A stretch of 32,000 nucleotides of DNA, from assembly GCF_003367075.2 (NCBI RefSeq), contig NZ_CP065936.1:3270001-3302000 (forward strand). The letters run 5' to 3'. Shown piece by piece: positions 1 to 32,000 of the stretch. The notes beneath the pieces were generated by a model. That model saw only the letters and a list, made by a program, of their open reading frames with translations, had not been told where the DNA came from and did not search any database. Position 1 is the first letter of the stretch; the number at the start of each line of letters is the position of its first letter. This DNA comes from Cylindrospermopsis raciborskii Cr2010. Its GTDB lineage: Bacteria > Cyanobacteriota > Cyanobacteriia > Cyanobacteriales > Nostocaceae. Position numbers and translations under genes: made by a program.

Positions 1-734
1 CCATGGTAGTGTTTGGGAGACCCAAGGGTCACCGGGGGTCTTATCGACAGTGGGAAGAGGATAATATTCCCCCCCAGGTGGTGTTTGAAATTTTATCTCC
101 TGGTAATAATAATACTGAGATGGACAGAAAAAAGCTCTTTTATCTAGAACATGGAGTGGAGGAGTATTATGTATATGATCCAGATAGGATTAGTCTAGAA
201 GTATCCATTAGGGAAAATAACTCATTTAAGGAAATTGAGAATTTTACCACTTGGACCAGCCCAAGATTGAAAATAAGATTTGACATGAGCCAAGATGAAT
301 TAGTCATCTATTATCCAGATGGGAGTAAGTTTCTTAGTCCTGTAGAATTGAGTAATTATGCAGAACAAGAAAGATTTCTCAAAGAACAAGAAACTCAACG
401 TGCAGAACGTGAAAAATTGCTTAAAGAGCAAGAAACCCAACGTGCAGAACGTGAAAAATTGCTTAAAGAGCAAGAAACCCAACGTGCAGAACGTGAAAGA
501 CTTATCAAAGAACAAGAAACTCAACGTGCAGAACGCGAAAGACTTCTCAAAGAGCAGGAAACTCAACGTGCAGAACAAGAAACTCAACGTGCAGAACGTG
601 AAAGACTTCTCAAAGAGCAGGAAACTCAACGTGCAGAACGTGAAAGACTTCTCAAAGAGCAGGAACAAATAAAGTATCAAACCTTGCTATCACAATTAAA
701 AGCTAAGGGTATTGATATTACTGCACTCGAATAA
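1..734 (+). CDS. Uma2-family (DUF820, PD-(D/E)xK) endonuclease with C-terminal E/R/K-rich repeat tract; array copy 0, 5' end cut by the window
   Basis: The frame is open from the window edge to TAA 732-734. The protein matches the C-terminal 243 aa of the full copies and includes the Uma2 core ..PPQVVFEILSPGNNNTEMDRKKLFYLEHGVEEYYVYDP... It has 7 QETQRAE motifs. Confidence 0.9.
   Translation, partial: MVVFGRPKGHRGSYRQWEEDNIPPQVVFEILSPGNNNTEMDRKKLFYLEHGVEEYYVYDPDRISLEVSIRENNSFKEIENFTTWTSPRLKIRFDMSQDELVIYYPDGSKFLSPVELSNYAEQERFLKEQETQRAEREKLLKEQETQRAEREKLLKEQETQRAERERLIKEQETQRAERERLLKEQETQRAEQETQRAERERLLKEQETQRAERERLLKEQEQIKYQTLLSQLKAKGIDITALE
360..668 (+). repeat. 42-bp (14-aa) coding VNTR, copy 0: 7 QETQRAE motifs
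   Basis: Units caagaaac(t/c)caacgtgcagaacg(t/c)gaaa(aattgctt/gacttctc)aaagag, with one 21-bp half unit. Confidence 0.95.
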
Positions 735-800
735 ACTATTACCTCCACCAGAATACCCTTGGGAGGTTTTTAAAAACTGGAGTTTATACTAAAGAGAAGA

Positions 801-1040
801 GCGATTGGGAAGCACTCCCTACGGGAGCTGGCGAAACACTCTCTATGGGAGCTCCCCAGGGGATTAACCATAATTGTTTAAATTAACCCCTACCTGGAGA
901 CTGTTTGTGGGGGAGACCGGTCTCAAAGCGAAAGTCAGTTTAAAACCGACTAGTTTTGTCGTGGGTAATCGTAGGTTGGGTTGAGGCACGAAACCCAACA
1001 AACCAACCGGATATATATAAATGCGATTGACTCCATACAG
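801..1040 (+). repeat. Optional 240-bp spacer module A (present in long spacers only)
   Basis: It starts at gcgattgggaagcactccctacgggag and ends just before the paralogous gcgattgcgaagcactccctacgggag of module B. Other copies: 3599-3838, 5109-5348, 6710-6946, 9711-9950, 12429-12668, 13929-14168, and a truncated copy at 15408-15516. It is absent from the short spacers 2319-2612, 8364-8657 and 11208-11501. It contains the palindrome gagaccggtctc, the hairpin agtcagtttaaaaccgact and the hairpin GTTGGGTTgaggcacgAAACCCAAC. Confidence 0.9.
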
Positions 1041-1158
1041 GCGATTGCGAAGCACTCCCTACGGGAGATCGCCAATTACCCGTTATTGTTTAAATTAATC
1101 CATACCTGGAGACTGTCTATTGGGGAGACCGGGAATCAATTTTGGGTCTCAAAGCGAA

Positions 1159-1186
1159 AGTCGGTTTAAAACCGACTGGTTTTGTG
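1159..1186 (+). terminator. Terminator-like hairpin followed by GGTTTTGTG; representative of one per cassette
   Basis: agtcggtttaaaaccgact is a 7-9 bp stem followed by a U-rich tract. It lies about 100 nt upstream of each Uma2 ATG and could insulate each cassette from read-through. No transcript data are available. Confidence 0.4.
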
Positions 1187-1231
1187 ATATTGTAAGTTGA
1201 GTTCAATAACTCAACATCCCTAAACAAACTA

Positions 1232-1240
1232 TGTTATATT
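1232..1240 (+). promoter_or_regulatory. Extended -10-like box TGtTATATT; representative, at the same offset in every cassette
   Basis: It lies 44-52 nt upstream of the ATG. No convincing -35 hexamer is visible at 17-bp spacing. The call is inferred from sequence only. Confidence 0.3.
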
Positions 1241-1270
1241 AAATTAAACCGATTAAGTCAGTACCAAAGT

Positions 1271-1276
1271 GGGAGG
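1271..1276 (+). promoter_or_regulatory. Shine-Dalgarno GGGAGG, 7 nt before ATG 1284; representative and conserved in all ten visible gene starts
   Basis: The context is aaagtGGGAGGtatagacATG, identical in all cassettes. Confidence 0.75.
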
Positions 1277-1283
1277 TATAGAC

Positions 1284-2318
1284 ATGGTGAGGCAAATTCC
1301 ATCAAAAACTCAACTGGGGGTGATAAAATCTAACACTAATCAGGGTGTGGAGACGCCTAAAATTGTCTACCCAGAAAGTGATAATAAACCTATGGCGGAT
1401 AACACTAGACAATTTACATGGATTGTCAAAATTAAGGAAAATTTAGAAATACTATTTAAGTCCAATGCGGATGTGTTTGTGGCTGGGGACTTATTTTGGT
1501 ATCCAGTGGAGGGTAGTAACAAAATTAAACTAGCCCCTGACACCATGGTAGTGTTTGGGAGACCCAAGGGGCACCGGGGGTCTTATCGACAGTGGGAAGA
1601 GAATAATATTCCACCCCAGGTGGTGTTTGAAATTTTATCTCCTGGTAATAATAATACTGAGATGGACAGAAAAAAGCTCTTTTATCTAGAACATGGAGTG
1701 GAGGAGTATTATGTATATGATCCAGATAGGATTAGTCTAGAAGTATCCATTAGGGAAAATAACTCATTTAAGGAAATTGAGAATTTTACCACTTGGACCA
1801 GTCCAAGATTGAAAATAAGATTTGACATGAGCCAAGATGAATTAGTCATCTATTATCCAGATGGGAGTAAGTTTCTTAGTCCTGTAGAATTGAGTAATTA
1901 TGCAGAACAAGAAAGATTTCTCAAAGAACAAGAAACTCAACGTGCAGAACGTGAAAAATTGCTTAAAGAGCAAGAAACTCAACGTGCAGAACGTGAAAAA
2001 TTGCTTAAAGAGCAAGAAACCCAACGTGCAGAACGTGAAAGACTTATCAAAGAACAAGAAACTCAACGTGCAGAACGCGAAAGACTTCTCAAAGAGCAGG
2101 AAACTCAACGTGCAGAACAAGAAACTCAACGTGCAGAACGTGAAAGACTTCTCAAAGAGCAGGAAACTCAACGTGCAGAACGTGAAAGACTTCTCAAAGA
2201 GCAGGAAACTCAACGTGCAGAACGTGAAAGACTTCTCAAAGAGCAGGAACAAATAAAGTATCAAACCTTGCTATCACAATTAAAAGCTAAGGGTATTGAT
2301 ATTACTGCACTCGAATAA
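1284..2318 (+). CDS. Uma2-family endonuclease, array copy 1 (intact, longest intact repeat tract)
   Basis: The ORF track gives 1269-2318 (349 aa from GTG). ATG 1284 lies 7 nt after GGGAGG (1271-1276), and the GTG overlaps that SD, so ATG is preferred. Uma2 hallmarks: ADVFVAGDLFWYP, then VVFEILSP..D..KK..Y...GVEEYYVYDP (acidic/E-x-S-P/K pattern of the PD-(D/E)xK core). There are 8 QETQRAE motifs, then the tail YQTLLSQLKAKGIDITALE. Confidence 0.92.
   Translation: MVRQIPSKTQLGVIKSNTNQGVETPKIVYPESDNKPMADNTRQFTWIVKIKENLEILFKSNADVFVAGDLFWYPVEGSNKIKLAPDTMVVFGRPKGHRGSYRQWEENNIPPQVVFEILSPGNNNTEMDRKKLFYLEHGVEEYYVYDPDRISLEVSIRENNSFKEIENFTTWTSPRLKIRFDMSQDELVIYYPDGSKFLSPVELSNYAEQERFLKEQETQRAEREKLLKEQETQRAEREKLLKEQETQRAERERLIKEQETQRAERERLLKEQETQRAEQETQRAERERLLKEQETQRAERERLLKEQETQRAERERLLKEQEQIKYQTLLSQLKAKGIDITALE
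1902..2252 (+). repeat. 42-bp coding VNTR, copy 1: 8 motifs (351 bp)
   Basis: Unit order is ERFLK, EKLLK, EKLLK, ERLIK, ERLLK, half unit, ERLLK, ERLLK, ERLLK. Confidence 0.95.
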
Positions 2319-2324
2319 ACTATT

Positions 2325-2355
2325 ACCTCCACCAGAATACCCTTGGGAGGTTTTT
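2325..2355 (+). terminator. Weak post-stop hairpin plus T5 run; representative of the one found after each Uma2 stop
   Basis: ACCTCC-(15 nt)-GGAGGT followed by TTTTTAAAAA, 7 nt after the TAA. The stem is only 6 bp and is broken in the cctgcacc variants (3541, 6652, 15351). Confidence 0.3.
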
Positions 2356-2627
2356 AAAAACTGGAGTTTATACTAAAGAGAAGAGCGATTGCGAAGCACT
2401 CCCTACGGGAGATCGCCAATTACCCGTTATTGTTTAAATTAATCCATACCTGGAGACTGTCTGTGGGGGAGACCGGGAATCAATTCTGGGTCTCAAAGCG
2501 AAAGTCGGTTTAAAACCGACTGGTTTTGTGATATTGTAAGTTGAGTTCAATAACTCAACATCCCTAAACAAACTATGTTATATTAAATTAAACCGATTAA
2601 GTCAGTACCAAAGTGGGAGGTATAGAC

Positions 2628-3532
2628 ATGGTGAGGCAAATTCCATCAAAAACTCAACTGGGGGTGATAGAATCTAACATTAGTCATGGTGTGGAGACGC
2701 CTAAAATTGTCTACCCAGAAAGTGATAATAAACCTATGGCGGATAACACTAGACAATTTACATGGATTGTCAAAATTAAGGAAAATTTAGAAATACTATT
2801 TAAGTCCAATGCAGATGTGTTTGTGGCTGGGGACTTATTTTGGTATCCAGTGGAGGTAGTAACAAAATTAAACTAGCCCCTGACACCATGGTAGTGTTTG
2901 GGAGACCCAAAGACTCGGGGTCTTATCTACAGTGGGAGGAGGATAATATTCCACCCCAGGTGGTGTTTGAAATTTTATCTCCTGGTAATAATAATACTGA
3001 GATGGACAGAAAAAAGCTCTTTTATCTGGAACATGGAGTGGAGGAGTATTATGTATATGATCCAGATAGGATTAGTCTAGAAGTATCCATTAGGGAAAAT
3101 AACTCATTTAAGGAAATTGAGAATTTTACCACTTGGACCAGTCCAAGATTGAAAATAAGATTTGACATGACCCAAGATGAATTAGTCATCTATTATCCAG
3201 ATGGGAGTAAGTTTCTTAGTCCTGTAGAATTGAGTAATTATGCAGAACAAGAAACTCAACGTGCAGAACGTGAAAAATTGCTTAAAGAGCAAGAAACTCA
3301 ACGTGCAGAACGTGAAAGACTTCTCAAAGAGCAAGAAACCCAACGTGCAGAACGTGAAAGACTTCTCAAAGAACAAGAAACTCAACGTGCAGAGCGTGAA
3401 AGACTTCTCAAAGAGCAGGAAACTCAACGTGCAGAACGCGAAAGACTTCTCAAAGAGCAGGAACAAATAAAGTATCAAACCTTGCTATCACAATTAAAAG
3501 CTAAGGGTATTGATATTACTGCACTCGAATAA
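2628..3532 (+). pseudogene. Uma2-family endonuclease, array copy 2, frame-disrupted (one -1 shift)
   Basis: Split into ORFs 2613-2876 and 2840-3532 by loss of one G (ggagggtag -> ggaggtag, 2855-2856). There is also an in-frame replacement KGHRGSYRQ -> KDSGSYLQ (about 2904-2930), and the first 21-bp half unit of the VNTR is absent. This may be a true frameshift or a homopolymer consensus error. Confidence 0.7.
3242..3466 (+). repeat. 42-bp coding VNTR, copy 2: 5 motifs (225 bp)
   Basis: It lacks the leading ERFLKEQ half unit. Order is EKLLK followed by four ERLLK. Confidence 0.95.
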
Positions 3533-4081
3533 ACTATTACCTGCACCAGAATACCCTTGGGAGGTTTTTAAAAACTGGAGTTTATACTAAAGAGAAGAGC
3601 GATTGGGAAGCACTCCCTACGGGAGCTGGCGAAACACTCTCTATGGGAGCTCCCCAGGGGATTAACCATAATTGTTTAAATTAACCCCTACCTGGAGACT
3701 GTCTGTGGGAGAGACCGGTCTCAAAGCGAAAGTCAGTTTAAAACCGACTAGTTTTGTCATGGGTAATCGTAGGTTGGGTTGAGGCACGAAACCCAACAAA
3801 CCAACCGGATATATATAAATGCGATTGACTCCATACAGGCGATTGCGAAGCACTCCCTAGGGGAGATCGCCAATTACCCGTTATTGTTTAAATTAATCCA
3901 TACCTGGAGACTGTCTGTGGGGGAGACCGGGAATCAATTTTGGGTCTCAAAGCGAAAGTCGGTTTTAAACCGACTGGTTTTGTGATATTGTAAGTTGAGT
4001 TCAATAACTCAACATCCCTAAACAAACTATGTTATATTAAATTAAACCGATTAAGTCAGTACCAAAGTGGGAGGTATAGAC

Positions 4082-5045
4082 ATGGTGAGGCAAATTCCAT
4101 CAAAAACTCAACTGGGGGTGATAGAATCTAACATTAGTCATGGTGTGGAGACGCCTAAAATTGTCTACCCAGAAAGTGATAATAAACCTATGGCGGATAA
4201 CACTAGACAATTTACATGGATTGTCAAAATTAAGGAAAATTTAGAAATACTATTTAAGTCCAATGCGGATGTGTTTGTGTGGGGACTTATTTTGGTATCC
4301 AGTGGAGGTAGTAACAAAATTAAACTAGCCCTGACACCATGGTAGTGTTTGGGAGACCCAAGGGTCACCGGGGTCTTATCGACAGTGGGAAGAGAATAAT
4401 ATTCCACCCAGGTGGTGTTTGAAATTTTATCTCCTGGTAATAATAATACTGAGATGGACAGAAAAAAGCTCTTTATCTAGAACATGGAGTGGAGGAGTAT
4501 TATGTATATGATCCAGATAGGATTAGTCTAGAAGTATCCATTAGGAAAATAACTCATTTAAGGAGATTGAGAATTTTACCACTTGGACCAGTCCAAGATT
4601 GAAAATAAGATTTGACATGAGCCAAGATGAATTAGTCATCTATTATCCAGATGGGAGTAAGTTTCTTAGTCCTGTAGAATTGAGTAATTATGCAGAACAA
4701 GAAAGATTTCTCAAAGAACAAGAAACTCAACATGCAGAACGTGAAAAATTGCTTAAAGAGCAAGAAACTCAACGTGCAGAACGCGAAAGACTTCTCAAAG
4801 AGCAGGAAACCCAACGTGCAGAACGTGAAAAATTGCTTAAAGAGCAAGAAACTCAACGTGCAGAACGCGAAAGACTTCTCAAAGAGCAGGAAACCCAACG
4901 TGCAGAACGTGAAAAATTGCTTAAAGAGCAAGAAACTCAACGTGCAGAACGTGAAAGACTTCTCAAAGAGCAGGAACAAATAAAGTATCAAACCTTGCTA
5001 TCACAATTAAAAGCTAAGGGTATTGATATTACTGCACTCGAATAA
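4082..5045 (+). pseudogene. Uma2-family endonuclease, array copy 3, multiply frame-disrupted
   Basis: Only fragments are open (4067-4345, 4599-5045). Relative to intact copies there is a 2-nt loss near 4279. There are also single-base contractions of G, C, G, C, T and G runs near 4307, 4330, 4371, 4408, 4473 and 4545. One QETQHAE substitution is present. Confidence 0.7.
4692..4979 (+). repeat. 42-bp coding VNTR, copy 3: 6 motifs (288 bp)
   Basis: Alternating EKLLK/ERLLK order, the same as copy 6. Confidence 0.95.
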
Positions 5046-5591
5046 ACTATTACCTCCACCAGAATACCCTTGGGAGGTTTTAAAACTGGGTTTATACTAA
5101 AGAGAAGAGCGATTGGGAAGCACTCCCTACGGGAGCTGGCGAAACACTCTCTATGGGAGCTCCCCAGGGGATTAACCATAATTGTTTAAATTAACCCCTA
5201 CCTGGAGACTGTCTGTGGGAGAGACCGGTCTCAAAGCGAAAGTCAGTTTAAAACCGACTAGTTTTGTCATGGGTAATCGTAGGTTGGGTTGAGGCACGAA
5301 ACCCAACAAACCAACCGGATATATATAAATGCGATTGACTCCATACAGGCGATTGCGAAGCACTCCCTAGGGGAGATCGCCAATTACCCGTTATTGTTTA
5401 AATTAATCCATACCTGGAGACTGTCTGTGGGGGAGACCGGGAATCAATTTTGGGTCTCAAAGCGAAAGTCGGTTTTAAACCGACTGGTTTTGTGATATTG
5501 TAAGTTGAGTTCAATAACTCAACATCCCTAAACAAACTATGTTATATTAAATTAAACCGATTAAGTCAGTACCAAAGTGGGAGGTATAGAC

Positions 5592-6643
5592 ATGGTGAGG
5601 CAAATTCCATCAAAAACTCAACTGGGGGTGATAAAATCTAACACTAATCAGGGTGTGGAGACGCCTAAAATTGTCTACCCAGAAAGTGATAATAAACCTA
5701 TGGCGGATAACACTAGACAATTTACATGGATTGTCAAAATTAAGGAAAATTTAGAAATACTATTTAAGTCTAATGCGGATGTGTTTGTGGCTGGGGACTT
5801 ATTTTGGTATCCAGTGGAGGGTAGTAACAAAATTAAACTAGCCCCTGACACCATGGTGGTGTTTGGGAGACCAAGAGAGCTCGGGGTCTTATCGACAGTG
5901 GGAAGAGAATAATATTCGACCCCAGGTGGTGTTTGAAATTTTATCTCCTGGTAATAATAATACTGAGATGGACAGAAAAAGCTCTTTATCTAGAACATGG
6001 AGTGGAGGAGTATTATGTATATGATCCAGATAGGATTAGTCTAGAAGTATCCATTAGGGAAAATAACTCATTTAAGGAGATTGAGAATTTTACCACTTGG
6101 ACCAGTCCAAGATTGAAAATAAGATTTGACATGAGCCAAGATGAATTAGTCATCTATTATCCAGATGGGAGTAAGTTTCTTAGTCCTGTAGAATTGAGTA
6201 ATTATGCAGAACAAGAAAGATTTCTCAAAGAACAAGAAACTCAACGTGCAGAACGTGAAAAATTGCTTAAAGAGCAAGAAACCCAACGTGCAGAACGTGA
6301 AAGACTTCTCAAAGAACAAGAAACTCAACGTGCAGAACGTGAAAGACTTATCAAAGAACAAGAAACTCAACGTGCAGAACGCGAAAGACTTCTCAAAGAG
6401 CAGGAAACTCAACGTGCAGAACGTGAAAGACTTCTCAAAGAGCAGGAAACTCAACGTGCAGAACGTGAAAGACTTCTCAAAGAGCAGGAAACTCAACGTG
6501 CAGAACAAGAAAGATTTCTCAAAGAACAAGAAACTCAACGTGCAGAACGTGAAAGACTTCTCAAAGAGCAGGAACAAATAAAGTATCAAACCTTGCTATC
6601 ACAATTAAAAGCTAAGGGTATTGATATTACTGCACTCGAATAA
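5592..6643 (+). pseudogene. Uma2-family endonuclease, array copy 4, frame-disrupted
   Basis: ORFs are 5577-5912 and 5933-6643. The segment 5871-5885 is scrambled and 2 nt shorter (..agaccaagagagctcggggtc..). A6->A5 occurs near 5976 and T4->T3 near 5985. The C-terminal part is otherwise intact, with 8 QETQRAE motifs. Confidence 0.7.
6206..6577 (+). repeat. 42-bp coding VNTR, copy 4: 8 motifs (372 bp)
   Basis: Contains ERLIK and an internal QERFLK unit, like copy 7. Confidence 0.95.
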
Positions 6644-7189
6644 ACTATTACCTGCACCAGAATACCCTTGGGAGGTTTTTAAAAACTGGAGTTTATACTA
6701 AAGAGAAGAGCGATTGGGAAGCACTCCCTACGGGAGCTGGCGAAACACTCTCTATGGGAGCCTCCCAGGGATTAACCATAATTGTTTAAATTAACCCCTA
6801 CCTGGAGACTGTCTGTGGGGAGACCGGTCTCAAAGCGAAAGTCAGTTTAAAACCGACTAGTTTTGTCGTGGTAATCGTAGGTTGGGTTGAGGCACGAAAC
6901 CCAACAAACCAACCGGATATATATAAATGCGATTGACTCCATACAGGCGATTGCGAAGCACTCCCTACGGGAGATCGCCAATTACCCGTTATTGTTTAAA
7001 TTAATCCATACCTGGAGACTGTCTGTGGGGGAGACCGGGAATCAATTTTGGGTCTCAAAGCGAAAGTCGGTTTTAAACCGACTGGTTTTGTGATATTGTA
7101 AGTTGAGTTCAATAACTCAACATCCCTAAACAAACTATGTTATATTAAATTAAACCGATTAAGTCAGTACCAAAGTGGGAGGTATAGAC

Positions 7190-8363
7190 ATGGTGAGGCA
7201 AATTCCATCAAAAACTCAACTGGGGGTGATAAAATCTAACACTAATCAGGGTGTGGAGACGCCTAAAATTGTCTACCCAGAAAGTGATAATAAACCTATG
7301 GCGGATAACACTAGACAATTTACATGGATTGTCAAAATTAAGGAAAATTTAGAAATACTATTTAAGTCTAATGCGGATGTGTTTGTGGCTGGGGACTTAT
7401 TTTGGTATCCAGTGGAGGGTAGTAACAAAATTAAACTAGCCCCTGACACCATGGTAGTGTTTGGGAGACCCAAGGCACTGGGGTCTTATCGACAGTGGGA
7501 AGAGAATAATATTCACCCAGGTGGTGTTTGAAATTTTATCTCCTGGTAATAATAATACTGAGATGGACAGAAAAAGCTCTTTTATCTAGAACATGGAGTG
7601 GAGGAGTATTATGTATATGATCCAGATAGGATTAGTCTAGAAGTATCCATTAGGAAAATAACTCATTTAAGGAGATTGAGAATTTTACCACTTGGACCAG
7701 TCCAAGATTGAAAATAAGATTTGACATGAGCCAAGATGAATTAGTCATCTATTATCCAGATGGGAGTAAGTTTCTTAGTCCTGTAGAATTGAGTAATTAT
7801 GCAGAACAAGAAAGATTTCTCAAAGAACAAGAAACTCAACGTGCAGAACGTGAAAAATTGCTTAAAGAGCAAGAAACTCAACGTGCAGAACGTGAAAAAT
7901 TGCTAAAGAGCAAGAAACCCAACGTGCAGAACGTGAAAGACTTATCAAAGAACAAGAAACTCAACGTGCAGAACGCGAAAGACTTCTCAAAGAGCAGGAA
8001 ACTCAACGTGCAGAACAAGAAACTCAACGTGCAGAACGTGAAAAATTGCTTAAAGAGCAAGAAACCCAACGTGCAGAACGTGAAAGACTTATCAAAGAAC
8101 AAGAAACTCAACGTGCAGAACGCGAAAGACTTCTCAAAGAGCAGGAAACTCAACGTGCAGAACAAGAAACTCAACGTGCAGAACGTGAAAGACTTCTCAA
8201 ACAGCAGGAAACTCAACGTGCAGAACGTGAAAGACTTCTCAAACAGCAGGAAACTCAACGTGCAGAACGTGAAAGACTTCTCAAAGAGCAGGAACAAATA
8301 AAGTATCAAACCTTGCTATCACAATTAAAAGCTAAGGGTATTGATATTACTGCACTCGAATAA
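7190..8363 (+). pseudogene. Uma2-family endonuclease, array copy 5, frame-disrupted; longest VNTR
   Basis: ORFs are 7175-7531, 7708-8301 and 8046-8363. Lesions: an in-frame 3-nt loss (KALGSY, about 7475), a 2-nt loss in attccacccc (about 7513-7519), A6->A5 (about 7572), GGG->GG (about 7653), and a T loss inside the VNTR (ttgcttaaag -> ttgctaaag, about 7904). Confidence 0.7.
7801..8297 (+). repeat. 42-bp coding VNTR, copy 5: 12 motifs (497 bp, includes a 1-nt deletion)
   Basis: Contains a higher-order 147-bp block (EKLLK-ERLIK-ERLLK-half unit) present twice, at 7891-8036 and 8037-8183. Two units read KQQETQRAE. Confidence 0.95.
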
Positions 8364-8672
8364 ACTATTACCTCCACCAGAATACCCTTGGGAGGTTTTT
8401 AAAAACTGGAGTTTATACTAAAGAGAAGAGCGATTGCGAAGCACTCCCTACGGGAGATCGCCAATTACCCGTTATTGTTTAAATTAATCCATACCTGGAG
8501 ACTGTCTGTGGGGGAGACCGGGAATCAATTTTGGGTCTCAAAGCGAAAGTCGGTTTTAAACCGACTGGTTTTGTGATATTGTAAGTTGAGTTCAATAACT
8601 CAACATCCCTAAATAAACTATGTTATATTAAATTAAACCGATTAAGTCAGTACCAAAGTGGGAGGTATAGAC

Positions 8673-9644
8673 ATGGTGAGGCAAATTCCATCAAAAACTC
8701 AACTGGGGGTGATAGAATCTAACATTAGTCAGGGTGTGGAGACGCCTAAAATTGTCTACCCAGAAAGTGATAATAAACCTATGGCGGATAACACTAGACA
8801 ATTTACATGGATTGTCAAAATTAAGGAAAATTTAGAAATACTATTTAAGTCCAATGCGGATGTGTTTGTGGCTGGGGACTTATTTTGGTATCCAGTGGAG
8901 GGTAGTAACAAAATTAAACTAGCCCCTGACACCATGGTAGTGTTTGGGAGACCCAAGGGGCACCGGGGGTCTTATCGACAGTGGGAAGAGAATAATATTC
9001 CACCCCAGGTGGTGTTTGAAATTTTATCTCCTGGTAATAATAATACTGAGATGGACAGAAAAAAGCTCTTTTATCTAGAACATGGAGTGGAGGAGTATTA
9101 TGTATATGATCCAGATAGGATTAGTCTAGAAGTATCCATTAGGGAAAATAACTCATTTAAGGAGATTGAGAATTTTACCACTTGGACCAGTCCAAGATTG
9201 AAAATAAGATTTGACATGAGCCAAGATGAATTAGTCATCTATTATCCAGATGGGAGTAAGTTTCTTAGTCCTGTAGAATTGAGTAATTATGCAGAACAAG
9301 AAAGATTTCTCAAAGAACAAGAAACTCAACGTGCAGAACGTGAAAAATTGCTTAAAGAGCAAGAAACTCAACGTGCAGAACGCGAAAGACTTCTCAAAGA
9401 GCAGGAAACCCAACGTGCAGAACGTGAAAAATTGCTTAAAGAGCAAGAAACTCAACGTGCAGAACGCGAAAGACTTCTCAAAGAGCAGGAAACCCAACGT
9501 GCAGAACGTGAAAAATTGCTTAAAGAGCAAGAAACTCAACGTGCAGAACGTGAAAGACTTCTCAAAGAGCAGGAACAAATAAAGTATCAAACCTTGCTAT
9601 CACAATTAAAAGCTAAGGGTATTGATATTACTGCACTCGAATAA
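8673..9644 (+). CDS. Uma2-family endonuclease, array copy 6 (intact)
   Basis: Continuous ORF 8658-9644 (328 aa from GTG). ATG 8673 follows the GGGAGG SD. Core motifs match copy 1. N-terminal patch ESNISQ; 6 QETQRAE motifs in alternating EKLLK/ERLLK order. Confidence 0.92.
   Translation: MVRQIPSKTQLGVIESNISQGVETPKIVYPESDNKPMADNTRQFTWIVKIKENLEILFKSNADVFVAGDLFWYPVEGSNKIKLAPDTMVVFGRPKGHRGSYRQWEENNIPPQVVFEILSPGNNNTEMDRKKLFYLEHGVEEYYVYDPDRISLEVSIRENNSFKEIENFTTWTSPRLKIRFDMSQDELVIYYPDGSKFLSPVELSNYAEQERFLKEQETQRAEREKLLKEQETQRAERERLLKEQETQRAEREKLLKEQETQRAERERLLKEQETQRAEREKLLKEQETQRAERERLLKEQEQIKYQTLLSQLKAKGIDITALE
9291..9578 (+). repeat. 42-bp coding VNTR, copy 6: 6 motifs (288 bp)
   Basis: Alternating EKLLK/ERLLK units. 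Confidence 0.95.
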
Positions 9645-10193
9645 ACTATTACCTCCACCAGAATACCCTTGGGAGGTTTTTAAAAACTGGAGTTTATACT
9701 AAAGAGAAGAGCGATTGCGAAGCACTCCCTACGGGAGCTGGCGAAACACTCTCTATGGGAGCTCCCCAGGGGATTAACCATAATTGTTTAAATTAACCCC
9801 TACCTGGAGACTGTCTGTGGGAGAGACCGGTCTCAAAGCGAAAGTCAGTTTAAAACCGACTAGTTTTGTCATGGGTAATCGTAGGTTGGGTTGAGGCACG
9901 AAACCCAACAAACCAACCGGATATATATAAATGCGATTGACTCCATACAGGCGATTGCGAAGCACTCCCTAGGGGAGATCGCCAATTACCCGTTATTGTT
10001 TAAATTAATCCATACCTGGAGACTGTCTGTGGGGGAGACCGGGAATCAATTTTGGGTCTCAAAGCGAAAGTCGGTTTTAAACCGACTGGTTTTGTGATAT
10101 TGTAAGTTGAGTTCAATAACTCAACATCCCTAAATAAACTATGTTATATTAAATTAAACCGATTAAGTCAGTACCAAAGTGGGAGGTATAGAC

Positions 10194-11207
10194 ATGGTGA
10201 GGCAAATTCCATCAAAAACTCAACTGGGGGTGATAGAATCTAACATTAGTCAGGGTGTGGAGACGCCTAAAATTGTCTACCCAGAAAGTGATAATAAACC
10301 TATGGCGGATAACACTAGACAATTTACATGGATTGTCAAAATTAAGGAAAATTTAGAAATACTATTTAAGTCCAATGCGGATGTGTTTGTGGCTGGGGAC
10401 TTATTTTGGTATCCAGTGGAGGGTAGTAACAAAATTAAACTAGCCCCTGACACCATGGTAGTGTTTGGGAGACCCAAGGGGCACCGGGGGTCTTATCGAC
10501 AGTGGGAAGAGAATAATATTCCACCCCAGGTGGTGTTTGAAATTTTATCTCCTGGTAATAATAATACTGAGATGGACAGAAAAAAGCTCTTTTATCTAGA
10601 ACATGGAGTGGAGGAGTATTATGTATATGATCCAGATAGGATTAGTCTAGAAGTATCCATTAGGGAAAATAACTCATTTAAGGAAATTGAGAATTTTACC
10701 ACTTGGACCAGCCCAAGATTGAAAATAAGATTTGACATGAGCCAAGATGAATTAGTCATCTATTATCCAGATGGGAGTAAGTTTCTTAGTCCTGTAGAAT
10801 TGAGTAATTATGCAGAACAAGAAAGATTTCTCAAAGAACAAGAAACTCAACGTGCAGAACGTGAAAAATTGCTTAAAGAGCAAGAAACCCAACGTGCAGA
10901 ACGTGAAAAATTGCTTAAAGAGCAAGAAACCCAACGTGCAGAACGTGAAAGACTTATCAAAGAACAAGAAACTCAACGTGCAGAACGTGAAAGACTTCTC
11001 AAAGAGCAGGAAACTCAACGTGCAGAACGTGAAAGACTTCTCAAAGAGCAGGAAACTCAACGTGCAGAACAAGAAAGATTTCTCAAAGAACAAGAAACTC
11101 AACGTGCAGAACGTGAAAGACTTCTCAAAGAGCAGGAACAAACAAAGTATCAAACCTTGCTATCACAATTAAAAGCTAAGGGTATTGATATTACTGCACT
11201 CGAATAA
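10194..11207 (+). CDS. Uma2-family endonuclease, array copy 7 (intact)
   Basis: Continuous ORF 10179-11207 (342 aa from GTG). SD plus ATG 10194. N-terminal patch ESNISQ; 7 QETQRAE motifs. Private change EQIKYQ -> EQTKYQ. Confidence 0.92.
   Translation: MVRQIPSKTQLGVIESNISQGVETPKIVYPESDNKPMADNTRQFTWIVKIKENLEILFKSNADVFVAGDLFWYPVEGSNKIKLAPDTMVVFGRPKGHRGSYRQWEENNIPPQVVFEILSPGNNNTEMDRKKLFYLEHGVEEYYVYDPDRISLEVSIRENNSFKEIENFTTWTSPRLKIRFDMSQDELVIYYPDGSKFLSPVELSNYAEQERFLKEQETQRAEREKLLKEQETQRAEREKLLKEQETQRAERERLIKEQETQRAERERLLKEQETQRAERERLLKEQETQRAEQERFLKEQETQRAERERLLKEQEQTKYQTLLSQLKAKGIDITALE
10812..11141 (+). repeat. 42-bp coding VNTR, copy 7: 7 motifs (330 bp)
   Basis: Order is ERFLK, EKLLK, EKLLK, ERLIK, ERLLK, ERLLK, QERFLK, ERLLK. 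Confidence 0.95.
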
Positions 11208-11516
11208 ACTATTACCTCCACCAGAATACCCTTGGGAGGTTTTTAAAAACTGGAGTTTATACTAAAGAGAAGAGCGATTGCGAAGCACTCCCTAGGGGAG
11301 ATCGCCAATTACCCGTTATTGTTTAAATTAATCCATACCTGGAGACTGTCTGTGGGGGAGACCGGGAATCAATTCTGGGTCTCAAAGCGAAAGTCGGTTT
11401 AAAACCGACTGGTTTTGTGATATTGTAAGTTGAGTTCAATAACTCAACATCCCTAAACAAACTATGTTATATTAAATTAAACCGATTAAGTCAGTACCAA
11501 AGTGGGAGGTATAGAC

Positions 11517-12362
11517 ATGGTGAGGCAAATTCCATCAAAAACTCAACTGGGGGTGATAGAATCTAACATTAGTCATGGTGTGGAGACGCCTAAAATTGTC
11601 TACCCAGAAAGTGATAATAAACCTATGGCGGATAACACTAGACAATTTACATGGATTGTCAAAATTAAGGAAAATTTAGAAATACTATTTAAGTCCAATG
11701 CGGATGTGTTTGTGGCTGGGGACTTATTTTGGTATCCAGTGGAAGGTAGTAACAAAATTAAACTAGCCCCTGACACCATGGTAGTGTTTGGGAGACCCAA
11801 GGGGCACCGGGGGTCTTATCGACAGTGGGAAGAGAATAATATTCCCCCCCAGGTGGTGTTTGAAATTTTATCTCCTGGTAATAATAATACTGAGATGGAC
11901 AGAAAAAAGCTCTTTTATCTGGAACATGGAGTGGAGGAGTATTATGTATATGATCCAGATAGGATTAGTCTAGAAGTATCCATTAGGGAAAATAACTCAT
12001 TTAAGGAGATTGAGAATTTTACCACTTGGACCAGTCCAAGATTGAAAATAAGATTTGACATGAGCCAAGATGAATTAGTCATCTATTATCCAGATGGGAG
12101 TAAGTTTCTTAGTCCTGTAGAATTGAGTAATTATGCAGAACAAGAAAGATTTCTCAAAGAACAAGAAACTCAACGTGCAGAACGTGAAAAATTGCTTAAA
12201 GAGCAAGAAACTCAACGTGCAGAACGTGAAAAATTGCTTAAAGAGCAAGAAACCCAACGTGCAGAACGTGAAAGACTTCTCAAAGAGCAGGAACAAATAA
12301 AGTATCAAACCTTGCTATCACAATTAAAAGCTAAGGGTATTGATATTACTGCACTCGAATAA
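11517..12362 (+). CDS. Uma2-family endonuclease, array copy 8 (intact, shortest repeat tract)
   Basis: Continuous ORF 11502-12362 (286 aa from GTG). SD plus ATG 11517. N-terminal patch ESNISH; only 3 QETQRAE motifs. Confidence 0.92.
   Translation: MVRQIPSKTQLGVIESNISHGVETPKIVYPESDNKPMADNTRQFTWIVKIKENLEILFKSNADVFVAGDLFWYPVEGSNKIKLAPDTMVVFGRPKGHRGSYRQWEENNIPPQVVFEILSPGNNNTEMDRKKLFYLEHGVEEYYVYDPDRISLEVSIRENNSFKEIENFTTWTSPRLKIRFDMSQDELVIYYPDGSKFLSPVELSNYAEQERFLKEQETQRAEREKLLKEQETQRAEREKLLKEQETQRAERERLLKEQEQIKYQTLLSQLKAKGIDITALE
12135..12296 (+). repeat. 42-bp coding VNTR, copy 8: 3 motifs (162 bp)
   Basis: The shortest tract: ERFLK, EKLLK, EKLLK, ERLLK. Confidence 0.95.
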
Positions 12363-12911
12363 ACTATTACCTCCACCAGAATACCCTTGGGAGGTTTTTA
12401 AAAACTGGAGTTTATACTAAAGAGAAGAGCGATTGGGAAGTACTCCCTACGGGAGCTGGCGAAACACTCTCTATGGGAGCTCCCCAGGGGATTAACCATA
12501 ATTGTTTAAATTAACCCCTACCTGGAGACTGTCTGTGGGGGAGACCGGTCTCAAAGCGAAAGTCAGTTTAAAACTGACTAGTTTTGTCGTGGGTAATCGT
12601 AGGTTGGGTTGAGGCACGAAACCCAACAAACCAACCGGATATATATAAATGCGATTGACTCCATACAGGCGATTGCGAAGCACTCCCTAGGGGAGATCGC
12701 CAATTACCCGTTATTGTTTAAATTAATCCATACCTGGAGACTGTCTGTGGGGGAGACCGGGAATCAATTTTGGGTCTCAAAGCGAAAGTCGGTTTAAAAC
12801 CGACTGGTTTTGTGATATTGTAAGTTGAGTTCAATAACTCAACATCCCTAAACAAACTATGTTATATTAAATTAAACCGATTAAGTCAGTACCAAAGTGG
12901 GAGGTATAGAC

Positions 12912-13862
12912 ATGGTGAGGCAAATTCCATCAAAAACTCAACTGGGGGTGATAGAATCTAACATTAGTCATGGTGTGGAGACGCCTAAAATTGTCTACCC
13001 AGAAAGTGATAATAAACCTATGGCGGATAACACTAGACAATTTACATGGATTGTCAAAATTAAGGAAAATTTAGAAATACTATTTAAGTCCAATGCGGAT
13101 GTGTTTGTGGCTGGGGACTTATTTTGGTATCCAGTGGAGGGTAGTAACAAAATTAAACTAGCCCCTGACACCATGGTAGTGTTTGGGAGACCCAAGGGTC
13201 ACCGGGGGTCTTATCGACAGTGGGAAGAGGATAATATTCCCCCCCAGGTGGTGTTTGAAATTTTATCTCCTGGTAATAATAATACTGAGATGGACAGAAA
13301 AAAGCTCTTTTATCTAGAACATGGAGTGGAGGAGTATTATGTATATGATCCAGATAGGATTAGTCTAGAAGTATCCATTAGGGAAAATAACTCATTTAAG
13401 GAGATTGAGAATTTTACCACTTGGACCAGTCCAAGATTGAAAATAAGATTTGACATGAGCCAAGATGAATTAGTCATCTATTATCCAGATGGGAGTAAGT
13501 TTCTTAGTCCTGTAGAATTGAGTAATTATGCAGAACAAGAAAGATTTCTCAAAGAACAAGAAACTCAACGTGCAGAACGTGAAAAATTGCTTAAAGAGCA
13601 AGAAACTCAACGTGCAGAACGCGAAAGACTTCTCAAAGAGCAGGAAACCCAACGTGCAGAACGTGAAAAATTGCTTAAAGAACAAGAAACTCAACGTGCA
13701 GAACGCGAAAGACTTCTCAAAGAGCAGGAAACTCAACGTGCAGAACAAGAAACTCAACGTGCAGAACGTGAAAGACTTCTCAAAGAGCAGGAACAAATAA
13801 AGTATCAAACCTTGCTATCACAATTAAAAGCTAAGGGTATTGATATTACTGCACTCGAATAA
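12912..13862 (+). CDS. Uma2-family endonuclease, array copy 9 (intact)
   Basis: Continuous ORF 12897-13862 (321 aa from GTG). SD plus ATG 12912. N-terminal patch ESNISH with the EEDN variant; 6 QETQRAE motifs including one 7-aa half unit. Confidence 0.92.
   Translation: MVRQIPSKTQLGVIESNISHGVETPKIVYPESDNKPMADNTRQFTWIVKIKENLEILFKSNADVFVAGDLFWYPVEGSNKIKLAPDTMVVFGRPKGHRGSYRQWEEDNIPPQVVFEILSPGNNNTEMDRKKLFYLEHGVEEYYVYDPDRISLEVSIRENNSFKEIENFTTWTSPRLKIRFDMSQDELVIYYPDGSKFLSPVELSNYAEQERFLKEQETQRAEREKLLKEQETQRAERERLLKEQETQRAEREKLLKEQETQRAERERLLKEQETQRAEQETQRAERERLLKEQEQIKYQTLLSQLKAKGIDITALE
13530..13796 (+). repeat. 42-bp coding VNTR, copy 9: 6 motifs (267 bp)
   Basis: Includes one 21-bp half unit (QETQRAEQETQRAE). 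Confidence 0.95.
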
Positions 13863-14411
13863 ACTATTACCTCCACCAGAATACCCTTGGGAGGTTTTTA
13901 AAAACTGGAGTTTATACTAAAGAGAAGAGCGATTGGGAAGCACTCCCTACGGGAGCTGGCGAAACACTCTCTATGGGAGCTCCCCAGGGGATTAACCATA
14001 ATTGTTTAAATTAACCCCTACCTGGAGACTGTCTGTGGGAGAGACCGGTCTCAAAGCGAAAGTCAGTTTAAAACCGACTAGTTTTGTCATGGGTAATCGT
14101 AGGTTGGGTTGAGGCACGAAACCCAACAAACCAACCGGATATATATAAATGCGATTGACTCCATACAGGCGATTGCGAAGCACTCCCTAGGGGAGATCGC
14201 CAATTACCCGTTATTGTTTAAATTAATCCATACCTGGAGACTGTCTGTGGGGGAGACCGGGAATCAATTTTGGGTCTCAAAGCGAAAGTCGGTTTTAAAC
14301 CGACTGGTTTTGTGATATTGTAAGTTGAGTTCAATAACTCAACATCCCTAAACAAACTATGTTATATTAAATTAAACCGATTAAGTCAGTACCAAAGTGG
14401 GAGGTATAGAC

Positions 14412-15341
14412 ATGGTGAGGCAAATTGCACCAAAAACTCAACTGGGGGTGATAAAATCTAACACTAATCAGGGTGTGGAGACGCCTAAAATTGTCTACCC
14501 AGAAAGTGATAATAAACCTATGGCGGATAACACTAGACAATTTACATGGATTGTCAAAATTAAGGAAAATTTAGAAATACTATTTAAGTATAATGCGGAT
14601 GTGTTTGTGGCTGGGGACTTATTTTGGTATCCAGTGGAGGGTAGTAACAAAATTAAACTAGCCCCTGACACCATGGTAGTGTTTGGGAGACCCAAGGGGC
14701 ACCGGGGGTCTTATCAACAGTGGGAAGAGAATAATATTCCCCCCCAGGTGGTGTTTGAAATTTTATCTCCTGGTAATAATAATACTGAGATGGACAGAAA
14801 AAAGCTCTTTTATCTAGAACATGGAGTGGAGGAGTATTATGTATATGATCCAGATAGGATTAGTCTAGAAGTATCCATTAGGGAAAATAACTCATTTAAG
14901 GAGATTGAGAATTTTACCACTTGGACCAGTCCAAGATTGAAAATAAGATTTGACATGAGCCAAGATGAATTAGTCATCTATTATCCAGATGGGAGTAAGT
15001 TTCTTAGTCCTGTAGAATTGAGTAATTATGCAGAACAAGAAAGATTTCTCAAAGAACAAGAAACTCAACGTGCAGAACGTGAAAAATTGCTTAAAGAGCA
15101 AGAAACCCAACGTGCAGAACGTGAAAGACTTCTCAAAGAACAAGAAACTCAACGTGCAGAACGTGAAAGACTTCTCAAAGAACAAGAAACTCAACGTGCA
15201 GAACGTGAAAGACTTCTCAAAGAGCAGGAAACTCAACGTGCAGAACGTGAAAGACTTCTCAAAGAGCAGGAACAAATAAAGTATCAAACCTTGCTATCAC
15301 AATTAAGGGCTAAGGGTATTGATATTACTGCACTCGAATAA
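14412..15341 (+). CDS. Uma2-family endonuclease, array copy 10 (intact, terminal and most divergent copy)
   Basis: Continuous ORF 14397-15341 (314 aa from GTG). SD plus ATG 14412. N-terminal patch KSNTNQ; 5 QETQRAE motifs. Private substitutions: QIAPKT, FKYNAD, SYQQWE, QLRAKG. Confidence 0.92.
   Translation: MVRQIAPKTQLGVIKSNTNQGVETPKIVYPESDNKPMADNTRQFTWIVKIKENLEILFKYNADVFVAGDLFWYPVEGSNKIKLAPDTMVVFGRPKGHRGSYQQWEENNIPPQVVFEILSPGNNNTEMDRKKLFYLEHGVEEYYVYDPDRISLEVSIRENNSFKEIENFTTWTSPRLKIRFDMSQDELVIYYPDGSKFLSPVELSNYAEQERFLKEQETQRAEREKLLKEQETQRAERERLLKEQETQRAERERLLKEQETQRAERERLLKEQETQRAERERLLKEQEQIKYQTLLSQLRAKGIDITALE
15030..15275 (+). repeat. 42-bp coding VNTR, copy 10: 5 motifs (246 bp)
   Basis: Order is ERFLK, EKLLK, then four ERLLK. 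Confidence 0.95.
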
Positions 15342-15612
15342 ACTATTACCTGCACCAGAATACCCTTGGGAGGTTTTTAAAAACTGGAGTTTATACTAAA
15401 GAGAAGAGCGATTGGGAAGTACTCCCTACGGGAGCTGGCGAAACACTCTCTATGGGAGCTCCCCAGGGGATTAACCATAATTGTTTAAATTAACCCCTAC
15501 CTGGAGACTGTCTGTGCTATATGCTCCTAAACTACCGCCAAGTACCTCCTGGTTAACTATCTCTATTAGGGGTAATGCTCCTTGTCAAGTATTTGCCAAA
15601 ACCCGATTATTT

Positions 15613-15673
15613 GTAGGATGGGTTAGGGGTAACCCATGGGGGCGTTGGGTTTCATGCTTCAACCCAACCTACG
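15613..15673. repeat. Two short hairpin repeats of the dispersed cyanobacterial type, inverted relative to the array copies
   Basis: GGGTTAggggTAACCC, then GTTGGGTTtcatgcttcAACCCAACCTACG. The second is the reverse orientation of the CGTAGGTTGGGTT..AACCCAAC found in module A. Confidence 0.7.
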
Positions 15674-15772
15674 TTAATAGCCGTTTTCAGACCATAATGG
15701 ACAGCATGTCGCACCATGTCCGCCCACAATCACTAAATCGTAATCAAATCCAGAAGTCTCACCTGATCTCAA
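15674..15772 (-). pseudogene. 32-codon N-terminal stub of a Rossmann-fold FAD/NAD(P)-binding oxidoreductase (gene remnant)
   Basis: My own translation from TTG 15772 gives LRSGETSGFDYDLVIVGGHGATCCPLWSENGY, then TAA (15674-15676). FDYDLVIVGG-x-G resembles the beta-alpha-beta dinucleotide-binding start of FAD oxidoreductases. The frame ends exactly where the hairpin repeat begins. The stub is too short to be functional. Confidence 0.35.
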
Positions 15773-15860
15773 GTTACCATCGGGCAATTACTAAAAAGAG
15801 CAACTAGAAAAAATTTATCCACTGGTTGTTTAATGAAGATGTGAATTAAACACATTTGTA

Positions 15861-16772
15861 TTACTCAGGGCAATTATGTCCAATCCAACCTAAAATCACC
15901 TGATTAACCAGTTCAGGTGACTCATCATGGGGACAATGACCCACCTCTTGTAAATATAACACTTCTAACTTATCATTATATTTAGCAAATTCAGAAGCCA
16001 ATTTAGGTGGGATAAATCTATCCTTTTCTCCCCAAATCAACAGCATAGGAATGGTTAAATTGGGTAATAGAGTCTTAGCGCTAGGACTAAATTCCGCACC
16101 AATAGAGGCTTTAAACAGGGCGATAAAAGCACGAGTAGAACCTCTATCTTGGGGTGGTCCTGCCAAAATATCAATTAACTCATCCGTGATAGCTTGGGGG
16201 TGGGCATAAGCAAGACCAGCCCAGCGTCTGAGCACAGCTGGTTGACGAATGAAATTGAATAGGGGTTTGAGCAACAGCGGAGAGGCGAATATACCCTTAA
16301 TTCCCCTCACCAGGGGATGAAGAAAAGGTGGTAAAACCTCCTGTTCCAGATTAGGATCGGGTAAACTCATCATCACCATACCCTGAACCATATCGGGATG
16401 AACTGCTGCTGCTACTAGGGTAACTAGGGAACCAAGAGAGTTACCTATTAATATTACAGGATGATGGATAAAAGTCTGCCAAAAATCATAAAGTTGCTCC
16501 ACCCACAGATTGACACTGTAATTAGCGGGAACCTTTTCAGAACCGCCAAAACCCAGCATATCCAGAGCATAAACCGTGTGGTGTTTTCCCAACACCTCTA
16601 AATTATGTCGCCAATGACCAATAGAAGCACCAAAGCCATGTAGCAAGATTAAAGGAGTTGCAGTTTGGTGGTGATTCACAGGGCGGATAAAAGTATAGCG
16701 GATTTGCCAACCTCTCCATACCCAGTCCCTTTGATTACCGACTCGTTTTTGCCAAGATAAAGCTGTTGTCAC
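15861..16772 (-). CDS. alpha/beta-fold hydrolase
   Basis: 303-aa ORF with a GTG start at 16772. It carries the HGFGAS oxyanion-hole motif, the nucleophile elbow GNSLGS (G-x-S-x-G) and a C-terminal catalytic His context EVGHCPHDE. Length is typical of the family. Confidence 0.88.
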   Translation of the reverse strand: MTTALSWQKRVGNQRDWVWRGWQIRYTFIRPVNHHQTATPLILLHGFGASIGHWRHNLEVLGKHHTVYALDMLGFGGSEKVPANYSVNLWVEQLYDFWQTFIHHPVILIGNSLGSLVTLVAAAVHPDMVQGMVMMSLPDPNLEQEVLPPFLHPLVRGIKGIFASPLLLKPLFNFIRQPAVLRRWAGLAYAHPQAITDELIDILAGPPQDRGSTRAFIALFKASIGAEFSPSAKTLLPNLTIPMLLIWGEKDRFIPPKLASEFAKYNDKLEVLYLQEVGHCPHDESPELVNQVILGWIGHNCPE

Positions 16773-16831
16773 AGGTGAGTTTGCTTATATTTAACCCATA
16801 ACATTATGACTTGGTCTACAGCAAATGTCAA

Positions 16832-16920
16832 GAGACTGTCCGTGGGGGAGACAGGGAATGAATTCCCTGTCTGAAAGCCAAAGTCGGGTGATCGTAGGTT
16901 GAGTTTAATATTAAACCCAA
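16832..16920 (+). repeat. Solo copy of the hairpin-rich core element that also forms array spacer modules A and B
   Basis: gagactgtccgtgggggagacagggaatgaattccctgtctgaaagccaaagtcgg..gatcgtaggttgagtttaatattaaacccaa aligns with ggagactgtctgtgggggagaccgggaatcaatt..gggtctcaaagcgaaagtcgg..gtaggttgggtt. Here the central hairpin GACAGGGAAT/ATTCCCTGTC is perfect. Confidence 0.8.
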
Positions 16921-16930
16921 AATTGACATA

Positions 16931-19900
16931 TTAACCAAAGGAGAAGACGGTGTCATTGAAGTCGTAATCATTGACCCCTACACCAGCGGGTAAATCTTCG
17001 AATCCAAAGACATTATTGCCAAAGCTCCTGATGTGAGCTGCACCATCTGGGTTGGCCGCACCAAAGCTAAAGTAAGCAACTGGGAAAGAGGTATAGTTTT
17101 CAGCGGTGGCTCGACTATTATCAGCATTAAGTTGGAAGAAGGTGTTAATAGCATCCTGCATGCTACCGAACAAGTTACCACCATTGGCAATAACGAAGGG
17201 AGCGTAAAATTTATCCCCGCCCACAACCACATTTCCAGTTATGCCATTTCCCGAACCCCCAGCTCGTACTGCAAAACTAGATACTGCTCTGTTTAAAGCA
17301 GCCCTAGCATAGCCAGATTGTCCTGGGGCAATGCCATTAACTGTACCTGTAGCATCATCTATTTCATAAAGACCAAACAGGTTATTAAAAGCCGCATCAG
17401 TACGACCTAAAGTTCTTTGCAGAATATCCCTGGATTGAGTTGGATTATAGCCAGCACGGAAATTGAAGGACACATTATTAACAATACCAGACAGGGAACC
17501 AGCTTCTGAAGGAATTAAGGGATCACCGGGGTTAACATTGGTTACATCTGGGTTTACCACAACTTTTGTTCCGGTCACATTAACCTTGACGTTTGCAGTT
17601 GCTGTTAAATTTCCTTGGTCAGAGATAGTATAGCTAAAAACATCATCTCCTATATATGCAGCATCCGAGAGGGTGTATTTTAGCTGATTGCCAATAATTT
17701 CCACCTTACCTTGTTTACCGTCAGTTACGCCAATAATTTTCAGTTGATCAGCGCTATCAGGATCAGTATCGTTCTTCAAAGGTTCAATGGATCCGCTAGT
17801 ATCTCCAACAATGGCTAAAAAGTCACCAATAGCAGTAGGTGCTTCATTGACATCTTCAACCTTGATATCGATATCTCGGATTACAGGGGTTTTACCATCT
17901 CCGACCGTGACTTGTACTTGGTAAATATTATTCTTATCCGCATCCTCGGGTTTTTCAAAGTCTGGTTCTCGATTAAACGTCAAGTTACCTTGGGAATCAA
18001 TGGACAGTAATTTAGCATCAACTCCTGCTAGGGCAAAGGTAATAACATCTTCCGGTTCCGGATTTTGAACACTGATTCTACCGACTGATTTACTATTTTC
18101 AGAGACCTTGAAGGAGACAGCAGAGAAAACAGGTGGTTCATTAACGTCTCTAACACCAATAGTCAGCTGTTTCTCAAAGAACAGTCCACCTTGGTCGGTG
18201 ATCCGAACTCTAATGCTGTAGCTGTTCTTGGTTTCAAAGTTAAAGGCAGCAGCAGTTTTTAGTTGACCACCATCTATGGTAAAGAAACTGTTATCGGTAG
18301 CACCTGTTCCCGTAACTAGACTATAGCTAAAGGTGTTTCCAGCATCCGGGTCTGTGGTAGAGAAGTTACCCACCACTGTGCCACTTGCTTGGTTTTCCTC
18401 AATAGTGGTGGCTGATAAAGTCAGGTCTGTGGGTGCTTCATTAACGTTGGTGACATCGATAATCAGAATCTGGGTAACTGGATTATTACCGTCCGTAACT
18501 TGGATTTGCAGGTTGTAGCGATTATCAGCTCCCACATCGGTTGGGGCTTCAAAGTTAGGAGCGGTAACAAAGCTCAAAGCTCCCGTAGTGCTATTGATGT
18601 TGAACAAACTCTGGTCTGCTCCCCCGTTAATGCTGTAGGTCAGGGTATTACCATCTGCATCAGTGGCAGTGATATTTCCCACTGCCGTGCTATTTTCCGC
18701 CACGGAGAAGGTGGAGCTACTGGTTATTACCGGTGGATTGCCAATTTCATCCACATTGGTGACATTAATGGTAACTGCTTGAGTAGCAGTTAGGCCCCCA
18801 CTATCGGTGGCGGTGACGGTCACACTGTAAGCATTGGTTCCCGCTGCACTACCTTTCGCCTCAAAATCAGGGGGAGTTTTAAAGGTCAGTGACCGGGTCG
18901 TATTATCAATGTTGAACTTGCCCGCATCTGCACCGGAAAGGCTGTAGGTAAGGGTGTCACCCGCATCCGGATCGTTAGCAGGAGCGATGGTTCCTACAGT
19001 AGTGCTGTTTTCCGCTGTAGAGAAAGTGGCAGTCGGATTGGCAAAGCTGGGTGCTTCATTAATACCGGTAACATTAACGGTAACTGTCTGGGTAGCGTTT
19101 AAACCCCTAACATCGGTGGCGGTAATGGTCAGACTGTAGGTGTTGGTTCCCGCTGCACTACCTGGTGCTTCAAAATTAGGGGGAGTTTTAAAGCTAAGGG
19201 CGCGAGTAATGGTATTAAAATTAAACTTGGTTGCGTCCGCTCCCGATAGGGTGTAGTTCAGAATATCCCCCGCATCTGGGTCGGTAGCAGGAGAGATGGT
19301 TCCCACATTAGTGCTATTTTCCGCTGTGGAGAAGGTAGCAGTGGTATTAGCAAAGCTAGGTGCTTCATTAACATTGGTAACATTAATGGTTAACTGTTTC
19401 TCAAAAGACAGTCCACCTTGGTCCGTGCTACGAACTCTAATACTGTAGCTGTTCTTGGCTTCAAAATTAAAGGCAGCAGCAGTTCTTAACTGGTTGCCAA
19501 CTATGGTAAAGGAACTATTATCGATAGAACCTGTTCCCGTAACTAGACTATAGGTGAAGGTGTTACCAGCATCCGGGTCTGTGGTAGAGAAGTTACCCAC
19601 CACTGTGCCAATTCCTTGATTTTCTGCAATGCTAGTAGCTGATAGAGTCAGGTCTGTGGGTGCCTCATTAACATTGGTAACAGTGATAATCAAGTCCTGG
19701 GTAACTGGATTATTACCATCGGTAACTTGGATTTGCAGGTTGTAAACGTTATTGATTCCTGCGTCTGTTGGTACTTCAAAGTTAGGATCAGTAACAAAGC
19801 TCAAAACCCCCGTATTGGCATTGATAGTGAATAAGCTCTGGTCTGCTCCCCCGCTAATGCTGTAGGTCAGGGTATTAGCATCCGCATCAGTGGCAATAAT

Positions 19901-22900
19901 AGTTCCCACTTGTGTGCTGTTTTCTGCCACGAAGAAGGTGGAGCTACTAGTTATCACCGGTGGATTGCCAACTTCTGGGACATCGGTGACGTTAACAGTA
20001 ACTGCTTGGGTGGTGGTTAGGCCCCCACCATCGGTGGCGGTTACCGTTACACTGTAAGCATTGGTTCCCGCTGCACTACCTCGTGCTTCAAAGTTGGGGG
20101 CAGTTTTAAAGCTGAGCAAGCGGGTAGAAGAGTCTATATTAAACTTGCCCCCATCTGCTCCAGAAAGGGTGTAAGTAAGGGTGTCGCCTGCATCTGGATC
20201 GGTAGCAGCAGCAATGGTTTCTACAGTAGTGCTGTTTTCAGGTGTAGAGAAGATAGCAGTGAGATTAGCAAAGCTGGGTGCTTCATTAACGTTAGTGACA
20301 GTGATAATCAAGTCCTGGGTAACAGGATTGACGCCATCCGTAACTCCGATTTGCACGTTGTAAATGTTATCAGTTCCCGGTGCTTCAAAGTTAGGAGCAT
20401 TAACAAAGCTCAAAGCTCCCGTATTAGCATTGATGGTGAACAAACTCCGGTCCGCTCCCCCGCTAATGCTGTAGGTCAGGGTATTACCATCTGCATCAGT
20501 GGCAATAATAGTTCCCACTGCCGTGCTGTTTTCTGCAATGGAGAAGGTGGAGCTACTAGTTATCACCGGTGGATTGCCAATTTCTGCCACATCGGTGACG
20601 TTAACGGTAACTGCTTGGGTGGTGGTTAGGCCCCCACGATCAGTGGCGGTGACGGTCACGCTGTAAGCATTAGTTCCCGCTGTACTACCCGGTACTTCAA
20701 AGTTGGGGGCAGTTTTAAAGCTGAGTAAGCGGGTCGAGGAGTCTATATTGAACTTGCCTGCATCTGCACCGGAAAGGGTGTAGGTAAGGGTGTCGCCTGC
20801 ATCTGGATCGGTAGCAGCGGTAATTATTTCCACCCTAGTGCTGTTTTCTGCAGTGGAGAACGTAGCAGTGGGATTAGCAAACCTAGGTGCTTCATTAACG
20901 TCGATAACATTAATGGTAACTGCTTGGTTAGTGGTTAAGCCAGCAGCATCCCTGGCGATAACAGTAACGCTGTAAGTATTACTACCTGGTGCTTCAAAAT
21001 TAGGAGCAGTCTTGAAGCTTAAAAACTGGGTGGTAGAATCAATATCGAACTTGCCTGCATCTGCACCGGAAAGGGTGTAGGTGAGGGTATCTCCCCTATC
21101 CGGATCAGTGGCAGCCACACTTCCCACAAGGATTGTGTTTTCCGCTGTGGAGAAGGTAGCAGTAGGGGTATTAAAGCTGGGCGCTTCATTAACGTCGGTA
21201 ACAGTGATAATCAAGTCCTTGGTAACCGTGTTATTATCACTATCTTTGACTTGGATTTGCAGGTTGTAGCGATTATCAGATCCCACATCGGACGGGGCTT
21301 CAAAGTTAGGCGCTGCAACAAATCTCAGAACTCCTGTGGTGGGGTCGATGGCGAACAAACTTTGATCCGCTCCCCCGCTAATGCTGTAATTAAGGGTGCT
21401 AAGTTCTACATCAGTAGCAGTAATAGTTCCCACTGCCGTGCTGTTTTCTGCCACGGAGAAGGTGGAGCTACTAGTTATCACCGGTGGGTTGCCAACTTCT
21501 GGGACATCTGTGACATTCACGGTAATTGCTTGGGTGGTAGTTAGACCCCCACCATCGGTGGCGGTTACTGTTACACTATAAGCATTAGTTCCCGCTGCAC
21601 TACCTGGCGCTTCAAAGTTAGGGGCAGTTTTAAAGCTGAGTAAGCGGGTAGAAGAGTCTATGTTAAACTTGTCCCCATCTGCTCCAGAAAGGGTATAAAT
21701 GAGGGTATCTCCCGCATCTGGATCGGTAGCAGCGGTAATTATTTCCACCCTAGTGCTGTTTTCTGCAGTGGAGAACGTAGCAGTGGCATTGGCAAAGCTG
21801 GGAGCCCTATTAAATCTCACTTCCCGTGCGATCGCTGCACTGGTATTACCAGCAGTATCTGTGGCAGTTGCCAGTAAAGAAAGTATTCCTTCACTAGGTA
21901 ATTCACCCGCGCTAATATTCACTGACCACTGGCCATTAATAGCGGTGACCGTGCGTGTCACATTACCAAAGGTCAATCGAACTCGGGAGTTGGCCTCTGC
22001 AGTTCCTGTAATGGTAATGCCACTTGATCTTTCTGCAGGGTTGATGATATCGTCACCTGTAACCGGATTAATGACAGGGGCGTTGGGTGGGGTGGTATCT
22101 AATAACAGAGTGCGAGAAGCGGCGATGGTTTGGGATCCGGACTGAGCAATGCCAATGGCCTCAACACTGTATGAACCATCTCCTGGCAACTCCTGGGGTG
22201 TAAAATTAGCAGTCCAGTTTCCACCATTGACGTTTACTGTTTTCCTTTGTCCAGCAATGGTGACTTGTACCTGAGCTAGTCCGGTTGCAGTTCCCGTAAT
22301 AACAGCACCCGCTGCTTTTTCGGCTGCATTCAAAATGTCATTTCCAGCAATGACTCCAATGGTTACTGGTGGCAAGTCATCACTAATAATAGTTGTTGCT
22401 GCTTGTCCCGCTGCTACCATTACTGAGCCTATATTAGGAGTCTCTATCCTCATTACTAACTGTTCATCAGTTTCAATGAGAGTGTCTCCTAATACGGTGA
22501 CCTTCACCAGCTTTTCCGTTTCCCCATCTGCAAAGTTGATTAAACCAGACAATGGAGTACCAGGAGATAAATCATCAGCATTAATGGACCCCTCCAATCT
22601 GTAGTCCACTGTGAGATTACCGCTGGGGTTGGTGCGCCATACCCGGAAGGTAACATCTTGTGAAGCGCTGTTTCCTTCTGTAATAGATAATGGAGTAGCC
22701 CCTACACCAACGGAAGTAATAACTGGAGCTTCTGCTGGAGCAGTCTTCCCTTCAGGTTCATCTGGAGACGCCTGCGCACCTTGAATAAAAGATCTTTCTC
22801 CCGTTAAGAGGTAATCATAAATGGCTGCATTCTGTAATACAGGATCGGTAATTCCTTCAGCAGCAGTGCGTGCTGCTGTTAATAAATCTGCAGGAACTTG

Positions 22901-25900
22901 GTTCAGGTCAATAACGCCTTGAGGGAAATTACTGCGGTCAAAACCGCCAAATCTTTCTCCCACACCATAGGAGAAAAGGGAATCCTTACCATTGTTTGTA
23001 CCTACCGCATCTAACCGCCAACTATTGGCAAAGGCTCCATAAAGATTCTCAAACCTGACTGGCTGAGAATAGAGAGTGCCATCTCGCCCGGTTAGATCAT
23101 CTGTCCTATCGTTGTTCCGATTGCCCAGTAATCCTCTAAATCCTCGAGTACTACCTGTAGGACTTTCAGCAACTAAGACATTTACATCCATAAAGGCATC
23201 GTAAATCTCTACTCTAACCTGCTCTCCTAAATCGTTTAGGGTAATGGTGTATTCGTTGCCATTAGTAATTGCCCTCCGCTGTATATCAAAATTACCATCA
23301 CCATTTATATCCACACCTCCCTCTGCAGGGTCAATATTACCATCGCCATTTATATCTGCAGGGTCAATGGATACAATTACTCCATCCACCAAGAGCTGGT
23401 CTGACCCTAGCTGCAACTCAATCCGTCTTTCACCGAGTTTAACAGCCATACGAGTAGTAATAGACACCACTTCCGAACCAGGATACGGTTCATAGCGGAC
23501 TTGCACCTGGAAGGGGTTATCGGACCCAGGGGTTGTTTCCACTAGGACAAATTCGCCCACTGCCATAAAGTCATAGGCCAGTCCATCTAGGGTTACCAAG
23601 TGAGGATCTCCAAAACCCCAACCCCAGAATAGACCATCATCATTTAAAATCCGCGCCTGGGCGGAATTTTGTGAAAGCGAGATCGATGCAGGATCTGGGT
23701 TGTTAATAACAGCTTGAAACCATTCTGCAAATTCACGGGTATTATCCCCTTGAACGCTGATAGTCAAAGGAGCAGTGGATTGCCCCGGTGCAAAATTAAC
23801 CGTTCCTGAGGGGAATGTGCTACCGACAAAATCGTTACCATCAGCATTGGGGAAGAAGAAGCTTTGAGTATTCCAGTTGACACTCAGGGCTGAATTCAGG
23901 TTACCCTGGCGGACAACTTCAAAGGTGTAGTTTGTGGGGGTTCCTTGATTGCCTTCAAAACGAGTTTGCAGCCATGCATTCCCTGGGTTACGAATAGAAA
24001 GAAAAGTCTTGGTGGTAGCAATATCTGCGGAATTGATATGATTAAACTGATTATCACCACCCTCAAATCCTAAATTATAGGCATAGCCTTCTTCGCTACC
24101 TAAACCCCTGTTACCACCATAGGACCAAATATAATTGGCTTTTCCATAGCCCCCTGTGCCAATTCCATCTTGGTCAGTTTGAATATCAAAATACTCATTA
24201 ACCCAAATATAAGTGTTAATGTTCCTTAAACCAAAATCGAAGCTATTCTGAACAGAAGTGACTTGATAATAACCAGTCTTACCCGTATCATTGGGTTTTG
24301 AATTTATAGCAAGGTATCGCCCTGGAGCGTTAATGTAATCTCGACTGGCATAGCCATAGCCCTTGTAATAGTCATTATTTGTGTCTTCGCCATAATAATA
24401 AGTAAATTCAAAGAAGACATTATTACTTCTTATATCGGCTTCAAAGAAGTTGCTAAAATAAGGGTCAGAGCTGAAAAAGTTAGGATCGTATGCAAAACCA
24501 TATTCTGAACCCAAACCAGAGAAACCACTAACTGTACCCTGTGGCGGCCATATATTAGTTGTTGGTCCAAATCCTGTATCAGCGTCATTGTAGCTGGTAA
24601 GGTAAACCAGGTTGTTAAAGGAAATGTTAGTGGTAATTTCTCCAAAAGAGTCAATGGTGTAGGATCCTGTTTGACCAGTTTCATTAGTATTGGAAACAGG
24701 TATGTTTTGACCCTGGGTGTAGGTTCCCACTGGAGCATACACATAACCACTATAGCTATCACCATTACCGTAGCGGTAAGTAAAGTTATACCGCTGATAG
24801 CCAGGTAGACCAACAGTCAGAGTAAATGGGTTAGAAAGAGAGCTGACATTACCCGCAGCATCCGTAGCCTGGGCAGTGAAATCGTAAGTTCCTGGAGCTA
24901 GGTTAGCAGTGGTGAAGGTATAATCCCCAGGAGTGTTGGCAGCAGTAGCGTCACCATAGGTAAGACCATTACGGAACACCCGTACGGAACTGCCTGCTTC
25001 CGCTTTGATATTCAGGGTCGGGGTGAGATCATCTGTGGTAATACCGTTGCCAAAGGTTCCTGTAACTGGCGCCACATCATCTCTGAAATTGATAATTTGG
25101 GGAGCATCAGGAGGGGTATCATCCACATCGGTGACGTTAACAGTAACTGCTTGGGTAGCAGTTAGGCCCCCTCCATCGGTGGCGGTTACCGTTACACTGT
25201 AAGTGTTGTTTCCCGCTGCACTACCTGGCGCTTCAAAATCAGGGGCAGTTTTAAAGGTTAATGACCGGGTTGTATTATCAATGTTGAACTTGTCCGCATC
25301 TGCACCGGAGAGATTGTAGGTAAGGGTGTCGCCTGCATCTGGGTCGGTAGCAGTGATGATTCCTACAGTAGTTCTGTTTTCCGCTGTGGAGAAGGTAGCA
25401 GTGGTATTAGCAAAGCTAGGTGCTTCATTAACATTGGTAACATTAATGGTTAACTGTTTCTCAAAAGACAGTCCACCTTGGTCGGTACTACGAACTCTAA
25501 TACTGTAGCTGTTCTTGGCTTCAAAATTAAAGGCAGCAGCAGTTCTTAACTGGTTGCCAACTATGGTAAAGGAACTATTATCGATAGAACCTGTTCCCGT
25601 AACTAGACTATAGGTGAAGGTATTACCAGCATCCGGGTCTGTGGTAGAGAAGTTACCTACCACTGTGCCAATTCCTTGATTTTCTGCAATGCTAGTAGCT
25701 GATAGAGTCAGGTCTGTGGGTGCCTCATTAACATTGGTAACAGTGATAATCAAGTCCTGGGTAACTGGATTATTACCATCGGTAACTTGGATTTGCAGGT
25801 TATAAACGTTATTGATTCCTGCATCTGTTGGTAATTCAAAGTTAGGATCAGTAACAAAGCTCAAAACCCCCGTATTGGCATTGATAGTGAATAAGCTCTG

Positions 25901-28900
25901 GTCTGCTCCCCCGCTAATGCTGTAGGTCAGGGTATTAGCATCCGCATCAGTGGCAGTAATAGTTCCCACTGCCGTGCTGTTTTCTGCCACGGAGAAGGTG
26001 GAGCTACTAGTGATTACCGGCGGATTACCGACTTCCACCACATTAGTGACATTAACAGTAACTGTTTGGGTAGCAGTTAGGCCCCCATCATCGGCGGCGG
26101 TAACGGTCACACTGTAAGTGTTGGTTCCTGCTGCACTACCTGGTGCTTCAAAATCAGGGGCAGTTTTAAAGGTTAATGACCGGGTTGTATTATCAATGTT
26201 GAACTTGGCCACATCTGCACCAGAAAGGGTGTAGGTAAGGGTATCACCTGCATCTGGATCTATAGCAGCAGAAATTGTTCCTACAGTGGTGCTATTTTCC
26301 GCTGTGGAGAAGGTAGTAGTGCCATTAGCAAAGCTAGGTGCTTCATTAACATTGGTAACATTAATGGTTAACTGTTTCTCAAAAGACAATCCACCTTGGT
26401 CCGTGCTACGAACTCTAATGCTGTAGCTGTTCTTGGTTTCAAAATCAAAGGCAGCAGCAGTTCTTAACTGGTTGCCAACTATGGTAAAGGAACTATTATC
26501 GATAGAACCTGTTCCCGTAACTAGACTATAGGTGAAGGTGTTGCCAGTATCTGGGTCTGTGGTAGAGAAGTTACCCACCACTGTGCCAATTCCTTGATTT
26601 TCTGCAATGCTAGTAGCTGATAGAGTCAGGTCTGCGGGTGCTTCATTAACATTGGTAACAGTGATAATCAAGTCCTGGGTAACTGGATTATTACCATCGG
26701 TAACTTGGATTTGCAGGTTATAAACGTTATTGATTCCTGCATCTGTTGGTAATTCAAAGTTAGGATCAGTAACAAAGCTCAAAACCCCCGTATTGGCATT
26801 GATAGTGAATAAGCTCTGGTCTGCTCCCCCGCTAATGCTGTAGGTCAGGGTATTAGCATCCGCATCAGTGGCAGTAATAGTTCCCACTGCCGTGCTGTTT
26901 TCTGCCACGGAGAAGGTGGAGCTACTAGTGATTACCGGCGGATTACCGACTTCCACCACATTAGTGACATTAACAGTAACTGTTTGGGTAGCAGTTAGGC
27001 CCCCATCATCGGCGGCGGTAACGGTCACACTGTAAGTGTTGGTTCCTGCTGCACTACCTGGTGCTTCAAAATCAGGGGCAGTTTTAAAGGTTAATGACCG
27101 GGTTGTATTATCAATGTTGAACTTGGCCACATCTGCACCAGAAAGGGTGTAGGTAAGGGTATCACCTGCATCTGGATCTATAGCAGCAGAAATTGTTCCT
27201 ACAGTGGTGCTATTTTCCGCTGTGGAGAAGGTAGTAGTGCCATTAGCAAAGCTAGGTGCTTCATTAACATTGGTAACATTAATGGTTAACTGTTTCTCAA
27301 AAGACAATCCACCTTGGTCCGTGCTACGAACTCTAATGCTGTAGCTGTTCTTGGTTTCAAAATCAAAGGCAGCAGCAGTTCTTAACTGGTTGCCAACTAT
27401 GGTAAAGGAACTATTATCGATAGAACCTGTTCCCGTAACTAGACTATAGGTGAAGGTGTTGCCAGTATCTGGGTCTGTGGTAGAGAAGTTACCCACCACT
27501 GTGCCAATTCCTTGATTTTCTGCAATGCTAGTAGCTGATAGAGTCAGGTCTGCGGGTGCTTCATTAACATTGGTAACATTAATGGTTAACTGTTTCTCAA
27601 AAGACAGTCCACCTTGGTCCGTGCTACGAACTCTAATGCTGTAGCTGTTCTTGGTTTCAAAATCAAAGGCAGCAGCAGTTCTTAACTGGTTGCCAACTAT
27701 GGTAAAGGAACTATTATCGATAGAACCTGTTCCCGTAACTAGGCTATAGGTGAAGGTGTTGCCAGTATCTGGGTCTGTGGTAGAGAAGTTACCCACCACT
27801 GTGCCAATTCCTTGATTTTCTGCAATGCTAGTAGCTGATAGAGTCAGGTCTGTGGGTGTTTCATTGATGTTGGTTACACCAATGGTTAACTGTTTCTCAA
27901 AAGACAGTCCACCTTGGTCCGTGCTACGAACTCTAATGCTGTAGCTGTTCTTGGTTTCAAAATCAAAGGCAGCAGCAGTTTTCAGTTGACCACCATCTAT
28001 GGTGAAGGAACTATTATCGATAGAACCTGTTCCCGTAACTAGGCTATAGGTGAAGGTGTTGCCAGTATCTGGGTCTGTGGTAGAGAAGTTACCCACCACT
28101 GTGCCAATTCCTTGATTTTCTGCAATGCTAGTAGCTGATAGAGTCAGGTCTGCGGGTGCTTCATTAACGTCGTTAACACTTAGGGTCACTGTGTTAGTGG
28201 CAGTTAGTCCACCTCCGTCTGTGACTGTGATCCCAAGGGTGAAGGTGTTAGGTAAACTTTCAAAGTTGTTAGCAGCAGCTGATATACCTGCTGCTGTCAA
28301 GGTAATTTGTCCACTACTAGAATTAATGCTGAAAAATCCGCTTTCATTTCCACTGGAAATGCTATACTGTCTAATACCTACGTTATCTGTATTGGGCAAG
28401 TTGTCACTTGCTGATACTGTTCCTAAGGTGGCTCCCTGCAGTTTATTTTCTGGGTAGGATAGGACTTGAGTTGTTATCGTGGGGTTAATACCATCGAAGA
28501 CGTTCCTTGAATTACTACTAAAGTTATTTCCCGCTATAGTAATACTGTTTGCAGTAATCTGGGCTGCGTCACGTAAGACAACCCCAACTTCCCAGTTTCT
28601 AATGGTGTTGTTTTGGATGTTGAGATTGCTATTATAGGTTCCATAGTCAGTGAAAGTGGGAATTACATCAATACCGTAATAACTAGCAGCTTGATGAGTT
28701 CCACCTTCACCGAAAAACTCGTTATTTTTGACCGATACCAGTCCCGGCAAACTACCGTAAAGGTTCAGACCCGTGATTAAATTAACACCGCCATTGGTAC
28801 CTGTTGGAGTTAAAGTGTTGTCTTCAATGGTCACACCGTTGAAGTTACCCCGCACCTCTAAAGAAGATTTGTGGTCTGTAGTATATTTGAGTTGAGCTAG

Positions 28901-30379
28901 ATCCATTGTGATCTCATTGTCACGGATCACTAAATTACTACCGGAAGGACCTCCAGTCACAACCTTAGCGGTTGCCATGACAGCAGGAATCAGACCGGAT
29001 AAATTATTTGTAGAGGCTTGAGTATAAGCATTAACAAAGTTGTTAGCAGGAAAAGTATTCTTCTCTATAGTGACATTATTGAATAGGAAGGGATCATTCA
29101 CTTCACCATAAAGCTGGATACCACCGCTGTTAAACTGACCACTATTATTTTTGATATTAACAGTATCATTTCTCCCCTTGAGTTCTAACCAATAGTTACG
29201 ACCATAGCCACCACCATAACTACCACCATAGCCACCATAGCCACCGTAACCATAGCCAGTCCCGCTAAAAAATTTCCCAAATCCGTCAAAATCGGCACCA
29301 CCAGCGTGCAGTCCGTGATAGAACTTATTACCATCTATGGTAACATTGGTGAGAGATGCCAGGTATAGGTGGGCAGCACGAGGGCGCCAAAAAGTGTTAT
29401 TATTAATACTTGAATTACTGAGTCCGGCTAAGTACATAGACCCGCCCGTGCCACCACCGCCCAATAAGCCACCAATGTAGTTGGCATCAATCTGCCAACC
29501 GGTAACTTGATCGGTTGGGTTGTTGCTGTTAGCATCTCCGAAACGGGGTCCCTTATTGGCGTTATACCCGGTAACGTAGTTGTTGAGTAGTTTAAAGTTA
29601 TCTGGTGTACTAGTCCATTGCAAAGGACCGTTTTCATTTCTGAGTCGGAAACCATCAATAGTAACATTGTCTGCTGTTACAGTAACAGTGCCCTTAATCC
29701 AAGCTTCTGGGTTAGTACGGTATCCCTGATTGATATTAATACCACCAGTTAAGTTAATATCCGGTATAGTTGGTCTAATTCCTTTATTGGGACCTTCCAG
29801 TGTAACCGACTTATTTATAGTCACGTTTTCATTGTATACACCGGATAGCACCCTAATTACATCACCGTTGCTGGCAGCATCAATGGCTGCTTGAATTGTT
29901 GTATAAGTTTGACCGGGTCCAACTTCCAGAATAGCGGTGACCTGGTTATTGATGGCAACCGGAGCAATAGGATCTACTGTGAGGCTAGGATTACTGCTAC
30001 GAGCAATAAAATTAACTGTTGCCTGGCCATCAAATGTACTGGTTGTTACAAAGGGAATATTAATAAATGATTTATTAGTTACAGATGTAGTTAAATTTTG
30101 AAAGGTTAGCAGCACAAAATTCCCCGTGCTGCCATTACCATCAGCATTGTTAGTATCAGCACCTGTTATTCTGCCACCTAAGGGAACAGTACCTGTATTA
30201 TCACCAATAGTGATAGCATCTACATCAATTTGAAGTTCATTGCTAAAGTAAACCTCTATACTTGCTGAAGACACAGCCGGATCTGTAAAGTTTTCCAGTC
30301 GATAGTCGAGATTAATCTTTCCACTACGTGGTGAAATGCTCTGAATTTTCGGTGTGATTACAAGTTTTGGTGTAGACAT
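16931..30379 (-). CDS. Giant (4482 aa) multidomain cadherin-like / Calx-beta / VWD surface or extracellular protein with a DUF4114-like C-terminus
   Basis: A single uninterrupted ORF with ATG 30379 preceded by GGAG (30384-30387). Approximate nucleotide map, N to C, follows. 29945-30379: beta-rich N-terminal module with no signal peptide. 28480-29940: right-handed beta-helix (GPGQTYTTIQAAIDAASNGDVIRVLSGVYNENVTI cap) with a G/Y-rich insert at 29189-29266. 25125-28480: 11 cadherin-like domains (NEAP..D.D.G....Y.L). 24815-25125: Ig-like domain. 24030-24815: two unassigned aromatic-rich modules. 23640-24030: Calx-beta. 23000-23640: VWD with GDPH at 23600-23611. 22375-22735: Calx-beta. 21810-22375: two Ig-like domains. 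17840-21810: 13 cadherin-like domains. 17570-17840: a further cadherin/tandem-95-like domain. 16934-17570: C-terminal region ending ..NNVFGFEDLPAGVGVNDYDFNDTVFSFG (DUF4114-like). Confidence 0.93.
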   Translation of the reverse strand: MSTPKLVITPKIQSISPRSGKINLDYRLENFTDPAVSSASIEVYFSNELQIDVDAITIGDNTGTVPLGGRITGADTNNADGNGSTGNFVLLTFQNLTTSVTNKSFINIPFVTTSTFDGQATVNFIARSSNPSLTVDPIAPVAINNQVTAILEVGPGQTYTTIQAAIDAASNGDVIRVLSGVYNENVTINKSVTLEGPNKGIRPTIPDINLTGGININQGYRTNPEAWIKGTVTVTADNVTIDGFRLRNENGPLQWTSTPDNFKLLNNYVTGYNANKGPRFGDANSNNPTDQVTGWQIDANYIGGLLGGGGTGGSMYLAGLSNSSINNNTFWRPRAAHLYLASLTNVTIDGNKFYHGLHAGGADFDGFGKFFSGTGYGYGGYGGYGGSYGGGYGRNYWLELKGRNDTVNIKNNSGQFNSGGIQLYGEVNDPFLFNNVTIEKNTFPANNFVNAYTQASTNNLSGLIPAVMATAKVVTGGPSGSNLVIRDNEITMDLAQLKYTTDHKSSLEVRGNFNGVTIEDNTLTPTGTNGGVNLITGLNLYGSLPGLVSVKNNEFFGEGGTHQAASYYGIDVIPTFTDYGTYNSNLNIQNNTIRNWEVGVVLRDAAQITANSITIAGNNFSSNSRNVFDGINPTITTQVLSYPENKLQGATLGTVSASDNLPNTDNVGIRQYSISSGNESGFFSINSSSGQITLTAAGISAAANNFESLPNTFTLGITVTDGGGLTATNTVTLSVNDVNEAPADLTLSATSIAENQGIGTVVGNFSTTDPDTGNTFTYSLVTGTGSIDNSSFTIDGGQLKTAAAFDFETKNSYSIRVRSTDQGGLSFEKQLTIGVTNINETPTDLTLSATSIAENQGIGTVVGNFSTTDPDTGNTFTYSLVTGTGSIDNSSFTIVGNQLRTAAAFDFETKNSYSIRVRSTDQGGLSFEKQLTINVTNVNEAPADLTLSATSIAENQGIGTVVGNFSTTDPDTGNTFTYSLVTGTGSIDNSSFTIVGNQLRTAAAFDFETKNSYSIRVRSTDQGGLSFEKQLTINVTNVNEAPSFANGTTTFSTAENSTTVGTISAAIDPDAGDTLTYTLSGADVAKFNIDNTTRSLTFKTAPDFEAPGSAAGTNTYSVTVTAADDGGLTATQTVTVNVTNVVEVGNPPVITSSSTFSVAENSTAVGTITATDADANTLTYSISGGADQSLFTINANTGVLSFVTDPNFELPTDAGINNVYNLQIQVTDGNNPVTQDLIITVTNVNEAPADLTLSATSIAENQGIGTVVGNFSTTDPDTGNTFTYSLVTGTGSIDNSSFTIVGNQLRTAAAFDFETKNSYSIRVRSTDQGGLSFEKQLTINVTNVNEAPSFANGTTTFSTAENSTTVGTISAAIDPDAGDTLTYTLSGADVAKFNIDNTTRSLTFKTAPDFEAPGSAAGTNTYSVTVTAADDGGLTATQTVTVNVTNVVEVGNPPVITSSSTFSVAENSTAVGTITATDADANTLTYSISGGADQSLFTINANTGVLSFVTDPNFELPTDAGINNVYNLQIQVTDGNNPVTQDLIITVTNVNEAPTDLTLSATSIAENQGIGTVVGNFSTTDPDAGNTFTYSLVTGTGSIDNSSFTIVGNQLRTAAAFNFEAKNSYSIRVRSTDQGGLSFEKQLTINVTNVNEAPSFANTTATFSTAENRTTVGIITATDPDAGDTLTYNLSGADADKFNIDNTTRSLTFKTAPDFEAPGSAAGNNTYSVTVTATDGGGLTATQAVTVNVTDVDDTPPDAPQIINFRDDVAPVTGTFGNGITTDDLTPTLNIKAEAGSSVRVFRNGLTYGDATAANTPGDYTFTTANLAPGTYDFTAQATDAAGNVSSLSNPFTLTVGLPGYQRYNFTYRYGNGDSYSGYVYAPVGTYTQGQNIPVSNTNETGQTGSYTIDSFGEITTNISFNNLVYLTSYNDADTGFGPTTNIWPPQGTVSGFSGLGSEYGFAYDPNFFSSDPYFSNFFEADIRSNNVFFEFTYYYGEDTNNDYYKGYGYASRDYINAPGRYLAINSKPNDTGKTGYYQVTSVQNSFDFGLRNINTYIWVNEYFDIQTDQDGIGTGGYGKANYIWSYGGNRGLGSEEGYAYNLGFEGGDNQFNHINSADIATTKTFLSIRNPGNAWLQTRFEGNQGTPTNYTFEVVRQGNLNSALSVNWNTQSFFFPNADGNDFVGSTFPSGTVNFAPGQSTAPLTISVQGDNTREFAEWFQAVINNPDPASISLSQNSAQARILNDDGLFWGWGFGDPHLVTLDGLAYDFMAVGEFVLVETTPGSDNPFQVQVRYEPYPGSEVVSITTRMAVKLGERRIELQLGSDQLLVDGVIVSIDPADINGDGNIDPAEGGVDINGDGNFDIQRRAITNGNEYTITLNDLGEQVRVEIYDAFMDVNVLVAESPTGSTRGFRGLLGNRNNDRTDDLTGRDGTLYSQPVRFENLYGAFANSWRLDAVGTNNGKDSLFSYGVGERFGGFDRSNFPQGVIDLNQVPADLLTAARTAAEGITDPVLQNAAIYDYLLTGERSFIQGAQASPDEPEGKTAPAEAPVITSVGVGATPLSITEGNSASQDVTFRVWRTNPSGNLTVDYRLEGSINADDLSPGTPLSGLINFADGETEKLVKVTVLGDTLIETDEQLVMRIETPNIGSVMVAAGQAATTIISDDLPPVTIGVIAGNDILNAAEKAAGAVITGTATGLAQVQVTIAGQRKTVNVNGGNWTANFTPQELPGDGSYSVEAIGIAQSGSQTIAASRTLLLDTTPPNAPVINPVTGDDIINPAERSSGITITGTAEANSRVRLTFGNVTRTVTAINGQWSVNISAGELPSEGILSLLATATDTAGNTSAAIAREVRFNRAPSFANATATFSTAENSTRVEIITAATDPDAGDTLIYTLSGADGDKFNIDSSTRLLSFKTAPNFEAPGSAAGTNAYSVTVTATDGGGLTTTQAITVNVTDVPEVGNPPVITSSSTFSVAENSTAVGTITATDVELSTLNYSISGGADQSLFAIDPTTGVLRFVAAPNFEAPSDVGSDNRYNLQIQVKDSDNNTVTKDLIITVTDVNEAPSFNTPTATFSTAENTILVGSVAATDPDRGDTLTYTLSGADAGKFDIDSTTQFLSFKTAPNFEAPGSNTYSVTVIARDAAGLTTNQAVTINVIDVNEAPRFANPTATFSTAENSTRVEIITAATDPDAGDTLTYTLSGADAGKFNIDSSTRLLSFKTAPNFEVPGSTAGTNAYSVTVTATDRGGLTTTQAVTVNVTDVAEIGNPPVITSSSTFSIAENSTAVGTIIATDADGNTLTYSISGGADRSLFTINANTGALSFVNAPNFEAPGTDNIYNVQIGVTDGVNPVTQDLIITVTNVNEAPSFANLTAIFSTPENSTTVETIAAATDPDAGDTLTYTLSGADGGKFNIDSSTRLLSFKTAPNFEARGSAAGTNAYSVTVTATDGGGLTTTQAVTVNVTDVPEVGNPPVITSSSTFFVAENSTQVGTIIATDADANTLTYSISGGADQSLFTINANTGVLSFVTDPNFEVPTDAGINNVYNLQIQVTDGNNPVTQDLIITVTNVNEAPTDLTLSATSIAENQGIGTVVGNFSTTDPDAGNTFTYSLVTGTGSIDNSSFTIVGNQLRTAAAFNFEAKNSYSIRVRSTDQGGLSFEKQLTINVTNVNEAPSFANTTATFSTAENSTNVGTISPATDPDAGDILNYTLSGADATKFNFNTITRALSFKTPPNFEAPGSAAGTNTYSLTITATDVRGLNATQTVTVNVTGINEAPSFANPTATFSTAENSTTVGTIAPANDPDAGDTLTYSLSGADAGKFNIDNTTRSLTFKTPPDFEAKGSAAGTNAYSVTVTATDSGGLTATQAVTINVTNVDEIGNPPVITSSSTFSVAENSTAVGNITATDADGNTLTYSINGGADQSLFNINSTTGALSFVTAPNFEAPTDVGADNRYNLQIQVTDGNNPVTQILIIDVTNVNEAPTDLTLSATTIEENQASGTVVGNFSTTDPDAGNTFSYSLVTGTGATDNSFFTIDGGQLKTAAAFNFETKNSYSIRVRITDQGGLFFEKQLTIGVRDVNEPPVFSAVSFKVSENSKSVGRISVQNPEPEDVITFALAGVDAKLLSIDSQGNLTFNREPDFEKPEDADKNNIYQVQVTVGDGKTPVIRDIDIKVEDVNEAPTAIGDFLAIVGDTSGSIEPLKNDTDPDSADQLKIIGVTDGKQGKVEIIGNQLKYTLSDAAYIGDDVFSYTISDQGNLTATANVKVNVTGTKVVVNPDVTNVNPGDPLIPSEAGSLSGIVNNVSFNFRAGYNPTQSRDILQRTLGRTDAAFNNLFGLYEIDDATGTVNGIAPGQSGYARAALNRAVSSFAVRAGGSGNGITGNVVVGGDKFYAPFVIANGGNLFGSMQDAINTFFQLNADNSRATAENYTSFPVAYFSFGAANPDGAAHIRSFGNNVFGFEDLPAGVGVNDYDFNDTVFSFG
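19300..19960 (-). repeat. About 600-bp segment near-identical to 25360-26020 (offset exactly 6060 bp, in frame)
   Basis: 19321-19900 versus 25381-25960 shows fewer than about 10 differences by eye. The segments diverge gradually beyond 19900/25960. Confidence 0.85.
25360..26020 (-). repeat. Partner of the 19300-19960 intragenic repeat
   Basis: See the 19300-19960 entry. Confidence 0.85.
25741..27576 (-). repeat. Perfect 918-bp tandem duplication inside the giant gene (3 cadherin domains x 2)
   Basis: Reading line by line, 25741-26658 equals 26659-27576 with no differences noticed. A third, slightly diverged partial copy extends down to about 25381. Confidence 0.9.
27277..28176 (-). repeat. 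Three tandem 300-bp units (type-A cadherin domain NEAPADLTLSATSIAENQGIG..)
   Basis: Units are 27277-27576, 27577-27876 and 27877-28176. They differ at only a few positions. Confidence 0.9.
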
Positions 30380-30757
30380 AAATCTCCAGTGTATTATTTA
30401 GGGGTTATCGTAACAAATCAGCACAAGCATAACACAACTTGCCAGTCTCTAGGAATATAGTCTAAGCAAACTAATGTTTCCAAGATTATAGTGTGTACGG
30501 ACTACACATGGGTATATAAGGTTTCGGATATCATTATTGCAGCATTAACAGAACTATGGTAGCATTTCCAGAGAATGTGGTGTTAATTTTATTATTTGTT
30601 TACATTGTAAAACCACAAAATCCGCTCTTATAAACTTACCAAAACCTACCCAAACCTAGTTGAAACTGGACGAAGATAGGTTTTGGCTTTTTATGGAGAC
30701 TTAATACGGTCAGCAACCTGCCAACTTTAGGAACTTACACCCACAAAAAATCAAATT

Positions 30758-32000
30758 CTAGGTGTTAGTCCCTATTAAGTTACTTAAAGCTTGATTGAGT
30801 TCGTCGCCTGTATTATTAGGACCATTGAGTTCTGATCCAAAAGCAGATGCAACCAGCTGAAAGATTTGATTGCGGTTCGGGTTGCTCCCCAATAACAAGT
30901 ATTGGTTCATCAAGAAGATATCTCCTGGCGAAGTTGTTGAATTTCCGTCAATATCAAAGAGGCTTAACTGTGCTTCAATCCCATTGGCAAGTGTAGCTCC
31001 GGTAGTATTGGTGGATCCCACGGTTTCACTGGGGAAACGAGCGAAGGTAGTTTCTAAGATGGAGTTACGGTTAGGATTATTCCGTTCTGCTAAAAACTGG
31101 TTAATTAGGAATGCATCGGATCCAGTAAAGACCCCGTTACCATCAATGTCCCCTATAGCACCATCAGCTATGGTTACAGTAGCTCCGGTGGTAGCACCCA
31201 GGTCATAGGTAACTCCATCTGTGAGACTGAGAATAACGATTTGATTACCTTCTACAACAGCATCATTTATCGGCAAGACATCAACAACCGCTGTAGTTTG
31301 TCCACCAGCAATTGTGACTGTGCCAGGTAGAAGTGTGTAATCTTCCCCACCAATAGCTGTCCCACTGACCGTGTAGTTGACGGCAATTCCTCCTACTGGA
31401 GCCGCTTCTGACAAGGTAAATGTGAATTTACCATTGTTGACTCTAGGTGTTTGAATTTCAGCAGCATAGGGATCTGTAGCAGCAATTGTTACGGTGGGTA
31501 CATCATTGGGGATATCAGTGACGTTAATAGTAACGTTTACAGGAGAAGAGGTGTTGTTGGCAGCATCACTAGCAGTTATTCCCAGTGTAAACGTATTTGG
31601 AGTAGTCTCAAAGTCATTGGATGCGGCTGATGCAGCTGTACCTGCTGCGGTGAGGGTAATTACTCCACTGTTACTAATGGCAAAGAACCCGGAATTATTT
31701 CCAGATGCGATCGCAAAACTTGTAACTCCTACTGCATCGGTAGCTGTGACCGTTCCCACTTGGAAGTTAGCCGTTTTTCCTTCTGCATAGGAGAACGTTT
31801 GGTTGGCGTTTACAACGGGGGCGGTGTCATCCACATCGGTGACGTTGATGGTCACGTTTACAGGAGCAGAGGTGTTGTTGGCAGCATCACTAGCAGTTAT
31901 TCCCAGTGTAAACGTATTTGGAGTAGTCTCAAAGTCATTGGACGCGGCTGATGCAGCTGCACCTGCTGCTGTGAGGGTAATTACTCCACTGTTACTAATG
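30758..32000 (-). CDS. Cadherin-like / Calx-beta repeat protein with a dockerin-like C-terminal pair of Ca-binding segments (3' part; the gene continues beyond the right window edge)
   Basis: The ORF-track start at 31855 is an internal GTG. The same frame stays open to base 31999 and repeats the domain (31534-31680 is nearly identical to 31855-32000, a 321-bp period). Domains seen: cadherin-like ([31 protein letters not shown]), Calx-beta (about 31165-31500; ..[29 protein letters not shown]..), and two segments [20 protein letters not shown] and [21 protein letters not shown] (30895-31160). TAG stop at 30758-30760. Confidence 0.85.

Follow-up and report, generated by a model that had tools for sequence, protein, structure and literature searches.

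The first half of a 32,000-nucleotide stretch of Cylindrospermopsis raciborskii DNA (the window) is taken up by a confirmed tandem repeat of a single Uma2 gene cassette, without partner genes and reaching beyond the window: positions 1-15516 consist of 11 head-to-tail cassettes of 1.3-1.6 kb each. On balance, and with confidence only a little better than even, we favour the view that this is a long-standing, selectively maintained array of partnerless nuclease genes, putatively for defence or genome policing, whose products are stalk-length variants of one another.

The copies were delimited by the gene-start motif GTGGGAGGTATAGACATG, found at 1269, 2613, 4067, 5577, 7175, 8658, 10179, 11502, 12897 and 14397, and by their stop codons (Table 1), and the count of at least 11 over 15.5 kb proposed in an earlier sequence-only reading of this DNA stands. 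As that reading also had it, the array begins outside: it runs leftward past the window start, so that 11 is the number of copies within the window, the first of them partial. Unit homology stops at 15516, the right end of the array. Copy-to-copy identity across arrays of 11 to at least 20 copies is 95-100%; copy 11 is the most divergent in the window, and its orthologue is the 309-aa terminal copy of strain G7 (see below). The protein of copy 9 served as the query in homologue searches throughout.

Table 1. Features of the array and its right flank; the right-hand coordinate of each Uma2 copy is the end of its stop codon.
Feature	Coordinates	Strand	Details
Uma2 copy 1	1..734	+	5' part outside window; in frame to stop
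Uma2 copy 2	1284..2318	+	intact, 344 aa; ATG at 1284; GGGAGG 8 nt upstream; PF05685 59 bits
Uma2 copy 3	2628..3532	+	frameshifted as assembled; 2 deletions
Uma2 copy 4	4082..5045	+	frameshifted as assembled; 7 short deletions, mostly in or beside short base runs
Uma2 copy 5	5592..6643	+	frameshifted as assembled; 5 indels
Uma2 copy 6	7190..8363	+	frameshifted as assembled; 5 domain deletions and a 1-nt loss within the VNTR
Uma2 copy 7	8673..9644	+	intact, 323 aa
Uma2 copy 8	10194..11207	+	intact, 337 aa
Uma2 copy 9	11517..12362	+	intact, 281 aa; shortest stalk
Uma2 copy 10	12912..13862	+	intact, 316 aa
Uma2 copy 11 (terminal)	14412..15341	+	intact, 309 aa
In-gene repeat, example (copy 9)	12134..12293	+	21-nt (7-aa) sub-units, 42-nt period; encodes stalk
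Long spacer, example (534 bp)	9645..10178	+	post-stop hairpin with T-run, two ~212-226 bp hairpin modules, promoter-like box
Short spacer, example (294 bp)	11208..11501	+	as long spacer, single hairpin module
Post-stop hairpin	11214..11244	+	ACCTCC...GGGAGG then TTTTT (terminator-like); after every copy
Second terminator-like hairpin	11392..11418	+	AGTCGGTTTAAAACCGACT then GGTTTTGT
Promoter-like site	11444..11473	+	TCAACA, 18 nt, TG-TATATT; consensus match
Truncated last spacer	15342..15516	+	array right junction after GACTGTCTGTG; identical in strain G7
Alpha/beta hydrolase gene	15861..16772	-	right-hand flanking neighbour; context, outside array

Every cassette comprises a promoter-like box, a GGGAGG ribosome-binding site, a Uma2 gene and terminator-like hairpins. 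A TGTTATATT box and the GGGAGG site precede every copy, bearing out the Shine-Dalgarno site and -10-like box previously ascribed to each cassette, and the ten spacers likewise measure 294 bp (three) or 531-534 bp (seven), against the 294 or ~534 bp given before. The long form derives from internal duplication of a module of ~212-226 bp, and the hairpin at the cassette ends belongs to a dispersed repeat family. From the box to the start codon, identity is still ~85-87% in a diverged second cluster (see below), and the stretch is recognisable in a sister genus. With promoter and terminator assignments that are consensus matches, each cassette has the look of a separate transcription unit, including a conserved 5' leader of ~45 nt.

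Scans for ORFs, PADLOC models, tRNAs and Rfam families agree with the earlier claim that the unit contains no methylase, antitoxin, transposase or integrase; no tRNA was found, and no Rfam family in positions 1-16000. A restriction-modification system was rejected, there being no DNA methyltransferase gene beside the nuclease: the 15.5-kb array holds only Uma2 genes and repeat-derived ORFs, and the flank the hydrolase. A type II toxin-antitoxin system was also rejected, as no antitoxin is adjacent; the ORFs of 62-68 aa, one per strand, are confined to the long spacers, sit in dispersed-repeat sequence and match none of the PADLOC defence models, the sole library scanned for them. Nor is this an integron or other site-specific cassette array, since the window has no integrase, all cassettes carry the same gene and the modules in the spacers belong to a dispersed hairpin repeat rather than being unit-bounding recombination sites with defined ends.

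The profile search suggested by the sequence-only reading gave a significant match to the Pfam Uma2 family (PF05685; 59.4 bits against a cut-off of 27, E = 4.1e-16), and near-identical proteins are named ‘Uma2 family endonuclease’ in public records. Sequence matches extend to the solved Uma2-like structures 6okh and 9y1l, with which the FEILSPGN...K..Y..GV.EY motif aligns. The putative active-site residues D69, D86, E116, S119, N122, K130 and E141 do not vary across 79 homologues of many phyla and are retained in the array protein; of these, D69, D86 (APD), E116 and S119 (FEILS) and K130 are likewise constant throughout the 26 aligned Cylindrospermopsis variants. We read the protein as three parts: a putative PD-(D/E)xK nuclease domain of the Uma2 family, a highly charged stalk formed by one helix and, at the C-terminus, a conserved peptide, YQTLLSQLKAKGIDITALE. 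In the AlphaFold2 model residues 200-272 form a single helix (pLDDT ~85-93), and the stalk is 56% E/R/K and 14% hydrophobic. The same architecture recurs in homologues from other phyla: the domain, an (ERQRAEQ)n stalk and an LRxLGIDP tail. From a shallow alignment the nuclease domain is modelled poorly (pLDDT <50 over residues 1-122), so the fold assignment comes from sequence evidence; the order of secondary structure elements is compatible with a restriction endonuclease-like fold. The only PADLOC-DB matches, with E 4e-10 to 1e-7, are weak and fall on PDC-S03, which is a candidate rather than a validated system, and a literature search yielded no biochemical report for any Uma2 protein.

The comparison earlier proposed for the hydrolase-flanked locus shows the array in strain G7 as well, beside the same hydrolase: at least 20 copies are intact there, and the right junction is identical. 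In G7 and three draft genomes alike, the hydrolase is conserved as the neighbour to the right of the array; short-read drafts end exactly at the first array copy. A second independent complete genome, CP073250, has G7's run of copies with its order kept. Arrays annotated as Uma2 endonucleases are present in all three other C. raciborskii assemblies fetched (G7, CP073250 and JBPFSD01), and a literature search found no paper describing them. Of the refuting case named in the sequence-only reading, identical arrays already common and characterised in related genomes, half applies: they are common among these assemblies, but not characterised in any paper found.

G7 has a second cluster of ~20 copies, diverged at dS 0.43, as well as a third cluster and dispersed copies; an 84-kb plasmid-like contig bears two inverted three-copy mini-arrays; and Sphaerospermopsis has two adjoining copies, 97% identical. 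Clusters 2 and 3, the mini-arrays and the Sphaerospermopsis pair support an apparent tendency of the cassette to form arrays. Across the fetched G7 loci there are at least 45 copies (about 20 + 20 + 3 + 2), and this one Uma2 subfamily makes up ~1.5% of a 4-Mb genome, as estimated from locus spans. Near-identical cassettes also lie next to transposases and an integrase and, in related strains, on plasmid or plasmid-like DNA. The dispersed copies showed no defined element ends or target-site duplications; upstream homology simply continues with indels. Other genera, as sampled, have one copy at 71 of 80 loci, the genes occurring singly or in pairs with ~63% identity to the query. C. raciborskii is a bloom-forming cyanobacterium, and the array in the window is chromosomal.

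Within the protein, variation lies in the N-terminal tail and the stalk, whose unit count is different in every copy, giving lengths of 246-372 aa in 7-residue steps. These VNTR barcodes are individual to copies and their order recurs in two other strains, G7 and CP073250 having an ordered run of identical barcodes in common. Paralogues differ at synonymous sites (pS ~0.02) by more than strains do at the flanking hydrolase (pS 0.005), which, together with the ordered barcodes, places the array before the divergence of the strains. Judged by these sequence comparisons, the array is old and maintained, not a fresh amplification. Transient duplication-amplification was rejected on the same grounds, namely distinguishable units, an order common to strains and the excess of paralogue over strain pS. 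The earlier description of the array as ‘recently amplified or concertedly evolving’ thus needs correction. N-tail haplotypes are swapped between orthologous copies in the manner of gene conversion. We infer that slow remodelling proceeds by gain and loss of units plus gene conversion. Some copy-number change is seen despite this stability: the third cluster has three or four copies according to strain, and G7 contains a higher-order repeat in which proteins of 351, 274 and 267 aa follow one another three times.

Over core codons 27-205 of 33 intact copies from three strains, pS is 0.0225, pN 0.0008 and dN/dS 0.04, values drawn from non-independent pairs with few distinct substitutions beneath them; all common core polymorphisms are synonymous. 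Variable sites in the N-terminal tail (codons 6-20) are seven nonsynonymous and none synonymous, an excess that by itself falls short of significance (p ~0.13) and fits relaxed constraint. Strong purifying selection on the enzyme core is strongly indicated. The conservation of arrays between strains and this selection together argue that the protein serves something on which the cell or the cassette depends.

The array may have originated by recombination between copies of the short dispersed hairpin repeat flanking the cassette. Its present remodelling would occur as units recombine unequally by homology and convert one another, so that entire cassettes, modules of the spacer and 21-nt units of the stalk are gained or lost with the reading frame always kept, while selection would hold the enzyme core constant and tolerate or favour variation in the N-tail and stalk length. 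The products could be partnerless nucleases with restricted non-self targets, acting in methylase-independent (type IV-like) defence or genome policing and made at high dose as a set of stalk-length variants, the stalks tethering the nuclease at differing distances from a binder of the C-terminal peptide. The defence reading is by analogy only. A bolder version, which we think distinctly unlikely, is a ‘length ladder’: dozens of co-expressed nucleases with an identical catalytic core on rigid, charged single-helix stalks of ~3 to 21 seven-residue units, whose lengths unequal recombination would make and reshuffle into a repertoire of tethered enzymes differing in reach or spacing specificity. 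If true, it would be a hitherto undescribed route to diversification of a defence or genome-policing enzyme. The locus in any case supplies natural stalk-length, N-terminal-tail and copy-number variants with which the role of Uma2 could be probed.

The earlier statement that each cassette holds one Uma2 gene does not hold for the sequence as assembled, in which 19 deletions of 1-3 nt shift the frame of copies 3-6 (2628-8363); the other six complete copies have none. The deletions lie mostly in or adjoining single-base runs (the longest C7 and A6) and are probably consensus errors; were they genuine, selection on individual copies would be weaker than claimed here. Clustered short-run deletions are typical of ill-polished long-read consensus, and the locus is beyond the resolution of short-read drafts, both of which could suggest that the array itself is an assembly artefact or a transient, strain-specific amplification. 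We find this barely credible, and the artefact reading is largely refuted: complete genomes assembled independently contain from 15 to at least 20 copies, the right flank and junction recur unchanged in G7, which also shares its copy order with CP073250, and the copies are individually distinct in SNPs, stalk barcodes and spacer form, which collapse and expansion during assembly would not yield. Users of such genomes should note that short-read assemblies break at the array and that errors in the long-read consensus inside it pass for pseudogenes.

Another explanation, which we judge rather unlikely, is a selfish cassette: the gene would be a ‘solo toxin’ or an addictive, self-propagating unit, moving from one replicon to another and multiplying in tandem with no gain to the host, for example through breaks made by its own nuclease and repaired by unequal recombination. 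Uma2 has been considered a likely solo toxin forming paralogous cassettes (Makarova et al. 2009, PMC2701414), and the cassettes next to transposases and an integrase, those on plasmid or plasmid-like DNA, the arrays formed independently at no fewer than three places in the chromosome as well as on a plasmid-like contig, and the sheer number of copies in G7 would all suit it. The dispersed copies, however, showed none of the ends and duplications of a defined element, different strains have the main array at one fixed junction beside the same neighbour, and strong purifying selection on the core is also compatible with a host function. That the array merely supplies a large dose of a housekeeping protein (for repair or recombination, say) through gene multiplicity, like gvpA repeats, with stalk and N-tail variation as neutral by-products of repeat instability, we consider unlikely. 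It would account for the promoter-like box and ribosome-binding site at every copy, the essentially identical core protein and the 21-nt units that keep frame whatever recombination does. Yet most other genera manage with a single-copy orthologue, the barcode of each stalk is conserved between strains instead of being randomised, and diverged clusters persist in the same genome at dS 0.43, which suggests more than dose. Very improbable is a reservoir of silent variant cassettes feeding one expression site, as in vls/pilS antigenic variation. Many variants do lie side by side and swap N-tail haplotypes, but the copies are all full length with terminator-like hairpins of their own, there is no distinct expression locus, and what varies is a low-complexity stalk and a short tail rather than a surface epitope. 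Because every copy has its promoter-like box and ribosome-binding site, this is the worst fit of the three explanations offered in the sequence-only reading.

Features of the array recall several known systems. The gvpA/gvpC gas-vesicle repeats of Planktothrix and Anabaena are tandem multi-copy structural genes with in-frame internal-repeat length variants and strain polymorphism; those proteins are unrelated, of known function and encoded in far fewer copies, whereas the product here is a putative enzyme. In the duplication-amplification of Roth and Andersson, a first duplication between short flanking repeats is followed by RecA-dependent unequal crossing-over to give head-to-tail copies. 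Such classical amplifications are unstable, strain-specific and composed of identical units, unlike the Uma2 array with its distinct members, conservation across strains and purifying selection. Type IC HsdS subunits such as that of EcoR124I contain a short repeat, in frame and within an alpha-helical spacer, a molecular ruler whose length is changed by unequal crossing-over. There the repeat is proven to affect DNA specificity, and a methylase is present; a ruler role for the Uma2 stalk is hypothetical, and its variants occur together in one genome instead of alternating.

Uma2/DUF820 is among the most expanded cyanobacterial protein families. The sequence-only reading took its members to be normally dispersed and divergent and knew of no described arrangement of this kind; this is contradicted by the ‘cassettes of paralogous genes’ reported for cyanobacterial Uma2 in 2009 (Makarova, Wolf and Koonin, PMC2701414) and by tandem arrays of Rpn nuclease genes, of 11, 3 and 3 copies, in Thermosynechococcus sp. 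TA-1 (PMC9403480). The Rpn arrays also place a PD-(D/E)xK-type nuclease gene in tandem on a cyanobacterial chromosome, but the nuclease family is another, and near-identity, internal repeat variation and cross-strain barcodes are unreported for them; Uma2 is expanded there to 15-17 copies, not described as an array (PMC9403480). The cassettes of 2009 (COG4636) involve the same family and are similarly partnerless, with same-strand neighbouring paralogues and strong lineage-specific expansion. They are, however, counts of gene pairs among divergent paralogues, against 11 to at least 20 near-identical copies in C. raciborskii, which adds uniform spacers, a copy order kept across strains and a ladder of stalk lengths. 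The scale, uniformity and length ladder are not described in the literature found; in kind, the array is known, an extreme case of the clustering habit already reported for Uma2.

The array is made up of eleven head-to-tail Uma2 cassettes, all on the + strand, as marked by ten occurrences of a 25-nt gene-start motif and eleven of a 30-nt gene-end motif. Cassette 1 is cut at window position 1, in agreement with the sequence-only reading, which had placed the start of the array beyond the window. The spacers are of the two sizes expected from that reading, 294 bp (n = 3) and 531-534 bp (n = 7). A module of about 212-226 bp is duplicated within the long form, so the short spacer is a one-module version of it; unit homology ends in the first module of a final, truncated spacer. 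Each copy indeed has its own upstream promoter-like site (TCAACA-18 nt-TG-TATATT) and Shine-Dalgarno sequence (GGGAGG, 8 nt before the ATG). Two hairpins come after each copy, both with a T-run, the first of them being ACCTCC...GGGAGG. The encoded protein scores 59.4 bits with the Pfam Uma2 profile (PF05685; cutoff 27), and sequence comparison matches it to the solved Uma2-like structures 6okh and 9y1l. Apart from Uma2 nothing is encoded in the unit, so the claimed absence of partner genes stands.

The claim of one Uma2 gene per cassette holds for six of the complete copies but not for copies 3-6, which are frameshifted as assembled. These four contain 19 deletions of 1-3 nt, mostly within or beside short single-base runs (the longest being C7 and A6), against none in the other six, and two of the spacers in this region are shorter by 3 nt. 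All 20 main-array copies seen in strain G7 (CP195152) are intact. It is likely that the deletions are unpolished long-read consensus errors inside the repeat. All 19 coding indels and both short spacers fall in four consecutive cassettes, a segment resembling an assembly stretch beyond the reach of polishing.

Coordinates of the main features in the window and in the compared assemblies and loci
Feature	Sequence	Position	Strand
Main array, eleven cassettes	window	1-15516	+
Frameshifted copies 3-6	window	2628-8363	+
Stretch with all coding indels and short spacers	window	2613-8363	
Post-stop sequence CTATTACCTCCAC (equivalent site after every stop)	window	735-750	
Hairpin repeat GCGATTGCGAAGCACTCCCTAnGGGAG, examples	window	9711-9737, 9951-9977	
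Alpha/beta hydrolase gene	window	15861-16772	-
4482-aa cadherin protein gene	window	16931-30379	-
Its internal repeats, three copies at 96%	window	27255-28168	
Its internal repeats, further block	window	18758-19397	
365-aa ORF	window	30758-31855	-
Main array	G7	at or before 3,854,355 to 3,882,486	
Second cluster	G7	799,191-829,998	
52-aa spacer ORF MWVRRVTWLYLTDLRER	L087	6457-6615, 16162-16320, 20519-20677	
52-aa spacer ORF MWVRRVTWLYLTDLRER (plus four more)	L089	627-785	
Third cluster	L091 vs L092	8364-14143	
Inverted mini-arrays	L095 (JBPFSD010000003)	7013-17190	

The proteins closest to our query, the 281-aa product of copy 9, all come from Cylindrospermopsis (Raphidiopsis) raciborskii or C. 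curvispora, with many length variants per complete genome. At the orthologous hydrolase locus, proposed earlier as the place to look for copy-number differences, G7 has at least 20 intact copies, a lower bound, as the left edge of its array lies beyond the part viewed. Its right neighbours, the alpha/beta hydrolase and a giant cadherin-like gene, match those of the window, and the final truncated spacer and junction are the same base for base over the 260 nt compared. In a further C. raciborskii assembly, CP073250, a 21-kb view shows 15 copies, and short-read drafts with an identical hydrolase are broken inside the first Uma2 copy. An assembly artefact is therefore excluded: the array is real, conserved between strains and built of autonomous-looking cassettes.

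Beyond the hydrolase, the 4482-aa protein contains 17 cadherin stretches together with Big_9, VWD, Calx-beta and DUF4114 domains, and internal tandem repeats of 300-309 bp. At the DNA level its gene shares about 92% identity with that of G7, compared with 99.8% for the adjacent hydrolase, so that it looks like a fast-evolving surface protein. Next to this giant gene, the 365-aa ORF, which weakly matches Calx-beta, cadherin and dockerin, is probably a second adhesin-like gene.

Downstream of the Uma2 domain, units of 7 aa (21 nt) are repeated with the 14-aa period ERLLKEQETQRAER. This region closes with the conserved peptide YQTLLSQLKAKGIDITALE and gives array proteins of 246 to 372 aa in 7-aa steps. 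AlphaFold2 models this stalk as one long helix (residues 200-272, pLDDT about 85-93); the model of the Uma2 domain itself is too weak for annotation by structure (shallow alignment, mean pLDDT 55). With 56% E/R/K and 14% hydrophobic residues, the stalk appears by composition closer to an ER/K-type single alpha-helix spacer than to a classic coiled coil. The same arrangement of domain, (ERQRAEQ)n and LRxLGIDP tail is seen in homologues from cyanobacteria, Chloroflexi, Planctomycetes, Acidobacteria and Desulfobacteraceae.

When the 21-nt units of each stalk are written out by type, they provide a barcode, and every copy has its own. G7 and CP073250 share a run of barcodes in the same order, each identical or nearly so, overlaid by insertion or loss of whole units; G7 contains a higher-order repeat of 351-274-267 aa, three times over, and haplotypes of the N-terminal tail have been swapped between otherwise orthologous copies. 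The terminal 309-aa copy of the window matches the terminal 309-aa copy of G7. Synonymous divergence among paralogues is about 0.02, against a pS of 0.005 for the flanking hydrolase between the window strain and G7, and on this measure the array is therefore older than the divergence of the strains. The earlier suggestion of recent amplification or concerted evolution is at odds with both the divergences and the shared barcode order: the array, to judge by these patterns, is changing by unequal recombination and gene conversion, and is neither freshly amplified nor tightly homogenised.

Selection was assessed across three strains, with 33 intact copies between them. In core codons 27-205, pS is 0.0225, pN 0.0008 and dN/dS 0.04, values drawn from non-independent pairs and few distinct substitutions; core polymorphisms present in more than two copies are all synonymous, and the nonsynonymous changes are singletons. 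Residues D69, D86, E116, S119, N122, K130 and E141, invariant in 79 homologues from many phyla, are all kept in the array protein. The codon data show a Uma2 protein with its predicted catalytic motif intact to be under purifying selection, and variation is limited to the N-terminal tail, the length of the stalk, the spacer modules and the number of units. Codons 6-20 contain seven variable sites, all nonsynonymous, in three or four haplotypes, for which relaxed constraint is a sufficient explanation, since this tail is unconserved across the whole family.

Nothing in the spacers emerged as a partner. No tRNA was found in the array unit and no Rfam family at E<=1 in window positions 1-16000; as the spacers fold only slightly more stably than shuffled sequences (z -2.5 and -3.4) and their modules belong to a dispersed hairpin repeat, a structured RNA or riboswitch was rejected. 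In the long spacers, the ORFs of 62-68 aa match none of the PADLOC models and lie in repeat sequence, so were likewise discarded as partner genes, while minus-strand ORFs of 77-147 aa within the in-gene 21-nt repeat (MILYLFLLFEKSF...) and alternative-frame ORFs there are mirror-image artefacts. Spacer filler beyond the conserved part is a hairpin repeat (GCGATTGCGAAGCACTCCCTAnGGGAG and neighbours) that is also dispersed in Uma2-free genome regions rich in mobile elements; there are no matches in the window outside the array. The hairpin carries GATCGC (HIP1-like) half-sites, and the repeat has 24 matches in 21 kb of comparison locus L086 and 19 in a plasmid region (L093). The post-stop sequence CTATTACCTCCAC is nearly complementary to the next ribosome-binding region, GTGGGAGGTATAG, and the two pair in the minimum-free-energy fold of a whole spacer. 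This may simply reflect the GGGAGG arm of the terminator hairpin, or else the modelled pairing could hide the ribosome-binding site when transcription reads through.

The cassette forms arrays at several loci. A second cluster in G7 has about 20 copies, whose proteins are about 84% identical to those of the main array (dS 0.43), with different spacer filler. Many of its spacers have a recurrent 52-aa ORF (MWVRRVTWLYLTDLRER...) with no Pfam entry on record, probably non-coding because its copies differ mostly nonsynonymously. A third cluster has three copies in G7 and four in the assembly JBPFSD01; lying between fatty-acid-hydroxylase-like and radical-SAM genes, it is a clear-cut case of copy-number polymorphism among housekeeping genes. 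Single copies occur in one region rich in mobile-element genes and elsewhere between housekeeping genes. The 84-kb plasmid-like contig JBPFSD010000003 has two inverted three-copy mini-arrays around an HTH-PIN pair (HTH_17 and VapC-like), with a DDE transposase adjoining; these cassettes are of main-array type in a plasmid-like setting. All clusters conserve a stretch that begins about 63 nt before the ATG and ends 24-120 nt after the stop. The sister genus Sphaerospermopsis has two adjacent copies, 97% identical, and in other genera 71 of 80 loci have a single homologue, the few pairs being about 63% identical to the query.

A phage origin of the cassette was rejected, as none of 50,697 phage records matched; the only matches among plasmid records were one copy on a C. 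curvispora plasmid and a distant homologue in Geminocystis. We also rejected a mobile element with defined ends: no terminal repeats or target duplications were found around the cassettes, and the left boundary that they seem to share (unit position 370) is just an indel variant of one and the same hairpin region upstream. We would rather suppose that the array arose by recombination between dispersed hairpin repeats flanking a cassette, and that RecA-type unequal crossing-over maintains and remodels it. Its product may be a partnerless nuclease with restricted targets, serving type IV-like defence or genome policing, supplied at high dose and with stalks of varying length. The chief rival reading is a selfish cassette, in line with the 'solo toxin' role suggested for the Uma2 family (Makarova et al. 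2009, PMC2701414), followed by a plain dosage array. A silent reservoir of variants is poorly supported, as is an assembly artefact.

The array genes themselves are already in public annotations; full-text literature searches found no published description of the C. raciborskii array. Nor did they find any on the scale of at least 20 near-identical copies per locus and at least 45 per genome, or on the uniform cassette architecture, the cross-strain conservation of barcodes or the 7-residue stalk ladder. The sequence-only reading went too far in knowing of no comparable arrangement, since cassettes of paralogous Uma2 genes in cyanobacteria were reported in 2009 (Makarova et al.), and in a Thermosynechococcus genome (PMC9403480) genes for the Rpn nuclease form tandem arrays of 11, 3 and 3 copies, with Uma2 expanded to 15-17 copies. 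The kind of arrangement is thus known already, and what is new, as far as we could find described, lies in its scale, uniform cassettes, conserved barcodes and stalk ladder.

Follow-up and report, generated by a model that had tools for sequence, protein, structure and literature searches.

Cylindrospermopsis (Raphidiopsis) raciborskii is a cyanobacterium that forms blooms. The window analyzed here, a stretch of 32,000 nt, carries at positions 1 to ~15516 on the forward strand the right-hand end of a tandem array, in which a Uma2/DUF820 PD-(D/E)XK gene and its spacer are repeated in 11 copies. The array runs on past the left edge of the window and ends ~172 nt 3' of the copy 10 stop codon, where the spacer diverges into unique DNA; the same hydrolase adjoins the array in other strains. 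The paralogs are near-identical, and their main difference is an in-frame 21/42-bp minisatellite, referred to here as the tract. The gene copies are as follows.

Copy 0, 3..734, forward strand: truncated by the window edge; tract at 363-674 (14.86 heptads), tail and stop at 675-734.
Copy 1, 1269..2318, forward strand: intact, 349 aa from GTG, with a likely ATG start at 1284; tract at 1905-2258, forward strand (118 aa, 8 QETQRAE).
Copy 2, 2613..3532, forward strand: reading frame disrupted by small indels within the nuclease domain; tract at 3245-3472, in frame.
Copy 3, 4067..5045, forward strand: reading frame disrupted at several sites by 1-2-bp deletions; tract at 4695-4985, with one QETQHAE unit.
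Copy 4, 5577..6643, forward strand: broken frame; tract at 6209-6583 (17.86 heptads).
Copy 5, 7175..8363, forward strand: reading frame disrupted both within the nuclease domain and, by a 1-bp deletion near 7894, in the tract; tract at 7804-8303, forward strand, the longest (23.8 heptads), with a duplicated 147-bp block.
Copy 6, 8658..9644, forward strand: intact, 328 aa; tract at 9294-9584.
Copy 7, 10179..11207, forward strand: intact, 342 aa; tract at 10815-11147.
Copy 8, 11502..12362, forward strand: intact and shortest, 286 aa; tract at 12138-12302 (55 aa, 3 QETQRAE).
Copy 9, 12897..13862, forward strand: intact, 321 aa; tract at 13533-13802.
Copy 10, 14397..15341, forward strand: intact, 314 aa; tract at 15033-15281; tail variant SQLRAKG.

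Counted from the GTG, the intact frames encode 286, 314, 321, 328, 342, and 349 aa, all multiples of 7 aa apart, as the first-pass annotation had stated. The true start is likely the ATG 15 nt downstream, which is preceded by GGAGG and is where NCBI gene calls in other strains begin, and the real proteins would therefore be 5 aa shorter. The frameshifts in copies 2 to 5 look like assembly errors. Small indels in these copies are clustered at runs of G, C, or A, in genes and spacers alike, which suggests a locally poor consensus, and in the complete genome CP091284 the orthologs of copy 2 and of copy 4 (P0001, 351 aa) are intact.

The spacers come in a long and a short form, and both contain putative expression signals.

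12363..12896, forward strand: one of the long spacers (531-534 bp), in which a hairpin-rich leader module occurs twice, in diverged form.
11208-11501, forward strand: example of the short spacer (294 bp), without 240 bp of the long form.
12787..12805, forward strand: terminator-like hairpin, then a T-rich run; also at 11392-11410 and 12561-12579.
12839..12868, forward strand: sigma-70-like promoter match (TCAACA, 18 nt, TG-TATATT), a consensus match only; also at 11444-11473.

Each short spacer has one terminator-like hairpin and each long spacer has two (6 found versus 1.5 expected), and a sigma-70-like consensus match lies ~30 nt 5' of each gene. Judged from the sequence, the short form is consistent with an origin by recombination between two leader modules. 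A comparison of the spacer with Rfam gave no match.

The nuclease-type fold proposed at first was borne out by a Pfam Uma2 match that scored 59 bits, above the cut-off of 27 (E = 4e-16). Foldseek with copy 8 matched 9Y1L, 6OKH, 3OT2, and 1WDJ (E values of 2e-8 to 2e-6), and a sequence search of the PDB matched 6OKH, 9Y1L, and 3OT2; all solved Uma2 entries contain two chains. The domain also matched three PADLOC PDC-S03 models (E values of 2.8e-10 to 7.7e-8). The Uma2 family, abundant in cyanobacteria, where it forms paralogous gene cassettes, has been proposed as a likely solo toxin (PMC2701414). Across 55 intact domains, pN/pS was 0.31, which indicates purifying selection on the nuclease domain, and every common variant within the folded part was synonymous.

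In all 11 copies the repeat follows the nuclease fold and precedes a 19-aa tail, as claimed earlier, with the anchors ELSNYA and YQTLLSQL(K/R)AKGIDITALE flanking the tract in each. The tail is conserved but not strictly invariant, as copy 10 has a K-to-R change. Similarly, the 42-bp repeat described before is present, but the basic unit is a 21-bp heptad codon block of two alternating types, EQETQRA and ER(E)(K/R)L(L/I)K. The reported QETQRAE counts for copies 0 to 10 (7, 8, 5, 6, 8, 12, 6, 7, 3, 6, and 5) were recovered, except that copy 3 has 5 QETQRAE plus 1 QETQHAE; the count of 12 in copy 5 is visible only once the 1-bp deletion near 7894 is corrected. In intact copies the tract spans 55 to 118 aa, not 54 to 117 aa. 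In copy 7 the tract closes with the unit EQEQTK. The Leu-Leu pair found every 14 residues in the C. raciborskii tract is atypical for ER/K helices.

Unit maps agreed with the observation that unit order differs from copy to copy, and they revealed block duplications inside tracts with conserved edges (Fa...aB$). TRF returned periods of 42, 63, 84, 105, and 147 bp, with matches of 83 to 98%. Divided by 21 bp, every tract length leaves a remainder of 18, save in one frameshifted copy. The 7-aa multiples between copies arise because the unit is 21 bp and, taken alone, are uninformative on selection. EQETQRA is encoded by 5 synonymous DNA variants over 70 units, its nonsynonymous versions are rare (3 further units), and unit changes in the tract are synonymous or conservative.

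AlphaFold2 models of copies 8 and 1 rendered the tract as one unbroken helix (residues 205-277 and 205-340, respectively), although these monomer runs look alike for a single alpha-helix and for the coiled coil of a dimer. The copy 8 model had a pLDDT of 93.4 (~98 in the tract), and in copy 1 the tract pLDDT fell from 98 to 83 toward the tail. Of the two helix types first suggested, composition agrees with an ER/K-like single alpha-helix and disagrees with a canonical coiled coil. The tract is 56% charged, with ~0.4 opposite-charge i+3/i+4 pairs per residue and no hydrophobic seam, and its best a/d hydrophobic occupancy is 0.26 to 0.31, versus 0.80 in GCN4. Tracts of relatives contain 0 to 3% bulky hydrophobic residues (bulky-only a/d occupancy, 0.00 to 0.36). 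From these predictions, the stalk is most likely a single alpha-helix (SAH), and presumably a monomeric one. [quoted passage not shown]

The same architecture recurs well beyond this locus. In hundreds of Uma2 clusters from cyanobacteria, Desulfobacterales, and Chromatiales, a charged tract with heptad periodicity precedes a tail resembling LAAKLRELGIDPDxL, and stalk plus tail, missed in the first-pass annotation, is by sequence comparison family-wide. Single-copy homologs in Nostocales, Oscillatoriales, Desulfobacterales, and Lamprocystis have 1 to ~17 heptads and then the same kind of tail. Approximate tract length ranged from 12 to 114 aa (median, 48) among 48 diverse representatives, and tracts in the family reach ~12 to 114 aa or more. 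That stalk length is not conserved across single-copy orthologs of other genera points to a weak constraint on length. In an independent 5-copy cassette (L089), domains are 96 to 99% identical and the tracts differ. Self-similarity was best at a lag of 7, 14, or 21 aa in 40 of 45 tracts; the strict heptad periodicity and the Ala conserved across lineages (xRAEx) would equally suit helix-helix packing. A literature search found no description of the stalk, the tail, or this array.

Lengths are inherited between strains. Copies 10, 9, 8, 7, 4, and 2 of the window have identical heptad strings, in the same order, in CP091284, whereas whole copies 3, 5, and 6 differ, at a background divergence of ~0.2%. 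G7 and CP073250 likewise combine shared strings with whole-copy differences, the copy 7 string is found unchanged in L004, and within the window copies 6 and 3 have the same string. The repeat-number differences are thus reproduced across independent assemblies, and identical strings in orthologous copies of another strain indicate that the lengths are not assembly noise and that the tract is not hypermutable. The array numbers at least 11 copies here; strain G7 has at least 18, and 18/18 copies in view there are intact; broken copies are occasional in L004 and L006. Tracts in other strains range from 2.86 to 20.86 heptads, dozens of distinct lengths occur among NCBI, JGI, and ENA proteins, and short-read drafts are interrupted where the array lies. 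From copy to copy the lengths are scattered, in no ordered or nonredundant series, and a triplet of 375/144/123 bp occurs repeatedly in G7. The ruler-like graded series first proposed is not supported as stated, given these unordered, redundant lengths and the persistence limit on long stalks. The array pattern is real and heritable, and it looks more like tolerated slippage of a spacer repeat than like a proven ruler set. The intactness of nearly all G7 copies, and the position of the array at the same locus in several strains, could each be a sign that selection maintains many lengths.

We consider it probable that the array reflects a stalk tolerant of length change, altered by slippage and unequal exchange, the by-product explanation that the first-pass annotation had offered as its alternative and the best fit to the internal 42/84/147-bp duplications. 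Each macro-unit encodes a Uma2 (DUF820/TT1808) PD-(D/E)XK-fold protein whose long, highly charged C-terminal stalk, predicted to be alpha-helical, runs into a short amphipathic end-piece that is conserved (YQTLLSQLKAKGIDITALE here, ~LAAKLRELGIDPDxL in the family). The coding sequence of the stalk is an in-frame minisatellite, built of 21-bp heptad units that are paired here into 42-bp dimers. Heptad number would change through slippage during replication and through misaligned recombination within the minisatellite, and unequal crossing-over between the 1.2-1.7-kb macro-units would gain or lose whole genes, turning one gene into a long array. Selection would preserve the nuclease domain and the end-piece, along with the charged helical nature of the stalk; it would constrain stalk length only weakly, and paralogs would therefore drift apart to a variety of lengths, in steps that are always 7 aa owing to the 21-bp mutational unit. 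One heptad step would lengthen the stalk by ~1.05 nm and twist it by ~-20 degrees, leaving end-piece orientation nearly unchanged by any length change, and this near-constant facing may be why length changes are tolerated. The end-piece could be a docking or dimerization element, and length diversity would be mostly neutral.

A rather unlikely reading is that the nuclease is dimeric and the stalk a dimeric (or antiparallel, Ala-packed) coiled coil, the heptad quantum existing because two stalks would stay in register under 7-residue steps alone. The two chains of solved Uma2 entries would suit it, as would the strict 7/14/21-aa periodicity throughout the family, the Ala conserved once per heptad in most lineages, and the Leu-Leu pairs. 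However, the 21-bp mutational unit explains the periodicity on its own, a/d occupancy is low both here and in relatives, and the two Leu and the Ala point to different sides of the helix (0, 100, and 180 degrees, calculated).

It appears distinctly unlikely that the array is kept as an adaptive library supplying nucleases at many distances from the partner of the end-piece, in ~1-nm steps from roughly 3 to 20 nm, for broader reach or cutting position, e.g., in defense. In its favor, many intact copies are under purifying selection, promoter-like and terminator-like signals accompany each copy, several strains retain the array at one locus, and distinct lengths are stably inherited. Heptad steps would also keep the angular phase of the end-piece, the nuclease domain matches PDC-S03, and there is precedent in the HsdS coiled coil, where a single TAEL repeat shifts EcoR124I/II specificity from N6 to N7 (PMC7383803). 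Against it, the series is neither ordered nor nonredundant, with duplicate lengths within arrays, and the length spread is equally wide among single-copy orthologs elsewhere. A second recognition module or partner gene was looked for and none was found, the stalk is net acidic, so tracking along DNA is unlikely, and SAH persistence of ~100 residues blurs 1-nm steps in long stalks (PMC5347031).

We regard as very improbable a selfish, decaying amplification, i.e., a recent functionless array heading to pseudogenes, with tract variation as decay. Although 4 of the 10 full copies in the window are frame-broken and L004 and L006 have occasional broken copies, two of these four (copies 2 and 4) have intact orthologs in CP091284, all G7 copies in view are intact, and the array is present across strains; the low pN/pS, the synonymous common variants of the folded domain, and the synonymous or conservative unit changes also speak against decay. 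Misassembly of a collapsed repeat has a negligible chance of explaining the length differences or the array, for despite the broken short-read drafts and the clustered indels of copies 2 to 5, six copies recur with the same strings and order in an independent complete genome, G7 and CP073250 have strings in common, tract lengths keep to 18 mod 21 bp except in one frameshifted copy, and dozens of distinct lengths occur across three protein sources.

With slippage and unequal exchange as the preferred account, the array can be set beside known systems. Like ER/K SAHs (myosin VI/X, INCENP, and CAF-1 KER), the stalk is E/R/K-rich and seamless, has dense i+3/i+4 pairs, and is predicted to be a single long helix joining two functional parts, and the A-E-Q-E-R-Q-R heptads of relatives resemble designed AEEEXXX SAHs (PMC5347031). 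Unlike them, it is Gln-rich and slightly acidic in net charge, with a Leu-Leu pair per 14 residues; its SAH state is predicted, and its length differs between paralogs through a coding minisatellite. It shares with the central HsdS coiled coil of Type I R-M systems (EcoR124I versus EcoR124II, PMC7383803) discrete length steps from an in-frame repeat in a helical spacer. HsdS, however, spaces two DNA-recognition domains in a multisubunit enzyme, whereas here one nuclease domain is joined to a 19-aa end-piece in an array with no TRD, methylase, or partner. Slippage or recombination of an intragenic repeat tract is likewise shared with bacterial in-frame coding repeats and contingency loci, but the array protein has no surface-display signal, its 21-bp units give no on/off frame switching, and strings identical in orthologs at 0.2% strain divergence mean that the tract is not hypermutable. 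PDC-S03 is a candidate defense system, and its models (184-207 positions) cover the nuclease domain only. Within Uma2/DUF820/TT1808 (PF05685, COG4636; 1WDJ, 3OT2, 6OKH, and 9Y1L), the N-terminal ~205 aa of the array protein match model and folds; solved members are ~150-190 aa and stalkless, whereas the array protein and a large subfamily have the heptad stalk and C-terminal end-piece, and the paralogous cassette has here grown to at least 11 to 18 near-identical copies.

The repeats lie in a tandem array of near-identical genes that is followed by two genes on the opposite strand:

1 to ~15516, + strand: tandem array of eleven head-to-tail macro-units, each one Uma2 gene and its spacer
15861-16772, - strand: alpha/beta hydrolase, right of the array
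16931-30379, - strand: 4482-aa cadherin/Calx-beta giant protein, right of the array

The top protein matches, from Cylindrospermopsis raciborskii and C. curvispora, are all annotated as Uma2 family endonuclease. Genes of ~0.86-1.05 kb, of which copy 0 is truncated at the window edge, are each followed by a spacer of either 294 bp or 531-534 bp. The array continues past the left edge and ends on the right ~172 nt beyond the stop codon of copy 10, where the spacer sequence stops and unique DNA begins; the hydrolase and giant protein genes there confirm a chromosomal context. Array sizes are lower bounds: the window has at least 11 copies, and 25 kb of strain G7 (CP195152) holds an unbroken run of at least 18, every one intact.

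Few uncharacterised nuclease-fold families are as abundant in cyanobacteria as Uma2, or DUF820, and several of its members have crystal structures; we know of no function for it. The N-terminal domain scored 59.3-59.6 bits for the Pfam family (PF05685; cut-off, 27; E ~4e-16), and phmmer matched the protein to 6OKH, 9Y1L, and 3OT2. Its AlphaFold2 model (pLDDT 93) has a restriction-endonuclease-like fold, resembling by Foldseek 9Y1L, 6OKH, 3OT2, and 1WDJ (probability 1.00, E 2e-8 to 2e-6). Residues D91, E111, and E121 were invariant, and K135 and S124 nearly so, across 44 diverse members including the window copies. An NCBIfam search returned nothing meaningful, and a Pfam match to FAZ1_C was discarded as compositional similarity of the E/R/K-rich repeats. 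Proteins similar to these are covered by PADLOC PDC-S03, a candidate system only.

The tract between this domain and the 19-aa tail had been described in the first-pass annotation as a coding VNTR that differs in repeat number among copies, and this description held throughout. The flanking anchors ELSNYA and YQTLLSQL(K/R)AKGIDITALE were found in 11/11 copies, separated by 165-500 bp, a length of 18 mod 21 bp in every copy except copy 5, where 1 bp is missing near 7894. The QETQRAE counts previously given agree with ours, provided that one QETQHAE in copy 3 is counted and the frame of copy 5 is restored. The six intact ORFs measure 286, 314, 321, 328, 342, and 349 aa, and TRF reported periods of 42, 63, 84, 105, and 147 bp. 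The likely true start is an ATG, preceded by GGAGG, 15 nt downstream of the GTG, as NCBI calls it in other strains, which makes every protein 5 aa shorter than these lengths. The tract itself alternates two heptads, EQETQRA and ERERLLK (variants EREKLLK, ERERLIK, and EQERFLK), and the 7-aa quantum of length follows from the 21-bp repeat unit. Nearly all copies start the tract with EQERFLK-EQETQRA and end it with EQETQRA-ERERLLK-EQEQIK, and the interior holds block duplications of 42, 84, and 147 bp. Such conserved edges around a variable interior typically point to slippage or misaligned recombination. ORFs on the minus strand and in other frames over the tract were rejected as by-products of the stop-free repeat.

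AlphaFold2, run on copies 8 and 1 with an alignment of 44-46 diverse family members, gave overall pLDDT values of 93.4 and 90.9, respectively. In both models, a compact alpha/beta domain at residues ~32-204 is followed by one unbroken helix (residues 205-277 in copy 8 and 205-340 in copy 1) rather than by a disordered tract; the helix extends 12 residues into the tail and breaks at an invariant Gly. Tract pLDDT was ~98 in copy 8 and fell from ~98 to 83 toward the tail in copy 1. Across the intact window copies, the predicted helix would be ~11 to ~20 nm long, taking 0.15 nm per residue.

In composition, the tract resembles ER/K single alpha-helices (SAHs). It is 56% charged (29% acidic, 27% basic, net acidic), is rich in E, R, and K, and carries 0.20 and 0.21 opposite-charge pairs per residue at i+4 and i+3, with no like-charge pairs at i+4. 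There is no hydrophobic seam: the best a/d occupancy was 0.26-0.31, compared to 0.80 for a GCN4 control, and on a helical wheel the two Leu and one Ala of each 14-residue unit fall at ~0, 100, and 180 degrees. A canonical coiled coil was rejected on this occupancy of at most 26-31% and on the 0-3% bulky hydrophobic residues in relatives' tracts. The Leu-Leu pair every 14 residues does depart from the usual SAH pattern. The heptad of relatives, A-E-Q-E-R-Q-R, resembles designed AEEEXXX repeats, which fold as single alpha-helices (PMC5347031). Together, the charge pairs, absent seam, low a/d occupancy, and AEEEXXX-like relatives favor an SAH, presumably monomeric. The alternative in which the stalks of two molecules pair within a nuclease dimer stays alive, as the heptad period is strict and an Ala is conserved, and it is compatible with the AlphaFold2 models because a monomer prediction is blind to oligomeric state.

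The combination of nuclease domain, charged tract, and tail also occurs well outside this array. Among 50%-identity representatives, an exhaustive search returned 3616 matches, 433 of them at E <= 1e-30. A genome scan found single-copy homologues in Dolichospermum, Nostoc, Calothrix, Cuspidothrix, and Cylindrospermum, as well as in an Oscillatoriales strain, Desulfobacterales MAGs, and Lamprocystis. Almost all homologues have the nuclease domain, a repetitive charged tract (with units such as QERQRAE, QEKERAE, QEYQRAE, AESRRAE, and ERERAAQ), and a C-terminal peptide near LAAKLRELGIDPDxL, the protein ending 4-7 residues past the GIDP motif. In 48 representatives, tracts were approximately 12 to 114 aa long, with a median of 48 aa, and self-similarity was best at a lag of 7, 14, or 21 residues in 40/45 tracts. 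The solved Uma2 structures, unlike this subfamily, are without stalk and end-piece.

The tail had no Pfam, NCBIfam, or significant PDB match; the best hit of a tail profile against the PDB (E = 0.068, to a YQNLLQKLREKGVDVDK stretch of the GFP-fusion entry 4JRB) was at chance level. Some members swap the LAAKLRELGIDP tail for other conserved endings, either ...LAELSRKARRGQASPEELAELERLE or a longer ...GLSVEEVAATVGLSIE... segment (family proteins P0133, P0164, P0179, P0222, P0228, P0244, P0258, and P0270; P0127, P0145, P0157, and P0204), by which the end-piece appears modular. No conserved partner gene was seen at twelve single-copy loci, and the window holds 11 tandem copies with nothing else in between and no partner antitoxin. 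This absence of conserved neighbors agrees with the description of Uma2 as a solo family that forms cassettes of adjacent paralogues and is possibly a solo toxin (Makarova et al. 2009; PMC2701414). Our searches for literature on Uma2/DUF820 in Cylindrospermopsis, on its tandem arrays, and on the function of the family found no description of the array, stalk, or tail. Thus, paralogue cassettes are known, but the heptad stalk with its end-piece and so extreme a near-identical array are undescribed in the literature searched.

The genes are under constraint. A pN/pS of 0.31 was obtained for 55 intact N-terminal domains taken from four strains; variants in at least five copies within the folded part were all synonymous, and the common non-synonymous ones were confined to the low-confidence N-terminal leader. 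EQETQRA was encoded by five synonymous DNA variants across 70 units, with 3 further non-synonymous units, and the second heptad varied only conservatively (K/R, L/I, L/F, and R/Q). These observations indicate that the genes are, or recently were, functional, with a stalk that is constrained in character and apparently free in length.

The genome scan gave no Cylindrospermopsis locus, and strains were instead compared by using contigs that encode matching proteins. The array adjoins the same hydrolase in the complete genome CP091284 and in three short-read drafts, with the draft contigs breaking off at the first copy. In the 115 Cylindrospermopsis proteins that carry the two anchors, tracts were 34-125 aa long, and 6 mod 7 in 113/115; those of G7 span 2.86-20.86 heptads, and the array of CP073250 is similar to that of G7. 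Window copies 10, 9, 8, 7, 4, and 2 have exact matches to their heptad strings, in the same order, in CP091284, relative to which copies 3, 5, and 6 are extra. G7 and CP073250 likewise have heptad strings in common and differ by whole copies. Since identical strings are inherited across strains, the concern that repeat-number differences are assembly noise can be set aside. The gain and loss of whole units is faster than change within tracts.

The best-supported explanation is a helical stalk that tolerates changes in length and is encoded by an in-frame minisatellite, in a gene that unequal crossing-over would have amplified into an array. Each added heptad would extend the helix by ~1.05 nm with only about -20 degrees of twist, so that a change in length would barely reorient the end-piece, which may explain the tolerance. 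Of the earlier interpretation, the helical spacer is supported by prediction and composition. Its other part, a graded ruler in which the series of stalks sets nuclease spacings, is unproven and less likely than tolerated slippage. Its nearest functional precedent is the HsdS coiled coil, in which one TAEL repeat shifts EcoR124I/II specificity from N6 to N7 (PMC7383803); however, that spacer sits between two DNA-recognition domains, whereas the Uma2 stalk sits between one Pfam domain and a 19-aa tail, and a second recognition module or partner was not found. The lengths in the array are neither ordered nor non-redundant, and length varies equally widely among single-copy orthologues. Moreover, the stalk is net acidic, and an SAH beyond ~100 residues loses stiffness (PMC5347031).

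It is a long shot that the stalk is a selected diversity device, presenting a multi-copy library of one nuclease on single-helix stalks of ~3 to 20 nm that end in the same docking peptide. If so, the copies would jointly cover distances from an anchor (a partner protein, membrane, or nucleoprotein complex), making a prokaryotic ruler library, and, by extension, a large Uma2 subfamily would have diversified in function chiefly through variation in stalk length. A contingency locus was rejected, both as a phase-variable frame switch, since the unit is 21 bp and tracts are 18 mod 21 bp bar the one with a 1-bp deletion, and as a hypermutable locus, since six orthologous copies have identical heptad strings at the ~0.2% divergence that separates the window strain from CP091284 in hydrolase and array alike.

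In the C. raciborskii array, stalk length is the sole variable and changes in 7-residue steps, a natural allelic series that offers a direct test of whether length matters. The subfamily-wide architecture of stalk and tail also offers experimental handles on Uma2/DUF820, which include tail-peptide pull-downs, the natural stalk-swap series, and discrimination of SAH from coiled coil.

Copies 2-5 (2613-8363) and the spacers that separate copies 3, 4, and 5 (5046-5576 and 6644-7174) have numerous 1-3-bp deletions in homopolymers of G, C, A, and T. A messy lesion cluster at the GGGCACCGGGGG site has different lesions in each of these copies:

2908-2968, 4359-4420, 5873-5934, and 7471-7529: example lesion regions in copies 2-5

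Copies 0, 1, and 6-10 are free of such lesions, and the CP091284 orthologues of copies 2 and 4 are intact. The clean flanks and intact orthologues suggest poor local long-read consensus over four independent decays, and the lesions are probably consensus errors of the long-read assembly; a mutational hot spot or genuine decay of this region is less favored. The array thus serves as a warning, as it breaks short-read assemblies and may gather consensus errors in long-read ones. A separate C7 homopolymer in the nuclease domain, ATTCCCCCCCAGG (e.g., 11840-11852), alternates among copies with an interrupted CCACCCC. One copy in CP091284 (~11930 of locus L004) and one in CP073250 (~13240 of locus L006) have their frame broken solely by a change from C7 to C6 at this site. 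This could be either homopolymer sequencing error or genuine slippage.

The spacers come in two forms that differ by 240 bp:

11208-11501: short spacer, example
12363-12896: long spacer, example

The long form contains two diverged copies of a hairpin-rich module, with a GGAGACCGG...GGTCTC stem and a AGTCGGTTTAAAACCGACT stem followed by T-rich sequence. Folding gave a z-score of -2.6, and when 1-16000 was scanned against Rfam (E <= 1) the spacers matched no RNA family; this could be a leader/terminator element or a small structured RNA. Inverted repeats of the GTAGGTTGGGTT...AACCCAAC type occur in the long spacer (~12600-12640) and just beyond the array end (15481-15807, + strand). A 108-aa ORF with VGWV...NPTY at these repeats was judged spurious; by their look, small dispersed repeat elements are likelier than genes.

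Two further cassettes of this Uma2 subfamily occur elsewhere in the species. One (L088, 7013-17190) has two inverted Uma2 triplets around an HTH_17-PIN pair, beside a DDE transposase. Another (L089, 10001-15458) is a five-copy cassette with domains 96-99% identical, different tracts, spacers of 176-227 bp, and heptads of the EQANQRA type also present in Sphaerospermopsis. Outside the genus, the closest homologue, at 83% identity, is on a 1438-bp contig of Sphaerospermopsis aphanizomenoides that runs from the end of one gene through a spacer into the beginning of the following copy, which makes a collapsed tandem array in that draft probable.

The giant cadherin/Calx-beta protein has tandem repeats of its own at 18758-19397 and 27255-28168, with 300-bp coding repeats. 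It is ~90% identical to its 4787-aa counterpart in CP091284, compared to 99.8% for the adjoining hydrolase and Uma2 array in the same strains, which points to this adhesin as a hypervariable gene.
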